The translations under genes were made by a program, and so were the position numbers. The notes beneath the pieces are model-generated. The model was not told the origin of the DNA, made no database searches, and saw only the letters and a list, made by a program, of their open reading frames with translations. This document shows positions 1 to 64,000 of a stretch of DNA of 64,000 nt, piece by piece (position 1 is the first letter of the stretch; each line of letters starts with the position of its first letter). Where the stretch lies: IMG/VR virus record IMGVR_UViG_3300023179_005186, positions 251,723 to 315,722 of that record; one strand, written 5' to 3'.

Positions 1-15
1 AATTATATTAAGCAA

Positions 16-321
16 ATGGATAAAACAATATTAAGAAATGTTTATGATAAATTATCTAAAAATAAAATATTACAACCAGAAATAGTTAAATATCTTTTAT
101 CAGAAGATTTTTATTTATTTATCAATAATAAAAAAAACTATTTTGAAATTTTATTTAGAGTTACAGCAAATATTTTTGATTCAAAATTATTAAATGAAAT
201 AGATTACGATTTAAATCATAAATATTTAAATTCTGATTTATTAATATGGAAAGATATAATTGATATAATAAATTATAATAAATTTATTAACAACTGGATA
301 AAAAATTTGTATAAAAATTAA
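16..321 (+). CDS. Hypothetical protein, probably the 3' end of a gene starting before the window
   Basis: ORF at the window edge; its stop overlaps the convergent thioredoxin stop (TTAA 318-321). Confidence 0.5.
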   Translation: MDKTILRNVYDKLSKNKILQPEIVKYLLSEDFYLFINNKKNYFEILFRVTANIFDSKLLNEIDYDLNHKYLNSDLLIWKDIIDIINYNKFINNWIKNLYKN

Positions 322-719
322 GTATTTTCATCTAATACTTTTTTAGATTGTTCATCTCTTTCAATCATTACTAATTCAATAACTTTATTAATATTTTCAA
401 GTATATCTTCTAAACAATGAATACCGTTATATTCTTTAATAATATTTCCATCAAAACAAAATTTAAAATGAGGGATTGAACTTATTTTAAAATCATAATA
501 TTTGGTTGAACTTACAATATCATCATGATCATCAACATCTAATTCAATAAATTGTATAAAATCATTATATTTTTGAGATCCAATTTTTAATTGTTCATAA
601 TTATGTTTAAATTGTTCATTTTGACATGGTCCACACCATGATGCACTAAACTTAATAATAACACACTTTGTATTTTTAATTAATATTGCCATATCTTTAG
701 GATCTAAAATTTTATTCAT
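318..719 (-). CDS. trxA: Thioredoxin
   Basis: KFSASWCGPC active site, ELDVD, ISSIPHF cis-Pro motif. Confidence 0.9.
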   Translation of the reverse strand: MNKILDPKDMAILIKNTKCVIIKFSASWCGPCQNEQFKHNYEQLKIGSQKYNDFIQFIELDVDDHDDIVSSTKYYDFKISSIPHFKFCFDGNIIKEYNGIHCLEDILENINKVIELVMIERDEQSKKVLDENT

Positions 720-761
720 TTTTATTATAATTTTATAATTAATTTTATCTATAAATAATTT

Positions 762-1187
762 TTATTTATTTTTATACAAGAATAAGACTAATAATACAAA
801 TAAAATAATACTAATTAAGGTATTTAATTGTTCTTTACTTTTAGATTTATTAGATTCAAAGTTTTCAATTCCATTTAATTCTCTTGTATTATATGCATCT
901 TTAACACAAGGATTACCTCCAGCAGCTCCAAATCCACACATATATGGTTGTGTAAATATTAAAGGGTTAATTTGATCACAAGTGCCATCAGAAACTCCCA
1001 ATACACCCATATTACTGTTTACACCATATAACATTAAATTTTTAACGGGATCGTAAACAGTATTTTGATCAGAAGCATATTTATCTACTTTAGCACAATT
1101 AAAATGTTTAGATTGTCTACAATCCATTTTTTCATTTAAACGTTGTTCTCTTATTTTTGCATTTTCTTGTAAATAATCTGTATTCAT
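762..1187 (-). CDS. Cys-containing protein with C-terminal TM helix (possible virion membrane protein)
   Basis: Five Cys, an IENF motif, then hydrophobic LISIILFVLLVLFLY and a basic tail. Confidence 0.6.
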   Translation of the reverse strand: MNTDYLQENAKIREQRLNEKMDCRQSKHFNCAKVDKYASDQNTVYDPVKNLMLYGVNSNMGVLGVSDGTCDQINPLIFTQPYMCGFGAAGGNPCVKDAYNTRELNGIENFESNKSKSKEQLNTLISIILFVLLVLFLYKNK

Positions 1188-1245
1188 ATTATATTTAAAT
1201 TATAATATATCTCTATATAAAAAAAACGATTTCTAGAAAAAAATA

Positions 1246-2379
1246 TTATTTATATTTAACAAAAAATATTATATCAATAACTAAATTTTTTGTATTAATA
1301 ATTTCTACAGTTTTAATATGAGCTCTATATAAACTAGAACCAATTTGTTTTTTAAATTTTTGTATTTTTTTAAAATTTTTAAGACAAGAATTTAAAAATT
1401 TATCTTTATTATCTAATTCCTTTTCTATAACTTTATTTTCAGTATTTGATATTTCTAACCAATGACTATTTTCTGTTGTATTTATATATGCTTTAGGATC
1501 ATTATAATTTCTATATAAATAACCTACTGTACATTTAGATTCACTTGATACATTAAATTTACTTAAATTTAATTTTAGTTTATCTATATTTAATTTATAT
1601 ATATTTTGTTCAATATTATAACCTCTTGTTGATTCTAAATAAATTTCTTTTTCTATTTTATTTAATAAAATTTTTACTAAATCTTTTTTTTTATAATTAT
1701 GAATATCTATTTCTTTACTTTTTTCTTTTTTATTATCTAATTTATTTTTTATAACTTTATCATAAAATTTTTCTAATTTATTAAATTGCTTTTCTTTTGA
1801 ATCAATATCTAATCTTTTTTTTTTATCTTTACTAAAAAATTGTTTAAATTCTTCATCAACGGATTCTATTTCTTTAATATTTTCAAATACAAGATTTTGT
1901 GAATTTTCACTATGATTTGATATAGTATCAACTAGACTAACAGATTCTTCATTAACATTTTGTTTAAATTTAGATTTTAATTCAGTATTAATTTCATTAT
2001 TATTATTTTCTATTTTAGTAATATTTTGTAAATACATATTTTTAAGAATTAAAATATCTTTATTTAATCCAGATGAATTTGTATAATTGTCAGAATTTGA
2101 AATATTATTATTAAAATTATTTTTTTCAAAAGTATTTTTATTATCTTCGCTAATATTTATAGATTTATGCTGATTAATTTTATGTTTATCCAATTTATAT
2201 TTTTTTGGATTTTTGGATTTTAAAATTTTTTTTAATTCAACAAAAACTTCTTGCTCAGAACTAATTTCATCAAGTTTACATGAATTTTTATTATCTAATT
2301 CAATATTTTTATAATTATTATCGTCATCTTTTATCTTATTAAAAAAATCATTATATACAGGTTTAATTTCTAAATTCAT
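1246..2379 (-). CDS. Hypothetical Lys/Asn-rich protein
   Basis: 377-aa ORF, no recognised motif. Confidence 0.6.
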   Translation of the reverse strand: MNLEIKPVYNDFFNKIKDDDNNYKNIELDNKNSCKLDEISSEQEVFVELKKILKSKNPKKYKLDKHKINQHKSINISEDNKNTFEKNNFNNNISNSDNYTNSSGLNKDILILKNMYLQNITKIENNNNEINTELKSKFKQNVNEESVSLVDTISNHSENSQNLVFENIKEIESVDEEFKQFFSKDKKKRLDIDSKEKQFNKLEKFYDKVIKNKLDNKKEKSKEIDIHNYKKKDLVKILLNKIEKEIYLESTRGYNIEQNIYKLNIDKLKLNLSKFNVSSESKCTVGYLYRNYNDPKAYINTTENSHWLEISNTENKVIEKELDNKDKFLNSCLKNFKKIQKFKKQIGSSLYRAHIKTVEIINTKNLVIDIIFFVKYK

Positions 2380-2466
2380 TTATTAAATATATATTTATTT
2401 ATATAAAAATTATTTCATAAATAAACTTTTTCACTTAATTAAAAAAATATTAATTTGTACAAATTA

Positions 2467-3399
2467 TTATCCTAATTTAAAAAATACAGAACCAACTCTA
2501 TTTCCTTGAACTATAACATTTCCAGGAACTATAACATTGTGTCTAGGAACTATAACATTGTGTCCAGGAATTAAAAAATGTGGTTCTATATATGGACTAG
2601 GTAAAATAAATTCTTTATTTACTTGAACTGATGTATTTTTCACTTTTTTAATTCTAATTGTAACTGGTATATCAAGTTTTTTAAGTGCAGATATATATTC
2701 TAGATAAGATTCTGAATTATTTACAGGAAATTCATCACCAGTTCTACTATTAATAATAGTGGTAATAACATGACCTACTTTAAGTCCATTTGCTTCAGCT
2801 TCTGAACCAGGTTCTATTCTTAATATTTCAATATCTCGTTTCACAACAATACCAAATACTTTATTTAAGAAGGTTCTATCGTAAGTATCATCTTCGTCAT
2901 TGTTGGTATTAACAATATGATTAATAATATTTTGGTTGTGTGAAATTGTCAAGGTAGTAAATTCACTATTTTTTTTGGCGTTATTCCATTGATCCAAATT
3001 TGTTAAATTAACACCATTAATTTTTTTAACTTCGTCACCAATTTTAAGACCTAATAGTTCGGCTTGAGAATTTTCAACAACTTTTATTACTTTAAATTTA
3101 TTATCTACTTGAGAACCCCATAATTGACTATTATCAAAACATAATTCTTGATAATTATTATTTATAGGACTATTAATACCTAAAATAGGAATACTTGAAT
3201 TTTGATTAAAAATTTGTTTAGCTTTAACTTTGTTATTTCCCTTATCTGTATCACGAATATCATCTTTTACCGAAGATTGTAAAAATCTTACTCTTCTTTC
3301 TTCTGTAACTACGTCATTTAAATCATCAGTAGCATGACGAATTTTACCATTTACAACTTTAAAATCTGATGAAGAACCACGACCACCACCTGCGAACAT
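2467..3399 (-). CDS. Tandem PDZ-domain protein
   Basis: Two PDZ-like segments (VVENSQAELLGLKIGDEVKKING and IEPGSEAEANGLKVGHVITTI); AAAATTGA upstream. Confidence 0.75.
   Translation of the reverse strand: MFAGGGRGSSSDFKVVNGKIRHATDDLNDVVTEERRVRFLQSSVKDDIRDTDKGNNKVKAKQIFNQNSSIPILGINSPINNNYQELCFDNSQLWGSQVDNKFKVIKVVENSQAELLGLKIGDEVKKINGVNLTNLDQWNNAKKNSEFTTLTISHNQNIINHIVNTNNDEDDTYDRTFLNKVFGIVVKRDIEILRIEPGSEAEANGLKVGHVITTIINSRTGDEFPVNNSESYLEYISALKKLDIPVTIRIKKVKNTSVQVNKEFILPSPYIEPHFLIPGHNVIVPRHNVIVPGNVIVQGNRVGSVFFKLG
2508..2570. repeat. Coding tandem repeat of about 18-21 bp, encoding (H)NVIVP repeats
   Basis: Three copies of GAACTATAACATT in the C-terminus of the PDZ gene. Confidence 0.75.
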
Positions 3400-3520
3400 T
3401 TTTTAAAATTACCTCTTAATTTAATTAAACACACAATAAACTTTTTTTTTAGTGGAATATAGTATAAATACTATTAAACCTAATTTCAATATGATAGAAC
3501 TTATCAATATGTTAAAAATT

Positions 3521-3528
3521 TCAATTTT
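3521..3528 (-). promoter_or_regulatory. Mimiviridae-type early promoter AAAATTGA
   Basis: TCAATTTT on the + strand, upstream of the minus-strand PDZ gene. Confidence 0.6.
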
Positions 3529-3575
3529 TTTTAGTTAAATATACAATTAAATTATATGATATATATTTTATAGTA

Positions 3576-5204
3576 ATGATAGAAGATTTTGTTTTATCAA
3601 TACATAATATTATAAAGATATTAGATATTAATATAAAAAATTCACTGTTTATATCAAATGACATAACTATGGAATTATATATAAATTCAAAGATTTCTAG
3701 TAAAACTCTTGAAATTTATCATAAATTAAGGTTTAAGGATATATATTATATAATCAATAATCTTAAAAAAAAATTTGAATTAATAGAATTAGATAGTAAG
3801 AATAAATTATACTTGATTAAAAAAAACAATGTTATTTCATACAAATTAGATTTGGTTAATAATATATATGTAATAAAGTTTATATATGCAGATATTAAAT
3901 ATTCTAATAATCATTTATCCAACATATATTTAAATTTATATGATAATTGTTTTGTTAATATAAATTCAAATGAAGAAATAGAACAAATAAATTTAAAGTA
4001 TTTAGATTATTTTGAGTTAATTACCGAAAGTATAATAGAAAGTGTTATAAATGATTTTGTAAATTTAATAGACTTGATAAAATTATATTTTAAATATGAA
4101 AATAAATATTTCAAGTCTATTATAGAATACTTTATTAATAAAATTAATGAAGATAAAAAATTTAAAAAAAATATTAAAAGTACATATAAAGCAAATGATA
4201 ATTTTGCTATAGTTTTTGAAATAATATATAAAATTCATAATAATTCAAATTTAAAAAAGTGGATAAAATTTATAAACAAGTATAAATTTTTTAATAAATT
4301 AATAAATGAAATTGATGATTTTAATACATATGGAAATGTAATAGATTCAATGGATAAATATATTATATTTTTATTAATAAATAAATTAAAAATGATAAAT
4401 AGTTCATATATAAATTATATAAATAACCTTGATATATTAAATAAAAGAAGTTTAATCGATTCGTCTGATTCATTTGATTTAGATGATAATTTAAATAATG
4501 AAGTTAAATTAGATAATTCAATAGAATTATTAAATACAAATGAAGTATGTTATAATAATATTTTTAATGATTTTTTTGAAATACCTGAAATCAATACATC
4601 TTCTAATAACTTGGATACTTTTAAACCATCAATTTCATCATTTGATAAATTGTTTATAAACAAATTAGTGGAATATAGAAAAATTAAAAATATAGATATA
4701 TTAGATAAATATCCAAAAATAAAAATAGATGATATTATTTATTTAAAAGTATGTATGCATATATTATCAATAATGTTTTTTACAGATAGTAATATAAATT
4801 ATAACATAGAATATCTTAAATTAGGATATATTTATAAAACATATTGTTATATGGATAAAAGAATTATAGTAAGAATATTTAATTTATATAGTAGTATAAA
4901 AAAAAGTTTAGAAATTGAAGATAAATTTTCATTAAATTACTTTTTTAATTTATTTGATAATAAAAAAATAAAAGAATATGAATCAAATAAATTATTAAAT
5001 TTACCAGAAGTAAAAAAAAATTTTGAATTTGAAAAAGATGTGATAGATATCATAGATTATCAGGATACATTTGGTTTATTATATGAATATATAATAGAAA
5101 ATGAATTAAATCTTGATGAATATAGTATAAAAGATTTGGATGATTTATTTGAATCACAAATATCAAATGTAAGATTCAATAAATTAGTAGGAATAAATGA
5201 TTAA
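3576..5204 (+). CDS. Hypothetical protein
   Basis: 542-aa ORF, no recognised motif. Confidence 0.6.
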   Translation: MIEDFVLSIHNIIKILDINIKNSLFISNDITMELYINSKISSKTLEIYHKLRFKDIYYIINNLKKKFELIELDSKNKLYLIKKNNVISYKLDLVNNIYVIKFIYADIKYSNNHLSNIYLNLYDNCFVNINSNEEIEQINLKYLDYFELITESIIESVINDFVNLIDLIKLYFKYENKYFKSIIEYFINKINEDKKFKKNIKSTYKANDNFAIVFEIIYKIHNNSNLKKWIKFINKYKFFNKLINEIDDFNTYGNVIDSMDKYIIFLLINKLKMINSSYINYINNLDILNKRSLIDSSDSFDLDDNLNNEVKLDNSIELLNTNEVCYNNIFNDFFEIPEINTSSNNLDTFKPSISSFDKLFINKLVEYRKIKNIDILDKYPKIKIDDIIYLKVCMHILSIMFFTDSNINYNIEYLKLGYIYKTYCYMDKRIIVRIFNLYSSIKKSLEIEDKFSLNYFFNLFDNKKIKEYESNKLLNLPEVKKNFEFEKDVIDIIDYQDTFGLLYEYIIENELNLDEYSIKDLDDLFESQISNVRFNKLVGIND

Positions 5205-6031
5205 TTACAATTATTATGATCATCTCTTAAAATATTACGTTCATTAATACATGATTCTAAGACTTGATTAGGAGTACCTAATTTTTTCATATATTCATTT
5301 AATGCATTTGTATCTTTAGGAAAACATAATCCACCATAACTAATTTGACCATCAGGTCCTGGAATACTTGTATGCATAGAATTGATCCAATTATTTTCCA
5401 ACATCATATTTTTAATTTTATTAAAATCACAAGAATTTTTTTCACATAATAGATATAGTTCTGTAAAGAATTGTACTTTTACTGCATAAAAACAATTACA
5501 AAAAATTTTCATACATTCAGATTCTAAAGATAAACAATCATTAATTTTAGCTTCAGGAAAATATTGATTATAAAAAAACTTAACTTTTTCTAATTTATCA
5601 TCGGAACATCTTAATCCTTTTCCCAATACAATATGTTTTTGATTATTAAAATCATCAAAAGCAGTTCTTGTTGTTAAAAATTCTGGATTATGTATAAATT
5701 CTAAATTAGAGAATGTATTTTCTAATTGATAGATAGTATTAGGTATAATTGTTGATTTTATAATAATAACACCATTATAATTATTTTTTGATAAAAAATC
5801 ACAACATTCGTTAATTGAATTTAATTCATATGATGATGTAATATTATTAAATGGAGTAGGTAAAGCTAGAAAAACTATTTCACAATTTAGTGAATCATTA
5901 ATATCACCAATACCTCCATTTTTATATTTATCATAACAAAAAAGATCAATATTTTTAGTTAGTCCTTTTGAAATAAAACTATCAAACATAGCACTACCAA
6001 CAAATCCTAGACCTATTATACAAATCTTCAT
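5201..6031 (-). CDS. ugd: UDP-glucose/GDP-mannose dehydrogenase family protein (short form lacking the C-terminal domain)
   Basis: IIGLGFVG Rossmann motif, LPTP, KSTIIP, NPEFL, YGGLCFPKD catalytic Cys. Confidence 0.9.
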   Translation of the reverse strand: MKICIIGLGFVGSAMFDSFISKGLTKNIDLFCYDKYKNGGIGDINDSLNCEIVFLALPTPFNNITSSYELNSINECCDFLSKNNYNGVIIIKSTIIPNTIYQLENTFSNLEFIHNPEFLTTRTAFDDFNNQKHIVLGKGLRCSDDKLEKVKFFYNQYFPEAKINDCLSLESECMKIFCNCFYAVKVQFFTELYLLCEKNSCDFNKIKNMMLENNWINSMHTSIPGPDGQISYGGLCFPKDTNALNEYMKKLGTPNQVLESCINERNILRDDHNNCN

Positions 6032-6121
6032 TTATAAATATAAAAACGTTCTATAATAAATTTAATTAGATTATACGAATATTTTTTTTTATTAAATAAA
6101 TTAAATTAAATAGTTTAATAA

Positions 6122-7132
6122 ATGGAAAATCTTAATATAAAAACTATAGGTTTAAATAAAATAATTGATATTAATAAAAATTTTATTTTTAAAGTAAATA
6201 ATAATTTTAAATCTAATAATGATTCAATAAAAAATAAAATTATATTAAATTCTTATAAACCAGTAATGATTCAATTTAAAATCAATACAAAATTAATAAA
6301 TGAAATAACAGTTGAATATGAAGAAAAAAAATATTTATTAGAAAATATACCAATAGAAGGTATTTTAATTAATACTTATTTAGATTTAGATAATAATTTT
6401 GAAATTTATTTAGATAATATAGACGATTGTTCAAGAATAAATTTATTTGATTTTGAAATATTAAATTATAATAAATTCAAAAAAATTAGTTGGGAAAAAA
6501 TTTTTATTATAAATTTAAAAAGAAGAGTTGATAGAAAAATAGAAATTATAAATAAATTAAATAAATATTGTCTAAATAATTATGAATTTATTGATGCAAT
6601 AGATGGTAAAGAAAAAAATATATTAAATGAATATGATAAATTAAAAAATGATACTAATATTGTAAATAGTGGTCATTATGGCTGTTTATTATCACATATC
6701 AAAGCAATAACTAGAGCAAAAAATGAAAATTTAAAATCAGTATTAATAATAGAAGATGATGTAATTTTTTCAGATGATTTTTATTCAAAAATAAATTCTA
6801 CATTAGTTCCAAAATATGATTTATTATATTTGGGTGGAATAATAGATGAGATAAAATTTTTTACATTAGGATGGGGTAAATCCACAGAAATTATGGGAGC
6901 ATACGCATATATTATAAAAAAAAATATGTATGATATAGTTTTAAACTATTTAAACAAAAAAATTTATTGTGTCGATATAGCGTATATAGAATATTTACAG
7001 AGTAGATACAATATTTTTATATTAGATGATTTAATAAAGACTAATTTAGATAGCTCAGATACTTCTGAAAAAAATAAAATACTTGTTAAAATGCTTAAAA
7101 GAACGTGGATAAAACCAAAATTAATAGATTAA
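6122..7132 (+). CDS. Glycosyltransferase family 25-like protein
   Basis: INLKRRVDR, AIDG, GCLLSH, IIEDD, GAYAYII motifs in the C-terminal half. Confidence 0.85.
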   Translation: MENLNIKTIGLNKIIDINKNFIFKVNNNFKSNNDSIKNKIILNSYKPVMIQFKINTKLINEITVEYEEKKYLLENIPIEGILINTYLDLDNNFEIYLDNIDDCSRINLFDFEILNYNKFKKISWEKIFIINLKRRVDRKIEIINKLNKYCLNNYEFIDAIDGKEKNILNEYDKLKNDTNIVNSGHYGCLLSHIKAITRAKNENLKSVLIIEDDVIFSDDFYSKINSTLVPKYDLLYLGGIIDEIKFFTLGWGKSTEIMGAYAYIIKKNMYDIVLNYLNKKIYCVDIAYIEYLQSRYNIFILDDLIKTNLDSSDTSEKNKILVKMLKRTWIKPKLID

Positions 7133-7175
7133 GTAAAAAATGTTATATAAAGATATAAATTAATATATATTAAAA

Positions 7176-8513
7176 ATGGATGAAAATTTTTATAGAATTG
7201 TTTATGAATTAGATAAATCAGAAGATATAAATAAACATTGGTTATTTATAGGAAAAAAAAAAGGATATTTTAGAAATATTAATGAGTTTAATGAAAAATT
7301 TAATAATTTTAAGTGTAATAAAACTGATAAAAATACTAAATTAAAGATAATAAAAAAATTTATAAATAATTATTCATATAAATTAAAATATCAGCCATAC
7401 TATGATAAAATATTTTTTGATTATATAAAAAGTATGGATTTAGAATCAATTTTAAAAAGTTATAATTTGAATTTAAATAGTAAAATAATATATATTGATT
7501 ATGATAGCGATAATCCAAAATTTAAAAATGCATTAAATGATATAAAGGATATTTTATTATCAATAAATACAATTTCAAGTGATTCATCAAAATCAATTAC
7601 TATGTATTATGAAATAAAACAAATATTAGATAAAGATAATTTATCAGATTGTAAATACTTTATTAATTTAAAAGATAATATTAATCAAAAATATTTAAAA
7701 AAATTTTATGAAAATAATATTCCTGTATTTTCTTTAGGAAAACCAAAATCTAATTTAAATAATTTTATAATATATTTTGATACATCAAATGAATTAGAAG
7801 AAATACTTAAAATTTATGAATTAGGAAAGACTTTTGATATAATAATTCCATGTTATAATACTGAATTATATATAAATAATACAATAAAATCTATTTTTTC
7901 TCAAACATATAAAAATTTTTCATTATATCTAATAAATGATAATTCATCAGATAATACTTTAGAAATACTTAATGAATATAAATTGCATCCAAAAGTTACA
8001 ATAGTATCAAATCCTGAAAATATTGGTAAATATAATTCAATTAATATGATATCAAAATATTTGAAATCAGACTATTTTTTAATAGTAGATTCAGATGATT
8101 TTTTAGTTAAAAATAGACTTGTTTATGATTTAATAGGATTTTATAAAAATAATTCTTGTTTAATAAATCAAACAAAATATTACAGGTATAATGAATTAGA
8201 TAATCGCTTAATATTAGAACCAAATTATGGTGAAAACATTGTAACTTTTAAAAATGAAATATTTGATTTAATTGGTAAATTTTTTCCTACTAGATTTGGT
8301 GGTGACACTGAATATATTGAAAGAATATTAAAATTTTATGGAGAATCATATATAAATCAAATTGATAAAATTAGTTATATTTCAATAATTAGAAAAGATG
8401 AATCAAATTTAACTAAAAGTATATCAATTACTAATAGAATAAAATTTGTTAGAAAATATAAAAAATTACATGAGTTAAATAATATTAATTTTTTTCTTAA
8501 ATTAATTAAATAA
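7176..8513 (+). CDS. Glycosyltransferase family 2 protein
   Basis: IIIPCYN, QTY, INDNSSDNT, VDSDD, GGDTEY. Confidence 0.85.
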   Translation: MDENFYRIVYELDKSEDINKHWLFIGKKKGYFRNINEFNEKFNNFKCNKTDKNTKLKIIKKFINNYSYKLKYQPYYDKIFFDYIKSMDLESILKSYNLNLNSKIIYIDYDSDNPKFKNALNDIKDILLSINTISSDSSKSITMYYEIKQILDKDNLSDCKYFINLKDNINQKYLKKFYENNIPVFSLGKPKSNLNNFIIYFDTSNELEEILKIYELGKTFDIIIPCYNTELYINNTIKSIFSQTYKNFSLYLINDNSSDNTLEILNEYKLHPKVTIVSNPENIGKYNSINMISKYLKSDYFLIVDSDDFLVKNRLVYDLIGFYKNNSCLINQTKYYRYNELDNRLILEPNYGENIVTFKNEIFDLIGKFFPTRFGGDTEYIERILKFYGESYINQIDKISYISIIRKDESNLTKSISITNRIKFVRKYKKLHELNNINFFLKLIK

Positions 8514-8518
8514 TTTGT

Positions 8519-11185
8519 ATGGATAATTGTTTATTTACAAGCTTTTATAAAAATTGTTATAAAGATATTGAAAATTTATCTGATAAAGAAGTTAAAAGAC
8601 ATTGGAATAAAATTGGTATTAAAGAAGGAAGATTACCTAATAAAATAATTTTTGATCAAAAATTTCCTAATTTTGATTATAAATCATGGATAAAAATAAA
8701 TAATAAATATAAATTTTCTAATAAATATGAAATATATGGTTGGGTATTTCTTAATAATAAAGAGATGTATAAAAAATATCTTGTTTCAAATGGATATATT
8801 TTAAAAGAAAATTCATCTGATAATTTTAATAAAATAGAAAGTAATTTAGTTTCTAATGATATGTCTGAAATTAATAAGGATTTAAGTAATTTAATAATTA
8901 CAAATAATATAAAAAAGATTTGGATATCAAATGCACTTAAACATTTTGAAGAAAGGATATTAAAAAAATATAATTTAGAACTTTATGATAAAATTAATGA
9001 TATAAAATCTTCAACATTATTTTTTGGATTATATGATAAATATGATTTTGAAAGAATCGTGAAACATTATGGAAAGAAATTTTTGATGTGGGGAGGAACA
9101 GATTGTGATGATAGATATAAAATAAGAAAAAATTCTATATTTGTTATTAAAAAAGTATCTAATTTAATACATATAGCAATATCTGAATCAATTCACAATA
9201 GATTAAATAAATACTCTATTGAAAATCAACTTGTTAATTTTAATTTGGTTGATAAAAATTTATTTAAACCAGTAGATAATACTGGAGATTGTATATACAT
9301 ATATAATGGCTTTACTAAGGGTAATGAATATATATATGGCGAGAGTATATATAAGCAAGTAGTTGAAAAACTTAAATTTGAAATTATATATAGTAATGAA
9401 TTAAATGTATCTTGGGAAATTATGCCATCAATTTATTCAAAATGTTTTATTGGATTAAGATTAACAGAACAAGATGGAAATGCAAATACAGTTCAAGAAT
9501 TTAATTCAATGAATATTCCAATTATTTTTAATGGGCCTGGTGGTATTAAATGGGAAAATACTGAAGATATAATTAAAAATATTAAAAAAATTTATTATAA
9601 TAAACATAAGAAAAATTTTGATATAACTGAAATAAATAACATTATGAATGAACCATTTAAATATGATTTTAGTTTAACAAATCACTATAATACTAATTTA
9701 GAATTAGTATATAAAAATATTGATTCTTTTATAAATTTAATTAAAAATTTTACAAACATTCTTTTTATATGTTCAGATCAACCAGGATATGGTGGAGCAG
9801 CAACAAATTGTTCAAAAATAGAAAATTTTATATCAAGTTATGGTCATAATTCTTTTAGTATATATTATTCATTTGATGAAAGTTTAAATGAATGTATTAA
9901 TGAAAATAACATGATATTTACAACTAGATCTAAATTATATAATGAATTAAATAATTTATCATATCAGCCAGATTTAATAATATTAAAAAGTTTTGTAGAT
10001 TTTGATTTAAAAGAAATATTTATTTGTCCCGTATTTTATTTAATACCAGGTATATATACAAATGAATTAAATATTAATTATAAAAATTTAAATACCAAAA
10101 ATAAAAATGATGAATATATAAATGCTAGTGTATTAAAACAAATAAATTTAGCAGATTATTCTTTTTCAAATAGTTATCATACTCATAAAATATTAAATGA
10201 TATTTATAATATTAATACATTATTATTTTATTCAACATTTGTTTCTTTTTATAATAAAAAAATAAATATTGATGATGAATTTGAAAATAGAAAATATAAT
10301 TTTGCATTAATAATTTCAAATTTCAATAGAGAAATAAAAAATGCAGTAAAGTCATTAGAATATCTTGAAAATAAATTAAATGTATTATTAATTGGAGAAA
10401 ATATACCTAATAAATATAAAAATTTTAGTAATTTTAAATGTATAGAAAAAGTTAAAAATGAAGAGATTATTAATTATTTATCAAATTGTAAATATATAAT
10501 TCAAGATAGTTTTTATGAATCATGCAGTAATGTTATTATAGAAGCTTTATTTTCAGGATGTATACCAATTAGCTCACATACTGAAAAATATAATGAATTG
10601 ATAAAATATGGTACACCTAATAATTATAATTTATCGATTGATTATATAGAAAAAGTAAAAAATATTTATGATAAAGATAAAATTAATTTTAAAAATACAA
10701 TATTTTACTATATAGATATTATAGAAAATAATGATTTTATTGATGATAAAATGATTAAATATATTGAAAAATTAAATTCAAATATAATAATAATATATTC
10801 TCAAACAAAAATTTATATTGATCCTGAAATATTTAGTTCTAAAATAATATTAATATTAGAAGAATTTTTAAATAATAATACATATAATTATTTAATAAAA
10901 CAAATATTTTGTAATAAAGAATATGCTTTAGTTACTAATTATAAATTACCATATATTTTAAATAAATATATAGGATTAGAAAAATTTGTATATTTAGGTT
11001 TAGAAAATATACTAATAAAGAATTTTGAAAAAGTTATATATCAAAATTATATTTGTAAAGAATTTGATTCAAATATACAAATATTATTTAAAACAGAAGA
11101 ATTTTTTAACATAGATACTATTGATAAATATTTAGAATATATAATTAATAATAAATTATTAGATAAAATAATGTTGGTTAATTAA
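8519..11185 (+). CDS. Multidomain GT-B (GT4-like) glycosyltransferase
   Basis: GYGGAAT N-domain motif; SFYESCSNVIIEALFSGC E-x7-E motif; second GT-B-like unit with DGNANTVQE. Confidence 0.75.
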   Translation: MDNCLFTSFYKNCYKDIENLSDKEVKRHWNKIGIKEGRLPNKIIFDQKFPNFDYKSWIKINNKYKFSNKYEIYGWVFLNNKEMYKKYLVSNGYILKENSSDNFNKIESNLVSNDMSEINKDLSNLIITNNIKKIWISNALKHFEERILKKYNLELYDKINDIKSSTLFFGLYDKYDFERIVKHYGKKFLMWGGTDCDDRYKIRKNSIFVIKKVSNLIHIAISESIHNRLNKYSIENQLVNFNLVDKNLFKPVDNTGDCIYIYNGFTKGNEYIYGESIYKQVVEKLKFEIIYSNELNVSWEIMPSIYSKCFIGLRLTEQDGNANTVQEFNSMNIPIIFNGPGGIKWENTEDIIKNIKKIYYNKHKKNFDITEINNIMNEPFKYDFSLTNHYNTNLELVYKNIDSFINLIKNFTNILFICSDQPGYGGAATNCSKIENFISSYGHNSFSIYYSFDESLNECINENNMIFTTRSKLYNELNNLSYQPDLIILKSFVDFDLKEIFICPVFYLIPGIYTNELNINYKNLNTKNKNDEYINASVLKQINLADYSFSNSYHTHKILNDIYNINTLLFYSTFVSFYNKKINIDDEFENRKYNFALIISNFNREIKNAVKSLEYLENKLNVLLIGENIPNKYKNFSNFKCIEKVKNEEIINYLSNCKYIIQDSFYESCSNVIIEALFSGCIPISSHTEKYNELIKYGTPNNYNLSIDYIEKVKNIYDKDKINFKNTIFYYIDIIENNDFIDDKMIKYIEKLNSNIIIIYSQTKIYIDPEIFSSKIILILEEFLNNNTYNYLIKQIFCNKEYALVTNYKLPYILNKYIGLEKFVYLGLENILIKNFEKVIYQNYICKEFDSNIQILFKTEEFFNIDTIDKYLEYIINNKLLDKIMLVN

Positions 11186-11956
11186 TTATTGAATAATTTT
11201 ATCAATTATATCATCTAATAAATTAATATTTTTATGATAATTTCTGATTATATGAAAATCAGAATATGTTAATATTTTATCAAGAAATTCTTGTTTATTT
11301 TTTATTATATTTTCTAAAGACTTTGCACTTTTTCCATTTAATCTATTATATCCTATTAAATTATCTTCAAGAATAACAAGATATTCTGGATGTTTTGTTA
11401 TATAATTATATAATAATTCTTGATCTGTATACCAACCAGGACAATTTTTTATACCAGTATATTCGTGATTATAATTAGTAATAAGAATATTATTAATATC
11501 ATCTAAAGAATTTATTTTAAAAATATTTTTCCATATATTTGTATTTGCAAGATTGTAACAAATTGCTAGCATTTTTTGTTTTATATATCTATTAGTATAG
11601 GTGATAAACTTATTATCTGAAATATCGTTTATTGAATTAATAAAATAATTATGTGAAATAGGTATAATATCTACATCAGTAATTAATATATTTTTATCAG
11701 GGATTAAACAAGGATATAATATTCTAATTACCTGTGCAATATAACAAGTATTAATATTTGGAATTGGTTTAAATAAAATAATAAAATCTTTGTACGGTTT
11801 TAAAATATCTGGAATTAAATTAATATTATCATCAAATATAAAAATCATATATAAATCTAAATTAAATCTTTTTTTCCATACTTTAAATGCATATGGGAAT
11901 AAATTATAATAATATGAATTATTATTACATGCAGTCAATACAAAATTAATTTTCAT
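11186..11956 (-). CDS. Putative GT-A fold glycosyltransferase
   Basis: ITDVDIIP DxD motif and WYTDQELLY, inside the glycosylation cluster. Confidence 0.55.
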   Translation of the reverse strand: MKINFVLTACNNNSYYYNLFPYAFKVWKKRFNLDLYMIFIFDDNINLIPDILKPYKDFIILFKPIPNINTCYIAQVIRILYPCLIPDKNILITDVDIIPISHNYFINSINDISDNKFITYTNRYIKQKMLAICYNLANTNIWKNIFKINSLDDINNILITNYNHEYTGIKNCPGWYTDQELLYNYITKHPEYLVILEDNLIGYNRLNGKSAKSLENIIKNKQEFLDKILTYSDFHIIRNYHKNINLLDDIIDKIIQ

Positions 11957-12048
11957 ATTTTAAATTAAATTTATATTTTAAGTAATTTAAATAAACAATT
12001 TTATGAGGTTTAATAGAATAAAATTTTTATATATCATAATACAAGAAT

Positions 12049-15000
12049 ATGAATGTATTAATATTATCAACTCAATATAATAGATATGGTGGAGCTGCAA
12101 CATGTGCTTATGAAACACATAAATATTTAATAAATAGATCAATAAAATCGGCAATAATATTTTTTGATAATTATATTATAAAAAATCCTGAAAAACTTAA
12201 TATAGATAATTTACCAAATGTTTATTCTGCAGAATTATTAAATGATTATTTAGACGTTAATTTAAATATATCTTGTTATAATGAACTTATTGATAATATA
12301 AATGATATATTATCTAATAATTTTATAATAATTGGATTTAATTATCTAGCTCCAGTAATAGGAAAAAAGTTATTTATTAATAAAACTTTATATTATATGA
12401 TAACAGGCACATGTTATATTTCGGATAGAAATATAAGATGTGCTCAGGATTTAATTAATAATGAGTTTACAGAAGAATATAATATTAATGAAGAAAATGC
12501 AATAAAATATTCTGATTTTATAATACCAAATTCACATTTAATGAAAAACTTATTAACAAATATATATAATATACATACAAATGAAATATATGATTTGCAT
12601 GAAATTTATAATTATGAATTAAAAAAAGATATTACTAATTATTTAGAATTAGATTATATTAAAAAATGGGACATTATATTTATTTGTTCTAATTTTACCA
12701 GAAAAGTAAAAAATATTGATTTGGTAAAAAAAATTTATGAATCAGAAGAATTAAAAGATTTGAAAAAAATAGTAATAGGTAAAAATTCAAAAGATTTTTT
12801 TAATGAATCTTTAAAAAATTTAACGATAATCGATTTTATTAACCAAGAAGAAATTTATAAATATTTAAAAAAATCAAAAATTGTAATAATACCTTCTTAT
12901 ATTGAAAGTTATAGTATCACAGGAATCGAAGCATGGGAAAATAGCTGTATTCCTTTAACATCTATTAATGTTGGATGTAATAAATTTATAAATAAATTTT
13001 ATATAATTGATTCTTATGAACCATTAAAATGGATAGAAAAAATTAAAATTATTTCAAAAAATTATGTATATCATCAAAACACATTTTATTTAAATTATAA
13101 AAAAGGTAATACTATTGATAAACTTATATTAAATAAAAAATCTAATAAAAAAAATGTATTATTTATTACTATAGACACTCCAGGTATAGGTGGTGCAGCA
13201 ACAAATACATATAATTTAATAAAAAATTTAGAAAATTATTTTAATATTTATTCAATATTTATAACTGATGATGATATAAATTTAATTGAAAATTTAGATA
13301 ATTATTTTATTATAAAAAATAATTCAGATTTAATAGAAGAATTAATTAAAAAATATGAATATTTTAATTTAAATAGTATAGAATTTCATGCAATATTTTG
13401 TAAAAATTATAAAGTTTTAATTAGTATAAAAAATATTTTTAAAAATACAAATATTATTTTTTCACCATCAGGTTTAAGACATATTACTAATTTAGTTGAA
13501 AATAATTTTATAAATAATTTAGAAATTAAACCTATTTCAAATATAAATTATACTGATATATATTCTGTTACTAATTTTTTTACAACTAATGATATTTGTT
13601 TAGATTATTTAGCAATGATTTATAGTGATATAGTTATTGCTAATAGTATTTTAACAAATAATTTAATAAAAAAACTTTATAAAAAATTTATGATAAATAA
13701 ATTATTTAAACCAGTATATACAACTAATATAAATTATAAAAATATAGATCAAGAAAGTATTTCTTTAATTAAAAATTATGATATATTATTTTGTTCATAT
13801 TCCTGGTCAAGACTTTGTAAAAATGTAAATTTAGTTTATGATTTAATAAATAAATTAACTAATAAAAAAATAATTGTAATTGGTAAAAGTTTTAAATTAG
13901 AATTAATAAAAAATAAATTAAATACAATAGAATATTATGAAAATTTATCCAATAATAATATGTTTGAAATTTATAAAAAATCTAAAATTTTAGTTATACC
14001 ATCATTTTATGATTCAAATCCAAATGTATTGATAGAAGCAATATCTAATAATTGTGGTATTATTACATCAAATAATATAGGAAATTCTGAAAATATTAAT
14101 AAAGATAATTTAGTAGAAAATCCAACTGATATTAATGAATGGATTCAAAAAATAGAAAATTTATTAAAAAAAAATAATTTTATTTATAACGGTCCAACAT
14201 CAGAAGAAATAAAAAATAAATTAATAAATATTATAAATAACATAGAATATAAAAAATCGATAGTTTCAATTTATAAAATAGATCCTGAATGGGATTCAGA
14301 TAATGAAAAAAAAAAATTTGTATATTTTACATATGATATTAAAACTAATGAAAAATTTGTAAAAGATATTATTAATTATGATATATATTTTGATATTACA
14401 TATAAATTAGGTATAGAATTAGGATGTAATGATATAAATTATATAATAGTTGATACTGAAATCAATATTAACGAATGTTACTATGTATATAAAAATCTAC
14501 CATATTTTGAAGATTATGTAAAGATATGGAAAATTAAATCAAAAAATGAATTATACTATTTTTCACAAGCAAATTATTACTTTATTAGAGGAAATTATCA
14601 TTATTTTTATTCAAATTTAATAGAATCAAGTTATTCTAAGGTAATATTTTATCCAGCAACATCCTTTAAACAATCAATATCAAAAATTAATTATGATATA
14701 ACATATACAAATAATCCTTATAATGTTGTATTAATACATGAAGATCCAAAGTATAAAATTTTTTATAAAAAAAATGTATGTTTAGAATTTAAAAAATTTG
14801 CACCTGATTCATTTATATATTTAGATTTAGAAAGAACATGGGATATTTGTTTTGTTGCAACTGAAAATCAATTAACTAAAAATCATCATTTATTTTTAAA
14901 TTTTTTAGAGTATTTAGATAATAATTTTTATAATTTTAAAATAATATATATTGGCAATATTACAAAAATATCAAATGATGAAAATTATTGTAATAAATTT

Positions 15001-15393
15001 AAAAATATTAAATTAGAATCAAAAATAAATGTGAGTAAAAAAAATTTAATAAAAATTTATAATCAATGTAGAATTAACATATTATTTTCAGGCAGAGATT
15101 CTTTTCCAAGGGTAATAACTGAATCATTAGCATGTGGATGTTTTAATATAGCATTAGATACTTTAAAAGATGGAATTTCTATATATAATGGATTTTTTGG
15201 TGAATTGGTTGGAGATTTATCTACTGATATAATAAATACTAATGGATCAAATTCATATATTGCATCAAAAAATTTATGGAAAAAAATAATTAAATTAATT
15301 AAAGAAGATTATCCACATTATAAAATATCCTGTGAATTTAAAAAATTATATAATATAAATAATTTTATTAATGAATTGAAGAATATTTTATAA
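12049..15393 (+). CDS. Triple GT-B (GT4-like) glycosyltransferase
   Basis: Two GGAAT motifs; three donor-binding motifs (PSYIESYSITGIEA, PSFYDSNPNVLIEA, SGRDSFPRVITESLACG). Confidence 0.8.
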   Translation: MNVLILSTQYNRYGGAATCAYETHKYLINRSIKSAIIFFDNYIIKNPEKLNIDNLPNVYSAELLNDYLDVNLNISCYNELIDNINDILSNNFIIIGFNYLAPVIGKKLFINKTLYYMITGTCYISDRNIRCAQDLINNEFTEEYNINEENAIKYSDFIIPNSHLMKNLLTNIYNIHTNEIYDLHEIYNYELKKDITNYLELDYIKKWDIIFICSNFTRKVKNIDLVKKIYESEELKDLKKIVIGKNSKDFFNESLKNLTIIDFINQEEIYKYLKKSKIVIIPSYIESYSITGIEAWENSCIPLTSINVGCNKFINKFYIIDSYEPLKWIEKIKIISKNYVYHQNTFYLNYKKGNTIDKLILNKKSNKKNVLFITIDTPGIGGAATNTYNLIKNLENYFNIYSIFITDDDINLIENLDNYFIIKNNSDLIEELIKKYEYFNLNSIEFHAIFCKNYKVLISIKNIFKNTNIIFSPSGLRHITNLVENNFINNLEIKPISNINYTDIYSVTNFFTTNDICLDYLAMIYSDIVIANSILTNNLIKKLYKKFMINKLFKPVYTTNINYKNIDQESISLIKNYDILFCSYSWSRLCKNVNLVYDLINKLTNKKIIVIGKSFKLELIKNKLNTIEYYENLSNNNMFEIYKKSKILVIPSFYDSNPNVLIEAISNNCGIITSNNIGNSENINKDNLVENPTDINEWIQKIENLLKKNNFIYNGPTSEEIKNKLINIINNIEYKKSIVSIYKIDPEWDSDNEKKKFVYFTYDIKTNEKFVKDIINYDIYFDITYKLGIELGCNDINYIIVDTEININECYYVYKNLPYFEDYVKIWKIKSKNELYYFSQANYYFIRGNYHYFYSNLIESSYSKVIFYPATSFKQSISKINYDITYTNNPYNVVLIHEDPKYKIFYKKNVCLEFKKFAPDSFIYLDLERTWDICFVATENQLTKNHHLFLNFLEYLDNNFYNFKIIYIGNITKISNDENYCNKFKNIKLESKINVSKKNLIKIYNQCRINILFSGRDSFPRVITESLACGCFNIALDTLKDGISIYNGFFGELVGDLSTDIINTNGSNSYIASKNLWKKIIKLIKEDYPHYKISCEFKKLYNINNFINELKNIL

Positions 15394-15397
15394 AAAA

Positions 15398-16681
15398 TTA
15401 TACTTTGAATATTTCTTGAAGATCATTAATCATATTTTTTGCACGAATATCCCAATTTTCGTTTTGAATTGTTATTTTACTAGCTTTTTTTCTATCAATA
15501 ATAATTTGATCTAATTGTTTAATAGAATTAACATAATCATCAACATTTCCGATATTATTTATTAAAATACCATTATTTGCATTTGTAACTAGCCAAGAAT
15601 TATTAACATTTGATTCTGATACTACTGGTAAACCTAACATACAGTATTCAAGTAATTTAGCATTTCCAGCTGTTGATTGAATATTATAAGGTCTTGAAGA
15701 AGAAAAATCAATACCAATATCAGCATACCAAAGATATCTATATATATCACTATGATTGAAAGGACAGTGGATAAAAACATTTTTAGATTCAGGAAATATT
15801 TTATTTTTAAGTATTTCTAAATGATTAGAATTGTTTGCGGAATATTTTTCAATTAGATTATTTTCATGATTATATATACAAAAAGATCCAGGAAATATAT
15901 GTAATTCATAATCATCACCTAATTTATTAATTATATCTTTAATTAAATAAATAATTTTACCAAAATCAGTTTTAATTCTCCCAATATAAATAATTTTTTT
16001 TCTTTTTTTATTTTTTAATTCTTCAATTTTATCAGGATTTTTTTCATAATATAATGGATATAATGCTAATCCAGCAAAAAGATTATTTTTATTTGTACAA
16101 TATGAATAATCTTCAAGATATGGATTTACTAAATTATCATAATCAATAATTTTATTTGGAACAGCCATATTTGAAATAATAAGTTTATTTTTATATACAT
16201 TTTGTTTTAAAGCTAATTCATATAATTCTTTATTTTGAACACAAATAATATCAATATTATTATTAATCCATTTACAAATAGAATTTTTAGATGCGTTTAT
16301 TTTTTCAATATTAGATATATATTTTCTAAAATCTTTATTATTAATCCAAACAGAACTATCAGATTTAATTATAATCTTTGAATTTCTATTTTTATTAAAA
16401 AAAACTTTTTTGAGTTCTGTAAATTGTTCTAATATATCGTGTATAATCGCTTCTCTAATAATAATTATATAAGTATATGAGTTAATTTTTTCTTCAGTTA
16501 GTTCTTTATAATTTAGATAATTTATACCATCTTCAAAATAATTTTCTGAATCAACAACATAATCTACTAAATAACCATTATTTTTAATACCAATACCTAA
16601 ATTTAATCCTTTATCTAAACTAAAATGTGTTATTTTTTTTGTTTTTATATCAACTATATCACTTATTATTAAAAAATTCAT
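15398..16681 (-). CDS. GT-B (GT4-like) glycosyltransferase
   Basis: IIYIGRI, ADIGI, KLLEYCMLGLPVVS. Confidence 0.75.
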   Translation of the reverse strand: MNFLIISDIVDIKTKKITHFSLDKGLNLGIGIKNNGYLVDYVVDSENYFEDGINYLNYKELTEEKINSYTYIIIIREAIIHDILEQFTELKKVFFNKNRNSKIIIKSDSSVWINNKDFRKYISNIEKINASKNSICKWINNNIDIICVQNKELYELALKQNVYKNKLIISNMAVPNKIIDYDNLVNPYLEDYSYCTNKNNLFAGLALYPLYYEKNPDKIEELKNKKRKKIIYIGRIKTDFGKIIYLIKDIINKLGDDYELHIFPGSFCIYNHENNLIEKYSANNSNHLEILKNKIFPESKNVFIHCPFNHSDIYRYLWYADIGIDFSSSRPYNIQSTAGNAKLLEYCMLGLPVVSESNVNNSWLVTNANNGILINNIGNVDDYVNSIKQLDQIIIDRKKASKITIQNENWDIRAKNMINDLQEIFKV

Positions 16682-16766
16682 TATTTTTATATATTATTAA
16701 AAAACAATATTTTTAATATTTTTAAACTTGGTTAAAGATAATTAAATTAATATTATTTATATTTAT

Positions 16767-17723
16767 ATGAAAATAGCATATTATGAAGAAAATAATTATC
16801 ATACAGAAATTTTAGGAACATTTTTAGAACCGTTTATTGAAAATAATAATGAAATAATTGTATTTAATGATTCTGATAAATCAGATTATATTAGTTATTT
16901 CCAAAAAATTATAAATTATGAAATAAAAAAAATTAATGAATTTATTAATTTATATAATTTATTTGATATAATTATAGTTGGAACTTCATCTACATGTTCT
17001 TTTTTAAATAATAAAAGTTTTGATTTATCTAATATTAAATCAAAAATATATTTGATTTCACATTTAACAGAAGATTTAGAAAAAGTAATAGAATTTAAAA
17101 ATATTGTATTAACACCATTAAATAAAAATTTAAATAATTTTTATATTTTTCCAATAAATAGATTTTATACTAATATAAAAAAAGATAAAAATTTATGTAT
17201 AACAATAGGTTTAGTTGGAAGATTTAAAGATACTAATCGCAGTATAATCGATTTAATTAATTTAATTACAAATTATTCTTATTTAAATTTTTGTATAAAA
17301 ATATTTACTCGACACAAAAAATTTATTCCAAAAGAAATTAATATTTTACAATCAAAATATCCAAATAAAATTTTAATTTATTACAAAGTTTCTACTAATG
17401 ACTTAATAAAACAATTAAATACAATTAATTATTTTTGTCCATTATCTTCTTCTAATTCATGGTATCTCAAAGATAGATTATCAGGTATGATACCTTTTGC
17501 ATATAATTTTAATACTCCATTATTATTAGATTATAAAACAAATGAAATATATAAACTAAAATCACCTATTATATATAAAATTTCTTTATGTGAAATTATT
17601 GAAAATATATGTGTAAAAAATGAAGCAGATTATAATAAATTAATTGAAGATTTAGTTCAAGAGAAAAGTGAAATTTTTTATTTGAATAATAATAAACTTA
17701 AAGAATTATTTGAATTGACATAA
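16767..17723 (+). CDS. Putative GT-B fold glycosyltransferase
   Basis: IGLVGRF and RLSGMIPFAYNFNTPLL, plus cluster context. Confidence 0.5.
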   Translation: MKIAYYEENNYHTEILGTFLEPFIENNNEIIVFNDSDKSDYISYFQKIINYEIKKINEFINLYNLFDIIIVGTSSTCSFLNNKSFDLSNIKSKIYLISHLTEDLEKVIEFKNIVLTPLNKNLNNFYIFPINRFYTNIKKDKNLCITIGLVGRFKDTNRSIIDLINLITNYSYLNFCIKIFTRHKKFIPKEINILQSKYPNKILIYYKVSTNDLIKQLNTINYFCPLSSSNSWYLKDRLSGMIPFAYNFNTPLLLDYKTNEIYKLKSPIIYKISLCEIIENICVKNEADYNKLIEDLVQEKSEIFYLNNNKLKELFELT

Positions 17724-17764
17724 ATTATGTTATTTTTATTTTTTTTTAATATATATTAATATTA

Positions 17765-20020
17765 ATGATATTTTTACTGATAACAGAACAATCTGAATAT
17801 ATAATATCAAATGAACTAGATAAAATAAATAAATTAAGTGGAATATATGGATATTTTATAAAAAAATATCTTGAACGTAAAAATATTAAAGTTATATGTT
17901 TAGAATTTAAAAAAATTTTAAATAATATTCCTGAAGCAAATAATTGTTTAATAACAGTGAGTAGAGGTGTAAGTAGTTTAGATTTAAATAGTTATAATAA
18001 TTTAAGAAAAAAAATAAAAAATAAAATTATGACGATGTGTGAAAATAGTAAATTTGTAGGTAAGGAAGATATATTATTTTTTATAAATGGTAAAAAAAAA
18101 TCAAAATGTATTAAAACAACATTTTTAGTTGATCAAGAATTATTTAAACTAAAAAAAGAATCAGATAAAATAATAATAATAGTTGAAAATAAAAAATTAA
18201 TAAATAATTTGTCTAATGTTGAATTAGATAAAACAGATTTTATTATAAATAGTTTATTAGAATTTAAAAATAAACCTGATCGAGAAGATATTCAAATAAT
18301 ATATAAAGGTAAAAAATTATTTTATGAAATTAATGATATAATAGATTATGAATTAGCACAGATTGATGAAAATGATTCTGAATTTAATATTAAATTAGGT
18401 TATGATGAAATAATTGAATATTTTAATAAAGCTAATATATATGTAAATACACATTATAAATCATTTGGATTAACAAATTTTGAATGTGCAATGTCTGGAA
18501 CATTAATAGTAACTTTTGAAAATTTTATTAAAGAGACTAATATTAACTTGGTTAGAAATCATATTATAACTAAAGAACAAGTTGAATTAAATAATATTGA
18601 TTGGGATGAAATAATAAATAAAATTAATATTAAAGAATCAATTAATAAAGTTAAAAATTTTACTTATAAGAATATGGTTGATAAAATTGTTAATATTATT
18701 AATTTAGAACCTAAAGTAGCAATATGTTTTTCAGGAGCAATCCGTGATTTTGACAGATGTATTCCATCAATACAAAAATATTTTTTAAATAATTTTAAAA
18801 ATAAAGATATTTTTTTACATTTATGGACATTTAATAAAGATGAAAATAATAATTTAATCACAAATTTTAAATGGAGGAATTCAATAATAAGTTCTGATAA
18901 AATTATAAATATTTTACAACCAGTAAGTTATCAAATTGATAATTATAATTCTGATTGGGAACAACAAATAATTTCTAATAGTGGAATTGATTTAAATAAA
19001 TTTGTTACTTTAGATGAAAAAAATTATGGAATAAATTGTTGTTCAATGTATTGGAAGATTTTAAAATGTTTTGAATTAATGAATGAATATTCTAAAAAAA
19101 ATAATATTAATTATGATTTAATAATAAGAGCAAGATTAGATTTTATATGGGAAGATTATATTTATCCAACTGATTTTAAGATTATTAATAATGTTGTTAA
19201 TTTAATTAAAGATAGATACGCTATTCATTCTAATTTAATAACTAATGATAAATTTTTTGCAGGTAATTATAACGTTATGGAAAAAATGTGTAATATATTT
19301 AATGAATTATCTAAATATCAAAAAAATCTTATAAAATTAGATGGGCAAGTTATTAATGAAATATTTATTTTAAATAATAATTTTGATTGTAATTGGTTAG
19401 GTCATTATAATACTTATTATAAGCATATGAATAGACATAATATTATTTTAAAAAATACAAGTGTTCTAATAAATATTATTCAAGATAAAATTTGCAATGA
19501 ACTTATTTATAGTTTACTTAACAATGGTTATACAGTTACTAATTTAAATGATAATACTGATAATTATAATTTATTATTTGATAATTATAATTCATCAGTT
19601 GATTATAATAAAATTAAAAATCCAGATATAGTAATTAGTTTAGTTAATAATATAATACAGCTAAATGTATTTAAAAAAGAATTTAAATTAATTTTTTCTG
19701 ATAATCTAATTTTAATAATAATAGATAATCCAAATTATCTAATTGATTTTATTAATAGTATTATTATTAATTTTTCAAATAAAATTCCTTTAGAATATAA
19801 TTTTATTATTTTTAAACAAATTATTAATATTAAAGAAAATGAAAAAATAATTTATAAATATATGGATCATGGATATTATGAATCAAAAATTATATGTAAA
19901 GATATAAATAATAATTTTATTATAGATTTTAATAATAATCAAATTAGTATATCTAGAAATACATTTAAATTAAAAAATATAATTTTATATTATAAAAGTG
20001 GATATTTACCAATTAATTAA
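17765..20020 (+). CDS. Fused glycosyltransferase-like protein (GT4-like plus a KVAICFSG/RARLD domain)
   Basis: KSFGLTNFECAMSG, then KVAICFSGAIR, DIFLHLW, YDLIIRARLD, NDKFFAG. Confidence 0.65.
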   Translation: MIFLLITEQSEYIISNELDKINKLSGIYGYFIKKYLERKNIKVICLEFKKILNNIPEANNCLITVSRGVSSLDLNSYNNLRKKIKNKIMTMCENSKFVGKEDILFFINGKKKSKCIKTTFLVDQELFKLKKESDKIIIIVENKKLINNLSNVELDKTDFIINSLLEFKNKPDREDIQIIYKGKKLFYEINDIIDYELAQIDENDSEFNIKLGYDEIIEYFNKANIYVNTHYKSFGLTNFECAMSGTLIVTFENFIKETNINLVRNHIITKEQVELNNIDWDEIINKINIKESINKVKNFTYKNMVDKIVNIINLEPKVAICFSGAIRDFDRCIPSIQKYFLNNFKNKDIFLHLWTFNKDENNNLITNFKWRNSIISSDKIINILQPVSYQIDNYNSDWEQQIISNSGIDLNKFVTLDEKNYGINCCSMYWKILKCFELMNEYSKKNNINYDLIIRARLDFIWEDYIYPTDFKIINNVVNLIKDRYAIHSNLITNDKFFAGNYNVMEKMCNIFNELSKYQKNLIKLDGQVINEIFILNNNFDCNWLGHYNTYYKHMNRHNIILKNTSVLINIIQDKICNELIYSLLNNGYTVTNLNDNTDNYNLLFDNYNSSVDYNKIKNPDIVISLVNNIIQLNVFKKEFKLIFSDNLILIIIDNPNYLIDFINSIIINFSNKIPLEYNFIIFKQIINIKENEKIIYKYMDHGYYESKIICKDINNNFIIDFNNNQISISRNTFKLKNIILYYKSGYLPIN

Positions 20021-20066
20021 ATATAAATTTTAGTATATAAATTTGCGTTATATATAAATATTTAAT

Positions 20067-21950
20067 TTGAAAATATATATAAATATGAAACTAAATTTTT
20101 ATTTAATATATCTATTTTTTTATTTAATGCAAATTACTTTTTCAAATTGTTATGTAAATTTATTAAATAATAAAAATATTATAAAGCATAATTTTTTTAA
20201 AGCAAACTCACAAAAAAGAACATATCATTTATCTCAAAGATACATAGAAGAATTATTAAAAAAAATTAAATCTAATAATAGTAGTAATATAAATAATAAT
20301 GATTATAATTTGCTTAATGAAAGATATTATGAAACATTATTAAAAAAATTAAATTCAAAAAATATAACATTACAAAATAATGTTATTTTAGGTAATGATG
20401 ATAATAGAAATAATAGTATAGAATTTTTTATACCACATTTAAGGATAGTAACTAATAAAAGATCAAATAATAATTTTCTTTCTGGATTAGGAATAAAATT
20501 TGATCCTGTAGAAGAACAAATATCTGATTTTAATGAGGTATCAGATAATTCAGATTCTAATTTTGATATGAATAAAAGTATTTATACTAAAAGTAAAAAT
20601 TTTGAAGTATTAAAAAATCCAAATTTTGATTTTAATGATGTTGGTGGATATGAAAATGTTAAAAATGAATTAAGACAATGTGTTGATATATTAAAAAATT
20701 ATAAAAAATATAAAAAATATAATGTAAGAATTCCAAAAGGTTTAATTTTAGAAGGACCTCCTGGTACTGGAAAAACATTAATTGCTAAAGCTTTAGCAGG
20801 CGAAGCAAGATGCAGTTTTATTCCTGTTTCTGGTTCTGATTTTCAAGAAAAATATGTTGGTGTTGGACCAACAAGGATTAAAGAATTATTTCGTTTAGCT
20901 CGAGAAAATATCCCTACTATAATTTTTATTGATGAAATTGATGCATTGGGAAGAAAAAGATCAAGTGATGGTGAAACTTCTAGTAATGAGCGAGATAGTA
21001 CATTAAATTCTTTATTAGTTGAATTAGATGGTTTTAAAAATTCTACTGGAGTTTTTATGATTGCGGCAACAAATAGAGCTGATTTATTAGATAATGCTTT
21101 AACCCGTCCAGGAAGAATTGATAAAAAAATTTTTATTGGTTTACCAGATAAAAAAACAAGAGAAGCAATTATTAATATTCATATTAATGGAAAACCCTAT
21201 GACAATAATACAATTGATATACCTAATTTAGTAGAAATTACTGAAGGATTATCTGGAGCTCAAATAGAAAATTTATTGAATGAAGCTATGTTAAATGCAC
21301 TACGCAATAATGTTACACAATTTAATTATAATGATTTTGATTTTATCATGAATAAAATGATTGCAGGTTGGCAGCCAAACGAACACCAATTTACATCTGA
21401 TATTATTGATCATATTGCTATTCATGAAATGGGTCATGCTGTTGTAGGTTTCTTATCAAAGCATCATTCAAAAATGTCTAAAGTTGTTATTAATTTATCA
21501 TCACCAAAAAGTCCTGGATATACTACATTTGAAAGTTCTACTAGTAATATTTATATAAGAGAAGCTCTTTTTGAACATTTAATGATATTATTATCTGGTA
21601 GAATTGCTGAAGAAGTATTTTATAATGTTTCGGTAACAACAGGAGCATTAAATGATTTTGAAGAAGCTTTAAAATTAGCAGAAAAAATGGTAATATATTA
21701 TGGAATGGGTAGTAATATTATTTATCCAAGTAATAGTGAAAAATATAAAGAACTGATAGATAATGATGTAATTGAATTAATTAACAATGCATATAAATGT
21801 GCAAATATATTAATATTAGCCTGTAAAGATTTAATATATGAGACATCTGAAATATTAAAAAGAGATAAATTATTAAAAGCAGATTCATTAAATATTTTAA
21901 TAAATGAAAAATATAAAGATTTATTAAATTTAAAAATGGAATTTGAATAA
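20067..21950 (+). CDS. ftsH: FtsH-like ATP-dependent zinc metalloprotease (real start probably ATG 20085)
   Basis: DVGG, PKG...GPPGTGKT Walker A, IFIDEID Walker B, ATNR, RPGRID, HEMGH zinc motif, GRIAEE, TTGA. Confidence 0.95.
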
Positions 21951-22002
21951 TATTGTATGTTTAATTTATAATATAAATATTTATTAATTTATATTTATAA
22001 TA

Positions 22003-22935
22003 ATGCATATACTTGTTACAGGAGGAGCTGGATTTATTGGTTCAAATATAACAAAATACTTATTAGAACAAGGACATAAAGTTCGTGTACTTGATAATCT
22101 AATTACTGGTAATAAAGAAAATATTAAAGAATTTGAATCAAATTCCAATTTTGAATTTATGTATGGAGATATTACTAATTTAGAAAATTTAAGAAAAGCA
22201 TTAGATGGTATAAATGTTGTTACCCATCAAGCTGCTTTAGGTTCAGTTCCCAGATCTATTGTTGATCCATTAACTTCCCATAATGCGAATGTTAATGGAT
22301 TTTTAAATTTATTAATTATTTGTAAAGAAAAAGGTATTAAGAGAATTGTTTATGCATCATCTTCTTCAGTTTATGGTGATAATATTATTTTACCAAAAAT
22401 AGAAGATTGTATTGGTAAACAACTTTCACCATATGCAATTACTAAATATATTGATGAACTTTATGCCAAAATTTTTTATGAATTATATGATCTAGAATGT
22501 ATTGGTTTAAGATATTTTAATGTATTTGGACCAAAACAAGATCCTAATGGAGTATATGCTGCAGTAATACCTAAATTTATTAATAGTTTAAAATCAGACA
22601 TCAATCCTAAAATTAATGGTGATGGTTCATATTCACGAGATTTTACTTATGTAGAAAATGTAGTTCAGGCAAATTATTTAGCTCTAACTACAAATAATAG
22701 CAAAACTTATGGAGAAATATTTAATATTGGAGCTGGTGGAAGAATTACTATACTTGAAATGTATAATATTATTAAAAAAACCATTAGATCTGATTTAGAA
22801 CCTGAATTTGGATCTAATCGAATAGGTGATATACCACATTCTAATGCAGATATAACTAAAGCAAAAGAATTATTGGGATATTTTCCAAAAATTAGTTTTG
22901 AGGAAGGAATACTTAAAACTATTGAATATTATTAA
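22003..22935 (+). CDS. NAD-dependent UDP-sugar 4-epimerase (WbpP-like SDR)
   Basis: TGGAGFIG, HQAALGSVPRS, ASSSSVYG, YAITK (YxxxK), LRYFNVFGP, RDFTYV. Confidence 0.93.
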   Translation: MHILVTGGAGFIGSNITKYLLEQGHKVRVLDNLITGNKENIKEFESNSNFEFMYGDITNLENLRKALDGINVVTHQAALGSVPRSIVDPLTSHNANVNGFLNLLIICKEKGIKRIVYASSSSVYGDNIILPKIEDCIGKQLSPYAITKYIDELYAKIFYELYDLECIGLRYFNVFGPKQDPNGVYAAVIPKFINSLKSDINPKINGDGSYSRDFTYVENVVQANYLALTTNNSKTYGEIFNIGAGGRITILEMYNIIKKTIRSDLEPEFGSNRIGDIPHSNADITKAKELLGYFPKISFEEGILKTIEYY

Positions 22936-23321
22936 ACAACTTCTATTATAGTGTATGAAATATGTAAATTCTCAAGAAAAATTTTTTCTAAATTTATTAT
23001 TGGTTCATAATCTTTATTCCAACTATTATACAATATAAATTTAATTTCATCAAACATATATATTAACATTTTTTTAATTAATTCAAATTTATTAGAATAT
23101 TTAAAATATTTTCTTTTACCCATATCACCATTTATTACAACTAATAATATATTTGATTCTATACATTCATCTAATTCCATTTTATTAGCATTTTCTTCAT
23201 TATATAGATCAACATAATAATTAATTATATTTAATAATAATGATTTAATTTCATTATCATTTTTACTTTTTATTTTTTCAAAAATATTATCTTTTGAAAA
23301 AATATTTACAATATTATTCAT
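22932..23321 (-). CDS. Hypothetical protein
   Basis: 129-aa ORF with a TTAA stop overlap. Confidence 0.5.
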   Translation of the reverse strand: MNNIVNIFSKDNIFEKIKSKNDNEIKSLLLNIINYYVDLYNEENANKMELDECIESNILLVVINGDMGKRKYFKYSNKFELIKKMLIYMFDEIKFILYNSWNKDYEPIINLEKIFLENLHISYTIIEVV

Positions 23322-23331
23322 ATATATTATT

Positions 23332-24333
23332 TTAATTGAATATTTTTATTAATTTTAAACTAACTCTTGCTATAATTTCTGGATTATAACCTCCTTCTAA
23401 TAAAAATATTATTTTTTTATTTTTTGATGTAAAATATTTGGTCATGTATATATAGTCATCATCTGTAAAATTTAATTTATCAAATGGATCATCTTTATGT
23501 GCATCAAGTCCATTTGATATTATTATCAAATCAGTTTGTTCACATATTCTATCTAATAAAGGTACTATTTTATCTTGAAAATATTCTGAAAATATACTAT
23601 ACATTGTTTTATTTACAGGGAAATTGTAAATATTAGATAATCTTTTTTCCTCAGGATTAAATTTATAATCATTACCCGTTCTTGGATAAAAATCATCTGA
23701 ATAATAATGTGTTGATACAAAGAATATATTGTAATTATCTGATGACAATATACAATTTTGTGTACCATTTCCATGATGTAGATCCCAATCAAATATTAAA
23801 ACATTTTTTACTATTGATCTTAATAAAAGTTCTGATGCTAAAATATAAGCATTATTAACAATACAAAAACCTTCATTATTATCAATATATGCATGATGAC
23901 CAGGTGGTCTTATTAATGCATATGCATTTTGATAAATATTATAGTTTTCTATTAAATAATTTAATACTTTTGATACTTGCATTAATTCATTTTGTGTATT
24001 TTCTGTTATTATAGTATCTGGATCATCTTTTAGCATTTTTCTTAATTTTTTATTAAATTCCTTTTTACAATATTTACATTTTTTATCATTTATAAAATTT
24101 TTACTTAAACAATGATTACAAAGAGTAAATTCTGGATTTACAACAAATTTATCTAAATAATCTTTACTATTATATTTATATAAAAGATTCATTGGATTTT
24201 TTATAAATACTTCATTGGAATTTAATGGGATAATACCATTTTTTTCTAAATATTCCACAGGATATTTTATTCTATTAGAATTTTCTAAACTAGCTGTTTC
24301 TATATAGTATATATGTGAATATATCGTTAACAT
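23332..24333 (-). CDS. Zn-dependent histone deacetylase family protein
   Basis: RPPGHHA, GFCIVNN, DWDLHHGNGTQ, FYPRTG, GLDAHKDDP, LEGGY. Confidence 0.93.
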   Translation of the reverse strand: MLTIYSHIYYIETASLENSNRIKYPVEYLEKNGIIPLNSNEVFIKNPMNLLYKYNSKDYLDKFVVNPEFTLCNHCLSKNFINDKKCKYCKKEFNKKLRKMLKDDPDTIITENTQNELMQVSKVLNYLIENYNIYQNAYALIRPPGHHAYIDNNEGFCIVNNAYILASELLLRSIVKNVLIFDWDLHHGNGTQNCILSSDNYNIFFVSTHYYSDDFYPRTGNDYKFNPEEKRLSNIYNFPVNKTMYSIFSEYFQDKIVPLLDRICEQTDLIIISNGLDAHKDDPFDKLNFTDDDYIYMTKYFTSKNKKIIFLLEGGYNPEIIARVSLKLIKIFN

Positions 24334-24656
24334 ATATTAATATTTAATATAATATAATAATTTAATGTTAAATATATTTTTTTCAAAATTTTTTAGTTAT
24401 TACAGTTTTGTCAATTTTATAATTGACAAAAGATAAATATATTTTATCCTATTTTTTATAGTTATATTTACAAATATCATTGTAAATTTATGTTCACAAA
24501 TATTATTAACAAGTTTTTATTTTTATTATTATACAATAAAATATAATTACTTATTGTAATATTTATTAAATGAGTAAATCATTATAGAACCTTATAACTA
24601 TTCTTTACTAATATTATATTATTAATATTTCTTTAAATATTTTTAATATATAAATA

Positions 24657-24664
24657 AAAATTGA
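24657..24664 (+). promoter_or_regulatory. Early promoter AAAATTGA
   Basis: Exact octamer about 35 nt upstream of ATG 24700. Confidence 0.7.
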
Positions 24665-24699
24665 TAAATTAATTAAATATTTTTAAAATATTAAAAAAA

Positions 24700-25242
24700 A
24701 TGGAAAATATTTTATATTATGATTTAATCTGTAAATATTTTGATCAAATATTTGCAGGTAATATTTTATTATGTGGAACAATATTATTATTTTTACATAG
24801 TTTTTTACACCATTTATATCTTTATTTTAATAATGAATTATTTAAGTATTATTTAAAAATAAAAAATGATGATTTATTTTTTTCTGAATTTATAGCAAAT
24901 AATTTAATTATTGCAATAATTGAACAATCATTATTTGTGGTATATTTATCAGAATATTTAAGTATTTCTGAAATTTCTAATAATTTAATTAGAATATTTA
25001 TAAGTATATTGTATTGTATTATACATACAATATTATTTAATTCATTTTATAAATATCAAACAATTTTATTACAATTAATAAATTCATTTTGCATGATGAT
25101 GATTTATCTTAGAACAGAAATTTTATTAGCGTTAATTCTTAATATATACTATAATTTATTATGGGTTATAATTAGTTGTATTGTATACAAATTTTTATTA
25201 ATAAATAAATTTTATGATAATTTATTAGATAGAGATAAATAA
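24700..25242 (+). CDS. Multi-pass membrane protein, possibly a degenerate CPBP/Abi protease
   Basis: Several hydrophobic helices; AIIEQSLF and YCIIH resemble decayed EExxxR and FxxxH motifs. Confidence 0.45.
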   Translation: MENILYYDLICKYFDQIFAGNILLCGTILLFLHSFLHHLYLYFNNELFKYYLKIKNDDLFFSEFIANNLIIAIIEQSLFVVYLSEYLSISEISNNLIRIFISILYCIIHTILFNSFYKYQTILLQLINSFCMMMIYLRTEILLALILNIYYNLLWVIISCIVYKFLLINKFYDNLLDRDK

Positions 25243-25293
25243 TAATTAACAATAAAACTTTTTTTATATAAATTTATATATGTAAAAATAAAT

Positions 25294-26727
25294 ATGAAAA
25301 ATTTTAAATTTAATGTAAATTCAATAATAAGTTTATGGCAAAATCCTAATTATTTAAATATTTTATTAAATTTTTATATAATAGTTAATAAATATTTAAA
25401 TACTGGTATTATTAATGTTTCAGATATAATATTAGATAAAATAGATATGAATAAAATTGAATTTGAAGCTTTTATTATTAAATATATAAATTCACTTAAT
25501 AAAATATTATATAAAAAACCAATGGAATCAATTATTTTATATAGAGGTGAGATAAGATCTGAATTTGATATTAAAATAAATGATATATTATTATATAAAA
25601 ATTTTCATTCAAGTACAGATTCAATATCATTTGCATTTAATTTTAGTAAGTATTCTAATTTAGAAACAGATTTTTCAAAAATAAGATTACTATTAGTTTT
25701 AAAAATTCCAAATGGATTTAATTATATTAAATTAAATAAACCTTTAATAAACTATAATGAAAAAAGTAAAATTACAGATTATTATAATGAATATGAATAT
25801 CTAATACCACCCAATTGTTATTATCAGGTGACTAATGTAGTTAAATTAGCAAATAACGTTAGATTAGTCAAAGCGATATTAATTAAACAAGAAAAATATA
25901 TTATTCCAGAAATTAAAGCTTATAATGGTGATTTAACAGAAAATAAAGTAAAAAATAATTTTTATATACCTACACAACCATCATTAAAAAATTTAAATGA
26001 TTTTAAGGATTTACATACTAATAATTTTATTTCACAATTTTATGAATATTATAAGTATCTAGAAATTTTAGATAATTTAAAAGATTATCATATACCAAAT
26101 ATTTTATTTAAAATGTTATCTAATCCATTATACTCAAATTTTTTTAATCTAAATATTTCTATAATTTTAGAATATGGTAATAAAATTAATGATGATAACT
26201 TTTTTTATATAATGCATACTTTAAAACAACTAGGATTTCCATATAAAAAAAAAGATCTGATAAAACCTCAAATATATATTAAAACATTAAAGGCATTAGC
26301 AAACTCAAATATTTCATCATTAAATTATATTAACAATATGAAAGTTTTTTATTCTGAATATAATAATATTAGTAACGAAAAACCTAAATTTATTAAATTA
26401 TTAGATGAAAAACCAGAAGGAATTTATAAATATATATTAGAATGTTCAGTAATTCCTGAATGTAATTATTATGATTGTGTAATAAATGATATTTATCCAA
26501 ATTTAACTTTGGAAAAAAATAATAAAAAAACTTTAATTTATATAAAATATATTGTTGAATTTGAACTAAATAATATTAAAATAGCTATTTCAGATGAAAG
26601 TAAAAATATGTTTATTGATAAAGTATTACTTATACCTAATTTTACATACAAAGTTATTTCTAAAGTTAAATCAAAAAATAAATTTAATAAAGAGATTATT
26701 ATTTATAAAATTATTTTAGAAGAATAG
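25294..26727 (+). CDS. R-S-E clade ADP-ribosyltransferase (VIP2/C3-like) with a second degenerate domain
   Basis: ILYRGE, KNFHSSTDS, EYEYLIPP; the C-terminal half echoes this (VFYSE...KVLLIPNFTYKV). Confidence 0.75.
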   Translation: MKNFKFNVNSIISLWQNPNYLNILLNFYIIVNKYLNTGIINVSDIILDKIDMNKIEFEAFIIKYINSLNKILYKKPMESIILYRGEIRSEFDIKINDILLYKNFHSSTDSISFAFNFSKYSNLETDFSKIRLLLVLKIPNGFNYIKLNKPLINYNEKSKITDYYNEYEYLIPPNCYYQVTNVVKLANNVRLVKAILIKQEKYIIPEIKAYNGDLTENKVKNNFYIPTQPSLKNLNDFKDLHTNNFISQFYEYYKYLEILDNLKDYHIPNILFKMLSNPLYSNFFNLNISIILEYGNKINDDNFFYIMHTLKQLGFPYKKKDLIKPQIYIKTLKALANSNISSLNYINNMKVFYSEYNNISNEKPKFIKLLDEKPEGIYKYILECSVIPECNYYDCVINDIYPNLTLEKNNKKTLIYIKYIVEFELNNIKIAISDESKNMFIDKVLLIPNFTYKVISKVKSKNKFNKEIIIYKIILEE

Positions 26728-26740
26728 TTGCTGTATTTGA

Positions 26741-27106
26741 TTAATTATCAAAATTTTCATAATCATCATTTAATTTATTATTATAAAGTGAATTCATGCG
26801 AATAGCACAGGGACATACAAATCCTTCTTTTATTTTTTCTGAATTAATTTCAGGAATTACTGTATTACATTTTTTTTCATAATAATTAGATTTCAAATCA
26901 GGCATACCAAAACCTTCAATTTGACCACATTTTTTTTCATAATAATTAGATTTCAAATCAGGCATACCAAAACCTTCAATTTGACCACATTTTTTTTCAT
27001 AATAATTAGATTTTAAATCAGGCATACCAAAATTCTCTTTGCTATCTAATAAATAAATTATAATAACAATTACTAAAAGCCATAATATTAAAGCATTTTT
27101 ATCCAT
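26741..27106 (-). CDS. Small membrane-anchored protein with 20-aa tandem repeats
   Basis: N-terminal TM, KENF, three copies of FGMPDLKSNYYEKKC. Confidence 0.75.
   Translation of the reverse strand: MDKNALILWLLVIVIIIYLLDSKENFGMPDLKSNYYEKKCGQIEGFGMPDLKSNYYEKKCGQIEGFGMPDLKSNYYEKKCNTVIPEINSEKIKEGFVCPCAIRMNSLYNNKLNDDYENFDN
26867..27032. repeat. 60-bp coding tandem repeat, about 2.8 copies
   Basis: The 60-mers starting at 26881 and 26941 are identical; the third copy differs by one synonymous base at 27014. Confidence 0.95.
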
Positions 27107-27182
27107 AATAATTCTATTATATATATAAATAAATCATAAATAAAAAAATAATAAATTATATCTTTTTTTAATTTTGATATAA

Positions 27183-28194
27183 TTATACATGTTCATTTTT
27201 AAATAATCTTTCTAAAAACTTATCTTTATTTCTATCTTCATTCATATAAATATTTATTATTTCAGCTGGTGAATAAAAATCTTCTTGTATATTTTGTAAT
27301 TTTTCTATTTCAATAATTTCGTTAAATAAATTTGTATACATTTCTTTTATAATTTGACGTGATGTATTTGATAATTCAAGTGTAATATCAATTCTTCCTG
27401 GTCTAATTAAAGCAGGATCTAAATCATAATAATGATTAGAGGAAATTATCATTATTCTACCAGGAGTTTCACGTATACCATCCCATAAATTTAAAATATC
27501 ATCTAAAGTTATTGGTTCATCTTCATTTAAAATTCTTGGAATTTTGTATTCTTTATCAATATCTTTTTCTGTAACAGCAATTGTTTCTAATAAATCGCCG
27601 ATATTTATATTTGAGGTATTAGATAATTCATCAAAATCTAATTTTTTTCCAAATCCAAAAGTATTTTTATTTTTTTGTTTTTCTCTGTCTAAAACAATAT
27701 CACCTATACAATCTATATCTTCAAAAACAATAATTTTTTTATCAAACCCAATACTATTTTTTTTATTATCTAAATTATAACGTTCTTCAAAAAATATACT
27801 ATCTAATTGTTTCTTTGTTTTTATTAGTTTTAATGAAATAACAATAATATGTCGATTTGTATAATTTGCAATTGCTTTTATTAAAGATGTTTTACCTGTA
27901 CCAGGAGGTCCATGTAAACCAATTCCAATTGAATATGGAATTCCTTTTTCATAATACCAATTCTTATTATTTAGAAAAAAATCTATTTTATCAATCAATT
28001 TGTCTTTATCTTTAAAAAAAATATTACTAAATTTTCTAGTACTTGAAAATATATTTTCATCCCATATTTCATATTTGTTTTCATCATGTTTAACTTTAGT
28101 TAATGTATAAATAAAATTTTTATTATCTCTAAATTCATCTATTGATGCTAAATAATTATTAGTTATATTTTCAACATATTCTTTAATTGTATTA
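27183..28194 (-). pseudogene. 3' part of a BCS1-like AAA ATPase interrupted by transposon 1
   Basis: [40 protein letters not shown]; frame open from 28193 into ORF 27183-27998. Confidence 0.9.
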
Positions 28195-28219
28195 CACCCA
28201 TTTACAAAAAAATGGGACA
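28195..28219 (+). repeat. Left TIR of element 1
   Basis: CACCCATTTACAAAAAAATGGGACA, inverted match to 32255-32279. Confidence 0.93.
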
Positions 28220-28222
28220 GTT

Positions 28223-29131
28223 TTATTTATGTTTTTTTAAAAATTCATTTGCTCTTAAAAACAAATAATTAATATAATTTTCTAAATGTTCTTTTTTAAT
28301 ATCATTTTTTATTATTTCTTTAGTATCTCTAATTATTTCCAAATAATTTTGAGGACTTTTTAATTTTAAATAATGTTTTAATTGATTAAATAAACCCTCA
28401 ATCGGATTTGTATTAGGTCTATATCTTACACTATACAAATAATTATTTTCCGTCTCTTCTATTTTACTTTTCACTTCTTTTGATTTATGAAATATTGCAT
28501 TATCTAATATTATTACATGATTTTTATATTTATCTTCTATAAATTCCTCAATAAAACTTATAAATTTTTCTTTATTTATTCCTCCTGTTTCTTCATAAAT
28601 TTTTATTCCTATTATTTTTCCATATTTTATTGCACATAAACAATTATATTTTTTATATGGATATAAACCAGTATTATAATATGCTCTTCTTCCTTTATCA
28701 TTTCTTCCATGTTCTCTAACCATATTTACATAAATTGCTGTTTCATCTATTGATATTATTTTATCTTTTGAATGTTTAATAAGTATTTTATAAAATGTTT
28801 TTAATTCTTGTATTTCATTACCTTTTGATGGAAAATATCTATGTCTTAATTTTTTATATGTTATATTTAGTTCTTTTGCTAATTGTTTTAATGTTACATT
28901 TGGATGTTCTTTTATATGTTGTTTTATAAATTTTTTTTGTTCTTCATTAAATATAATTTTCTTTTTACTATGTTTTTTTTCTAAATTGTTAGTTTTACTA
29001 TATTTATCAACCCACCTATTTAATGATGATTTTGAGCATTTAAAAATATCACAAGTTTTTCTATAACTTTGATTATCTAAATAATATTTTACTGCTGTTA
29101 ATTTATAATCTATAGAATGATGACTACTCAT
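28223..29131 (-). CDS. IS630/Tc1-like DD34E transposase (apparently missing about 20 aa of the second HTH)
   Basis: N-terminal HTH, ISIDET, ILDNA, 34 residues, NPIE. Confidence 0.92.
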   Translation of the reverse strand: MSSHHSIDYKLTAVKYYLDNQSYRKTCDIFKCSKSSLNRWVDKYSKTNNLEKKHSKKKIIFNEEQKKFIKQHIKEHPNVTLKQLAKELNITYKKLRHRYFPSKGNEIQELKTFYKILIKHSKDKIISIDETAIYVNMVREHGRNDKGRRAYYNTGLYPYKKYNCLCAIKYGKIIGIKIYEETGGINKEKFISFIEEFIEDKYKNHVIILDNAIFHKSKEVKSKIEETENNYLYSVRYRPNTNPIEGLFNQLKHYLKLKSPQNYLEIIRDTKEIIKNDIKKEHLENYINYLFLRANEFLKKHK

Positions 29132-29152
29132 ATATATAAATAATTTTATAAA

Positions 29153-29160
29153 AAAATTGA
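29153..29160 (+). promoter_or_regulatory. Early promoter AAAATTGA inside element 1
   Basis: Exact octamer 50 nt upstream of ATG 29211. Confidence 0.65.
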
Positions 29161-29210
29161 AAAACAGTTATAATAAATACTAAAATCATTAAAAAAAATA
29201 ATACTTAAAA

Positions 29211-29505
29211 ATGAGTTCAATTACTGAAGAAATACAACAATTACAAATAAAATTAAATGAATTAGAAAAGCAAAAAAAAAGAAAATGAAGAAAATAATAA
29301 AAAAACATCTATTAGTTATAATTTTGAAGTTATTAACAATTTATTAAATGAAAAGAAAATAGCAATTACAAATAATAGATATTCAAAATCTGTTCCATTA
29401 GCAAGATATTATGATCAAGAATTAGTTACACATCTTGAAGCAATTTATAATATACTGCAAGTTTTTAATGAGAGATTAGATAAATTAGAAAATAATAATA
29501 AATAA
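29211..29505 (+). pseudogene. Small coiled-coil cargo gene (about 97 aa) broken by a frameshift in an A9 tract; absent from the ORF track
   Basis: MSSITEEIQQLQIKLNELEKQKK, A9 at 29272-29280, continues in the +1 frame as ENEENNKK...RLDKLENNNK*. Confidence 0.7.
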
Positions 29506-29547
29506 TTTTAAACATTATTAAATTTAAAATAAATTTTTATAACAAAT

Positions 29548-29898
29548 TTATTTATGTCTAATTTGATTTATTTTATGCCTGTCAGTGATTAAATGACGTT
29601 CAAATAAATCTTTTGATATTGAACCATAATCACATATTTTACAATAATGTTTAAATCCTTTTTCTCTTTCTTCTAAAGTTGAATGTTCATTTAATATGTG
29701 TTGTTCTAAAATTAATCTATTTTTGGTTTTATAATCACATTTATCACATTTAGTAGGTTCTTTACAATCAGTTCTCTTTTTTCTTTGTCCTGTTTTATGT
29801 AATTCGGTTTTTATATGTGCTTCCCATCGTGCTTTTGTATTACATTTAAAATTACATTTTTCACAATTATATTTTATTTTTTTTTCATTATTTTCCAT
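29548..29898 (-). CDS. C2H2 zinc-finger protein (three fingers), element 1 cargo
   Basis: CEKC...HIKTELH, CDKC...HILNEH, CKIC...HLITDRH. Confidence 0.88.
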   Translation of the reverse strand: MENNEKKIKYNCEKCNFKCNTKARWEAHIKTELHKTGQRKKRTDCKEPTKCDKCDYKTKNRLILEQHILNEHSTLEEREKGFKHYCKICDYGSISKDLFERHLITDRHKINQIRHK

Positions 29899-30031
29899 TT
29901 AAATATATAAATTATATAAATATATTTTTAAATAAAATTTATAAATATATATTTTAACAGAAAATAAAATATTATAGTTTATTTAAATTGAAAATGATTT
30001 AAAAATTTATTTTTATCTAATATTATAATAT

Positions 30032-32221
30032 ATGAGTATTCCAAAAAAACCACCCGATAAATTTATCACCATTAAATATGTTTTGGATAAAATTATTATT
30101 AACGATAAACCTGATTGTGAATTAAAAAAAGATGATATTAAAACTATTTTAAATGATACTTGTTTTAGAACAAATCAAATTGTTATTCATACTTATCAAT
30201 TTTTAAGATTATGGATTTTAAATAAATATCATAATAAATTAGATATTCCTATTATCACAGAGGAGCTTATTAAAATGGTTATGAATACATTATCTATTAA
30301 AGATAATAGAGGTAATAAACCTACTGATGAAAATTTAATATTATTAAACGAATTTAATAAATTTTATGAAGAACATTATAAAAATTTAAATTATGAAAAT
30401 AAAATTAACAGTTCATATTTATCCCAAATAATTAATTCAATGGCTACTGATATACTTACCAACATTGAAAATAATATTAAAATGCATTTTTTAAAATATG
30501 TTAATAGATTTGTTAATTCATCATTTAAGAAAATAAATAATAATTTATTGGAAAAAGCAAAAGAAGGAACAAAAACAAAATTAAGAAAAGAATTAAATAA
30601 AGATCTATATGAAATTAAACAAGATTTAATTAATAATACATTGAAATCAAATGAAAAATATCATAAATGGATTAATTCCCATAGAGACAACATATTTCAT
30701 AAAGATTTTGTTAATTCCTATGAATTTGATATTCAAAATAATCCACAACGATATTTAAAATCAATGATTTATATGTGCGAACAAATAGAAAAATTAGAAA
30801 CAAAATCATTCCAGTTCTTTCCATTAAGAACAGATATTATAAACAAATTTATTCCGATTGACACCAAAAGTTTAATTGAATTATTTATTAAAAAAGATAA
30901 AGCAAAATATTTAGATGATGTTGAATCATATAAAGAACCTGTATGGTCTATGTTATTTGATATAAATAAAGATATGTTTAAACAATCAAATTATATATTT
31001 GATTATAAAATATATACAGATGGTTATTCGGTATCAATTCAAATGTTATTAAATGATAAAGTTAAAGATGAAAAACAAAAAAAACAAAATATGAAAAATA
31101 AAAGAAAAGAAAATAAAGAATTAACAAAAAATATGACTGAAGAACAAAAAACAGAATTTAAAAAGAAATGCGAGGAACAAAAGAAAAAACAAGATAAAGA
31201 GTTTAAATTAAAGTTAAAAGAGCAAAAAGATAAAGAGAAAGAAGAATTTAAAAAATTACCAAAAGAAGAACAAAATAAGATATTAGAAAAGAGAAAACAA
31301 GAAATTAAGGAAGCGAAAATATTAAATGGAACAGACTTTTTATATTTGGAAGATTTAAATGATAAACAATTAGAAGAAGTTAAAAATAATAATTTTTTAT
31401 GTTGCGATCCTGGAAAGAATACCTTACTCCATATGAAAGATAAAAATGGTAAAAAATACAGATATACAAACAGAAAGCATGCTAAATTAACTAAAAGATT
31501 AAAATATCAAAGACTTATTCAAAATTATAAAGATAAAAATGATATATCAAAAGTTGAAAATGAATTAACTAAATATAACTCAAGAACTTGTGATTTAAAT
31601 AAATTTAAAGAATTTATTAAAAATAAAAACAAAATTAATGCTATGTTATTTGAAAAGTATAATAAAGAAATATTTAGAAAATATAAATGGTATGGTTTTT
31701 TAAATAGAAAACACACAGAAACTAAAATGATAAAAGAAATTAAAAATACATTTGGTAAAAATTCAATAATATTTTATGGTGATTTTGGATTTAAAACAAA
31801 TTGTCATAAAGGTAATATATCAACACCAAATAATAGATTAAAAAGATTAATTGGAAAACAAATGAAATTATATAATTTAGATGAATTTAGAACCTCAAAA
31901 TTAAATTATAAAACAGAAGAAGTGTGTGAAAATTTATATTTACTAGATTTAAAAGGAAAGTCAAGAAAATTACATTCAGTTTTAACATATAAAATGGAAA
32001 ACAAACAAATTGGATGTATAAATCGTGATGAGAATGCGGTAAATAACATGATAAAAATAGTAAATCATTATCTGAATAAAAAAGAGAGATTATTAAAATA
32101 TCGAAGGGATTATGATTTAGAGAAAGGCGAATTAAAAGCTGAAACCAAACAAAAGGTGATAACCTCCATCAAAAATGACACTAAAAATCGGGAGGTCAAG
32201 TATCAACCATGCTCGAAATGA
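30032..32221 (+). CDS. Fanzor (TnpB-like) RNA-guided RuvC endonuclease
   Basis: TDGYSVS, RuvC-I CCDPG, YGDF, RuvC-II DEFRTSK, RuvC-III NRDENAVNNM; located next to the right TIR. Confidence 0.92.
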   Translation: MSIPKKPPDKFITIKYVLDKIIINDKPDCELKKDDIKTILNDTCFRTNQIVIHTYQFLRLWILNKYHNKLDIPIITEELIKMVMNTLSIKDNRGNKPTDENLILLNEFNKFYEEHYKNLNYENKINSSYLSQIINSMATDILTNIENNIKMHFLKYVNRFVNSSFKKINNNLLEKAKEGTKTKLRKELNKDLYEIKQDLINNTLKSNEKYHKWINSHRDNIFHKDFVNSYEFDIQNNPQRYLKSMIYMCEQIEKLETKSFQFFPLRTDIINKFIPIDTKSLIELFIKKDKAKYLDDVESYKEPVWSMLFDINKDMFKQSNYIFDYKIYTDGYSVSIQMLLNDKVKDEKQKKQNMKNKRKENKELTKNMTEEQKTEFKKKCEEQKKKQDKEFKLKLKEQKDKEKEEFKKLPKEEQNKILEKRKQEIKEAKILNGTDFLYLEDLNDKQLEEVKNNNFLCCDPGKNTLLHMKDKNGKKYRYTNRKHAKLTKRLKYQRLIQNYKDKNDISKVENELTKYNSRTCDLNKFKEFIKNKNKINAMLFEKYNKEIFRKYKWYGFLNRKHTETKMIKEIKNTFGKNSIIFYGDFGFKTNCHKGNISTPNNRLKRLIGKQMKLYNLDEFRTSKLNYKTEEVCENLYLLDLKGKSRKLHSVLTYKMENKQIGCINRDENAVNNMIKIVNHYLNKKERLLKYRRDYDLEKGELKAETKQKVITSIKNDTKNREVKYQPCSK

Positions 32222-32296
32222 GTGCAATTATACCTTTAATTTACAAAAAAAGAGTGTCCCAATTTTTTGTAAATGGGTGTAATATCACTTTTATAA
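32150..32296 (+). ncRNA. Putative omegaRNA of element 1 (scaffold to 32279, guide from the flank); boundaries approximate
   Basis: Stems 32152-57/32232-37, 32162-67/32191-96, 32211-14/32220-23 and 32239-50/32263-74; loop-loop pair GACACT/AGTGTC. Confidence 0.7.
32255..32279 (-). repeat. Right TIR of element 1
   Basis: TGTCCCAATTTTTTGTAAATGGGTG followed by TA. Confidence 0.93.
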
Positions 32297-32835
32297 GAAA
32301 ATAGTTGTATAATAATTTTTTCTATTCTATTTTTTTTAGATTTATTATCATCATCAATTTCATTATTTATAATTGTTAAAGCATATATTTGATGTTTTTT
32401 TGAAATTAAAAATTTTTTATTTTGAACTACCATATAAATACCAAAATCTCTTTTATTTTTATTTATATAATTATCAAAGGAATATTCCTTAATATGTTTT
32501 ATGGTTTGATTATCACTTAAATTATTCATAATATTTATCCATAATGCTTTGAATCTATTACTAAAAGAATTTGTTTGATTTAGATTATTATCATAATAAG
32601 TTGTGGTTAAAGCTATTTTTCCTTCATATTCAACTATATTTTTATTATAAAAATATAGTTCATAGTCACATGTTTTTATAAAACTAATAAATTTATCAAC
32701 ATTATCTTTAATATATTGAAAAAAATATGAAAATATTGTTAATACAATAGTAGTTACAAATACATCAATTACTGGTATACCAATTTTAAATTTATCATAT
32801 AATATCATATTAAGAATTTTTTCTAATTGAATCAT
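32280..32835 (-). pseudogene. 5' part of the BCS1-like AAA ATPase (the ORF-track tail TPIYKKLGHSFFVN is read from the TIR)
   Basis: N-terminal TM; ...YKSDI joins in frame to NTIKEYVENI at 28193, giving 521 aa in total. Confidence 0.88.
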
Positions 32836-32878
32836 ACTTTACATACAATAAATAATGTATTAATCTTTATATTTAATT

Positions 32879-33046
32879 TTAATCAATTGGAAAATTTTTA
32901 CATTTTGTATAATCGGGTCGATAATCATTACAATTACCATCTTCATTATAAATTTGATTAACATAAATAAAACCTTCTTTAGTATTTAATATTTTTATAA
33001 TAATAAGAATTAACAATAATAAAATAATAATATTATCTTTATCCAT
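32879..33046 (-). CDS. 55-aa TM peptide with a KEGF motif; absent from the ORF track
   Basis: MDKDNIIILLLLILIIIKILNTKEGF...C...C...*, same design as the N-terminus of 26741-27106. Confidence 0.6.
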   Translation of the reverse strand: MDKDNIIILLLLILIIIKILNTKEGFIYVNQIYNEDGNCNDYRPDYTKCKNFPID

Positions 33047-33156
33047 GATATAATAATATTGATAAAATATTTTTTATAATAAAATAAACTTATTGGGTGG
33101 AGAATTAAACTTTATAATTCCACTATAATAAAGTTTTTTTTTATATTATAAATTAT

Positions 33157-34311
33157 ATGGAAAAAAAATCACAATCTACTATTAATACTTCTAATAAAAA
33201 AAATTCAGATAATGAAAATTCATTATTACCATCAAAAAAAATGGAAATTAATTATGAAAATCTTCAAAAAAGTAAAAATTATGTTATTAAAAATAATTAT
33301 TGGAATGATAAACACGAATCAATTTTACAAAATTTACAAAAAAATTCTAATAAATTATACAGAGAATATCAAAAGGCTCATATTGTATATAAAAAAAAGT
33401 TAAGATTATACAGAATTCCAATTATTATAATGTCAGGTTTAAGTGGATTTCTATCTATTTCTAATAGTGGATATATACCAACTGACTATCAACAGTGGAT
33501 ATCATTATTTGTTGGTTTTGTAAATTTAATGGTAACAATAATTTCTTTAATAGAAAATTTTAAGAAAATAGATGTTAATGTTAATAAAACATACATATCA
33601 TACATGGAATTTAAGAAATTACACGATGAAATTTCCTTAATATTAAATACTCCACAAAATGAACGTGATGGAAATGGTTATGATGTTTCATTAATATTCT
33701 TTAATAGATATGAAGCATATATTGCAGATGCACCAATATTACAAAAAGTTATGCATGATTATTTAGATAATAATTCACCAGATAATAAAAGTCAAACAAT
33801 TATTGATAGTGGATCTGATGATTTAACTGATAATATTATTGTTATGAATGATGATGATATTGAATCTCGATACATTCCAAGTAAAGAAAAATTAAAACAA
33901 ATATTGTTTAATACTAAATCTGATAATTCAAATAAAATTAAAAATATTGATGTTTTTAAAAAAATTCAAGAAAATAAAATATCAAACAAAACAATAAATT
34001 CTGATCGTATAAAAAAAGTAAATAGATTTCAAGAACAATTTGAATCAATGGATCAAGAGGTTAATAAAAAAATAGATGAAAATATAAACAAAGTAAATTT
34101 AGAAAATAATTTAACAATAAATAAAGAAAATTTTCCTAAACTAAAAAATATTAAACCAAATTATGATGAAGAAATAATTTTTAATGAATTAACAGAAATT
34201 AAATTTAGTAATATAGATGATAATTTAATTAATTTAATTGAAGATTCAGGCGATGATTTAGTTGAAGAAGTTATAAAAAATAATGATTCTGATAGTTCAA
34301 CTGAATATTAA
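33157..34311 (+). CDS. SLATT-like 2TM protein with a low-complexity tail
   Basis: WNDKHESIL, RIPIIIMSGLSGF (TM1), SLFVGFVNLMVTIISLIENF (TM2), EISLIL...ER. Confidence 0.6.
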   Translation: MEKKSQSTINTSNKKNSDNENSLLPSKKMEINYENLQKSKNYVIKNNYWNDKHESILQNLQKNSNKLYREYQKAHIVYKKKLRLYRIPIIIMSGLSGFLSISNSGYIPTDYQQWISLFVGFVNLMVTIISLIENFKKIDVNVNKTYISYMEFKKLHDEISLILNTPQNERDGNGYDVSLIFFNRYEAYIADAPILQKVMHDYLDNNSPDNKSQTIIDSGSDDLTDNIIVMNDDDIESRYIPSKEKLKQILFNTKSDNSNKIKNIDVFKKIQENKISNKTINSDRIKKVNRFQEQFESMDQEVNKKIDENINKVNLENNLTINKENFPKLKNIKPNYDEEIIFNELTEIKFSNIDDNLINLIEDSGDDLVEEVIKNNDSDSSTEY

Positions 34312-34892
34312 AAATTATAATAAATTATAGAAATTGCTAATCCAAAAAAAAGTGTCCCAGTTCCAAATAATCTAGTATTTTTCATTACATTTATTAACTC
34401 ATTTTTACTTGGTTCATTTGAAACTGGACATGATTTTTTAAAAAAATCTAATGTTTGTGATTGATCTTTATTATAATATAATTCTTGACAACCCATATGT
34501 ATAAGAGATAATACTAATAATGTAATTATAAAAGGTAAAATCTCAAAAAATTTTTTTGAATTTATAATATACATAGCTGTTAAAATTGATAAAAATTTTA
34601 AGATATCTGAAATATGATCATAATAATCACCAAATATTGTTACCATATTATATTTTCTTGCCATATGTCCATCTAAACAATCAAAAAAATACGATACAAT
34701 TACAAAAAATGCTGCTAAATAATATTGTGATTTAAATAATAAGATAACAACAATTATTGCAACAATATTTGATAAAGTCGTAATTGTATTTGGTTGAAAA
34801 CCATAATCATAAACAACTGGTAATGTTATATCTGATAATTCTATTATATAATTGTCAAAAGGATTTTCTATTTCTATAGGTATTTTCCTCAT
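34308..34892 (-). CDS. CDP-alcohol phosphatidyltransferase
   Basis: PNTIT and the signature DCLDGHMARKYNMVTIFGDYYDHISD. Confidence 0.92.
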   Translation of the reverse strand: MRKIPIEIENPFDNYIIELSDITLPVVYDYGFQPNTITTLSNIVAIIVVILLFKSQYYLAAFFVIVSYFFDCLDGHMARKYNMVTIFGDYYDHISDILKFLSILTAMYIINSKKFFEILPFIITLLVLSLIHMGCQELYYNKDQSQTLDFFKKSCPVSNEPSKNELINVMKNTRLFGTGTLFFGLAISIIYYNF

Positions 34893-35018
34893 ATAAATTA
34901 TATTTATATTATAAAAAAATACATTACAAAATATTGAAATTTACATGCTAAAAATTTAAAAAAAAATAATATTTTAGAATGAAAATAATTATTTTTTTTT
35001 ATATAAGTAAACTTAATA

Positions 35019-37172
35019 ATGAATTTAAAAAAAGATAATGTAAAAGATGATTTAGAAAAAGAATTAAACTTGTTAGAAAATAATCAAGCAATTATAGATA
35101 TTGTTTTATCCATGGAACAAGAATTAATTGTTGAATCAAATAATAATATATTAGTTGATGCTGTTGCAGGTTCTGGGAAAACAACTACTATTTTACATAT
35201 GGCATTGAGACATCCAAACGCGAATATAATACAAATAACTTATAATAATATGTTAAAAAGAGAAGTTAGAAAAAAAGTAAATAGATTAGCAATTAAAAAT
35301 ATGATAATTCATACATATCATAGTTTAGCTGTAAATTTTTATGATGAATCAGCATATACAGATGAAGAAATAAAAAGATTATTGTTTCAAAATAAACCTA
35401 TAAAATATAAAGATATTAAACCAATTGATATTTTATTAATTGATGAAACTCAAGATATGGCTCAAGATTATTATAATTTAGTAAGAAAATTTATTAATGA
35501 TACAAAATCGATACCAAGAATCGTAATTTTAGGCGATAGATATCAAGCTATATATGAATTTAAGGGAGCTGATTCAAAATTTTTAACTTTAGCTGATAAA
35601 ATATGGAATATTGAATTTGAAAAGTTAAATTTAACAACATCATATAGATTAACCGATCAAATTTCATGGTTTGTAAATAAAATTATGTTGAATAAAAAAA
35701 GAATTTGTACAGTAAAATCTGGTCCTCCTGTAGATTATTATGTAGGTAATTCTTATACTCTATACAGAAAATTAGGTAAACAAATTAGATCAATGATTAA
35801 AAAAGAAGGAATTAAAGAAGAGGATATATTTATTTTATCACCTAGTATTAAATCATTAGAACCACCTTTTAAAAAATTAGAAAATTATTTAGTAAAACAT
35901 GGTCTAAAATGTATAACACCAGTATCAGATGATTCTAAGTTAGATGAAAAGGTAATATCAAATAAAATAGTTTTTACAACATATCATCAAGCAAAGGGTC
36001 GTGAAAGAAAAGTAATAATTTTATATAATTTTGATGATTCATATACACAATTTTTTTTAAAGTCAAATGATTCTAATAATATATGTCCAAATATTTTATA
36101 TGTGGGTGCTACTAGATCATCATATAAACTTATAGTTATTCAAGATAATAAATATAAACCATTAAATTTTTTAAATATTAAATATCTTAAACAAAATGAA
36201 AATTTAAATTATATTATTGTTAATGAACAAATTTTAGAAAATATTAATTTAGGATTAAAATCTACACAAATAAAAAAAACAAGTGTAACAGATTTAATTA
36301 AATTTTTAAATCCCAAAACTATTGATTTAATTCTAAATATTATTACTTATTCAAAAGAAAATAATTTATATGAAATAATTAAAAAACCATCTATAAAAAT
36401 AGATATACCTAATAAAATTAAAATTACAAATATTATTTCAAATAAAGAAGTTATTACATGGGAAGATGTTTCAGATTTAAATGGTCTTGTAATACCTGCT
36501 ATATATGAAAGAATTTTATTAAAAAAAAATTCTACAATTGAAAATTATTTAGAAACACAAATATCTGAATTAAATCCAATTTTAGATGATTTAAAAAAAT
36601 ATATTAAAAAATTAAAAATCCCTGCTACTAAACCTGAAGATTTTTTATTAATTGGTAATATATATCAGGCATTAAATAATAAATTATATGCAAAAATTGC
36701 TCAAATAAAAAAATATGATTGGTTAGATATAAATCATGTTTTTCAATGTCATAATTATATGAATTTTATTTTAGATCCAAATATTAAATTTGAAGTTCCT
36801 CTAATATCATCAAATCAAGAAAATTGTTTTATTTACGAACATAAAGAATTTGGTAATATACATATTACATCAAGACTAGATGCCATTGATTCTAAAAATA
36901 TTTGGGAATTTAAATGTGTAGATCATTTAAATTTAGATCATAAATTACAATTAATTATATATTATTGGATTTATTCTAAATGTTTTATGCAAAAAATTTA
37001 TGGAAAAAAAGATTTTATTTTGTTAAATATTAAATCTGGTGAAATGTTAAAATTAAAACCAGATAATTATTTAATTGAAAATATAATTGAATTAATCTTA
37101 CAGGATAAGTATGGTGAAAAAAAACAATTAGATGATGATGAATTTATAAATTTAATTGTAAATAAAAATTGA
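35019..37172 (+). CDS. UvrD-like SF1 helicase with a C-terminal PD-(D/E)XK nuclease
   Basis: AVAGSGKT, TYH, IDETQD, LGDRYQAIY, SYR, TYHQAKGRE, LYVGATR; C-terminal RLDAI...WEFKC...LQLIIY. Confidence 0.85.
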   Translation: MNLKKDNVKDDLEKELNLLENNQAIIDIVLSMEQELIVESNNNILVDAVAGSGKTTTILHMALRHPNANIIQITYNNMLKREVRKKVNRLAIKNMIIHTYHSLAVNFYDESAYTDEEIKRLLFQNKPIKYKDIKPIDILLIDETQDMAQDYYNLVRKFINDTKSIPRIVILGDRYQAIYEFKGADSKFLTLADKIWNIEFEKLNLTTSYRLTDQISWFVNKIMLNKKRICTVKSGPPVDYYVGNSYTLYRKLGKQIRSMIKKEGIKEEDIFILSPSIKSLEPPFKKLENYLVKHGLKCITPVSDDSKLDEKVISNKIVFTTYHQAKGRERKVIILYNFDDSYTQFFLKSNDSNNICPNILYVGATRSSYKLIVIQDNKYKPLNFLNIKYLKQNENLNYIIVNEQILENINLGLKSTQIKKTSVTDLIKFLNPKTIDLILNIITYSKENNLYEIIKKPSIKIDIPNKIKITNIISNKEVITWEDVSDLNGLVIPAIYERILLKKNSTIENYLETQISELNPILDDLKKYIKKLKIPATKPEDFLLIGNIYQALNNKLYAKIAQIKKYDWLDINHVFQCHNYMNFILDPNIKFEVPLISSNQENCFIYEHKEFGNIHITSRLDAIDSKNIWEFKCVDHLNLDHKLQLIIYYWIYSKCFMQKIYGKKDFILLNIKSGEMLKLKPDNYLIENIIELILQDKYGEKKQLDDDEFINLIVNKN

Positions 37173-37708
37173 TTTTTATAGATTATATAATTTTTAATAA
37201 TTATAAAATGAATATTATTCTGTTAGTACTTTTAGGTTGTAATATAATAGATATATTATATGATAGAGTAAATACTTCAATAGACTTTGTTAAAAAATTT
37301 AATTTACAAAATGAATATAAAATTGATTGGTTATTAACTGGTGGTAATAAAAATTCAACTCTAGAAATAACTGAGGCTCAATTAATGTTTAATGAACTTA
37401 ATAATAACGCTTTTATTAAAAAAAATAATTTTATAATTGATTATAATTCTACTAATACTGTTGAAAATTTTATATTCTTAAAAAAATATCTAAATAATAC
37501 TAAAAATAACTATGATTTAGTATATATTGTTACGTCTGATTTTCATTATGAAAGAGCAAATAAAATTTCATCTAAAATTATTCCAAAAAATAACTTTCAA
37601 TGGATTTTAAGTATGAAAGAACAAAATAATCTTCGATTACTTGAAAAATATTATATAAATAATATCGATATTGATATTCAAAAAGTAGTTAATTTAACAT
37701 ATAGTTAA
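37169..37708 (+). CDS. DUF218/YdcF family protein (start probably ATG 37208)
   Basis: VLLG, LTGG, EAQLM, STNTVEN, VTSDFHYERA. Confidence 0.85.
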   Translation: MIFIDYIIFNNYKMNIILLVLLGCNIIDILYDRVNTSIDFVKKFNLQNEYKIDWLLTGGNKNSTLEITEAQLMFNELNNNAFIKKNNFIIDYNSTNTVENFIFLKKYLNNTKNNYDLVYIVTSDFHYERANKISSKIIPKNNFQWILSMKEQNNLRLLEKYYINNIDIDIQKVVNLTYS

Positions 37709-38529
37709 TTATTTTTACACCATTCACTTACTAAACATTTTATACTACCAAGTTCATCCCAGGTATATTTAACAAGATCAAAAGGTATTTTTAAATTTTT
37801 ATAATTACTTTTTGTTCTTTTTTTAACTGGTAAGATTTTATCTAAATAATTAATTAATTCTTTTAATTTTTCTAAATTTTTAAATCTAATATTCATGCAT
37901 TCAAGGATTTCAATTATTGATAAATTACGATGATGAATAATATTATCATCTATAGTATCATTAATAATACCAATTTTTTTTTTTATATTAATATTATTTC
38001 GAAAAATACAATTATATTTTAGATATTTATATAATTCTTCAACTGATTCAAATAATTGATAATTTGAAAATTTATTTATAAAATCACAAATGATTTCTGT
38101 AATTTTATTTTTGATTTTTAATTCATCAATACCGTATTCTTTAAAATCTATTGTATTATCAATAATATCAAATTTATCAACCCATCTTAAATATATAGTT
38201 TTTGAATCCTGTTCAATACTCCATATTATATCATAATAATAATTTGAAGAATTATCCATATAACATTCTATATCAAAAATTTCTTTCTTCAAATAATATG
38301 ATATCGTTATAATATTTGGTGTATTTATTAAAGGAAATTGTTTAGTAACATTTTCTAAAAATATATCCACAATATTTTGACAATGTTCTTTAATAAAATT
38401 TGAATTCTTACTTTTAATTTTTAAATTAATAGTTGATGGATCAAAATTAATTTCTTTTATATTCAATCTATTTGATTTCATCTCACGTTCTAAATCTTTA
38501 ACACACACTATTTTATTAAAATTTTCCAT
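37705..38529 (-). CDS. Hypothetical protein
   Basis: 274-aa ORF; AAAATTGA at 38563-38570 on the minus strand. Confidence 0.6.
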   Translation of the reverse strand: MENFNKIVCVKDLEREMKSNRLNIKEINFDPSTINLKIKSKNSNFIKEHCQNIVDIFLENVTKQFPLINTPNIITISYYLKKEIFDIECYMDNSSNYYYDIIWSIEQDSKTIYLRWVDKFDIIDNTIDFKEYGIDELKIKNKITEIICDFINKFSNYQLFESVEELYKYLKYNCIFRNNINIKKKIGIINDTIDDNIIHHRNLSIIEILECMNIRFKNLEKLKELINYLDKILPVKKRTKSNYKNLKIPFDLVKYTWDELGSIKCLVSEWCKNN

Positions 38530-38593
38530 TATTAATTATTACTATTTAGTATAAATAAAAATTCAATTTTTTTTTAATTATTAGTCTATAACA

Positions 38594-38706
38594 CTATATG
38601 TTACTAATATCCATTTTACTTTTTATTATATTAATAATTTCGTTAGTAACTTTACTAATTGTGATTTTTATTAATATATCAATTCTTTTTTTTTTATTAC
38701 TTTTTA
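38594..38706 (-). pseudogene. 3' end of the gene interrupted by element 2
   Basis: After excision ...ELTIL continues as KSNKKKRIDILIKITISKVTNEIINIIKSKMDISNI* with the stop at 38594. Confidence 0.75.
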
Positions 38707-38731
38707 CACCTTTGCACATTTAAAATGCTGA
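38707..38731 (+). repeat. Left TIR of element 2
   Basis: CACCTTTGCACATTTAAAATGCTGA, inverted match to 44746-44770. Confidence 0.93.
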
Positions 38732-38748
38732 CCTTTTAAATATGCAAA

Positions 38749-39765
38749 TTATTTATAATTTTTTAATGTTTTTCTTCTATTTGAAGGTTTCTTAACATAT
38801 TTTTCAGTTCTATTATATGTTCCTTTTATGATATTTTCATATTTTTCTTTTGGTATTTCTTTAACTACCTTATTAATATTTTCTTTTAGTTCTTTATGAG
38901 TTAAACCATCTAATTTATACAATCTTGATTTCATCATACTAAAGTAATTTTCAATACTATTTGTAAAATGTTGATATGGAACACTATATAATAATGTGTT
39001 ATGCTTATTCACTAATTCCTTTATTTTTGCGTTTCTATGACTACTTGCATTATCTAAAATTATTAATTTATTTTTATATTTTGTAGTAATGTGTTTTTCT
39101 AAAAATTCATATAATCTATCACTATCAATGCCACCTTTTTCATATAAATCCCAACCTAAAACACCATTATAAGATATTGCAAATATTCCAGTATATTTTT
39201 TGAATACTTCTTGTGATTGTGTTTTTATTACACATCTTTTACCTAATTCACTATAATATTGATGTCTTTTCTGTAATCCACTAATACTTGTCTCATCAAT
39301 ACATATAATATCTTCTAATTTATGCTTTTTTATTTCATCATAGAATTCTTTTAATTTTTGATTTATATTTATTTCTTTTCCAAATCTCTTTTCTGGTTCA
39401 TGTCTTATTCTTGTTATTTTTAATGTAATATTGTTATCATTAACAATTCTATTGATATGAAAACGACTTAATTCAATCTTAAAATTTTCTTTTAATTTAT
39501 GTTTTAATTCTGTAATTGTAATTGTTTTATTCTTTTTAATTTCATATAATAAAAATTTAACATGTTCTTTATGAACTTTATATGCAACTGGTTTTCTATT
39601 TTCTCTTTTTATTTCACCATCTTTTTTATATTTTTCAACCCATCTTATTAAACTTCTTGGACTACATTTAAATATTTCACATACTTCTAATTGTAATTTA
39701 TCACCGACCAAATAATATTCTACGGCAGATAATTTATAATCTTCGCTTTTATGTTTAGATGTCAT
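38749..39765 (-). CDS. IS630/Tc1-like DD33E transposase
   Basis: N-terminal HTHs, ICIDET, ILDNA, 33 residues, NSIE. Confidence 0.93.
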   Translation of the reverse strand: MTSKHKSEDYKLSAVEYYLVGDKLQLEVCEIFKCSPRSLIRWVEKYKKDGEIKRENRKPVAYKVHKEHVKFLLYEIKKNKTITITELKHKLKENFKIELSRFHINRIVNDNNITLKITRIRHEPEKRFGKEININQKLKEFYDEIKKHKLEDIICIDETSISGLQKRHQYYSELGKRCVIKTQSQEVFKKYTGIFAISYNGVLGWDLYEKGGIDSDRLYEFLEKHITTKYKNKLIILDNASSHRNAKIKELVNKHNTLLYSVPYQHFTNSIENYFSMMKSRLYKLDGLTHKELKENINKVVKEIPKEKYENIIKGTYNRTEKYVKKPSNRRKTLKNYK

Positions 39766-39829
39766 ATACTTAATATTATGGCATAAAATATTTAAAATTA
39801 TGTTATAATATAATTATAGTAAATAAAAT

Positions 39830-40094
39830 ATGAATGAAGAAATTGATATTTTGAAACTTGAAATTGAAGAACTCAAAAAAAAAGAATGTTGAGTTAGAAG
39901 AAAAATTAAAGTTATATACTAATCCAGAACGGAATAAAAAATATTATGAAAAGAATAGTAATGTTGTTAAAGAAAAAGCAAAAACGTATATGGAGAAAAT
40001 AAAAGAAACAAATCCAGAAAAATTAAAAGAATGGAGACATACAGCATACTTAAATAGAAAGGCAAAATTAAAAAGTCAAACTGAAATTAATTAA
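39830..40094 (+). pseudogene. Small coiled-coil/basic cargo gene (about 87 aa) with a frameshift in an A9 tract
   Basis: ATG 39830 MNEEIDILKLEIEELKK, A9 at 39875-39883, continues in the +1 frame as NVELEEKLKLYTNPER. Confidence 0.7.
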
Positions 40095-40755
40095 TAAAAT
40101 TTTCATATTCATTATTTTTACACATATAAATATTTTGAATAATATTGTCTGTTTTTATTTTTTCAATATTATTTATTAATTCAGTTTTCCAATCATATAT
40201 ATCGTTGAATACATCTGATTGTAATATACGAATAACAGAATAACCATTATTATTTGCGCATTTTTCTTTGTATTTATCATTTTCTAATTGTTCTTCTGGA
40301 GATGACCAATTGCTTACTTGTTCAAAATGTTGTCTTCCATCAAGTTCAATAATAATTTTATTTTCTTCAATACAAAAGTCAAAAGGAATAAATCTTATAT
40401 TTTTACACCAAACAACTTTATATTGCTTTATTATATTTACATATATATTATATAAATATTCATATAATATTGTTTCAGTTTTATTTTGACAATGAGGACA
40501 ACCAGTATTATTAGATAAATATTTATTATAATCATTTCCACATTTATCGCAATCAAATATAAATTCTTTATAACAAACTTTAAAAACATTTCGTGGTTTA
40601 ATAATATTTTTTATGCTCCACTTTATAACATCTTTGTGAGATGCATATGATTTATTGAAACAATCAAGACAGTCTTCATTATAACATAATTTTTTATTTG
40701 CACAATAAGGACACCAAACACCATTGTTACAATAAAGAAATATTATAAAGCAATT
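40087..40755 (-). pseudogene. 3' part of a zinc-ribbon-repeat plus Vsr/DUF559-like endonuclease; absent from the ORF track
   Basis: Open frame with no usable start: WCPYCANKKLC, KSYASHK, WSIKN, CDKC, CPHC, KTE, FIPFDFCI, IIIELDGRQHF, GYSVIRI. Confidence 0.85.
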
Positions 40756-40803
40756 TTAACTTTTTAAGCATTATAAATTTTTTATCTAATATACTATTAT
40801 AAT

Positions 40804-41333
40804 ATGAATATTTTTAAAACATTAATACATAAGAAAATCAAATATAAATATGTTTTTGTGATATTTGCGGACTAATTTCATTTTTTAAATTAGATAAAAA
40901 ATTTATTACTAATTTTGAAAGTTTATTAAAGAAACATAGACCAAGTGATATAAATTTTACTTATACAAAAATTTTAGATGAAGATATTTTGTCATACCTA
41001 AATTATAATCATAAAGTTTTTTATCAAATTATATACAACCCTGTTAATTATGATATTATTACAATTGCTAGTATATCAATGATTTCGATCGATAAATGTG
41101 TTTTAACAATGGTACACACTAATGAGAAATACAGAAATCTAAAATTTTGTCAAAAAAATATTAATTTACTTATTAAAAATATGTTTGATAATTTTAAAAA
41201 TATTAAAAAATATATTTTGTATGTCGATAAGGACAATATATATGCAATTAAATGTTATGAAAAATGTAATTTTATTATAATTGAACTTAAGAAAGATAAT
41301 AAATATTTAATGGAATTAAATAAAATAAGATAA
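40804..41333 (+). pseudogene. GNAT acetyltransferase with a frameshift near 40853-40857 (captured DNA)
   Basis: VHTNEKYRNLKFC and LYVDKDNIYAIKCYEKCNF; upstream ATG 40804 is one base short of frame. Confidence 0.7.
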
Positions 41334-41344
41334 ATTTACTGATA

Positions 41345-42474
41345 TTAAATTAGTTCACCAACACCAACAATTGTTATCATTGGTTGTTTTCTACAAATTA
41401 AAATTTTTGAATCTTTACTAATGCATGTTGGTTTAATTAATTGTATTGAAAACCTTGTTCCTTTAATTTTTGTAAGTCGAGCTTCAGATGTCATATTTTC
41501 AATTTGTAAAAATATTTGATCTCCATTTTTTGGTTCCCATATGTCATTAATTTTTGTAAATTGAATATCAATGTCATGATAAACCTCTGGTAATTGTCCT
41601 ACAGGTCCTAGTACATTTCCACATAACATATTATTACCTTTACAAAAATACGGATCAACAGTTGTACGAATAGCAACTAATCCACCTGGATTTATTTCTT
41701 CAATAATATTATTATTAGTTTCAAATGATAATGTTGTTAAAATTGGTTCAGAAGTATATCTTCCATTTTTACCTTTTGTTAAAATACCAGGTCTTATTTC
41801 AACTTCATCATTAATTTTTAAATTTCCTGAAACTAATGTTCCTCCTAAACATCCACCTAATACTTCATTATATGGCGTACCTGGTTTATTAATATCAAAT
41901 GTTCTTGTAATTCTGAATAATGTATTTCCTGTTGAAGTTTGATTATTACTAAAATATTTATCAATTGCTTCAATAAGAAAATTTTTACCACAACTGTTTG
42001 TAAATGATGTGGGTATAATAATATTAGGTATAATTCCTAATTCTAATAAAATATCATTTAATTCATTATATCTTTCAATAACAATACTTTTACTTTGTAA
42101 ATCACATTTATTCAAACAAATAATTATATTGGAGATATTTGCCAATTTAGCTGTTAATAAATGTTGTCTTAGTTGAGGTTTTTCTTTTAAACTGGTTTCT
42201 ACTGAAACAATTACGATTGCTCCTTTCATTAACGCTACTGAACTCATCATTGTTGTTATTAATTCCTGATGCCCAGGGCAATCGGCAAATGAAATATATT
42301 TAATTAAATTACAATTATTACTACATGTTTCACAATTATATTCTAATAATTTTTCTCCTGATGAATATTTAGCTTGACAAATATCACACTTCCAAATTTT
42401 TAAATTTGCATAACCAGCATTAATTGTAATATTTTTAATTAATTATCTACTATCTCGTTGTGTTTTTCTCCGGT
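41345..42474 (-). pseudogene. EIF2S3: 5'-truncated translation initiation factor eIF2-gamma (captured DNA)
   Basis: NITINAGYAN, Zn knuckle CDIC/CETC, SFADCPGH, NKCD, RTFDINKPG, GGCLGG, EIRPG; no G1 P-loop; in-frame TAA at 42443-42445. Confidence 0.9.
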
Positions 42475-42572
42475 TTAATATTTTCAGGTTTTAATTCATT
42501 TTTATCGCTCCAATATTTTGCTTTTTCATGTGATGCAAATGATTTTTCAAAAGGTATTTTATTATCTGTCAT
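42474..42572 (-). pseudogene. 5' end of the split zinc-ribbon endonuclease gene
   Basis: MTDNKIPFEKSFASHEKAKYWSDKNELKPENIK matches the internal repeat KSYASHKDVIKWSIKNIIKPRNV of 40087-40755. Confidence 0.8.
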
Positions 42573-42610
42573 TATATAATTTAATAATTATTAATTTATA
42601 TAATTTTATA

Positions 42611-42618
42611 TCAATTTT
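42611..42618 (-). promoter_or_regulatory. Early promoter AAAATTGA for the element-2 endonuclease gene
   Basis: Octamer 38 nt upstream of ATG 42572. Confidence 0.7.
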
Positions 42619-42681
42619 TTATTAATAATTTTTAATGCGTAAAACTATTTAAAATATAATCTTTAGTAATAATATATAGAA

Positions 42682-44676
42682 ATGAAAAAATCAAAACCAA
42701 AAGTTAAAGAAAAGAAAAAAGATGAAGAAAATTTTGATTACATGAAAACTAATAAGGACAATATTAAGAATGTTATAAGAGATAATGATTTATTACCAGT
42801 TATTAATGATATTACCATAAGAACCAATAAAATTGTTATTCATTCATACCAATTCTTAAAATTATATTTATTGCATCTTTATGAAAATAATCAACCTTTT
42901 CCAGTTTTAGATAAAGAATATATTTGTGATATTTTTAAAGTTATTACAAAACGTAAATGTAATAGTGGTGGTTATACTGAAGAAAAAATGCCTCAACAAT
43001 TAAAAACACTAAATGACTTTTATAAAAATCATTATTTATTAACTATTGCTAATAATGAAGTTCTTTATTATGATAAATTATCATATATTCTTGCTTATGA
43101 AGCGATAGATATGATTACTAATATTACAAATAATATTCAAGAACATTTTATTGACCATCTTAATAGATATGTTAATATTGTATTTGATATTAAGGCAAAA
43201 CGTGAAGAAATAACTAAAAATAATAAAGATAAGGAAATTAGAAAGCAATTACATAAGGTATTATATGAAGAAATAAATAAAGTTAAGAAAGATTTAATTA
43301 CATTTGGAGAATTTACAAGTGATGTTAAATATCATAATTGGATTAAGGAACAAAAATTAAAATTATTTCCAAATAAAACAGAATTTGAAGAAAATAATAT
43401 TTATTATGAACTTAAATTAAATACACAATACTTTCTTTATGGTATGTTTCATATTTCAACTGAATTAGAAAAAAACAATAATATAAGAATTCAAAATGAT
43501 GAAAAACAAATAAGATTATTTAATGTATTACCATTAAGAACTAATATTATTCCTAAAAATGTATGTATAGACACATGTGGATTAATTCAAAATTTTATGG
43601 GTGATGAATACGATAGCAAATTATTAACAACTTATAAAAAAGAAAATAAATATTTTGAATTATGGAATAAATATTTTAAGTTAAATAAAAGAGTATTCAA
43701 AAAAGGTAAAAATTATACATTTTCTTACATGATAAGAACTGATGGTATATCATGCTGTGTATTATTTGTAAAAGTTGATAAAAATGGAAAACCATTAGCA
43801 AAAACATATGCAAATAAAAAATGTTGTCAAGAAGAAAATATTGATTATATTGAAAAAGCAAATGTAGATAATATTAAACATAAAAAGTTTGTTGTTGCTG
43901 ACCCCAATTACAGCGATTTAATATATTGTGGTTATAAAGATGAAAATGATAATTTAATAACATTTCGTTATACACAAAACCAAAGAAGATTAGAAACACG
44001 AATGAAAAAATATAGTAAAATTAAAGATAAATTAAATAAAGAAACTATTATAAATGAAAAGTCAGTAAAAGAATTAGAAACAACACTATCAAAATTAAAT
44101 TCAAAAACATGTTCTTATGACAAATTTAAAACATATTGTGTTGAAAAGAATAAATTAAATTATCAACTATATTCACATTATGAACAAAGATGTTTTAGAA
44201 AATTTAAATTAAATGCATTTACAAATACTCAAAAAAGCGAAAATAAAATGATAAATAATTTTCAAAAAAAATATGGAAAACCAGAAGAAACTATATTTGT
44301 TATGGGAGATTACGATAAAGGCGATTATAATATGAAGGGAAAAGAACCAGTAATATGTAAAAAATTTAGAAGAATATTTAGAAATGCTGGTTATACCACA
44401 TTTTTAGTAAATGAATTTAGAACATCAAAATTATGTAATTGTTGTAATGCAGAATTAGAATATTTTTTGGAAAGACCAAGCAAGAAACCAAAATTAATAA
44501 AAGAGGGAAAAACAGAAATATGTCATGGATTATTACGATGTAAGTCGGTTAAGCATAAAAGCGAAATATTCCATAACAGAGATAAGAATGCTGTGCAAAA
44601 TATGTTAAATATAGTCAAATCGGTTCTACGAACAGGAAAACGACCAGATATATTTTGTAGAGAAATACATTCTTAA
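42682..44676 (+). CDS. Fanzor (TnpB-like) RNA-guided RuvC endonuclease
   Basis: RTDGISC, RuvC-I VADPN, MGDY, RuvC-II NEFRTSKLCNCC, HGLLRC, RuvC-III NRDKNAVQNM. Confidence 0.93.
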   Translation: MKKSKPKVKEKKKDEENFDYMKTNKDNIKNVIRDNDLLPVINDITIRTNKIVIHSYQFLKLYLLHLYENNQPFPVLDKEYICDIFKVITKRKCNSGGYTEEKMPQQLKTLNDFYKNHYLLTIANNEVLYYDKLSYILAYEAIDMITNITNNIQEHFIDHLNRYVNIVFDIKAKREEITKNNKDKEIRKQLHKVLYEEINKVKKDLITFGEFTSDVKYHNWIKEQKLKLFPNKTEFEENNIYYELKLNTQYFLYGMFHISTELEKNNNIRIQNDEKQIRLFNVLPLRTNIIPKNVCIDTCGLIQNFMGDEYDSKLLTTYKKENKYFELWNKYFKLNKRVFKKGKNYTFSYMIRTDGISCCVLFVKVDKNGKPLAKTYANKKCCQEENIDYIEKANVDNIKHKKFVVADPNYSDLIYCGYKDENDNLITFRYTQNQRRLETRMKKYSKIKDKLNKETIINEKSVKELETTLSKLNSKTCSYDKFKTYCVEKNKLNYQLYSHYEQRCFRKFKLNAFTNTQKSENKMINNFQKKYGKPEETIFVMGDYDKGDYNMKGKEPVICKKFRRIFRNAGYTTFLVNEFRTSKLCNCCNAELEYFLERPSKKPKLIKEGKTEICHGLLRCKSVKHKSEIFHNRDKNAVQNMLNIVKSVLRTGKRPDIFCREIHS

Positions 44677-44788
44677 AATTCATATCCGTTTCAAGACGGA
44701 TTATAATCAAATTTTTGCATTTTTGTTTATTTTTTCGTCGTTAATTCGGCGTTTTAAATGTGCAAAGGTGTAAAATAGTTAATTCTTT
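44677..44788 (+). ncRNA. Putative omegaRNA of element 2 (scaffold to 44770, guide from the flank); boundaries approximate
   Basis: Hairpin ATCCGT 44684-89/ACGGAT 44696-701; CGTCG 44736-40/CGGCG 44747-51; enclosing stem TTTGCA 44714-19/TGCAAA 44761-66. Confidence 0.65.
44746..44770 (-). repeat. Right TIR of element 2
   Basis: TCGGCGTTTTAAATGTGCAAAGGTG followed by TA. Confidence 0.93.
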
Positions 44789-45660
44789 CTTTTTATCTTG
44801 TGTATTTTTATTCTCTAATAATTTTTTCTCAATTTCATTTACAGAAATAACTTTGACTGATTCTATATTTGCTTTTTTAGATTTCTTCTTTTTAAAATTA
44901 TTTATAATTTCACAATATTTTAAAGATTCATTTACATCAAATCCATCATCATCTTTATGAAGATAAGGACAACCTAAATTGATACGACGACAGCCTTCAA
45001 TTTTAGATTCATCAGCACAAGATTTTTTTTTACTAATGTTTCTTGATTCTAAAGACATTCTTTCAGAAGATAATCTTTTCCTATTTTCACAAAGTTTTTT
45101 TAATGCAATATCTGCATCAAATTTATGATTACAAATTATATCATCTCTAATTAAAATCAGTACATCAAAAACAGTTTGAATTATCGCCAATGCTGTATTT
45201 TCATCAGTTCTGGTTATATTATTATTCATTATATTATTATCTAAATGAACTCCCATACATCCAAAATCTCTTAAAATTCTTAAAGGATTAGAAAGAATTT
45301 TATTCATTTGAGTTATTTTATGAATAGCTTCTCCCAAATTAATTGGTCTTTCTCCTAACATATAGGTACAAACAGCTTCAACGATAACTCTGGCTTCCAT
45401 TGCAACAGGATCAAATAATTGTTTTGATGCATAATCCTGAATATTCCACATGGATTTTGCCAATAAAATTACTACTTTTTTATAATCATCAAGCTTAAAT
45501 CCTTTATTAATTGATGATTCAGATATGGCCATAACGCCAATAAACCAAAATAAATCTCTAGTATCTTCCCATTCAAAAAAATCAAACTTTAGCTTTCCCT
45601 TTTTTTTTCAAGAGGAGGACCTGGGAAATGCCAAGGTAATGTATTTTTATCATACTCCAT
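44771..45660 (-). pseudogene. Gene interrupted by element 2: DUF4145/HEPN-like domain plus a CCCH-like finger
   Basis: ARVIVEAVC, LRDFGCMGVH, CADESKIEGCRRINLGCPYLH; likely true start ATG 45660, one base off at the A9 tract 45600-45608; AAAATTGA at 45749-45756. Confidence 0.6.
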
Positions 45661-45843
45661 AGGTTATATATATTAAAAAAGAATGTAATATAAGATAATA
45701 TAATATTTAAAAATCATTTTTTTAAATAAAATTAGCTAATATAATTTTTCAATTTTTTAATTGTATAAAGTATTTTCTATATATAGTAATAAAAAGAGAT
45801 AATTACTAAAAATACTAATAACACGATAATTTATCTAAAAAAA

Positions 45844-46200
45844 ATGAGTTCAGAATTATTAAATAATACAGCTTACTACTTATTTGATTATGAAAATAAA
45901 AAATTAATGGATAATTTTTTAAATAATAGTTTGTTTACATTTAATATTGTATTAAAAGCAATTAATAATGAAAAAAAAAGTAAATATAGTATTATATTAA
46001 ATTTTATACATAATTATATATTTTTTCCATGGAATTTAGATAATCTATTCAAACTATTACCACAACTTAAAATTATTATATTAAATTATCCTAAAAATAC
46101 CTGGTGTAATATTGAATTATCTGTAAAAATAAATAATGATAAAAAATATAAATTATTAACTATTTTATTTTATAATAACTTTTTAACTAAAATTTATTAA
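45844..46200 (+). CDS. Hypothetical protein
   Basis: 118-aa ORF. Confidence 0.45.
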   Translation: MSSELLNNTAYYLFDYENKKLMDNFLNNSLFTFNIVLKAINNEKKSKYSIILNFIHNYIFFPWNLDNLFKLLPQLKIIILNYPKNTWCNIELSVKINNDKKYKLLTILFYNNFLTKIY

Positions 46201-46202
46201 GA

Positions 46203-46685
46203 TTAATTATTTAATTCACTTATTATTTCATTTTGAGTTTCTACTTTTGAGTGATTTAATAATTCTGTTTCTATATTTTTCATTTCACTATCTAAATTAT
46301 TTATCTTTTTAAGTTGTTTTTCAATTATCTTTGGATCATTTTGATATATATCATTATTCTTTAATTCATAAATTAATTGTTCTTTTATTTTTTTTAATTG
46401 TTTATACTTTTCAATAGTTTTTTTCTCAAATTTTACGATGTGTTCTGTTGTATAAAAAAAACTATGAATACCAATAAATAATAATAAAATTATTAAGATT
46501 GTGTAAAAATCTGTATTTTTTCTTAATTTTAATTTTTTATAATTTTCCTTCAAATTATATAAAACATAAATTAATAATCCTATATATAACAACATTGTAA
46601 TTAAAGGATATTTATCAGTAAATTTTATATAATGCTTATTTTCAGTATAATTAATTAATTTATTTATTTCTTCATTAAAATTCAT
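46203..46685 (-). CDS. 2TM plus coiled-coil protein
   Basis: Two hydrophobic segments followed by a heptad-rich tail. Confidence 0.55.
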   Translation of the reverse strand: MNFNEEINKLINYTENKHYIKFTDKYPLITMLLYIGLLIYVLYNLKENYKKLKLRKNTDFYTILIILLLFIGIHSFFYTTEHIVKFEKKTIEKYKQLKKIKEQLIYELKNNDIYQNDPKIIEKQLKKINNLDSEMKNIETELLNHSKVETQNEIISELNN

Positions 46686-46774
46686 TATTTTAATATATAT
46701 TTAACTATTTATAATTTTTATAAATAAAATGTTTATTAAATAAATTTTAATTATTATGTTTATATAAAATAAAT

Positions 46775-47179
46775 ATGATTATACCCATAAATAAAAAAAA
46801 TAATAGTAAAAAAAAATCAAAAAAAAATTTAGAAAAAAAAGAATGTATAATATGTTATAAATTAAATCCAACAAAAAAATTATGTATAAATTGTAATTAC
46901 TTATATTGTGTAAAATGTGCAAAAAAATTAGCAAATATTTGTTCAATTTGTAAGAAAGATAATTTTCCATTAAGAATTAATTTTAGAACAACAACTAATT
47001 ATAGATTTATATTTACAAATATAATATATATATTTGGATATATTTCAATTATATTCGGATTATTTATATTTTTAAAATTTTTTTTTAATTCTATATTTAT
47101 AAATTATAACTCTAATTTAGAAATAAAAATATTAATATTTTCAATATATTTAATTTATTATTTTAGAAATTTTATTTAA
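46775..47179 (+). CDS. RING-like zinc-finger membrane protein
   Basis: CIIC...CINC...CVKC...CSIC followed by hydrophobic helices. Confidence 0.65.
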   Translation: MIIPINKKNNSKKKSKKNLEKKECIICYKLNPTKKLCINCNYLYCVKCAKKLANICSICKKDNFPLRINFRTTTNYRFIFTNIIYIFGYISIIFGLFIFLKFFFNSIFINYNSNLEIKILIFSIYLIYYFRNFI

Positions 47180-49273
47180 CTATTTATATACTACATTATT
47201 TATTGGTATTTCTAAATAATATGAAGATCTTAAATTTAAATTAAATATTACATTTAATAAATCAACAGTTGATCTAAAATCTATATTAGTAGACACGTTG
47301 ATATGTGTTACATTTATTTCTAAAATTTTAACATTAATATACATTTTTATATAAGATTGTATGAATTTAGACTCATGATTATACATATTTTTAATATAAG
47401 GATAAATCCAATTATTAATATTTTCTAATAATTGAATATGATTAGAATTTAAAGATCTAATATTTTTTAGAAATCTTATTTTATTATTGGAATCGATTAT
47501 AAATGGATAAATTTTTAAATACATTTCTTTTGGATTATTTATATTTTTCCATTCATCAGCCTTTGTTAAAATACACCCACTATTATTCCAACGTTTATAT
47601 TTATATATTTTATTTTCATCAGATCCTATTGATATATCTGTAAGTTCTTTAATATCAACTAATTGATTAATTTCTTTAAATATTTCTTCATCCTCACAAT
47701 ATATTTCATCTTTTTTATTAATTTTTAAAATGTTTTTTAATATATCTGTAATTGGATAATTTTTTTCTATAATTTTTTTTTTTAAGATATATTCTAAATT
47801 AGTTGAAATTTCACTTTCAGTTAATATACCATTAAGAATTAAATTTGATGAATAAAATTCATAAACTGAACTATTATATGTATCATTACTAATTAATTTA
47901 TCTATAACTAATTTAATATTTTTTCTTATATTTTGAGATAAATTATCATCAGGCTTAAAAGTATAAAATTTAGAATTATGGATAAATTCAAACTTAAAAT
48001 CATTTTTAATATATTTATCTGTATTTTTATGCGATAATCCAACTAAGTTGTTATTATCATAAATTTTTATTGTTTTAATAGTTTCTACAGATGTAGATTC
48101 TATTTTTTTTAAATAATTTTGATATTCACTTGTTTTATATCTAGTTATAATTTCACAATTTCTATAATATTCTGAATCAATCTCTAAATTATAAATAACT
48201 TTATCTAAATCATGATTATCATACATTGTACTTAAAAAATTTTTAGAATCTACATGCGATACACCTATTCTAAAATATTTTGATTTTAACATATTTTCAA
48301 TATAAAAGCTTATATATTCTTGAGTTATTCCATATTTATTATTAAAAAATTCAAGAACTTTTAACTTAACATTTTTTATAAATGTTAAATGTATTGATGA
48401 TAAATTTCGAAGAGTTGGATTTTCTGGCCAAATTAAAGGACAAATATAAAATTCAAAATTTAATATTTGATCTAGATTTAAGTCAATCTTTTTATCATCA
48501 TTTTTACAATATTTTAAATCACTGCTAGTACGAATTATTATAAAATTATTTGTTTCATCAATATAAAGAATACTTTTTTCATTACAATATTTTTCTAAAT
48601 TTATTAAATTATCTTTATTTTTATGATATCCAGTAATTATATTTGAAATCCAATTCTCCTTTAATTCTATTTTTTCCTCTTTATAATTTTCATATTTTAT
48701 TTCATAAAAATTAATCAGATCTAAATTTATATCATTTTGATTTATATATAATTTATTTAATGATGTATTTGTTGTAATTAATTCTTTATTAATTTCAATT
48801 TGAGGATTTATATTAATTATATTCTCAATTGATGGTAATTTAGGTGATTTTGATAAATCTTTTGAATATGAAAATACTTTGTATAAAGTACCATTTAATA
48901 CACATTCTACTTTGATTCCTGATTCTACTTTGATTCCTGATTCTAAATTTAAAACTTCAGATTTATTTTTTATTCTAAATATATTTTGTGTTCTAGAAGA
49001 TACAAAAGTATATTTAAACACATTTAATATATGTTTATCATATTTATTATCAGAAAAACTAATTTCAAACGGTTTAATTAAAAAATAATTTGAAATATTT
49101 GAATTTTTAACTAAATCATTTAAATTTAAATCAAAATAATTAAATTTTTTTTTATTATTTCTACATTCAATATTTTCAGACTTTTTTGCTATAGTTTCTT
49201 CATTATATTTTTTTAAATTTGAAGAATTATAATTCCTTACTAAAAAGGAAAAGTTATTTTCAAAGTTTGTCAT
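47180..49273 (-). CDS. Tandem DcpS (m7GpppX scavenger decapping)-like protein with degenerate HIT motifs
   Basis: WISNII, SDLKY/ADEW, LRNLSSIHL/IRSLNSNHIQLL, DLDKVIYNLEIDSEYY/DLLNVIFNLNLRSSYY; AAAATTGA at 49309-49316. Confidence 0.6.
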   Translation of the reverse strand: MTNFENNFSFLVRNYNSSNLKKYNEETIAKKSENIECRNNKKKFNYFDLNLNDLVKNSNISNYFLIKPFEISFSDNKYDKHILNVFKYTFVSSRTQNIFRIKNKSEVLNLESGIKVESGIKVECVLNGTLYKVFSYSKDLSKSPKLPSIENIININPQIEINKELITTNTSLNKLYINQNDINLDLINFYEIKYENYKEEKIELKENWISNIITGYHKNKDNLINLEKYCNEKSILYIDETNNFIIIRTSSDLKYCKNDDKKIDLNLDQILNFEFYICPLIWPENPTLRNLSSIHLTFIKNVKLKVLEFFNNKYGITQEYISFYIENMLKSKYFRIGVSHVDSKNFLSTMYDNHDLDKVIYNLEIDSEYYRNCEIITRYKTSEYQNYLKKIESTSVETIKTIKIYDNNNLVGLSHKNTDKYIKNDFKFEFIHNSKFYTFKPDDNLSQNIRKNIKLVIDKLISNDTYNSSVYEFYSSNLILNGILTESEISTNLEYILKKKIIEKNYPITDILKNILKINKKDEIYCEDEEIFKEINQLVDIKELTDISIGSDENKIYKYKRWNNSGCILTKADEWKNINNPKEMYLKIYPFIIDSNNKIRFLKNIRSLNSNHIQLLENINNWIYPYIKNMYNHESKFIQSYIKMYINVKILEINVTHINVSTNIDFRSTVDLLNVIFNLNLRSSYYLEIPINNVVYK
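48904..48945. repeat. 18-bp in-frame tandem duplication (ESGIKV twice)
   Basis: ATTCTACTTTGATTCCTG twice plus ATTCTA. Confidence 0.85.
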
Positions 49274-49608
49274 ATTATATTGATTAATTATTTATATTAT
49301 TCTAATTTTCAATTTTTCTATATATAGCTATTATTTTTTACAAATATATCATCAGTGTTAAATATAATAATATGATTTTAATAAAAATAAATTGTATAAA
49401 TATAATATAAATGGATGATATTAATATAAATAATATAAATGATTTAGATTCAATTCATAATAATTACTATTTAGTACTTTATCTAATAATTATTATTATA
49501 ATATTCTTTTCAATTAAATTGATAAGTTATTATACTTGTAATATATCATAAAATTAATATTAAATAAATTTATTATAAAATAATTTTCAATATATAATTA
49601 TATATATA

Positions 49609-49833
49609 ATGGTTAAATATTTAATTCAAAATGATAATAAATCAGATTGTGAAATGGATCTAACTACTTGGATTATAGTAATTATACTTGTTTTAAGCTT
49701 AATATATTATTTAATGAATATGTTTGCTAAAAAAAAGAATCCAGATGGTACTCCAGTTAAAAATAATTCTAAAATGAATTGGTTAGTAATTATTGCACTA
49801 CTTGTATCAGCAATTTATCTTATTTTAACATAA
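49609..49833 (+). CDS. Small 2TM membrane protein
   Basis: Two hydrophobic helices flanking KKKNPDGTP. Confidence 0.6.
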   Translation: MVKYLIQNDNKSDCEMDLTTWIIVIILVLSLIYYLMNMFAKKKNPDGTPVKNNSKMNWLVIIALLVSAIYLILT

Positions 49834-49835
49834 AT

Positions 49836-50804
49836 TTAATTATCAACAATAGTTATATTTTTAGCAATATTGCAATATTTACTATATTTTGGTGGATTTA
49901 TACCTAATTTAATTAACTCATAAATTATTTTATTATTATCATAAGCAATATTTTCATAATTATTAGTTAAATGAATTAATTTTTCTTTAATTTTATAATT
50001 ACTGTAAGAATATTTTAATAAAATTATTTTTTTAAAAATAAATTTAAATAATTTATAGTTAGCTAATTCAATTAGTTTACAAATAATATCATCAATAGCA
50101 TATTTATTAATTAAAATATCTGAATTAATAATTTCAAATAAATAATATATTATTTCTATTTTTTTATTTTTAATTAACTCTAATAATATTATTAATTTAT
50201 AATTATTATTAATTTTCTCAATTAGTAAGTTTTTAAAATCATCAATACTAAAATTAAATTTTTTTAAAATTCTATTTAAATTTTCTAAATCTGCATATCC
50301 TAAAAATAAATAATCATAAATTATTTTCTTTTTTATCAAAATATCTAATATTAACATATCATTTTCTATTAGCCAATAATATACATTTTTATCACAAATT
50401 TCTTTAATTTGTAATTTATTACAATTTATAGAATTATTATTAATTCCATTATTTTTTCTAAACTCTATATAACTTTTTACAAATCTTATATTCTTTTTTA
50501 AAATAAATTTATTTAAATATTCTTTTTTTAATAAAATATTATTAAAATTAGGATTATACTCATTTATTACTTCTATAAATTGATTAAAATAAATTTCACC
50601 AGAAAAATCAGTAATAAATCTTGTAATCAATTCTTCTTTGGATAAAGGTATTCTTTTCATCATATATTTAAACATATCAATTTGTTCATCACTTAAAATT
50701 GTTGTATATATTCTATGTTTATAATTAGATAATTTAGATGTTGGTAATAAATCAAAATAGGTTTCATACCCATCAGACAAATAATCTAAAAACGAAATAT
50801 CCAT
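49836..50804 (-). CDS. Hypothetical protein
   Basis: 322-aa ORF; AAAATTGA at 50841-50848. Confidence 0.6.
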   Translation of the reverse strand: MDISFLDYLSDGYETYFDLLPTSKLSNYKHRIYTTILSDEQIDMFKYMMKRIPLSKEELITRFITDFSGEIYFNQFIEVINEYNPNFNNILLKKEYLNKFILKKNIRFVKSYIEFRKNNGINNNSINCNKLQIKEICDKNVYYWLIENDMLILDILIKKKIIYDYLFLGYADLENLNRILKKFNFSIDDFKNLLIEKINNNYKLIILLELIKNKKIEIIYYLFEIINSDILINKYAIDDIICKLIELANYKLFKFIFKKIILLKYSYSNYKIKEKLIHLTNNYENIAYDNNKIIYELIKLGINPPKYSKYCNIAKNITIVDN

Positions 50805-50870
50805 TTTATATTAGAATACATTTCAAATATAATAATAATATCAATTTTTATATAATATATAGGATAATAT

Positions 50871-51305
50871 ATGGAAAAATCTACTGTTTTTTATGAAAAT
50901 GTTGAAGAAGAAACCAAAAAAAATGATTTATACAGAAAAGTTGTTTATACTGGAAAACAACAATTTGTATATATGAGTATTGAACCAAACGATGGTATCC
51001 ACCTAGAAACACATCCGGATCATGATCAGTTTATAAGGATAGAAGAAGGCAAAGGAGTAGCAATTATTGATGATAAAGTACACAAATTATTCGATGGTAT
51101 AGGTATAATAATTCCAGCAGGATGTAAACATGAAATAAAAAATACTAGTTCTAAAAAAAAATTAAAATTATATTCTATCTATTCACCTCCAGAACATGAT
51201 AAAGATAGAATTGATAAAACAAATCCAGATAAAACAAATGTAAATTTACAAAAAAAATACTTAAAATATAAAAAAAAGTATTTTTCACTTAAAGAAAAAT
51301 TTTAA
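50871..51305 (+). CDS. Cupin-domain protein with a C-terminal KYLKYK tag
   Basis: IHLETHPDHDQFIRIEEG, IPAGCKHEIKN, LYSIYSPPEH, QKKYLKYKKKY. Confidence 0.88.
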   Translation: MEKSTVFYENVEEETKKNDLYRKVVYTGKQQFVYMSIEPNDGIHLETHPDHDQFIRIEEGKGVAIIDDKVHKLFDGIGIIIPAGCKHEIKNTSSKKKLKLYSIYSPPEHDKDRIDKTNPDKTNVNLQKKYLKYKKKYFSLKEKF

Positions 51306-51703
51306 CATCTTGGAGGTCTTACTAATGTAACATTACCTGAAACTTTTTGAAATTTTTTAGAATCATAATAACAAAAAGAGTGAATAACAACACAGTTATC
51401 TTTAAAATAAGTTGTTGAGAAACCATTACCAACATTACTAGGTGTATCAATACTTTTAGTTTTATTATTATAAAAACCAAATAATGAATATAATTCTCTT
51501 CCTTCTAAACTACCAATAGAAAGTTTATAGTTATTTTTACTAATTTCAGTAACTTCTACTCTAACTTCTGTTTCTGAAGTATTAACACTATCATTACTTT
51601 CAATTACAGTAACTAAACCTTTACCAACCCAAGGACCAACAAATTCCATATATAATTTACATATATATAAAAATATTTTATATGGTTTATAAAAAATTAT
51701 CAT
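51302..51703 (-). CDS. Hypothetical beta-rich protein (start probably ATG near 51649)
   Basis: MEFVGPWVGKG N-terminus resembles a lipocalin-like GxW strand. Confidence 0.5.
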   Translation of the reverse strand: MIIFYKPYKIFLYICKLYMEFVGPWVGKGLVTVIESNDSVNTSETEVRVEVTEISKNNYKLSIGSLEGRELYSLFGFYNNKTKSIDTPSNVGNGFSTTYFKDNCVVIHSFCYYDSKKFQKVSGNVTLVRPPRC

Positions 51704-51775
51704 TCAATTATAAAAAATTGAATATCTTATATTATTAAATATTTAATATAATATTTTTACTAATTCTTAATTAAA

Positions 51776-52396
51776 ATGAGTATTATAAGTAATTATTCAT
51801 TTTTAAATATATTTGTAAATAAAAGCAATGAAAATCTAATAGATTTTGATGATAATAAAAATTATAATGATTTTATTAATTTTAATTATTATAAACCTAA
51901 AAAAACAACGCCAATACCAATTCCTTTACCATTAAAAGACATTAATACTACAATAAAAAAATTATCTTTATTAATTTTGTATGATAACAATATTTTAGTT
52001 GGTATTGCAAAAGATAAACTAATTTTACCAAATTCTGAAATATATTCTTGTAATTTTAATAAAGAAATTATTAGAATAATGAATGAAGATCTAGGGATAA
52101 AGGAAACATTTGAATATAATATTATATATAAATATAAAAGTAATTCTCATTATTATATTAATTTTAAGAGTAAACCTTTTATAAATGGACCAATTGAATC
52201 TAAACAAAAAAATTATGAACAATCAAATCAATTAATAAAAGATTTTGAAAGTGAATTAATTTTAAATTATAATGGATATAATTCTGGATTATGTTGGGTA
52301 CCAATTAAAGAAATCATTAATTCAAATAATAAATATGTTGTCGAATCGTCATATGTAAAAGTAATTAGTTATTATTATCATCAATTTATTATTTAA
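51776..52396 (+). CDS. Hypothetical protein, possibly a degenerate Nudix fold
   Basis: LILPNSE...IIRIMNEDLGI and LCWVPIKEI; AAAATTGA at 51714-51721. Confidence 0.45.
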   Translation: MSIISNYSFLNIFVNKSNENLIDFDDNKNYNDFINFNYYKPKKTTPIPIPLPLKDINTTIKKLSLLILYDNNILVGIAKDKLILPNSEIYSCNFNKEIIRIMNEDLGIKETFEYNIIYKYKSNSHYYINFKSKPFINGPIESKQKNYEQSNQLIKDFESELILNYNGYNSGLCWVPIKEIINSNNKYVVESSYVKVISYYYHQFII

Positions 52397-52424
52397 TAAA
52401 TTATAATTTCTTTATTATATTATA

Positions 52425-53078
52425 ATGATTCAAGAATCTGCAAATATTTCTTTATTTATACAATTTATAACTGGTATAATTGATTTTTACGGGTTAAGTA
52501 TTGATGTACCAGAAGATAAACAAATCTTTAAAGAATTATTAAAAATTGAACTAGGTGTACAGACTGTAGAATTTTTCTATTATTATTGGATGGTAAATAA
52601 TTTATCATCTTCTAAAAATATAACTCCTACTAGATATTTTGATTGGATTATAACAACTCCAACAATGTTGGTTACTTTAATGGCATATTTAGATACAGGT
52701 AATACAAAAAATATAAATTCATTTATTAAATCTAATGAAAATATTATTGTAGAAGTTATTGTTCTAAATCTTTTAATGTTAATTTTTGGATTAATTAGTG
52801 AAATAAATCTATTAAATACAAAAACTGCAGTTGCGTTAGGATTTATTCCATTCGCATTATACTTTAAAATTATTTATGATAAATATATTACTAAAGATAG
52901 TACAATTGATCAAATTGGAATGTATGTATTTTTTGTTATAAGTTGGTCAATGTATGGAATAGCTGCTTTATTGTCTTACGATAAAAAAAACACTATGTAT
53001 AATATTTTAGATTTATTTGCTAAAAACTTTTTAGGTATTTTCTTAGTATATATACTTTGGACCAATAGAATCAAATAA
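52425..53078 (+). CDS. Viral (microbial-type) rhodopsin, group 1/VirChR1-like, DTT motif
   Basis: Seven hydrophobic helices; TM3 RYFDWIITTPTML; TM6 WSMYG; TM7 YNILDLFAKN with the retinal Lys; TM2 ELGVQTVE. Confidence 0.93.
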   Translation: MIQESANISLFIQFITGIIDFYGLSIDVPEDKQIFKELLKIELGVQTVEFFYYYWMVNNLSSSKNITPTRYFDWIITTPTMLVTLMAYLDTGNTKNINSFIKSNENIIVEVIVLNLLMLIFGLISEINLLNTKTAVALGFIPFALYFKIIYDKYITKDSTIDQIGMYVFFVISWSMYGIAALLSYDKKNTMYNILDLFAKNFLGIFLVYILWTNRIK

Positions 53079-53080
53079 TT

Positions 53081-53737
53081 TTAATTATACTCTCTAAAAT
53101 ATTTTAATGAATAAAAAGTAGTGTTTTTAACAATTATTTTTAAATGTTTTTTATCTAATAAATTAATAAATTGTTCAGTTAAATATCTTTCATTAATAAA
53201 ATTTAATCCAGTATCAGCAAGTTCATCTTTTGAAATATTTTTAATAGCATCTTTTCTTAAAATACTAAATCTAATTATATAAATAATTATATTTTTATAA
53301 TCAATAAAATCATTTTCATCCTTAGGAATAAATCTTTTAATTCCTTCTAAAACTGAATAAACTTTATCTATTAAATTATCTTCTAATGTATCCACTTCTA
53401 ATTCTTTTTTTAATAATTCAAAATCGTCTTTAGTTGGTACTGAAAGAAAATCATCATAACTAATTTCAATAATATCTTCTGAATCAAAACAATAATTATC
53501 CCAAATAACTTGTTTATTAACTTTATAAAATTCATTAATAATATTTATAATATCCAAAGAATAAATTTCTTCTGATATATTTTCCTCAATATATTTTTCT
53601 TTTAACTCATGTATAAAGTTATCAAAAAAATTATTATTTTCAATACAAATACCAGATTTAACTTTAGTGATATAATCTTTTTGATAATTTTCAATTATTT
53701 CACAAATTTTTGGAGGATAAGAATAAAATTCACTCAT
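53081..53737 (-). CDS. Hypothetical acidic protein
   Basis: 218-aa ORF. Confidence 0.55.
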   Translation of the reverse strand: MSEFYSYPPKICEIIENYQKDYITKVKSGICIENNNFFDNFIHELKEKYIEENISEEIYSLDIINIINEFYKVNKQVIWDNYCFDSEDIIEISYDDFLSVPTKDDFELLKKELEVDTLEDNLIDKVYSVLEGIKRFIPKDENDFIDYKNIIIYIIRFSILRKDAIKNISKDELADTGLNFINERYLTEQFINLLDKKHLKIIVKNTTFYSLKYFREYN

Positions 53738-53788
53738 TTTAATATATTAAATAAAAATATTAAAAATTTATAAATAAAACACAATAAT

Positions 53789-53986
53789 TTAGTTATTTAT
53801 ATAATAAAAATTATCATTTTCACAATATGTTTTTCTACAAAATTGTCTAGGATTAGTTGGACCCATATCTTGACCACATATAATACAATGCCATGAATCA
53901 GTTAAAATATTATATCCTCTTATTACAATTACTTTTTTTTCCATAATTGATTTATAAAATTCAGTAATTAATGTCTGTCGTTTCAT
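53789..53986 (-). CDS. Small zinc-binding protein
   Basis: WHCIICGQDMGPTNPRQFCRKTYC; AAAATTGA at 54024-54031. Confidence 0.7.
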   Translation of the reverse strand: MKRQTLITEFYKSIMEKKVIVIRGYNILTDSWHCIICGQDMGPTNPRQFCRKTYCENDNFYYINN

Positions 53987-54096
53987 AATTATTATTATTT
54001 ATATAATTATAATTAATTATTTTTCAATTTTTATATTAAATTTTAGTGTAATATACCAACCAGTCATATTATATTTTATATAATTATTATATATAA

Positions 54097-54357
54097 ATGC
54101 CAAATTGTAGTTGTCAAAATTCAAAAATTAATACTAAATACAATAATCAATTAGTTGATTCTGTACCTACTTGTTCTTGTAGATTAAAAAAATTATCTAA
54201 ACATATATCCAATAAAAAATACAAATGCTCTAAAGATATTTATATTCCATTTCCAGTAACTAATAATTATTGTGATGGACCAAAAGTGTTAGGTATATCA
54301 CAAGGAAATGTTGAAATTGCATCTAAAGCTTGTGATAACATTAATGATTATTATTAG
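54097..54357 (+). CDS. Small Cys-rich protein
   Basis: Two CSC motifs plus three further Cys. Confidence 0.55.
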   Translation: MPNCSCQNSKINTKYNNQLVDSVPTCSCRLKKLSKHISNKKYKCSKDIYIPFPVTNNYCDGPKVLGISQGNVEIASKACDNINDYY

Positions 54358-54377
54358 ATTTTATAAATAAAATTAAT

Positions 54378-54713
54378 TTAATCAATACATTTATCATAAA
54401 TTATATAAGAATTTAATTTTTTTTCATCTATTTTGTACCAATTAAATTTATTTTTTTTTACATAAATTATAATTAAACCATATTTTTTTGAATTATAAAG
54501 ATAATAATAATAATTTAAGGTTTTATATAAGAACATAAAAGTTTCTGATATTTGTTTAATTGTATTAAACAGTTGATATTCAGTATAAGATAATTCAATA
54601 TGATTTAATAATGGATAAAATTTACTTTCTTTAATATTCATTTTTTCTATTGTAATAATGTAATTTTTAATTTCTTTTTTATTAAAATTTTCAATATATT
54701 TTTGAAAATCCAT
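54378..54713 (-). CDS. Hypothetical protein
   Basis: 111-aa ORF; AAAATTGA at 54752-54759. Confidence 0.5.
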   Translation of the reverse strand: MDFQKYIENFNKKEIKNYIITIEKMNIKESKFYPLLNHIELSYTEYQLFNTIKQISETFMFLYKTLNYYYYLYNSKKYGLIIIYVKKNKFNWYKIDEKKLNSYIIYDKCID

Positions 54714-54825
54714 TTTTTTTCTTATAATAAATTAAATAATTAAAATATTATTCAATTTTTATTTATTAGTAATCTCTAATGTGTTTTTTTTTTAAATATA
54801 TTTTATTTTATAAATTTAATGAAAA

Positions 54826-55281
54826 ATGAAAAATAATAAAAAACTTAGTAACATTAAAATATTAATTAAAAATGATATTTTAATATTAAATTTTAAAAAT
54901 AATTTTTCGCTTATGAATGCTATTCTTGATCCTATATCTAATATATACGAGGAAACATATTATAATAGAATTGGTCATAATTTTCCTTCTGAATATATTC
55001 CTAACAATCATATTTTATCTCAATACAAAAATAAATGTAAATATGTAATTGGTATATCAAATTATAAAGATTTATCTCATGAACTAGCACATGCAAAATT
55101 TTATTTAGATAGTGATTATAGGAATAAAATTATTATTGAGTGGAATAGCTTAGATTTATATAAACAAAATTATTTATATAATTTCCTTAAAAAATTAGGA
55201 TATTCGGATAAAGTAATAATTGATGAATATCAAGCATATAAATATACTGAACCACATAATTTTTTTGGTATAAAATTATAA
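54826..55281 (+). CDS. HExxH zinc-metallopeptidase-like protein
   Basis: GHNFP, HELAHA, DEYQAY as candidate third ligand. Confidence 0.6.
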   Translation: MKNNKKLSNIKILIKNDILILNFKNNFSLMNAILDPISNIYEETYYNRIGHNFPSEYIPNNHILSQYKNKCKYVIGISNYKDLSHELAHAKFYLDSDYRNKIIIEWNSLDLYKQNYLYNFLKKLGYSDKVIIDEYQAYKYTEPHNFFGIKL

Positions 55282-55312
55282 AAAGTTTTTGTATATATAA
55301 ATTAAAAACTGA

Positions 55313-55564
55313 ATGAATAAAAAATCATTATATTATAAATTTTTATTATGTTTAATACATTTTTTTCAAATGAATTTAGGTAAAGAAGATTGTGAAGATA
55401 TAAATTATAATAATTATAATTGTAATAATTTACAAGAAGATCTTATAACTGAACCAAAAATTAATAATTTAGATAATATTTCTGACAGATTTTATAGTGT
55501 AGATTTAGAGGATAAATGTTATAATAAAAATAATTTGAATTCAAACATAATTTATAATTATTAA
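55313..55564 (+). CDS. Hypothetical protein
   Basis: 83-aa ORF with a TTAA stop overlap. Confidence 0.4.
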   Translation: MNKKSLYYKFLLCLIHFFQMNLGKEDCEDINYNNYNCNNLQEDLITEPKINNLDNISDRFYSVDLEDKCYNKNNLNSNIIYNY

Positions 55565-56085
55565 TTAACTTTTTTATGTAATAATAAAGATTTTTTATAT
55601 ATTTTTATTGCTTCTTCTTTATCAAAAATATTACCTATTTTTACTTCTTTTTTTTCTAAATCTTTATAATGTTTATAAAAATAAATAACTTTTTCAATAA
55701 ATAATGCAGGTAAATCATTAATTGAATTAATTTTTGATTCATTTGGTGATACTTTTTTAGATGGTACTAGAATTAATTTAGCATCTTCACCTTTTTCATC
55801 AGATGTTTCTAAACATCCAATAATTCTACATTTTATATAACAACCTGGTATTAATTCTTGTTCCATATAAATTAATGCATCTAATGGATCACCATCACCA
55901 CTTAATGTTTGTGGAATAAAACCATAATTAAATGGAAATAAAAAAGGTGTGTACAAAATTCGGTCACAAATAATTGTATTTAAAATTGGATCAAATTCAT
56001 ATTTAATATTACTATTTTTAGCAATTTCAACATAAACTAATACTTCATCAGGATTAATTTCATTAATAAAACTTAATTCTTCCAT
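55561..56085 (-). CDS. ppa: Family I inorganic pyrophosphatase
   Basis: VEI, KYE, DR, NYGFIPQT, DGDPLD, DEKGEDAK, YKDLE. Confidence 0.95.
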   Translation of the reverse strand: MEELSFINEINPDEVLVYVEIAKNSNIKYEFDPILNTIICDRILYTPFLFPFNYGFIPQTLSGDGDPLDALIYMEQELIPGCYIKCRIIGCLETSDEKGEDAKLILVPSKKVSPNESKINSINDLPALFIEKVIYFYKHYKDLEKKEVKIGNIFDKEEAIKIYKKSLLLHKKVN

Positions 56086-56117
56086 TTTTATATACTATTA
56101 TATAAATTATTTTTAAA

Positions 56118-56957
56118 TTATTTGCACAAGTTTTGAATACCTTTTGAATATGCATAAGGACTATTACCATCAGGACTAGTTGAATCAATATCAGCATCCC
56201 ATGTCATTACTCCTAATAAACCTTTATCAATTGCAAAAGTTGTTAAATTAAGAGCATCTTCTAAACTTAAGTTTCTATTCATATCATCTGATCCAGGCAT
56301 TAATCCAAGAATCATTTTACTAGGATCAACTTTCCAATTATCTAAATAAAAATTTAAATCATATTCTATTTGATTAGAATATGTAGATCCAGATTCAACC
56401 CATAAATCATATTCCATTGGTTGCCAAGCTGATAAATTTCCAATTGTAAGATTAAGTAAAGTTTGTTGATAACATCCTGTAGCCCATGCTTGGGCAGGTG
56501 TAGTTAAACTTATATATAATCCAGAATTTAGATTTCTTAAAGTATTTATTAGAGATGCTGCTTGTAATGCAAAATCAGATGGTACCACAGAATATGAATC
56601 TTCTATATCAAAGTCAACACCATCAAATCCACATTTTTGAACTATTTCATTTATATTTGAAGCTAAATCGCCTGGTCTTAAATATAAATCAGAGTTAGCA
56701 AATGGATAAGTTGCACCACCAACTGATAAACTAATTTTACTACCATGAGAATGAACTAAATTAGTAATTTCTTGAACTTCATTCATTGATATATTACCAA
56801 ATCCTGGAATATAATCAGTTGAATCAAAATTAAAGCTTGCAAAAGCTAAAATAATTCTAGTTTCAGAATTCAAAACAGAATTATTTATCATATCTTGAAC
56901 TTGTATCAATGGATCAGTTCCCCAAGTTGTAACGTAAGTAGAATAAGTTAAAGTCAT
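56118..56957 (-). CDS. GH18 chitinase-like glycoside hydrolase
   Basis: LAFA, SLSVGG, FDGVDFDIE (DxDxE), PMEYD, GVMTW. Confidence 0.92.
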   Translation of the reverse strand: MTLTYSTYVTTWGTDPLIQVQDMINNSVLNSETRIILAFASFNFDSTDYIPGFGNISMNEVQEITNLVHSHGSKISLSVGGATYPFANSDLYLRPGDLASNINEIVQKCGFDGVDFDIEDSYSVVPSDFALQAASLINTLRNLNSGLYISLTTPAQAWATGCYQQTLLNLTIGNLSAWQPMEYDLWVESGSTYSNQIEYDLNFYLDNWKVDPSKMILGLMPGSDDMNRNLSLEDALNLTTFAIDKGLLGVMTWDADIDSTSPDGNSPYAYSKGIQNLCK

Positions 56958-56991
56958 TATAAATTATATATTTATAATAAAAAATTTATGT

Positions 56992-57456
56992 TTAAAAAAA
57001 TATTTTTTTATAAAATTCATTAATATCACCTAAAAATTTGTTATCATCAAAAATCCACGAGTCATTGTCATATAAATATTTTGGATCATTAATATATTTT
57101 TTATATATTAAATCTAATGTTTCTTTTGAAAATGAATTTTTATTTATAAATATTCCTGTTTTTTCATTATGTTTCATATCTTCAATTAATAAATAATTTT
57201 TATGATTTTTAGGTCCTATTATATAATAAAATGGCTTATATTTGTCTATCAATTCTAAATTTATTAAATCAGCATCATAATGTATATATGTTTCAAATAA
57301 ATCTTTATCTAAATTAAAAAATTTTTTAGAATTTTTTTCTGGTAAACTATCACTATCACATAAAAGATTTAATCTAAATTTTTTTAAATTATTATTTTTA
57401 ACAAAAAATGTACTTACAAATATTATATTTAATAAAATAAATAATATTATTAGCAT
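56992..57456 (-). CDS. Hypothetical protein with an N-terminal hydrophobic signal
   Basis: 154-aa ORF; AAAATTGA at 57508-57515. Confidence 0.5.
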   Translation of the reverse strand: MLIILFILLNIIFVSTFFVKNNNLKKFRLNLLCDSDSLPEKNSKKFFNLDKDLFETYIHYDADLINLELIDKYKPFYYIIGPKNHKNYLLIEDMKHNEKTGIFINKNSFSKETLDLIYKKYINDPKYLYDNDSWIFDDNKFLGDINEFYKKIFF

Positions 57457-57558
57457 TATTATTTAATATATTTATTTTTATTTTTAACTATTTTTAATAA
57501 TTAAATTTCAATTTTTTATAAATTTGATAAAAAGAATATAATAATTTATATATATAAA

Positions 57559-58134
57559 ATGAATTCTATAAATCAGGTAAGAGAATGGATTAGATATTTT
57601 AATGCTAATATTTATAATCGTGAAAAAAAAATATATACTTATGAATATGCTATTGATATTTCAAAAAGAATTATTGATAATTTAATGGAAAAAAAATCAG
57701 ATGATATAATATTTATAGGTACAACAATAAGAACAGATTTTTATGAAAAATCAAATAAAGTTATTCATACATTAGTTTTAATTACTTATAAAGTTTATGA
57801 TAATAAATATTATGTTATAAATAATTATTATAAAATTGATGATAAAATTACAATTGATTATTTACATTATATATATTGCAAAAAAATGGTTAAAATGAAT
57901 CTAGATGATTTAATTCTTGATGAATATTCTTATTATGATGAAGGATTTTTTTATAAAGGTAGATACGTTAAAAAAAGATATAATTATATAAAATTTAAAA
58001 AAGAGCAAACTTTTGTTTATTATAATGGTCTTTACATAAATGATAATTTCAATACAAATAAAATAAATATATTTTATCCTAATTTTTCTTCAAAATATCT
58101 TTCAACAAGTATTTCTATTTTTGATATGTTATAA
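57559..58134 (+). CDS. Hypothetical Tyr-rich protein
   Basis: 191-aa ORF. Confidence 0.5.
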   Translation: MNSINQVREWIRYFNANIYNREKKIYTYEYAIDISKRIIDNLMEKKSDDIIFIGTTIRTDFYEKSNKVIHTLVLITYKVYDNKYYVINNYYKIDDKITIDYLHYIYCKKMVKMNLDDLILDEYSYYDEGFFYKGRYVKKRYNYIKFKKEQTFVYYNGLYINDNFNTNKINIFYPNFSSKYLSTSISIFDML

Positions 58135-58169
58135 ATAATCTAAAAATAATTTCTTATATTATTATACTT

Positions 58170-58370
58170 ATGCAAATTATAAAAAATCTTTTAAAAAAAT
58201 TTTTACCATTAAATGAACTTAAACCACTTGGTAGATGGAATATTGATTATTGTAATAAAAAAATTAATAAAAAAATTGATTTATCTAATGAAGATCATTG
58301 TGGACCATGTGGACAATATAGAACATTTATTATAAAAAAAAATATAAATGATAAAATTAAAAATTTATAA
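58170..58370 (+). CDS. Small LGRW...NEDHCGPC protein
   Basis: Motif-like LGRW and SNEDHCGPCG segments. Confidence 0.65.
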   Translation: MQIIKNLLKKFLPLNELKPLGRWNIDYCNKKINKKIDLSNEDHCGPCGQYRTFIIKKNINDKIKNL

Positions 58371-58384
58371 ATATATATATATAT

Positions 58385-59464
58385 ATGAATTACGAACAAA
58401 AATATTTAAAATATAAAAATAAATATATTAATCTAAAATTAAAAATTAAACAAAAAGGAGGAGATGATCCAATAAAACAAACTACTAATACTGTACAAGA
58501 AAATACTGTACAAGATAAACCGGTACAATCAACTGAACAAAATTACTTAATTGTATCACATAATACAAGAATAAGATGTTTTATAAATACATTATTAGAT
58601 GCAAATAATCAACAATTGAATATTGTAAAAAAAATATTAAATATTATAAATATAACTAATCAAAAAAAAGAAACAGAAATAAGATTTCAAAATGGTGCGG
58701 TTCTTAAATTAACTTTAAAAGCAAATTCTGATATAGGTACATTAGAACTATTTCATAGTGGTGAAGTTACTGATGCAGATAGATTATATTTTGACAAAGT
58801 TAAAGGAAATAAAAGAATAGAATTTCCCAAAATTGAATTTGATTATGTTAAAAGTTTTAAAATGGATAAATTAGAAAAAAATATTAATTTTTATTTAGTT
58901 AGACATGGAGAAGGTGTCCATAATAATCTTAGTACAATTGAAAAAGGTATAAATTTTATAACAAGATCAGGTAAGGATCCAAAACTTACAGCTATTGGAA
59001 TAGAACAAGCAAAAAAAACAGGTGAAGTATTAAAAGAAATTAATTTTAGTAAAATTTTTGTATCTAAATTAGAAAGAACGTGGGAAACTGCTTATTGGAT
59101 ATTGAAAGATAATATTAGTAAATCTAATGTTAAAATAAATTATATAGTATTACCATGCTCTCATGAATTAACTAATTATTCAGATACAAAAAATTGTGAT
59201 GAAGCTAATTCTGGTGTTCCTGTTGGAACTGAAAATATAAGTAACTGTGAATCAATATTATCTTCTAGAATAGAAAAATGTGATGAATTTAAATATAATA
59301 ATGAAACAATTAAAATAAATTGGTTTTATTACAATGAATTTTATTCAGAAAAAATACAACTCTATGGTGATTTTGGTGCAGTACAGTCTGATACATATAA
59401 AAAAAGTAATAATAAATGTAGAGATTCGAATATGATACTTCAAGCATTAATTACTTTAGATTAA
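58385..59464 (+). CDS. Histidine phosphatase (PGM family), circularly permuted, with an N-terminal KYLKYK tag
   Basis: LVRHGEG, DPKLTAIGIEQA, SKLERTWETA; LIVSH lies N-terminal to RHG. Confidence 0.8.
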   Translation: MNYEQKYLKYKNKYINLKLKIKQKGGDDPIKQTTNTVQENTVQDKPVQSTEQNYLIVSHNTRIRCFINTLLDANNQQLNIVKKILNIINITNQKKETEIRFQNGAVLKLTLKANSDIGTLELFHSGEVTDADRLYFDKVKGNKRIEFPKIEFDYVKSFKMDKLEKNINFYLVRHGEGVHNNLSTIEKGINFITRSGKDPKLTAIGIEQAKKTGEVLKEINFSKIFVSKLERTWETAYWILKDNISKSNVKINYIVLPCSHELTNYSDTKNCDEANSGVPVGTENISNCESILSSRIEKCDEFKYNNETIKINWFYYNEFYSEKIQLYGDFGAVQSDTYKKSNNKCRDSNMILQALITLD

Positions 59465-59483
59465 AATTTTTATATAAAAATTT
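59464..59483. terminator. Perfect 20-bp palindrome between convergent genes (possible hairpin-rule 3' end signal)
   Basis: AAATTTTTATATAAAAATTT is its own reverse complement; A/T only, so chance cannot be excluded. Confidence 0.35.
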
Positions 59484-60498
59484 ATTTTATTTCTAATAAT
59501 TTTTTTTTAAGATTAGGTGATGCATATTTTAAAAAAGATTCAGATCTTTTGATTGCTAATGATACTATTTCTAAATTATTTTTAAGATTAGGAGATACAT
59601 ATTTTAAAGCTGAACCACATCTTGAAACAGCGATCATTGTAATATGAAAATTATTTTTAAGATTTTCAGAGGCATATTTTAAAACTGCTCCGGATTTTTT
59701 AACAGCAGTATGAACAATCTTAAAATTATTTTTAAGATTATCAGAGGCATATCTTAATGTAGATGGGTCTTTTTTAACAGCAGTATAAATTATTTTAAAA
59801 TTATTTCTAAGATTTTTAGAAGCAAATTGAATAGAATTACTAGAATTATTAATAGCAGTTAAAACAATTTTATAGTCATTTTGTAGATCTTCAGAAATAA
59901 ACTTTAAAGCATATCCATCTTTTTTAACAGCAAACATTGCTATTTCATAATAATTTATTATTGTATTTGAAACATATTTTAATGCAAAAATACTATTTTT
60001 AATTGCATTTAATACAACTTCTGGATCATTTTTAAGATTAGGAGAAGCATATTCTAAGGATAATCCGCATTTACTAACTGCTGTTAATACAATTTCTTTA
60101 TCATCTCTAAATTGTTCAGGAACATAATTTAAATATGAACCAAACATTTTTACTGCAGTTAATGTGATTTCTCTATTAGATTTTATTCTATAAGATAAGT
60201 TAGAGTAATTTAATTTATTATTATTTAAAGAATATATTACAAATTGTATTTCTTCTAAATTTAATGGTATTTTATTATAAGTATTTTTTATTAATTCTTT
60301 ATCTTCATCAGATAATTTATTTCTAAATGGATCTTCATCATTTTTCATACAAATAACCCATTTATAAATATTTTTAACATTATATATATAATTATTAATT
60401 TTTATATTTTCTTCGGGTATTATCACTTGAAATAAAATTGGATCAATAAATTTACCTTCTTTATTTTTTTCATTAAAAATTACTGTTTCATCATCCAT
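59482..60498 (-). CDS. DUF4116-repeat protein with a U-box-like N-terminus
   Basis: About nine 25-aa repeats (IV.TAVK...L.YAS.NLKNN); FIDPILF...IYKW...DPFR; AAAATTGA at 60550-60557. Confidence 0.8.
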   Translation of the reverse strand: MDDETVIFNEKNKEGKFIDPILFQVIIPEENIKINNYIYNVKNIYKWVICMKNDEDPFRNKLSDEDKELIKNTYNKIPLNLEEIQFVIYSLNNNKLNYSNLSYRIKSNREITLTAVKMFGSYLNYVPEQFRDDKEIVLTAVSKCGLSLEYASPNLKNDPEVVLNAIKNSIFALKYVSNTIINYYEIAMFAVKKDGYALKFISEDLQNDYKIVLTAINNSSNSIQFASKNLRNNFKIIYTAVKKDPSTLRYASDNLKNNFKIVHTAVKKSGAVLKYASENLKNNFHITMIAVSRCGSALKYVSPNLKNNLEIVSLAIKRSESFLKYASPNLKKKLLEIK

Positions 60499-60621
60499 TT
60501 TTATCTATATGTTTTTTTTTTAATATTAATAAAGAAATAATTATAATTTTCAATTTTTTATAAAAAATTTAATGAATATATTTGAATATTTATTAATATT
60601 ATTAAATTATATAAATCTTTA

Positions 60622-62997
60622 ATGAACAATATTTTTTTTGACATAAAATATTTAATAATATCATATATTTTTAAAAAAGAAACCCTTGAATATCTTATAA
60701 CAAATAATTATAATTTTAAACCTAATTTACATCAAAAAACTGTTAAAGCTTTTAATGAAAAAAAATATAATATCTTTGAAGACTTAATTTTAAATGGTTT
60801 ATTTGATAAAAATACAAATTGGTTTTATAAAGATAATTTTATTATTAAATTGATTGAAAGTGATTTGTATGAAAATTTAGTTTATTTTTATATAGATAAT
60901 TATAAAATTGATTTTTATAGAATAAGAAATATAAATTATTTAATGACAGCACTAGATAAAAATAAATTTAAAATTGCTGATTTTATAATTGATTATCATT
61001 CAGATTATAAAATTATAAATGAAATTGATTCTGAAACAAATTATAATGTATTGATTAAAGCATTAATAAAATCTAAAGATTATATTGCTTTTAAAATTCT
61101 AAATCATAATTTATTTGATAGTAATGTAATTTTATCAAATAATTCATTATTAACATATCTATCAATAATATATTTAAATAAATTTGATTTAACACAATCC
61201 TTAAATAAATTGCTAGAATTAATGCCTTGTGATAAATTTATTATTAATGATGAAACAGAAACTTTTTATTTAAAAGCTTGTAAAATTCTTGATTCTGATA
61301 AAATATTAGATGTAATTTCACATATAATAAATAAAATGTATAGTAATAAAGAAATTCCTTTTTATAAATTATCTAATATATTTAGTTATTTAAATTTTAA
61401 TAGTAAATTTGATAAAATAAAAGAAGAAATTGTATTTAATATAATAATACCTAAAAAATTAAAAAAAATTAATACATTTCATTTAGATAAAATGTTTTCA
61501 TATTTTTCACTAAATAATAAATTAATTTATAAAATAACAGAAAGTTATATTAAACTGTATGAAAAAAGAAAATTAAGTCCATATTCTTTTTATGGTATTT
61601 TAAAAATCTTAGTTAAATATGAATTAGATTCTGATTTGTATAAAAAGTTATTTAATCTGAATAATATTGATAGTATGAATAATTTTAAGAAATCTTTGTT
61701 TATAAAAATATTAGTATTATTTTCTAAATCAAATATTTTACAATCTTATTCAAATATTATCTTTAATAAAATTAATGACGAAACTAAAAATATTTTATTT
61801 AATTGGATTATATATTTTGGTTTAAAAATTGGTATAGAAAATTTTAATAAAACCTCATTATATTTAATAGATAAATTTGATATATCTAATATCACTATTT
61901 CTGATAATGATATTTTTCAAGAAAATTTTAATTCAATAGTTTTCTGGATAGAAAATTTACCAAAAGATCAAATAAATTCTGATATAGAATGTGTATTAAA
62001 TATTATTCAATCTATTGATAATATTAATATTAATAGTATTATTTATTTTCAAGATTTTTTTATTAATACTATATTTAAGCTTATTCATTTATTATGTGAA
62101 GATGATTTAATAAAGTTTTTTAATAAAATTCCAAATGAAATTAAAAATATTAATTATTCAGATGTTTTTGAAATAATTATTATAAAAAAATATTATAAAT
62201 TTATAAATTTATTAAAACCAATTATTAATTTAGAAGATAATTATGTAATATATTTTTCAGCTTTTCATAATTTAATAAAAAATAAACAAGATACTTACAT
62301 ATTTGAATTAGATGCTGTATCAATAATTGATCTAGGTAGGTCAAGTAAACTTATATATAATATATTTTATTTTGCTGTTTGTCATAAATGTGAAGATCTT
62401 TGTTATGAAATATTAACTAGATGTCATATAAATAAGCCATATTCTATTGATATTAATTTTGAGATATTACCAGATTATAATACTATCTTTATGTCAATGA
62501 TTAATTTTTCAATGAACAAATTAGTTAATTGGATTTTTGATGTTTATCCTATTTATAAATTAAATATTTTTCATGTTAATAAAAATGGTGATAGTGCTTT
62601 AATTCTGGCTCTTAAAACTAGACAATCAGATCTAGTAAATAAAATTATTGAAAAAACAGATGAAAATACTTTAATTTATATAAAAAAATTTAATCAAATT
62701 AATTTAATTTCAAATTACTTTTTTACAAATTCATCTGAATTATACTGGTGTTGTAAATTTCCTAATGAAAAAATAGGATTATTATTAGTTGATAAAAAAT
62801 TATCAAATCCTAATTATATTGATTCTGATGGCAATACTCCACTTATTTTATCATGTAAGCATTTTATGAAAAATCTTGCTATAAAACTTATAAAAACTAA
62901 TTTATGTAATACTAATCATATTAATAAACTTGGTAAATCTGCTCTAGATTATTGTAAGCAAAATAAACTTTATTCAATAAGTTATTTATTAGAATAA
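60622..62997 (+). CDS. Ankyrin-repeat protein
   Basis: NKNGDSALILAL, DSDGNTPLILSC, NKLGKSALDYC. Confidence 0.8.
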   Translation: MNNIFFDIKYLIISYIFKKETLEYLITNNYNFKPNLHQKTVKAFNEKKYNIFEDLILNGLFDKNTNWFYKDNFIIKLIESDLYENLVYFYIDNYKIDFYRIRNINYLMTALDKNKFKIADFIIDYHSDYKIINEIDSETNYNVLIKALIKSKDYIAFKILNHNLFDSNVILSNNSLLTYLSIIYLNKFDLTQSLNKLLELMPCDKFIINDETETFYLKACKILDSDKILDVISHIINKMYSNKEIPFYKLSNIFSYLNFNSKFDKIKEEIVFNIIIPKKLKKINTFHLDKMFSYFSLNNKLIYKITESYIKLYEKRKLSPYSFYGILKILVKYELDSDLYKKLFNLNNIDSMNNFKKSLFIKILVLFSKSNILQSYSNIIFNKINDETKNILFNWIIYFGLKIGIENFNKTSLYLIDKFDISNITISDNDIFQENFNSIVFWIENLPKDQINSDIECVLNIIQSIDNININSIIYFQDFFINTIFKLIHLLCEDDLIKFFNKIPNEIKNINYSDVFEIIIIKKYYKFINLLKPIINLEDNYVIYFSAFHNLIKNKQDTYIFELDAVSIIDLGRSSKLIYNIFYFAVCHKCEDLCYEILTRCHINKPYSIDINFEILPDYNTIFMSMINFSMNKLVNWIFDVYPIYKLNIFHVNKNGDSALILALKTRQSDLVNKIIEKTDENTLIYIKKFNQINLISNYFFTNSSELYWCCKFPNEKIGLLLVDKKLSNPNYIDSDGNTPLILSCKHFMKNLAIKLIKTNLCNTNHINKLGKSALDYCKQNKLYSISYLLE

Positions 62998-63125
62998 TTT
63001 AAGTATTATCAGTAATAACAAAATTATTAGATATTTGTTTTATAACATAATGTAAACTATCATTTATACTATGATTAAAAGTATCCTATTTTTTGTAAAT
63101 GTATGTGATATAATTAAATGACTAT

Positions 63126-63689
63126 TCAATTTTCTGAAGATCCCGCTGAATTATTGGTTGATACTTTCCTGGATAAAAATTGGCCGGTATCGAATATTTC
63201 ATTTAGAATTCTACCTGCTGCATCATTAGTGAATGTAAGTGAGTATAATTTTTCTCTACCTTTAAGTGGTTGAGTTAATGCAGTTATACCAGCTAATATA
63301 TCAGTTAATTCAGGAGTTGTTAAAAATGGTTTTTCTGGTGATAAAGTACCTGCAGGTATTTCAGCAAATGGTCTATGAATTCGTTCTGGAAATTCTTTAC
63401 CTCTAAAAGCTCTAGAATTACTATTATTAAATGCTATTTTTAATTGACCTACTAACCCAGGAACTTTTACAGGTAAGGTTGGATTTCTCTCTAGAAATAC
63501 TCTTACATCAACTAAAGATAATTTATTATTATCAACATCAGAATTAGTAGGAAAAACTAATTTAGCTAAATCTTCTTCATGAATATTAGAAATAAATAAA
63601 GTATGTCCATCAGGAGAAACAATAGTTCTAATAGCAGGATTAATTAAGTTACATTCACCAATAATTAAAGAAAAATAAAATTGATTCAA
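63126..63689 (-). CDS. Hypothetical protein (start uncertain; ATG 63699 is out of frame by one base)
   Basis: 187-aa ORF with protein-like composition; a related remnant lies upstream. Confidence 0.55.
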   Translation of the reverse strand: MNQFYFSLIIGECNLINPAIRTIVSPDGHTLFISNIHEEDLAKLVFPTNSDVDNNKLSLVDVRVFLERNPTLPVKVPGLVGQLKIAFNNSNSRAFRGKEFPERIHRPFAEIPAGTLSPEKPFLTTPELTDILAGITALTQPLKGREKLYSLTFTNDAAGRILNEIFDTGQFLSRKVSTNNSAGSSEN

Positions 63690-64000
63690 AACTTTTCATT
63701 AGATATATATATGTATATATATATATATATATATTTTTTATCAATGGTTGGGAGTTCTATCACTATAAAACTTGATAATTCTTGATTAAAATTAGATAGT
63801 ATGTAATTTAATCTATCTCTTGTTTTCATAATAGGGATCATAGTAACCTATTAGACCTCTTACTGATTCATTAGTGAATGTAAGTGAGTATTAATTTTTT
63901 AAAAATTCAACTAATTTTCTTCACCATTATTTGTATAACTGTTATTAAATGACATTTTTATAAATATTAATTGAATTAAAGTAATCACAATTTTCAATTT

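What the first reader, a model, noticed from the sequence alone, without database searches (positions are those of the whole stretch)
40087..42618. Element 2 captured GNAT plus eIF2-gamma DNA inside its own endonuclease gene
Seen: an early promoter (42611-18) and ATG 42572 begin MTDNKIPFEKSFASHEKAKYWSDKNELKP, the same repeat found in the start-less endonuclease frame at 40755-40087. Between the two halves lies about 1.7 kb (roughly 40740-42474) holding a GNAT gene and a convergent eIF2-gamma cut just after its P-loop, with a nonsense codon at 42443-45. Part of one zinc-ribbon repeat is missing, so this looks like a replacement, not a clean insertion. Inference: template-switch capture during double-strand-break or gap repair, letting a Fanzor transposon transduce a translation-factor gene. 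The ORF track shows neither endonuclease half.
Basis: partly seen in the sequence, partly recalled or inferred. Interest (0 to 1): 0.85.

Follow-up and report, generated by a model that had tools for sequence, protein, structure and literature searches.

The report
Giant-virus transposon captured two viral genes
A 6-kb jumping gene in a freshwater giant virus lost 300 bases of its own endonuclease gene and gained 1.7 kb of copied viral DNA: a whole but broken acetyltransferase gene and most of a translation-factor gene. This shows one way such elements can shuffle core viral genes.

Summary
Window 38702-44775 is a 6,074-bp transposon bounded by terminal inverted repeats. It carries an IS630/Tc1-like DDE transposase, a conserved 78-aa ORF, a zinc-ribbon/DUF559 endonuclease gene and a Fanzor1 gene.

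Sister elements carry the endonuclease intact (L001, 347 aa). Here its codons 35-134 (300 bp) are replaced by 1,745 bp (about 40729-42473). The insert holds a full-length GNAT gene with a -1 frameshift, an 11-nt spacer, and nt 63-1197 of an eIF2-gamma gene.

The eIF2-gamma piece matches an intact gene at a conserved native locus (Lon - eIF2-gamma - 148 aa - PP28 - PolB) except for three lesions: A6 to A5, a GAA-to-TAA nonsense change, and a 3-nt deletion. GNAT is never next to eIF2-gamma at seven native loci, so the insert is probably a composite of two donors.

Eight further independent assemblies show the same structure, so it is not a misassembly.

The event fits ectopic DNA capture during break repair. 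Template switching versus end-joining is unresolved, because microhomology is about 2 nt. The cargo is dead and no mobilisation after capture was seen.

This is a new variant of known transposon gene-fragment capture. Moderate interest.

The parts
38702..38731 (.). Left terminal inverted repeat of Element 2
   Evidence: 30 nt, 93% complementary to 44746-44775. The 24-mer TTTTACACCTTTGCACATTTAAAA occurs only at these two places in the window, with 0 expected by chance. It occurs exactly in more than 119 giant-virus stretches in IMG/VR.
38749..39765 (-). IS630/Tc1-like DDE transposase, 338 aa, intact ORF
   Evidence: PF13358 DDE_3 (E=2e-15) plus HTH domains. 79-93% identical copies sit in sister elements.
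39858..40094 (+). Conserved 78-aa element ORF (orf78), function unknown
   Evidence: Found next to the transposase in 14 loci that carry the TIR, at 46-83% identity.
40087..40728 (-). 3' part of the element's endonuclease gene: last zinc-ribbon repeat plus the DUF559/Vsr-like nuclease domain. It has no start codon.
   Evidence: Frame open from 40755. PF04480 and PF14311. 80% identical to P0001 residues about 135-347. Nucleotide homology to L001 1402-2605 begins at 40728.
40729..40803 (+). 75 nt upstream of the captured GNAT. The first 53 nt have no identified origin.
   Evidence: Homology to the L003 GNAT locus begins at 40782, which is 22 nt before the ATG. The junction with the endonuclease lies at 40728-40732.
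40804..41333 (+). Full-length GNAT acetyltransferase pseudogene with a -1 frameshift in the T-run at 40853-40857
   Evidence: PF00583. Alignment to homologues of 173-181 aa. Comparison of the ATG and frame with L003.
41334..41344 (.). 11-nt spacer between the convergent stop codons of GNAT and eIF2-gamma
   Evidence: ORF coordinates. Homology to the native eIF2-gamma locus ends at the stop codon.
41345..42475 (-). eIF2-gamma fragment, gene nt 63-1197. It lacks the start codon and P-loop. Lesions: A6 to A5 at 42464-42468, GAA to TAA at 42443-42445, and a 3-nt deletion between 41733 and 41732.
   Evidence: 99.6% identical to L138 and L002 over 1,135 nt, with no other substitution. The closest intact protein is P0258, 398 aa.
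42474..42572 (-). 5' part of the endonuclease gene (codons 1-33). It then runs out of frame into the eIF2-gamma DNA and stops at 42450-42452.
   Evidence: ORF. Aligns to residues 1-34 of P0001 and to L001 1009-1101 at 97% aa identity. Nucleotide homology to L001 ends at 42474.
42611..42618 (-). AAAATTGA, a Mimiviridae-type early-promoter octamer upstream of the endonuclease start
   Evidence: Positional enrichment upstream of other ORFs, P=5e-7. Also present upstream of the L152 endonuclease gene.
42682..44676 (+). Fanzor1 RNA-guided nuclease gene, 664 aa, intact ORF
   Evidence: Matches Spizellomyces punctatus Fanzor1 (8GKH, E=1.4e-44) and two other Fanzor1 structures. Weak match to PF07282. 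71-88% identical copies sit in sister elements.
44746..44775 (.). Right terminal inverted repeat of Element 2
   Evidence: In the sister strain L131, similarity to the window stops at 44777 and a different flank follows (the 3' end of an RPB2 gene).

Best explanation
Element 2 (38702-44775) is a copy of a transposon family bounded by terminal inverted repeats that is widespread in freshwater Mimivirus-like giant viruses. The normal layout is: TIR, DDE transposase, orf78, zinc-ribbon/DUF559 endonuclease, Fanzor1, TIR.

In this copy the endonuclease gene was broken between codons 34 and 135. The 300 bp in between were lost, and the gap was filled with 1,745 bp of ectopic viral DNA. The filling has two pieces. 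One is a complete GNAT gene with 75 nt of its upstream flank, antisense to the endonuclease. The other is the 3' 95% of an eIF2-gamma gene, in the sense orientation and ending at its stop codon.

The most likely process is repair of a double-strand break or gap by copying or ligating non-homologous DNA available in the virus factory. It used almost no homology at the joints and probably drew on two separate donors.

The result is non-functional. The endonuclease is split and has no start codon for its nuclease half. The eIF2-gamma piece lacks its start and P-loop, is out of frame with the endonuclease start, and carries a nonsense codon. The GNAT is frameshifted.

The transposase, Fanzor1 and both TIRs are intact, so the element could in principle still move and carry the cargo with it.

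Shown: the replacement, the donor-type locus, the recency of the event, and the reality of the junctions. Inferred: the break, the repair pathway, the two-donor origin, and any later mobility.
For: **The replacement.**
- Sister contig L001 aligns to the window on both sides of the insert: L001 2-1101 = window 43571-42474 at 83%, and L001 1402-2605 = window 40728-39529 at 86%. It carries an intact 347-aa endonuclease. So 300 bp were replaced by 1,745 bp.

**The endonuclease belongs to the element.**
- The same four-gene layout and exact 24-nt TIRs recur in L152, L180, L176, L217 and L220.

**The eIF2-gamma donor.**
- The fragment equals nt 63-1197 of the L138/L139 allele with only three lesions.
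- The intact gene sits between Lon and PolB in all relatives examined.

**Composite origin.**
- The 148-aa gene, never GNAT, follows eIF2-gamma at seven loci whose eIF2-gamma is 92-100% identical.
- A GNAT relative sits in an unrelated backbone locus.

**The junctions are real.**
- Identical sequence was assembled independently in ERZ27247967 (168-kb contig), ERZ3460577 (120 kb), JGI 3300008962, 3300014050, 3300032219 and 3300012000, ERZ28594536, and Logan SRR7812697.

**The joint.**
- The right junction shares only 'AA' between the two parents.

**The lesions.**
- Two of the three eIF2-gamma lesions and the GNAT frameshift are slippage events in short repeats (A6, ATTATT, T6), with no other substitution in 1,135 nt. 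This fits a recent event and possibly error-prone repair synthesis.

**A precedent in the family.**
- In L200 the whole endonuclease gene is replaced by an unrelated convergent gene pair.
Against: - No reads could be laid (one search failed). The junctions therefore rest on assemblies, and no copy-number or variant evidence is available.
- The eIF2-gamma homology ends exactly at its stop codon, and the GNAT 3' end is also complete, only 11 nt away. This would be an odd coincidence for random break points. It would be natural if the two genes were neighbours in an unsampled donor.
- No close intact GNAT (above 67% identity) was found, so that donor and two of the three joints cannot be examined.
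- Slippage mutations are also the commonest spontaneous changes in DNA that is 80% A+T, so the lesion pattern does not prove mutagenic synthesis.
- Nothing identifies what made the break.
Confidence: 0.75

Rival explanations
1. Single contiguous capture. In the true donor genome, GNAT and eIF2-gamma were convergent neighbours, and one 1.75-kb stretch was copied into the break. This gives two joints and one donor.
For: Both genes have complete 3' ends with stop codons only 11 nt apart, the tight packing typical of native giant-virus gene pairs. The site downstream of eIF2-gamma varies among more distant relatives: nothing in L007, a 282-aa gene in L008, and 148 aa plus PP28 in L002 and L138. 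The L200 cargo is also a convergent pair.
Against: All seven native loci with 92-100% identical eIF2-gamma have the 148-aa gene 23 nt downstream, and none has GNAT. The fragment is nucleotide-identical to the L138 allele, yet homology stops at the stop codon. The only GNAT context seen is elsewhere, in an FtsH-XRN-GNAT-RNase H arrangement. GNAT has 17% G+C and the eIF2-gamma piece 26%.
Confidence: 0.2
2. Metagenome misassembly: a chimeric contig joins a transposon from one virus to eIF2-gamma and GNAT DNA from another.
For: The window comes from a metagenome contig (Ga0214923_10000006). Short contigs L132 and L133 diverge from the window inside the insert, at 41725 and 41198.
Against: Identical junctions appear in assemblies from at least eight other samples made with different assemblers, including contigs of 168 kb and 120 kb. 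There is no shared repeat at the joints that could mislead an assembler.
Confidence: 0.02
3. Two-element scenario. GNAT and eIF2-gamma are resident genes of this virus, flanked by two transposon copies. Each copy later lost its inner half by deletion, which mimics one element with an insert.
For: The family is multicopy, and a second, roughly 10% divergent copy seems to exist in the same virus lineage (L131).
Against: This needs two independent deletions whose ends fall 300 bp apart in the same gene and leave a perfectly complementary element. The flanks of the element (UvrD helicase, DUF218) show no synteny with the native eIF2-gamma locus. The eIF2-gamma piece is truncated and identical to an allele that sits in the Lon-PolB locus elsewhere.
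Confidence: 0.03

Closest known systems
Fanzor1 plus IS630/Tc1/mariner transposase elements of giant viruses (for example families A-C in the Chlamydomonas endogenous giant virus, bioRxiv 10.1101/2024.09.03.611062; Fanzor1-Mariner/Tc1 association, PMC10530073)
   Same: A TIR-bounded element that encodes a DDE (IS630/Tc1-type) transposase and a Fanzor1 nuclease. Full-length, Fanzor-only and miniature forms all exist.
   Different: This family also carries a zinc-ribbon-repeat/DUF559 (or DUF723-type) endonuclease and a 78-aa ORF as regular genes. This copy also holds captured viral gene DNA. I found neither feature in the passages of those papers that I searched with key terms.
Transduplication: gene-fragment capture by DNA transposons (Pack-MULEs, Helitrons, Pack-CACTA in plants). 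This comparison is from my own knowledge.
   Same: Fragments of host-genome genes, often from more than one locus and often non-functional, lie between the ends of a DNA transposon while the parent gene stays intact elsewhere.
   Different: The 'host genome' here is a giant virus. The carrier is an autonomous Tc1/IS630-type element with Fanzor. The capture replaced part of one of the element's own genes. Spread of the loaded element to new sites has not been seen.
Templated or filler-DNA insertions at repaired double-strand breaks (microhomology-mediated break-induced replication, synthesis-dependent strand annealing with template switches, end-joining capture of DNA fragments). This comparison is from my own knowledge.
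   Same: A deletion at the recipient site, insertion of ectopic sequence from one or more loci in either orientation, 0-2 nt of homology at the joints, and an unchanged donor.
   Different: None of the enzymes or intermediates is known for giant-virus factories. The pathway cannot be told apart from sequence alone here.
Submariner MITEs and other Tc1/mariner-derived elements in Pandoravirus and other viral genomes (PMC4495683, PMC6004678)
   Same: Cut-and-paste-type DNA transposons and their miniature derivatives colonise giant-virus genomes. Miniature TIR pairs 140-260 bp apart occur in this family too.
   Different: As far as I know, those elements carry no cargo and no Fanzor.

Membership tests
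Fanzor1-bearing IS630/Tc1/mariner-type TIR transposon | DDE transposase of the IS630/Tc1 (DDE_3) type | tested here: met
   PF13358, E=2e-15, with N-terminal HTH domains; intact 338-aa ORF.
Fanzor1-bearing IS630/Tc1/mariner-type TIR transposon | Fanzor1 (TnpB-like RuvC) nuclease gene | tested here: met
   phmmer match to SpuFz1 8GKH (E=1.4e-44), PpFz1 (E=2.7e-34) and GtFz1 (E=6e-19). Weak match to PF07282. Catalytic residues were read by eye only.
Fanzor1-bearing IS630/Tc1/mariner-type TIR transposon | Terminal inverted repeats bounding the genes, recurring in other genomic contexts | tested here: met
   30-nt TIRs. The exact 24-mer occurs in more than 119 IMG/VR stretches, with inverted pairs 0.14-5.3 kb apart. 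The L131 flank changes at the TIR end.
Fanzor1-bearing IS630/Tc1/mariner-type TIR transposon | TA target-site duplication | tested here: inconclusive
   TA abuts the right end (44776-44777), but CT abuts the left end. Across 126 TIR ends the adjoining dinucleotide varies: TT 26, TA 18, AT 18. The true terminus may lie a few bases further out.
Fanzor1-bearing IS630/Tc1/mariner-type TIR transposon | Guide RNA (fRNA/omega RNA) encoded at the Fanzor-side end | not tested
   100 nt lie between the Fanzor stop codon and the TIR end. They were neither folded nor compared.
Transduplication / Pack-type gene-fragment capture | Fragment of a non-transposon gene inside the element ends | tested here: met
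   eIF2-gamma nt 63-1197 and a GNAT lie between the TIRs.
Transduplication / Pack-type gene-fragment capture | Intact parent gene retained at its own locus | tested here: inconclusive
   An intact, identical allele exists at the Lon-PolB locus in other assemblies. Whether it lies in the same genome is unknown. The samples are disjoint, and some runs hold element-region words without the window's backbone. The GNAT parent was not found.
Transduplication / Pack-type gene-fragment capture | Loaded element present at more than one site (mobilised after capture) | tested here: not met
   All assemblies that reach the flanks share the same left flank. The one different right flank (L131) comes with a 10% divergent Fanzor 3' end, which indicates another copy or a chimera.
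eIF2-gamma (functional translation initiation GTPase) | Complete ORF with the G1 P-loop | tested here: not met
   Starts at codon 21, after GSVADGKS. Nonsense at codon 32. Out of frame with the upstream ATG.
GNAT acetyltransferase (functional) | Acetyltransf_1 fold in an intact ORF | tested here: not met
   The domain is present (PF00583, E=2e-6), but a -1 frameshift after codon 18 leads to a stop.
Microhomology-mediated template switching (MMBIR/FoSTeS-like) | Microhomology at every joint and templated segments from nearby or ectopic loci | tested here: inconclusive
   The right joint shares 2 nt (AA), which is not above chance in DNA that is 80% A+T. The other two joints cannot be scored without the GNAT donor.

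The most novel reading that the evidence does not exclude
The eIF2-gamma DNA comes from a different giant virus than the one now carrying the element. Under this reading, this widespread Fanzor1/IS630 family has TIRs conserved to the base across very different giant viruses and a swappable central gene slot. It would then act as a vehicle that picks up core viral genes, including translation genes, and moves them between co-infecting giant viruses.

Supporting hints:
- The nine samples with the split element and the four with the native identical gene do not overlap.
- A megahit contig of 168 kb runs straight through a stretch that would be a 713-nt perfect repeat if both copies were in one genome.
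- Runs X6, X7, X9 and X11 hold 20-34% of the element-region words but none of the window's backbone.
- The eIF2-gamma piece has 26% G+C against 18.6% for the window.
- L200 shows a second cargo swap in the same slot.
Probability: 0.3. Interest if true: 0.75.

Novelty: new variant of a known kind. Interest (0 to 1): 0.55.

Why it matters
How giant viruses acquire and reshuffle their cell-like genes, especially translation genes, is a long-running debate. Mechanisms are mostly inferred from phylogeny. This case is recent and resolved to the base.

A core translation gene, copied without a single silent change, sits inside an apparently still mobile transposon. The intact sister element and the donor-type locus are both available for comparison.

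The case shows that illegitimate, break-associated capture operates in giant-virus genomes, and that Fanzor1/IS630 elements can hold about 1.7 kb of foreign cargo.

It also shows that this transposon family normally carries a third nuclease, a zinc-ribbon/DUF559 endonuclease, in a slot that is sometimes overwritten. That slot is a tractable starting point for asking what the nuclease does and why it is a hotspot.

The cargo here is dead, so the direct biological effect on this virus is probably nil.

Tried and rejected
- **Read evidence.** There is therefore no read-level check of junctions, depth or variants. Independent assemblies were used instead.
- **Donor inside the window or its contig.** Self-BLAST of 39700-45000 found no second copy. 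The 315-kb contig has no intact eIF2-gamma, no PolB and no Lon.
- **Apparent eIF2-gamma match in Element 1 (29839-29895).** This is a C2H2 zinc-finger ORF, a chance low-complexity match.
- **GNAT vacated from a native site next to the window's FtsH-like gene.** L286 proteins show no synteny with the window. Rejected.
- **Linking the window to a PolB-bearing bin.** G+C comparison and BLAST against L102 and L109 were uninformative.
- **Using the UvrD helicase to find close relatives.** Only 32% identical hits were returned.
- **In-frame endonuclease-eIF2-gamma fusion protein.** The frames differ by one base, with or without the A-run deletion, and stop codons follow. Rejected from the sequence.
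- **Retrocopy origin of the 5'-truncated eIF2-gamma.** There is no poly(A) tract and no target duplication at the 3' joint. Rejected.
- **TA target-site duplication.** Not resolved.
Full report
**Source and setting.** The window has 18.6% G+C. It is the last 64 kb of a 315,722-bp freshwater metagenome contig, Ga0214923_10000006, which is also IMGVR_UViG_3300023179_005186. Gene content is that of a Mimivirus-like giant virus: an FtsH-like protease, a UvrD helicase, glycosyltransferases and ankyrin proteins. The octamer AAAATTGA sits 33-54 nt upstream of many ORFs. No tRNA genes were found.

**Checking the observation.**
- ATG 42572 on the minus strand opens a 40-aa ORF, and AAAATTGA lies 38 nt upstream of it.
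- The frame 40755-40087 is open for 222 codons without a usable start codon. It carries a DUF4379 zinc ribbon and a DUF559 (Vsr-like) nuclease domain.
- The short ORF matches the repeat inside that frame.
- Between the two pieces lie a GNAT on the plus strand and an eIF2-gamma on the minus strand. The eIF2-gamma lacks its start codon and P-loop and has TAA at 42443-42445.

**The two pieces are one gene.**
- A search with the start-less frame returned 793 homologues, mostly 340-390 aa long.
- The closest, P0001 (347 aa, 80% identical), begins MTEDNKIPFEKSFASHEKAKYWSEKNELKPENIK. This is the window's 40-aa ORF almost residue for residue.
- Its contig, L001, aligns to the window on both sides of the insert: L001 2-1101 with window 43571-42474 (83%), and L001 1402-2605 with window 40728-39529 (86%).
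- L001 has Fanzor, an intact endonuclease, an 89-aa ORF and the start of the DDE transposase in the same order.
- So 300 bp (codons 35-134, about 1.3 zinc-ribbon repeats) were replaced by 1,745 bp.

**The carrier is a real transposon, and the endonuclease is one of its genes.**
- Inverted repeats of 30 nt (93% complementary) at 38702-38731 and 44746-44775 bracket the transposase, orf78, the split endonuclease and Fanzor.
- The 24-nt core of the repeat occurs exactly in more than 119 giant-virus stretches in IMG/VR. Some are inverted pairs 4.9-5.3 kb apart (full elements), one pair is 2.3 kb apart (Fanzor only), and some are 140-260 bp apart (miniature elements).
- Among 11 loci that hold both Fanzor and orf78, the slot between them contains:
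  - the same DUF4379/DUF559 endonuclease in five;
  - a DUF723-type repeat nuclease in four;
  - nothing in one;
  - an unrelated convergent pair in L200 (a P-loop kinase-like gene and a 174-aa ORF).
- In L200 the flanks match L001 right up to the ends of the endonuclease gene, so the whole gene was replaced.
- The Fanzor is a Fanzor1: it matches 8GKH with E=1.4e-44. The transposase is of the DDE_3 type.
- Fanzor1 plus IS630/Tc1/mariner elements in giant viruses are already described.

**Anatomy of the insert, read on the endonuclease sense strand.** After codon 33 (42474) come three parts.
- *The eIF2-gamma piece.* Nucleotides 63-1197 of an eIF2-gamma gene occupy 42475-41345, in the same orientation but one base out of frame.
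  - Against the intact gene in L138 and L139 there are only three differences. An A6 run is now A5 (42464-42468). G94T turns GAA into TAA (42445). One ATT of an ATTATT repeat is lost (between 41733 and 41732). There is no other substitution in 1,135 nt.
  - Homology ends exactly at the stop codon.
- *An 11-nt spacer.*
- *The GNAT, on the other strand.* It is complete, from ATG 40804 to the stop codon at 41331-41333, with 75 nt of upstream sequence. One base is missing at the T-run 40853-40857, so the frame closes after 23 codons.
- All three genes are therefore dead. The longest ORF left in the eIF2-gamma piece (301 aa from Met98) lacks the G1-G3 motifs.

**Where the pieces came from.**
- Proteins identical or nearly identical to the eIF2-gamma piece (P0258, P0121) are encoded at a conserved locus: RFC, epimerase, Lon on the minus strand, eIF2-gamma, a 148-aa gene, PP28 on the minus strand, then PolB.
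- Relatives with 92-96% identical eIF2-gamma have the same Lon, eIF2-gamma, 148-aa arrangement.
- More distant relatives keep eIF2-gamma between Lon and PolB, with a variable gene after it.
- GNAT is never there.
- The GNAT family is rare, with 14 proteins found. The best intact relative is 67% identical (L003), where it abuts a 127-nt remnant of a Fanzor gene. A 50% identical relative lies in an ordinary FtsH, XRN, GNAT, RNase H backbone. IMG/VR holds no other copy.
- I therefore read the insert as a composite of two donors. The rival is an unsampled donor in which the two genes are neighbours. The two complete 3' ends only 11 nt apart would make more sense under that rival.

**Is it a misassembly?** No reads could be laid. 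However, the same sequence, including both outer junctions and the inner joint, was assembled independently in:
- ERZ27247967 (168,696-bp megahit contig; 3 differences in 12 kb);
- ERZ3460577 (120,623-bp contig);
- JGI 3300008962, 3300014050, 3300032219 and 3300012000;
- ERZ28594536;
- Logan SRR7812697.

There is no repeat at the joints that could mislead an assembler.

**Mechanism.**
- At the right joint, the window follows L001 up to ...ATATTAAA and follows L138 from CCGGAG.... The two parents share only AA there, or an imperfect TTAA.
- The left joint lies within TGTAA (40727-40731). It cannot be scored without the GNAT donor.
- Four features together are the signature of illegitimate repair of a break or gap with ectopic DNA. 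They are a 300-bp loss at the recipient, two foreign segments in opposite orientations, almost no homology, and an unchanged donor. The repair could be by template switching during repair synthesis or by ligation of free fragments.
- The lesion pattern (three slippage events, one G-to-T change, no silent change) fits low-fidelity synthesis. It equally fits ordinary decay of A+T-rich DNA.
- What made the break is unknown. The family's slot is overwritten in at least one other member (L200), so it may be break-prone.

**Same genome or another virus?** This could not be settled.
- The 315-kb contig lacks PolB, Lon and an intact eIF2-gamma, so the native locus could sit elsewhere in the same genome.
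- Four observations point to a different genome:
  - The nine samples that yielded the split element and the four that yielded the at-least-99% identical native gene do not overlap.
  - Long de Bruijn contigs pass through what would be a 713-nt perfect repeat.
  - Several runs hold 20-34% of the element-region words (the eIF2-gamma piece is 28% of that stretch) but none of the backbone words.
  - The eIF2-gamma piece has 26% G+C, close to the 23% of its native contig and well above the window's 18.6%.
- I put the chance that the donor was a different virus or strain at about 0.55-0.6.
- No copy of the loaded element was seen at a second site. The one discordant flank (L131) comes with a Fanzor 3' end that is about 10% divergent, so it reflects another family member or a chimera.

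**Comparison with what is known, and verdict.**
- The carrier belongs to the known kind 'Fanzor1 plus IS630/Tc1 element of giant viruses'. TIRs, the transposase, Fanzor1 and multicopy spread were all met. The TA duplication was unresolved, and the guide RNA was not tested.
- The event works like plant transduplication (Pack-MULE or Helitron capture) and like filler-DNA insertion at repaired breaks.
- It fails one Pack-type criterion, spread of the loaded element. The criterion that the parent gene is in the same genome remains open.
- A full-text search for transduplication together with Nucleocytoviricota found nothing.
- I rate it a new variant of a known kind, real and well documented. Interest is moderate because the cargo is non-functional and mobility is unproven. 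Interest would be higher if the inter-virus origin were confirmed.

Noticed in passing
window 28190-32284: Element 1 is a second, only distantly related Fanzor1/IS630-type element. It has 39-nt TIRs (90% complementary) at 28190-28228 and 32246-32284. It carries a DDE transposase (302 aa, 35% identical to Element 2's), a 116-aa C2H2 zinc-finger ORF where Element 2 has the endonuclease, and a 729-aa Fanzor (about 30% identical).
   Followed up: partly
L145-L224 (IMG/VR loci): The exact 24-nt TIR core TTTTACACCTTTGCACATTTAAAA is shared by more than 119 giant-virus stretches, and the sampled loci span 18-37% G+C. Even elements whose Fanzor is only 22-31% identical share it. Miniature pairs 140-260 bp apart occur in L159, L173 and L177, and a Fanzor-only 2.3-kb form occurs in L145. 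This suggests frequent exchange of the family between viruses.
   Followed up: partly
L200:5755-7127 (GVMAG-S-1101165-51): In this sister element the whole endonuclease gene is replaced by a convergent pair: a P-loop kinase-like ORF (195 aa) and a 174-aa cysteine-rich ORF. The flanks are 89-97% identical to L001 up to the ends of the gene.
   Followed up: partly
L148, L149, L155, L164 (slot between Fanzor and orf78): The slot can instead hold a different repeat nuclease. It has 4-9 repeats of a '...HGD.YDYSK..Y....I.C..HG.F.Q.P..HL.G.GC.KC' unit (DUF723/DUF4379-like) in front of a nuclease-like C-terminal domain (Vsr/DUF559-like by my reading of the sequence). In L155 and L164 it is in the opposite orientation.
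   Followed up: no
L131:1-830 (ERZ3460577 NODE_294), matching window 44238-44777: This otherwise 99.9% identical strain is about 10% divergent over the last 540 bp of Fanzor. Beyond the TIR it continues into the 3' end of an RNA polymerase subunit 2 gene instead of the window's flank. Either a second element copy recombined with this one, or the contig is chimeric at a repeat.
   Followed up: partly
L132:1847-1984 and L133:1407-1535: Two short contigs from other samples follow the window through the right junction, then diverge into unmatched sequence inside the insert, at window 41725 and 41198. L132 also has clustered SNPs. These may be structural variants of the locus or low-coverage chimeras.
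   Followed up: no
L003:463-589 next to L003:625-1146: The closest intact GNAT relative (67% identical) lies 36 nt from a 127-nt remnant of a Fanzor gene that is 82% identical to window 44248-44382. This is a second case of this rare GNAT family joined to the interior of a Fanzor-element gene.
   Followed up: no
window 44741-44777: The last 12 or so codons and the stop codon of the flanking 263-aa ORF (44741-45532, minus strand) lie inside the element's right end. The insertion apparently replaced the C-terminus of that gene.
   Followed up: no
native eIF2-gamma locus, ERZ21989563 contig: The PolB next to the donor-type eIF2-gamma gene is 1,828 aa and has an intein hit in one assembly, but is 1,696 aa in L002. 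The intein is therefore present or absent among near-identical strains.
   Followed up: no
(runs X4, X13, X16): In several runs the backbone stretch 33000-37000 is held at about twice the word share of the element stretch 39500-43500. Some populations of this virus may lack the element or carry a different version of it.
   Followed up: no

Follow-up and report, generated by a model that had tools for sequence, protein, structure and literature searches.

The DNA analysed here (the window) makes up the final 64 kb of a 315,722-bp IMG/VR virus record; its G+C content is 20%, and the relatives of the source record are freshwater giant-virus metagenome bins. Within it, a Tc1/mariner-like transposon of approximately 6.06-6.07 kb, which we call element 2, sits at a TA in the giant-virus genome, with a proper span of 38707-44770 (CACC...GGTG). 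Its left part carries, on the minus strand, a transposase gene (38749..39765) whose 338-aa product combines an N-terminal HTH, with Pfam matches to HTH_28 and HTH_32, and a DDE_3 domain of the Tc1/mariner/IS630 type (Pfam DDE_3, E 2.2e-15); the ORF is of equal length in sister elements. Its right part carries, on the plus strand, the gene of a 664-aa Fanzor1 nuclease (42682..44676), for which the best solved homolog is the Fanzor1 of Spizellomyces punctatus (SpuFz1, 8gkh; phmmer E 1.4e-44). The RuvC D/E/D motifs ADPN, NEFRTS and NRD align with IDPN, DEYKTS and NRD of SpuFz1, and the protein also has a Pfam TNB match (Cas12f1-like_TNB) that falls below the curated cut-off.

Complete sister elements have the transposase module at the left, the Fanzor module at the right and a variable cargo ORF between them, and some sisters are without the transposase. 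The cargo is a single ORF of 457-591 aa in the sisters, and in three close relatives (457-502 aa) it matches DUF723 or DUF7487. In element 2 the cargo region (40721..42486) is replaced or broken: approximately 1.77 kb with a GNAT fragment (40989-41333, plus strand) and an N-terminally truncated eIF2-gamma-like fragment (41345-42250, minus strand) takes the place of the middle of the sisters' ORF. In the closest relatives, L201 (3682-4697) and L203 (3532-4456), the transposase is in fragments and the Fanzor is intact, and in elements of this type the Fanzor seems to outlast the transposase.

The family is large. A query with the Fanzor protein retrieved 77 loci in viral contigs at 53-92% identity, a query with the TIR pattern retrieved more than 100 further loci, and three closer relatives, with Fanzors 94-96% identical and at other insertion sites, were added to these. 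When 8000 candidates were scored, at least 633 protein clusters were related to the Fanzor at E 1e-10 or better, and their names in the sources say nothing beyond "hypothetical protein". Nine elements with related TIRs (L090, L116, L114, L126, L140, L141, L151, L159 and L183) carry Fanzors that are only 29-31% identical to that of element 2; in L090 and L116 the transposase is nevertheless 73% identical to that of element 2, which suggests that Fanzor modules have been swapped within one transposon family.

The uninterrupted orthologous site is present in a syntenic contig, L206, where it reads ...CTTTT TA AAATAA... (more fully ...CTTTT TA AAATAATTAATTCT...). The alignments of the two flanks of element 2 to this empty site overlap by exactly TA, which places the two copies of the target-site duplication at 38705..38706 and 44771..44772 and the ends of the element at 38707 and 44770; duplication models of none or of TTA were thereby ruled out. 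The same alignment identifies the gene at 44741..45532 (minus strand) as a viral gene cut off by the insertion, which reads through the right TIR and stops in the loop of a hairpin described below. A search of viral contigs returned no relatives of this flanking gene; its ortholog, P0122 (85% identical), came from the protein database, runs 38 codons further and lies at 4001-5038 of L206, and the 38 lost codons survive in the left flank as a remnant ORF (38594-38719, minus strand). In L206 the neighbouring genes follow directly, namely a 275-aa ORF, a DUF218 gene and a gene for a 717-aa UvrD helicase. For this Fanzor1 family, then, the transposon ends are fixed to the base and an actual empty target site is available. 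Across 37 sister elements the target consensus, TTTTT-AAAAT (38700-38706 and 44771-44777 in the window), is not a perfect palindrome, and the target is oriented: the base corresponding to 44776, beside the Fanzor end, is T in 24 of the 37, whereas its left mirror base is A in only 8.

The sequence TTTTACACCTTTGCACATTTAAAA occurs exactly twice in the window, at 38702-38725 (plus strand) and 44752-44775 (minus strand), where shuffled sequences lead one to expect 0 copies. A repeat search confined to 42000-45200 had found no TIR partner, the left end being 6 kb distant, at 38702; the partner came to light at 38696-38731 when 44677-44800 was reverse-complemented and aligned to the entire window. 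An earlier note, made from the letters of the window, had stated that the two TIRs differ at only two positions, and the alignment of the 30-nt repeat (38702-38731 against 44746-44775) bears this out to the base: the only mismatches are G44748 and G44751, where the left end has T38729 and T38726, which predict A. The left TIR proper (38707..38731, plus strand) accordingly runs CACC...TGCTGA, and the right TIR (44746..44770, minus strand) includes both G's in its CGGCG at 44747-51. In nearly all sisters both ends read ...CATTTAAAACGCCGA.

Between the stop codon of the Fanzor gene and the flanking DNA lie approximately 100 bases (44677-44775) that are very probably the guide-RNA scaffold of the nuclease. 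Our main reading, to which we assign a probability of roughly 0.8, is that an omegaRNA scaffold is encoded here in the sense of the Fanzor gene and that the asymmetry of the TIRs consists of two private changes in the left TIR. The sense strand of 44677-44775 has a predicted minimum free energy of -29.3 kcal/mol (z -6.3, with 0 of 200 shuffles as good), compared with -10.1 kcal/mol (z -0.8) for the antisense strand. Its first helix, SL1 (44684..44701, plus strand), pairs ATCCGT at 44684-89 with ACGGAT at 44696-44701 around the loop UUCAAG; it is present in the minimum free energy fold and, as the hairpin that the earlier note had placed 5' of the TIR structure, it turned out to be the best-supported helix of all. 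A linker, UAUAAUCAAA(U), follows at 44702..44713 (plus strand); its motif UAAYCAAAUUUUU is nearly invariant among 51 right ends of the family and is kept in loci with other TIRs. A search of 44300-45000 with the Rfam covariance models, at E values up to 1, gave no match.

The second helix, SL2, uses the transposon end itself. Its 5' arm (44714..44740, plus strand) repeats the right TIR in inverted, degenerate form, and through C-to-U and A-to-G changes that maintain the RNA pairing many of its pairs are G-U. Its 3' arm (44747-44775) consists of the right TIR, the TA duplication and three target bases. The tip of SL2 is the hairpin in which CGUCG (44736-40), the end of the 5' arm, pairs with CGGCG (44747-51) as C-G, G-C, U-G, C-G and G-C; G44748 and G44751 face C44739 and C44736, just as had been predicted. 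The stem in which this hairpin had been placed fared less well. TTTGCA (44717-22) and TGCAAA (44761-66) are both present, yet that register is the wrong one: it is paired in 73.5% of cells of the family alignment, 21-35 of the 51 sequences are unable to form its three inner pairs, and we rejected it as a conserved stem. Conserved instead is a shifted register, in which UUUUGCA (44714-20) pairs with UGUAAAA (44769-75) and the helix continues through U-G pairs. This register is kept in 90.9% of cells, with the outer six pairs of the SL2 base kept in approximately 97-100%, and it is the one used in the minimum free energy fold of the window, where it scores -4.6 kcal/mol against -0.1 kcal/mol for the TTTGCA/TGCAAA register.

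As the earlier note had suggested, the TIRs were aligned across the family and the pairs examined for covariation, and both hairpins proved to be kept by compensatory changes in 51-64 distinct sisters; these are related by descent, so that the counts of cells given here overstate the number of independent events. In the alignment of 51 distinct right ends, 98.7% of SL1 cells are paired; both partners have changed in five of the six pairs, and a single position can show as many as three kinds of Watson-Crick pair as well as one G-U pair. The CGTCG/CGGCG hairpin is paired in 95.3% of cells. The pair C44736-G44751 is CG in 23 ends, UA in 17 and UG in 8, and C44739-G44748 is UG in 31, CG in 19 and UA in one. 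RNAalifold, run independently, predicts just SL1 and the distal hairpin. A larger set of 64 distinct ends, aligned by fitting to a scaffold model and leaning towards it, has 13 pairs with changes on both sides and exceeds 500 of 500 shuffles on all five measures. The base of SL2 shows no covariation inside the close family, where the TIR tip is invariant, so that its covariation support comes from a few distant loci and from the model-fitted alignment. In one distant group with another TIR, UUUUAUAGCGGG pairs with CCCCGCUGUAAAA below a distal UGAUA/UGUCA hairpin. A natural minimal scaffold is found in L061 (7881-7949), which has SL1, the linker and a 9-bp SL2 (UUUUUACAC-loop-GUGUAAAAA) and is without both the distal hairpin and the inner TIR sequence.

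Could such stems arise by chance in DNA of this composition? Runs of U and A pair easily at 20% GC, a lone 5-bp stem is weak evidence, and two TIR mismatches could be random. We give this reading almost no credence, as the fold has a z of -6.3 and the covariation lies above all shuffles and all slid controls. On the comparative data, chance is refuted for the hairpins; the coincidence of the two mismatches, taken alone, stays ordinary.

The strand on which pairing is kept bears on a second alternative, namely that the inverted copy at the right end is a feature of the DNA, either a subterminal binding site for the transposase or a cruciform, with no role as RNA. Subterminal repeats are present in many DNA transposons, and at the left end of element 2, too, part of the TIR core recurs as an inverted copy (38711-25 with 38733-47). 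A G-U pair of the Fanzor-sense strand corresponds to an A-C mismatch in the opposite strand. In double-stranded DNA or a cruciform, pairing would not be expected to be kept on one strand only, whereas in the distal hairpin there are 69 G-U cells against three A-C cells, and in the SL2 base 83 against 19. Furthermore, a hand alignment of the DNA gives only about 17 matches in 29 bases between the 5' arm and the TIR, the antisense strand folds no better than shuffled sequence, and SL1 and the linker have no similarity to the TIR. The excess of G-U on the Fanzor-sense strand and the strand-specific fold point to an RNA of the sense strand rather than to a cruciform or a protein-bound repeat, and we consider the DNA feature highly improbable. 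Judged by the alignments, the Fanzor gene is followed by a conserved RNA element, structured on the sense strand and overlapping the right TIR. The Fanzor gene is covered by contigs of a freshwater metatranscriptome in which 76% of the sampled words are present, and their depth is highest over 44687-44783, at 1016 against 16.6 over the flanking gene. This depth is summed over all TIR-bearing copies, the contigs carry neither strand nor transcript ends and could stem in part from DNA, and the signal is at most suggestive of transcription.

Mimivirus transcripts have hairpin-dependent polyadenylation sites, and the hairpins after the Fanzor gene could be 3'-end signals for the mRNA of the Fanzor and of the converging gene in place of a guide scaffold. 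The structures do lie just past the stop codon, the CGTCG-loop-CGGCG hairpin followed by TTTT is terminator-like (two such arrangements found against 0.2 expected), and covariation demonstrates selection for pairing and not the reason for it. Against this reading, the loop of SL1 and the linker are nearly invariant among Fanzors down to 55% identity, and the design persists with other TIRs. The structure always adjoins the transposon end, its layout matches that of solved Fanzor1 omegaRNAs (PMC11423790), and among the loci examined for a Fanzor the model matches only Fanzor-side ends, with several weaker matches outside that set. For these reasons we regard a 3'-end signal in place of a scaffold as unlikely; the two roles are not exclusive.

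With the guide scaffold as the preferred reading, the question becomes what the two mismatched bases mean. The earlier note had proposed that RNA structure constrains the right TIR, in other words that selection for pairing holds G44748 and G44751 and that function keeps the two TIRs different. Several observations are in keeping with this proposal. The hairpin is conserved, and its right-end variants are compensated or form G-U pairs: where an aligned right end carries the left-type base at 44751, a U-A pair is formed in 17 of 17 cases, and the same holds for L012 at 44748, so that a sister with an uncompensated left-type base at the right end was not encountered. L032, which is misaligned in the 51-end set, gives TGCC/GGCA after re-registering by hand. 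Placing the left-type bases in the right TIR weakens the predicted fold from -29.3 to -20.8 kcal/mol. Finally, the left and right ends are discordant in approximately ten instances at TIR positions 23-28; about seven of these are derived at the left end and three at the right, and two of the latter three still pair.

The family as a whole nevertheless speaks against it. In 24 of 35 complete Fanzor-bearing elements the 28-nt left and right repeats are identical, and L201 and L203, the two closer relatives in which the left end could be read, with Fanzors 94% identical to that of element 2, have CGCCGA, with the right-type bases, at both ends; asymmetry is thus no feature of the family. Since such close relatives carry the right-type bases at both ends, it is the left TIR of the window that is the derived end, with two private C-to-T changes at CpG (T38726 and T38729, family consensus C), and the right TIR that has kept the consensus. 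The idea that the right TIR diverged to serve the RNA therefore fails. Both changes are CpG to TpG in a genome of 20% GC under strong AT pressure, and the only CpG sites of the repeat are those within CGCCG. Where the ends disagree at position 23 (G44751), the T is on the left in the window and L016 and on the right in L032 and L062. At position 26 (G44748) they disagree in the window, L014 and L049/L050, and each time it is the left end that has T. The two positions are among the most discordant of the TIR in the family, tied with position 12. For both of these reasons the location of both mismatches in a hairpin arm is a weaker coincidence than it appears. The numbers of left- and right-derived changes (about seven against three) are too few to show an extra constraint on the right end and are not significant.

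Where the TIR bases of the hairpin differ between lineages, the 5' arm has, by comparison of those lineages, changed to match: all members of a subfamily, marked GGAC, have TGCCGA in both TIRs and a UGCUG 5' arm that restores U-A pairing. The 5' arm thus follows the TIR and not the reverse, and we consider it doubtful that selection on the RNA holds the two right-end bases. The case illustrates how sequence in a TIR that the transposase needs can double as part of a guide RNA: the TIR stays symmetric, and the opposite arm of the stem adapts. It is also a caution for readings of a single sequence, in that a TIR difference in one copy is weak functional evidence and should be polarised with relatives first.

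A left/right asymmetry that fits an RNA constraint, and a stronger one than that of G44748 and G44751, lies just outside the transposon. The target-derived AAA at 44773..44775 (plus strand) pairs, together with the TA, with UUUU at 44714-17, and its last AA (44774-75) is invariant beside the Fanzor end: AA follows GGTGTAA in all 37 complete elements, which occupy distinct sites, whereas the mirror TT at the left is present in 24 of 37 (p 7e-5). It is conceivable, and we put it forward tentatively, that the UAAAA at 44771-75, formed by the TA duplication and the target, couples the target choice of the transposase (TTTT-TA-AAAT) to the folding of the guide RNA, such that only AAA-flanked insertions would give a working RNA, and that its G-U pairs would let the SL2 5' arm fold as RNA while sparing the DNA a third binding site for the transposase.

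Copies of the element are conserved as far as 44775, and the contigs of the other copies differ from 44776 onwards. On the model of known Fanzor1 omegaRNAs (PMC10432273), the predicted guide is TAGTTAATTC... (44776..44795, plus strand), and it may start at approximately 44776 or possibly at 44771. A guide start at 44776 would need a longer TAM against self-cutting, as the occupied and empty sites share TAAAA just upstream; with a start at 44771, if true, a T-rich TAM could tell the empty site from the occupied one. The earlier expectation of a guide of approximately (TA) followed by flank sequence, with a TAM ending in ...TTTA, is compatible with the empty site of L206 (TTTT-TA-AAA). We propose that a complex of the Fanzor and its omegaRNA would cut unoccupied copies of the site (...TTTT-TA-AAAT...), and that repair from an occupied genome copy would then lead to retention of the element.

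The predicted RNA resembles those of the solved Fanzor1 complexes. In published Fanzor1 omegaRNAs a short 5' tail precedes SL1, a 7-bp helix to which the RuvC and TNB domains bind, and a linker, SL2 and the guide come after it (Saito et al. 2023, PMC10432273; Xu et al. 2024, PMC11423790). The layout in SpuFz1 (PDB 8GKH) and PpFz1, with 6-7 bp and a 6-nt loop in SL1, followed by a linker, SL2 and a guide from the flank, matches the predicted fold of element 2, a resemblance and not a structural alignment, and in all three cases the RNA is located at the gene's 3' end and extends to the right end of the transposon. In SpuFz1 the distal part of SL2 is uncontacted by the protein and can be deleted (PMC10432273), and the SL2 of PpFz1 has only four pairs (PMC11423790). 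A distal SL2 that is variable or dispensable there has its counterpart in L061 of the element-2 family, which is naturally without it; by this analogy the distal hairpin may matter little for cleavage. Element 2 differs from SpuFz1 and PpFz1 in having a giant virus and not a fungus as host, in a scaffold that lies outside the ORF, and in the 3' arm of SL2, which joins the complete TIR of a TA-duplicating transposon to the target-derived UAAAA.

Fanzors are known to be associated with Mariner/Tc1 transposases, guide RNAs that overlap the inverted repeat or TIR have been reported, and viral Fanzors have been described (Jiang et al. 2023, PMC10530073). The same survey of Fanzor/fRNA loci covers Fanzor1c with Mariner/Tc1 as well as ApmFNuc of mimivirus, a Fanzor2 of an IS607 element (PMC10530073). 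ApmFNuc has a tail of approximately 200 nt, whereas element 2 has a Fanzor1, a DDE transposon and a tail of approximately 100 nt. As the link to Mariner/Tc1 and the TIR-overlapping guides are already in print, element 2 is a well-resolved further case of a published type. With the TnpB omegaRNA of IS200/IS605 (ISDra2) the RNA predicted for element 2 shares its derivation from the transposon end and the use of the flank as guide, and a likely role in cutting empty sites to retain the element is shared as well. In contrast to element 2, TnpB elements use a Y1 transposase and are without TIRs or a duplication, and their omegaRNA overlaps the ORF, contains a pseudoknot and is paired with a TAM that is the left-flank target. 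The transposon itself has the usual traits of Tc1/mariner/IS630 elements, that is an HTH and DDE_3 transposase, TIRs of 25-30 nt starting CA.., a TA duplication and an AT-rich, near-palindromic target; unlike the usual members, its family carries a Fanzor, a variable cargo gene, an RNA-coding right end and many short derivatives.

The window holds a second, diverged transposase/Fanzor pair, element 1, with the transposase at 28223-29131, the Fanzor at 30032-32221 and TIRs near 28195-28225 and 32253-32283 (TATTACACCCATTTACAAAAAAATGGGACA). Its two proteins are approximately 33-35% identical to those of element 2. Its Fanzor ORF contains a conserved stem of ACCUCC (32162-67) and GGAGGU (32191-96), with covariation in L232, and the non-coding tail is only about 62 nt long. 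The scaffold model of element 2 found no match at element 1, and with this and the position of the element-1 stem inside the ORF the two scaffolds are indeed unlike, as the earlier note had it; that the scaffold of element 2 is the more compact is plausible. In element 2 it measures approximately 97 nt, and in L061 approximately 65 nt from the start of SL1, and such compact natural variants may interest engineers of small editors. More broadly, a strongly supported predicted omegaRNA supplies a secondary structure backed by covariation for an abundant, unannotated Fanzor1 family in freshwater giant viruses.

Some minor features of the family and the window deserve mention. Two short elements of approximately 0.6 kb in the same genome, L003 (G000:C1:~129-734) and L004 (1501-2067; C1:175941-176507), have related TIRs and a small ORF and carry no Fanzor. 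A search with the scaffold model found no omegaRNA-like end in either, and we rejected them as Fanzor-less carriers of the RNA; similar short derivatives are many in other giant-virus contigs. At the left end of element 2 (38711-38747), just past the stop codon of the transposase, the inverted partial copy of the TIR core stands beside the TIR (TTTGCACATTTAAAA ... TTTTAAATATGCAAA) and is partly kept in sisters. Elsewhere in the window there are tandem repeats at 26867-27046, with three 60-nt copies of which two are identical, and at 59497-60082, with approximately seven 75-nt copies inside the ORF at 59482-60498 (minus strand).

What the first reader, a model, noticed from the sequence alone, without database searches (positions are those of the whole stretch)
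52425..53078. Group-1-type viral rhodopsin, a candidate light-gated cation channel
Seen: retinal Lys (DLFAK), a D-T-T motif at the BR 85/89/96 positions, Met at the BR93 tuning site, TM1 S...Q, TM2 E...Q..E and TM7 N...N..D...KN. Known: this residue pattern matches, from my recollection of the sequence, OLPVR1/VirChR1-type viral rhodopsins, which were reported to be light-gated cation channels. No retinal-synthesis genes are in the window. Inference: light-dependent manipulation of a host living in lit water; probably green-absorbing.
Basis: partly seen in the sequence, partly recalled or inferred. Interest (0 to 1): 0.6.

Follow-up and report, generated by a model that had tools for sequence, protein, structure and literature searches.

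The report
Giant-virus group-1 rhodopsin, freshwater lineage
The gene is an intact group-1 viral rhodopsin, the family shown elsewhere to be light-gated cation channels, carried by a very AT-rich giant virus from lake water; it is one more member of a large known family, though from a branch that nobody has tested.

Summary
It matches Pfam Bac_rhodopsin (E 7e-25). Its best solved relatives are VirRDTS (1e-29) and OLPVR1 (3e-28), well ahead of group-2 OLPVRII (6e-15). An AlphaFold model (pLDDT 93.9) overlays OLPVR1 at TM 0.94. Trees anchored on a sequence identical to OLPVR1, on a VirRDTS-like sequence and on OLPVRII-like sequences put it on the group-1 (VR1) side of a 100/100 split. With bacterial proteorhodopsin outgroups, VR1 is still one side of a branch (SH-aLRT 91.5). 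All published VR1 pore and gate residues are present and invariant in 191 relatives. It is only 34-38% identical to the tested proteins and lies outside their subclade. Two residues of OLPVR1's Ca2+/Na+ sites differ (T88 to Leu, S208 to Gly). Channel activity is therefore a well-founded inference, not a result. No blh, crtB, lycopene cyclase or RPE65 gene lies on the 315-kb contig, which is about 28% of the genome. The virus recurs in lake and freshwater metagenomes. Colour is probably blue-green to green and remains untested. Verdict: a new member of a known kind, of moderate-low interest.

The parts
52425..53078 (+). Viral rhodopsin group 1 (VR1/VCR1) gene, 217 aa plus TAA stop
   Evidence: ORF; Pfam PF01036 at 7e-25; PDB hits VirRDTS 1e-29 and OLPVR1 3e-28; trees
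52428..52493 (+). TM1 (residues 2-23), with S9 (52449-52451) and Q13 of the central constriction
   Evidence: AF2 model helices; S9 and Q13 invariant in 191 relatives, while VR2 has T and L; mapped to OLPVR1 S11/Q15 (PMC7659345)
52512..52601 (+). TM2 (residues 30-59), with E42 (intracellular gate, OLPVR1 E44), Q46 and E49 (central gate, OLPVR1 E51)
   Evidence: VR2 has Ala at the E49 position
52623..52691 (+). TM3 (residues 67-89): R70, counterion D73 (52641-52643), T77, T78, M81, T84 (DTT motif), L85
52713..52733 (+). Short helix between TM3 and TM4 (residues 97-103), the VR1-type ICL2 juxtamembrane helix
   Evidence: DSSP on the AF2 model; described as a VR1 hallmark in PMC7659345 and PMC6789865
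52737..52802 (+). TM4 (residues 105-126), with N115 (partner of T78, the 'NT pair') and E126 (extracellular constriction, OLPVR1 E132)
52818..52886 (+). TM5 (residues 132-154)
52905..52964 (+). TM6 (residues 161-180), with retinal-pocket residues W174, Y177 and G178
52977..53063 (+). TM7 (residues 185-213): K188, N189, N193, second counterion D196, retinal Lys K200 (53022-53024), N201 of the S-E-N triad, G204
   Evidence: VR2 has Cys at the N201 position

Best explanation
The gene encodes a seven-helix, retinal-binding microbial rhodopsin of viral rhodopsin group 1 (VR1, also called viral channelrhodopsins, VCR1). It is carried by a freshwater giant virus (Nucleocytoviricota) and made in the infected protist. 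Inferred mechanism, by homology with OLPVR1, VirChR1 and VirRDTS: all-trans retinal, most likely supplied by the host, is bound as a protonated Schiff base to K200, with D73 and D196 as counterions held by R70 and T77. Light isomerises the retinal. This opens a path formed by TM1-3 and TM7 through three constrictions. The intracellular one is E42/T84/W174, the central one is S9-E49-N201 with Q13, and the extracellular one is R70/E126/K188/N189/N193. Cations (H+, Na+, K+, possibly Ca2+) then flow passively down their gradients, with at most weak outward proton pumping. The result is a light-dependent change in the host's ion or Ca2+ state, either at the plasma membrane or, as reported for OLPVR1, at internal ER-type membranes. 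Shown here: gene integrity, purifying selection, family membership, fold, conservation of all gate residues, and absence of retinal-pathway genes on the contig. Inferred: retinal binding, channel activity, ion selectivity, colour, membrane location and benefit to the virus.
For: Pfam Bac_rhodopsin scores 88 bits. phmmer against the PDB gives VirRDTS 1e-29 and OLPVR1 3e-28, against OLPVRII 6e-15. A profile of 30 relatives scores 162 and 160 bits against the two VR1 structures, 92 against VR2 and 42 against proteorhodopsin. The AF2 model has pLDDT 93.9, seven TM helices and the ICL2 helix. Foldseek gives OLPVR1 TM 0.94 at rmsd 1.5 A, VirRDTS 0.90, OLPVRII 0.86-0.87 and proteorhodopsins 0.77 or lower. 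The tree anchors were verified against the PDB: L089 is 100% identical to OLPVR1, L085 is about 92% identical to VirRDTS, and L088 scores 314 bits to OLPVRII. In the trees the VR1|VR2 split has 100/99 and 100/100 support with the query on the VR1 side. With nine bacterial proteorhodopsin-like outgroups, VR1 is one side of a branch at SH-aLRT 91.5. All residues named as fully or highly conserved in VR1 (PMC7659345, PMC13582892) are present. S9, Q13, E42, Q46, E49, R70, D73, M81, W174, K188, N189, N193, D196, K200 and N201 are invariant in 191 relatives, and N115 and E126 are conserved in 190 of 191. VR2 differs at six of the tested positions. dN/dS is 0.17-0.18. Channel activity of VirChR1 and VirRDTS, and Ca2+ release by OLPVR1, VirChR1 and TARA150, are published (PMC7659345, PMC10761956).
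Against: No function was measured for this protein or for any member of its subclade. It is only 34% identical to OLPVR1 and 38% to the VirRDTS-like anchor, and those two fall in a different VR1 subclade (84/87 against 87/78 support). OLPVR1's T88 (Ca2+ site A) and S208 (transient Na+ site) are Leu85 and Gly204 here and in most relatives, so Ca2+ inhibition and permeation may differ. VirRDTS pumps protons in E. coli (PMC6789865), so a pump role is not excluded. Transcription is not shown. Metatranscriptome contigs identical to the gene exist, but the neighbouring genes are covered too and DNA carry-over cannot be excluded.
Confidence: 0.7

Rival explanations
1. It is mainly a light-driven outward proton pump that energises host or viral-factory membranes, as first proposed for VirRDTS. 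Any channel activity would be a side effect seen in heterologous cells.
For: The BR-like Schiff-base region is intact (R70, D73, T77, D196, K200). VirRDTS acidifies the medium in E. coli (PMC6789865), and OLPVR1 pumps weakly (PMC7659345). At two OLPVR1 ion-site positions the query resembles VirRDTS (L85, G204).
Against: No carboxylic proton donor sits at BR96 (T84). The channelrhodopsin-like S-E-N triad and both TM2 glutamates are invariant in 191 relatives, which is hard to explain for a simple pump. VirRDTS itself gave reversing photocurrents in HEK cells (PMC7659345).
Confidence: 0.15
2. It is a light sensor or regulator without significant ion transport, for example one signalling through a host partner.
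For: The slow photocycles of VR1 proteins (hundreds of ms to 1.5 s; PMC6789865, PMC7659345) resemble those of sensory rhodopsins.
Against: The gene has no fused signalling domain in its 217 aa. No partner gene is conserved beside VR1 genes in 88 other giant-virus loci or in the 71%-identical relative. Needham et al. found no transducers either (PMC6789865).
Confidence: 0.07
3. It is a decaying or non-expressed passenger gene, or an assembly artefact.
For: Transcription was not proven.
Against: The frame is intact and dN/dS is 0.17-0.18. Base composition matches the genome. An independent lake metagenome contig (L292, another study) holds the same gene in the same gene order, and 20 runs from 8 studies hold all or part of the stretch.
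Confidence: 0.03

Closest known systems
OLPVR1, Organic Lake phycodnavirus rhodopsin 1 (PDB 7AKX/7AKY/9IN7); VirChR1 is 61% identical to it
   Same: Best structural match (TM 0.94, rmsd 1.5 A). Same DTT motif and Met at BR93. The S-E-N triad, both TM2 glutamates, the T-N pair, the ICL2 helix, and the extracellular R/E/K/N/N cluster are all conserved.
   Different: Only about 34% identity and a different VR1 subclade. T88 becomes L85 and S208 becomes G204 at the published Ca2+/Na+ sites. Near the beta-ionone ring, F185 becomes A181 and L142 becomes V136 (alignment). The habitat is freshwater rather than a hypersaline lake.
VirRDTS of Phaeocystis globosa virus (PDB 6JO0)
   Same: Best sequence match in the PDB (1e-29; profile 162 bits). 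Same residues at the OLPVR1-variable positions (hydrophobic at the T88 position, Gly at the S208 position, IAAL in TM6). The virus likewise lacks its own retinal pathway, as far as the contig shows.
   Different: DTT rather than DTS. About 38% identity. Different subclade.
OLPVRII / viral rhodopsin group 2 (PDB 6SQG)
   Same: Sister family within giant-virus rhodopsins. Shares R70, D73, T77, T78, M81, N115, N189, N193, D196 and K200.
   Different: VR2 has T, L, S, A, V and C at query positions 9, 13, 46, 49, 84 and 201. It scores 92 against 160 bits, and lies across a 100/100 split.
ChoanoVirus rhodopsin photosystem (Needham 2019)
   Same: An extremely AT-rich giant virus carrying a VR1 gene, with a GH18 chitinase-family gene nearby.
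   Different: ChoanoViruses carry crtB/crtI/crtY/blh and three rhodopsins. This 315-kb contig has one rhodopsin and none of those genes. The heliorhodopsin scan was uninformative.

Membership tests
Viral rhodopsin group 1 (VR1 / VCR1) | Type-1 rhodopsin fold with the retinal Lys in TM7 | tested here: met
   PF01036 at 88 bits; seven helices at pLDDT 93.9; K200 in DLFAK
Viral rhodopsin group 1 (VR1 / VCR1) | Falls with OLPVR1 and VirRDTS, apart from VR2, in a phylogeny | tested here: met
   Split support 100/99 and 100/100. With proteorhodopsin outgroups, VR1 is one side of a branch at SH-aLRT 91.5. Anchors verified against the PDB
Viral rhodopsin group 1 (VR1 / VCR1) | Fully conserved S11, Q15, E51, K192, N193, N197, N205 (OLPVR1 numbering; PMC7659345) | tested here: met
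   S9, Q13, E49, K188, N189, N193, N201 (alignment); invariant in 191 relatives
Viral rhodopsin group 1 (VR1 / VCR1) | Core set E44, E51, R73, D76, D200, K204 (PMC13582892) | tested here: met
   E42, E49, R70, D73, D196, K200
Viral rhodopsin group 1 (VR1 / VCR1) | DTS or DTT at BR positions 85/89/96 | tested here: met
   D73-T77-T84
Viral rhodopsin group 1 (VR1 / VCR1) | T81-N121 pair in place of the channelrhodopsin DC pair | tested here: met
   T78 and N115
Viral rhodopsin group 1 (VR1 / VCR1) | Membrane-associated ICL2 helix between TM3 and TM4 | tested here: met
   Helix at residues 97-103 in the AF2 model. This is a model only
Viral rhodopsin group 1 (VR1 / VCR1) | Encoded by a nucleocytoplasmic large DNA virus | tested here: met
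   IMG/VR virus record; three NCLDV capsid paralogs on the same contig
Viral rhodopsin group 1 (VR1 / VCR1) | Light-gated cation conductance inhibited by millimolar Ca2+ | not testable with these tools
   Needs electrophysiology. The OLPVR1 Ca2+ site residue T88 and Na+ site residue S208 are L85 and G204 here
Viral rhodopsin group 1 (VR1 / VCR1) | Dimer in the membrane (VR2 is a pentamer) | not tested
   No complex prediction was run
Viral rhodopsin group 2 (VR2) | VR2 residue states (T, L, S, A, V, C at query positions 9, 13, 46, 49, 84, 201) | tested here: not met
   The query has S, Q, Q, E, T, N
Proton-pumping BR/PR-type rhodopsins | Carboxylic proton donor at BR96 (the PR E108 position) | tested here: not met
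   T84. Proteorhodopsins score only 42 bits to the family profile

The most novel reading that the evidence does not exclude
The query's subclade forms the bulk of metagenomic VR1 in my sample. It keeps all gate residues but replaces OLPVR1's Ca2+-site T88 and Na+-site S208 with Leu and Gly. It could be a functionally distinct set of viral channelrhodopsins, for example insensitive to Ca2+ block and able to work at the plasma membrane of freshwater protists, where external Ca2+ is low.
Probability: 0.15. Interest if true: 0.55.

Novelty: new member of a known kind. Interest (0 to 1): 0.33.

Why it matters
VR1 proteins are the only rhodopsin channels known to release Ca2+ from internal stores, and their role in infected plankton is still open. 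This gene adds a freshwater, extremely AT-rich giant virus to the carriers. It also marks a large, well-conserved VR1 branch with no tested member and with natural substitutions at the published Ca2+/Na+ sites, which makes it a useful comparison for the mechanism of Ca2+ inhibition and for optogenetic tool mining. As a discovery it is incremental: more than 1,100 homologs already sit in public metagenomes.

Tried and rejected
1. An exact degenerate-pattern scan for OLPVR1 in IMG/VR found nothing.
2. A single-protein locus search for VR2 returned only itself. An alignment query was needed.
3. A 555-aa flavoprotein at contig position 220,449-222,116 hit Amino_oxidase and, weakly, Lycopene_cycl. 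Only its N-terminal Rossmann part matches phytoene desaturase models, far below their cut-offs (42 against 569 bits). It is therefore not counted as crtI.
4. No conserved neighbour was found. The flanking ORFs have no Pfam match and no homolog near VR1 genes in 88 other loci. Only the closest lineage (L169, L292) keeps the local gene order.
5. Expression was not settled. Metatranscriptome contigs identical to the gene exist (X2: 52239-52561 and 52806-53112; X20: 52463-52653), but flanking genes on both strands are covered too. These are Logan contigs, so strand, transcript ends and DNA carry-over cannot be judged.
7. The heliorhodopsin scan rang nowhere, not even in the control genomes, so it is uninformative.
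8. The 2025 preprint on red-shifted viral channels concerns ChR-like proteins, not VR1, and was set aside.
9. No AAAATTGA-type mimivirus early-promoter motif lies in the 28-nt upstream spacer.

Full report
**Where the window lies.** The window is bases 251,723-315,722 of a 315,722-bp linear IMG/VR virus record that CheckV rates about 28% complete. It is extremely AT-rich: 18.6% GC in the window and 20.2% over the contig. Three NCLDV major-capsid paralogs lie on the same contig, so it is a giant virus.

**Observation.** A 217-codon frame runs from the first ATG at 52425 to TAA at 53076-53078 on the + strand.
- The retinal Lys is K200, within DLFAK.
- D73, T77 and T84 sit at BR positions 85, 89 and 96, and M81 sits at BR93.
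- TM1 carries S9 and Q13; TM2 carries E42, Q46 and E49.
- TM7 carries N189, N193, D196, K200 and N201.

At this composition about one codon in ten would be a stop. A stop-free run of this length is expected about 1e-6 times in the window. The gene's GC (22%; GC3 13%) matches the genome. dN/dS is 0.17 against a 98%-identical lake variant (L292) and 0.18 against a 77%-identical relative (L169). It is a real, resident gene under purifying selection.

**Family by sequence and fold.**
- Pfam Bac_rhodopsin scores 88 bits against a 24.6-bit cut-off.
- Against all PDB chains the best matches are VirRDTS (6JO0, 1e-29) and OLPVR1 (7AKX, 3e-28). Group-2 OLPVRII follows at 6e-15, and everything else is at 7e-5 or weaker.
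- A profile of the query and 29 relatives widens the gap: 162 and 160 bits for the two VR1 structures, 92 for VR2 and 42 for proteorhodopsin.
- An AlphaFold2 model built on that alignment has mean pLDDT 93.9. It shows seven TM helices plus a short helix (residues 97-103) between TM3 and TM4, the ICL2 helix described as typical of VR1.
- Foldseek ranks OLPVR1 first (TM 0.94, rmsd 1.5 A), then VirRDTS (0.90), OLPVRII (0.86-0.87) and proteorhodopsins (about 0.77).

**Phylogeny.** No named reference sequences were on hand, so I fetched anchors by reference. I used short degenerate DNA patterns taken from the alignments printed, and checked each anchor against the PDB.
- L089:4286-4954 is 100% identical to crystallised OLPVR1.
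- L085:5560-6234 is about 92% identical to VirRDTS.
- L088 scores 314 bits to OLPVRII.

I added 80 IMG/VR loci related to the query, 40 VR2 loci and 33 loci nearer OLPVR1, plus database homologs. Sequences were thinned by identity.

IQ-TREE (LG+C20+F+G4) gave a VR2|VR1 split with 100/99 support in a 72-row tree and 100/100 in a 43-row tree. The query is on the VR1 side in both. Nine bacterial proteorhodopsin-like outgroups were then added. They were found with an RYIDWLLTVPL pattern typed from my own knowledge and picked by that motif; their identity was not checked separately with Pfam or the PDB. With them the 36 VR1 rows remain one side of a branch (SH-aLRT 91.5, quick search).

Inside VR1, OLPVR1 and the VirRDTS-like anchor fall in a nine-row subclade (84/87). 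The query falls in the other, larger set (87/78), which in the rooted quick tree is a grade around the first. VirChR1 is reported as 61% identical to OLPVR1 (PMC10761956), so it should lie with OLPVR1. The query is thus VR1, but no functionally tested protein that I could place belongs to its subclade. Identity is 34% to OLPVR1, 38% to the VirRDTS-like anchor and 31% to VR2.

**Diagnostic residues.** Zabelskii et al. (PMC7659345) name S11, Q15, E51, K192, N193, N197 and N205 as fully conserved in VR1. They also name E44/E51 in TM2, the T81-N121 pair, and an extracellular cluster of R73, E132, K192, N193 and N197. The 2026 paper (PMC13582892) names E44, E51, R73, D76, D200 and K204 as the conserved core.

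Through the HMMER alignment these map to S9, Q13, E42, E49, R70, D73, T78, N115, E126, K188, N189, N193, D196, K200 and N201. All are present. In 191 sequences on the query's side, all of these except T78, N115 and E126 are invariant; those three hold in 190 of 191. The 35 VR2 sequences carry T, L, S, A, V and C at positions 9, 13, 46, 49, 84 and 201.

Two positions depart from OLPVR1. T88, which with T87 forms Ca2+ site A, is Leu85. S208, part of the transient Na+ site, is Gly204. Most relatives and the VirRDTS-like anchor share a hydrophobic residue and Gly at these positions. Near the beta-ionone ring, OLPVR1's F185 and L142 are A181 and V136 here (alignment).

**Mechanism.** By homology, the protein binds all-trans retinal at K200 with D73/D196 as counterions. 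On illumination it opens a TM1-3/TM7 path through the E42, S9-E49-N201 and R70/E126/K188/N189/N193 constrictions. It then conducts cations passively, with at most weak proton pumping. This rests on published work:
- patch-clamp of VirChR1 and VirRDTS (PMC7659345);
- ER-localised, light-induced Ca2+ release by OLPVR1, VirChR1 and TARA150 (PMC10761956);
- open-state and Ca2+-blocked structures of OLPVR1 (PMC13582892).

The proton-pump reading (VirRDTS in E. coli, PMC6789865) remains the main rival. Against it, the proton-donor position is Thr, and the channel-type triad is invariant across the family.

**Colour.** Relatives with the same Met absorb at 500 nm (OLPVR1), 507 nm (VirChR1) and 'in the green' (VirRDTS). 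Blue-green to green is therefore likely but untested.

**Retinal supply.** Six-frame family searches of the whole contig found no BCD/blh, no SQS_PSY (crtB), no RPE65, and no lycopene cyclase above cut-off. One 555-aa flavoprotein outside the window matches Amino_oxidase. Only its Rossmann part resembles desaturases, far below their cut-offs. PF01036 finds a single rhodopsin. Since about 70% of the genome is missing, 'host-supplied retinal' is an inference.

**Context.**
- The immediate neighbours have no Pfam domains apart from a cupin. They are the cupin at 50871-51305, a 133-aa ORF on the minus strand, a 206-aa ORF, and a 218-aa ORF on the minus strand.
- That order is kept in the 98% and 77% relatives. 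It is not kept in a 71% relative or in 88 other VR1 loci. The rhodopsin therefore has no conserved partner gene.
- The 28-nt upstream spacer shows no recognisable motif.

**Habitat and expression.** The stretch, or part of it, is held by 20 runs from 8 studies dated 2013-2024, labelled lake water, freshwater or simply 'metagenome'. Two freshwater metatranscriptome runs contain short contigs identical to parts of the gene (52239-52561, 52806-53112, 52463-52653). Neighbouring genes are covered as well, and contigs cannot show strand or exclude DNA, so transcription is compatible but not shown. An independent 2,428-bp DNA contig confirms the assembly and gene order.

**Verdict.** The caveats are the distance from tested members, the two changed ion-site residues, the freshwater setting and the untested colour. 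More than 1,100 homologs exist in public data, so this is a new member of a known kind.

Noticed in passing
window 20067-21950 (+): A 627-aa FtsH-like protein (AAA 7.8e-41 plus Peptidase_M41 3.2e-26). A membrane AAA+ metalloprotease is unusual cargo for a virus.
   Followed up: no
window 56118-56957 (-) and 55561-56085 (-): A GH18 (chitinase-family) protein sits next to a soluble inorganic pyrophosphatase (3e-48). Chitin degradation genes were highlighted in the AT-rich ChoanoViruses (PMC6789865).
   Followed up: no
whole window and contig G000:C1: GC is 18.6% in the window and 20.2% over 315 kb. That is below the 21-23% quoted as the lowest values for giant viruses in PMC6789865.
   Followed up: partly
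G000:C1:103215-115554 (outside the window; loci L166-L168): Three NCLDV major-capsid-domain matches, one of them inside a 3,249-aa open frame.
   Followed up: no
G000:C1:220449-222116 (L003:1471-3138, outside the window): A 555-aa FAD amine-oxidase-family protein. Only its N-terminal Rossmann part resembles phytoene or zeta-carotene desaturases and HpnE, and no crtB, crtY or blh gene lies beside it.
   Followed up: partly
window 8519-11185 and 12049-15393 (+): Two very large group-1 glycosyltransferase proteins (888 and 1,114 aa). A UvrD-like helicase lies at 35019-37172 and an ankyrin-repeat protein at 60622-62997.
   Followed up: no
window 50871-53737; L169 6543-9897; L292: The local order cupin / small ORF (-) / ~205-aa ORF (+) / rhodopsin (+) / ~220-aa ORF (-) is kept in the 77%- and 98%-identical relatives only. 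The three unnamed ORFs have no Pfam match.
   Followed up: partly
window 52586-52873 (-): An antisense open frame inside the rhodopsin gene finds 'homologs' in four other VR1 loci. This is most simply the shadow of the conserved sense frame, not a gene.
   Followed up: no
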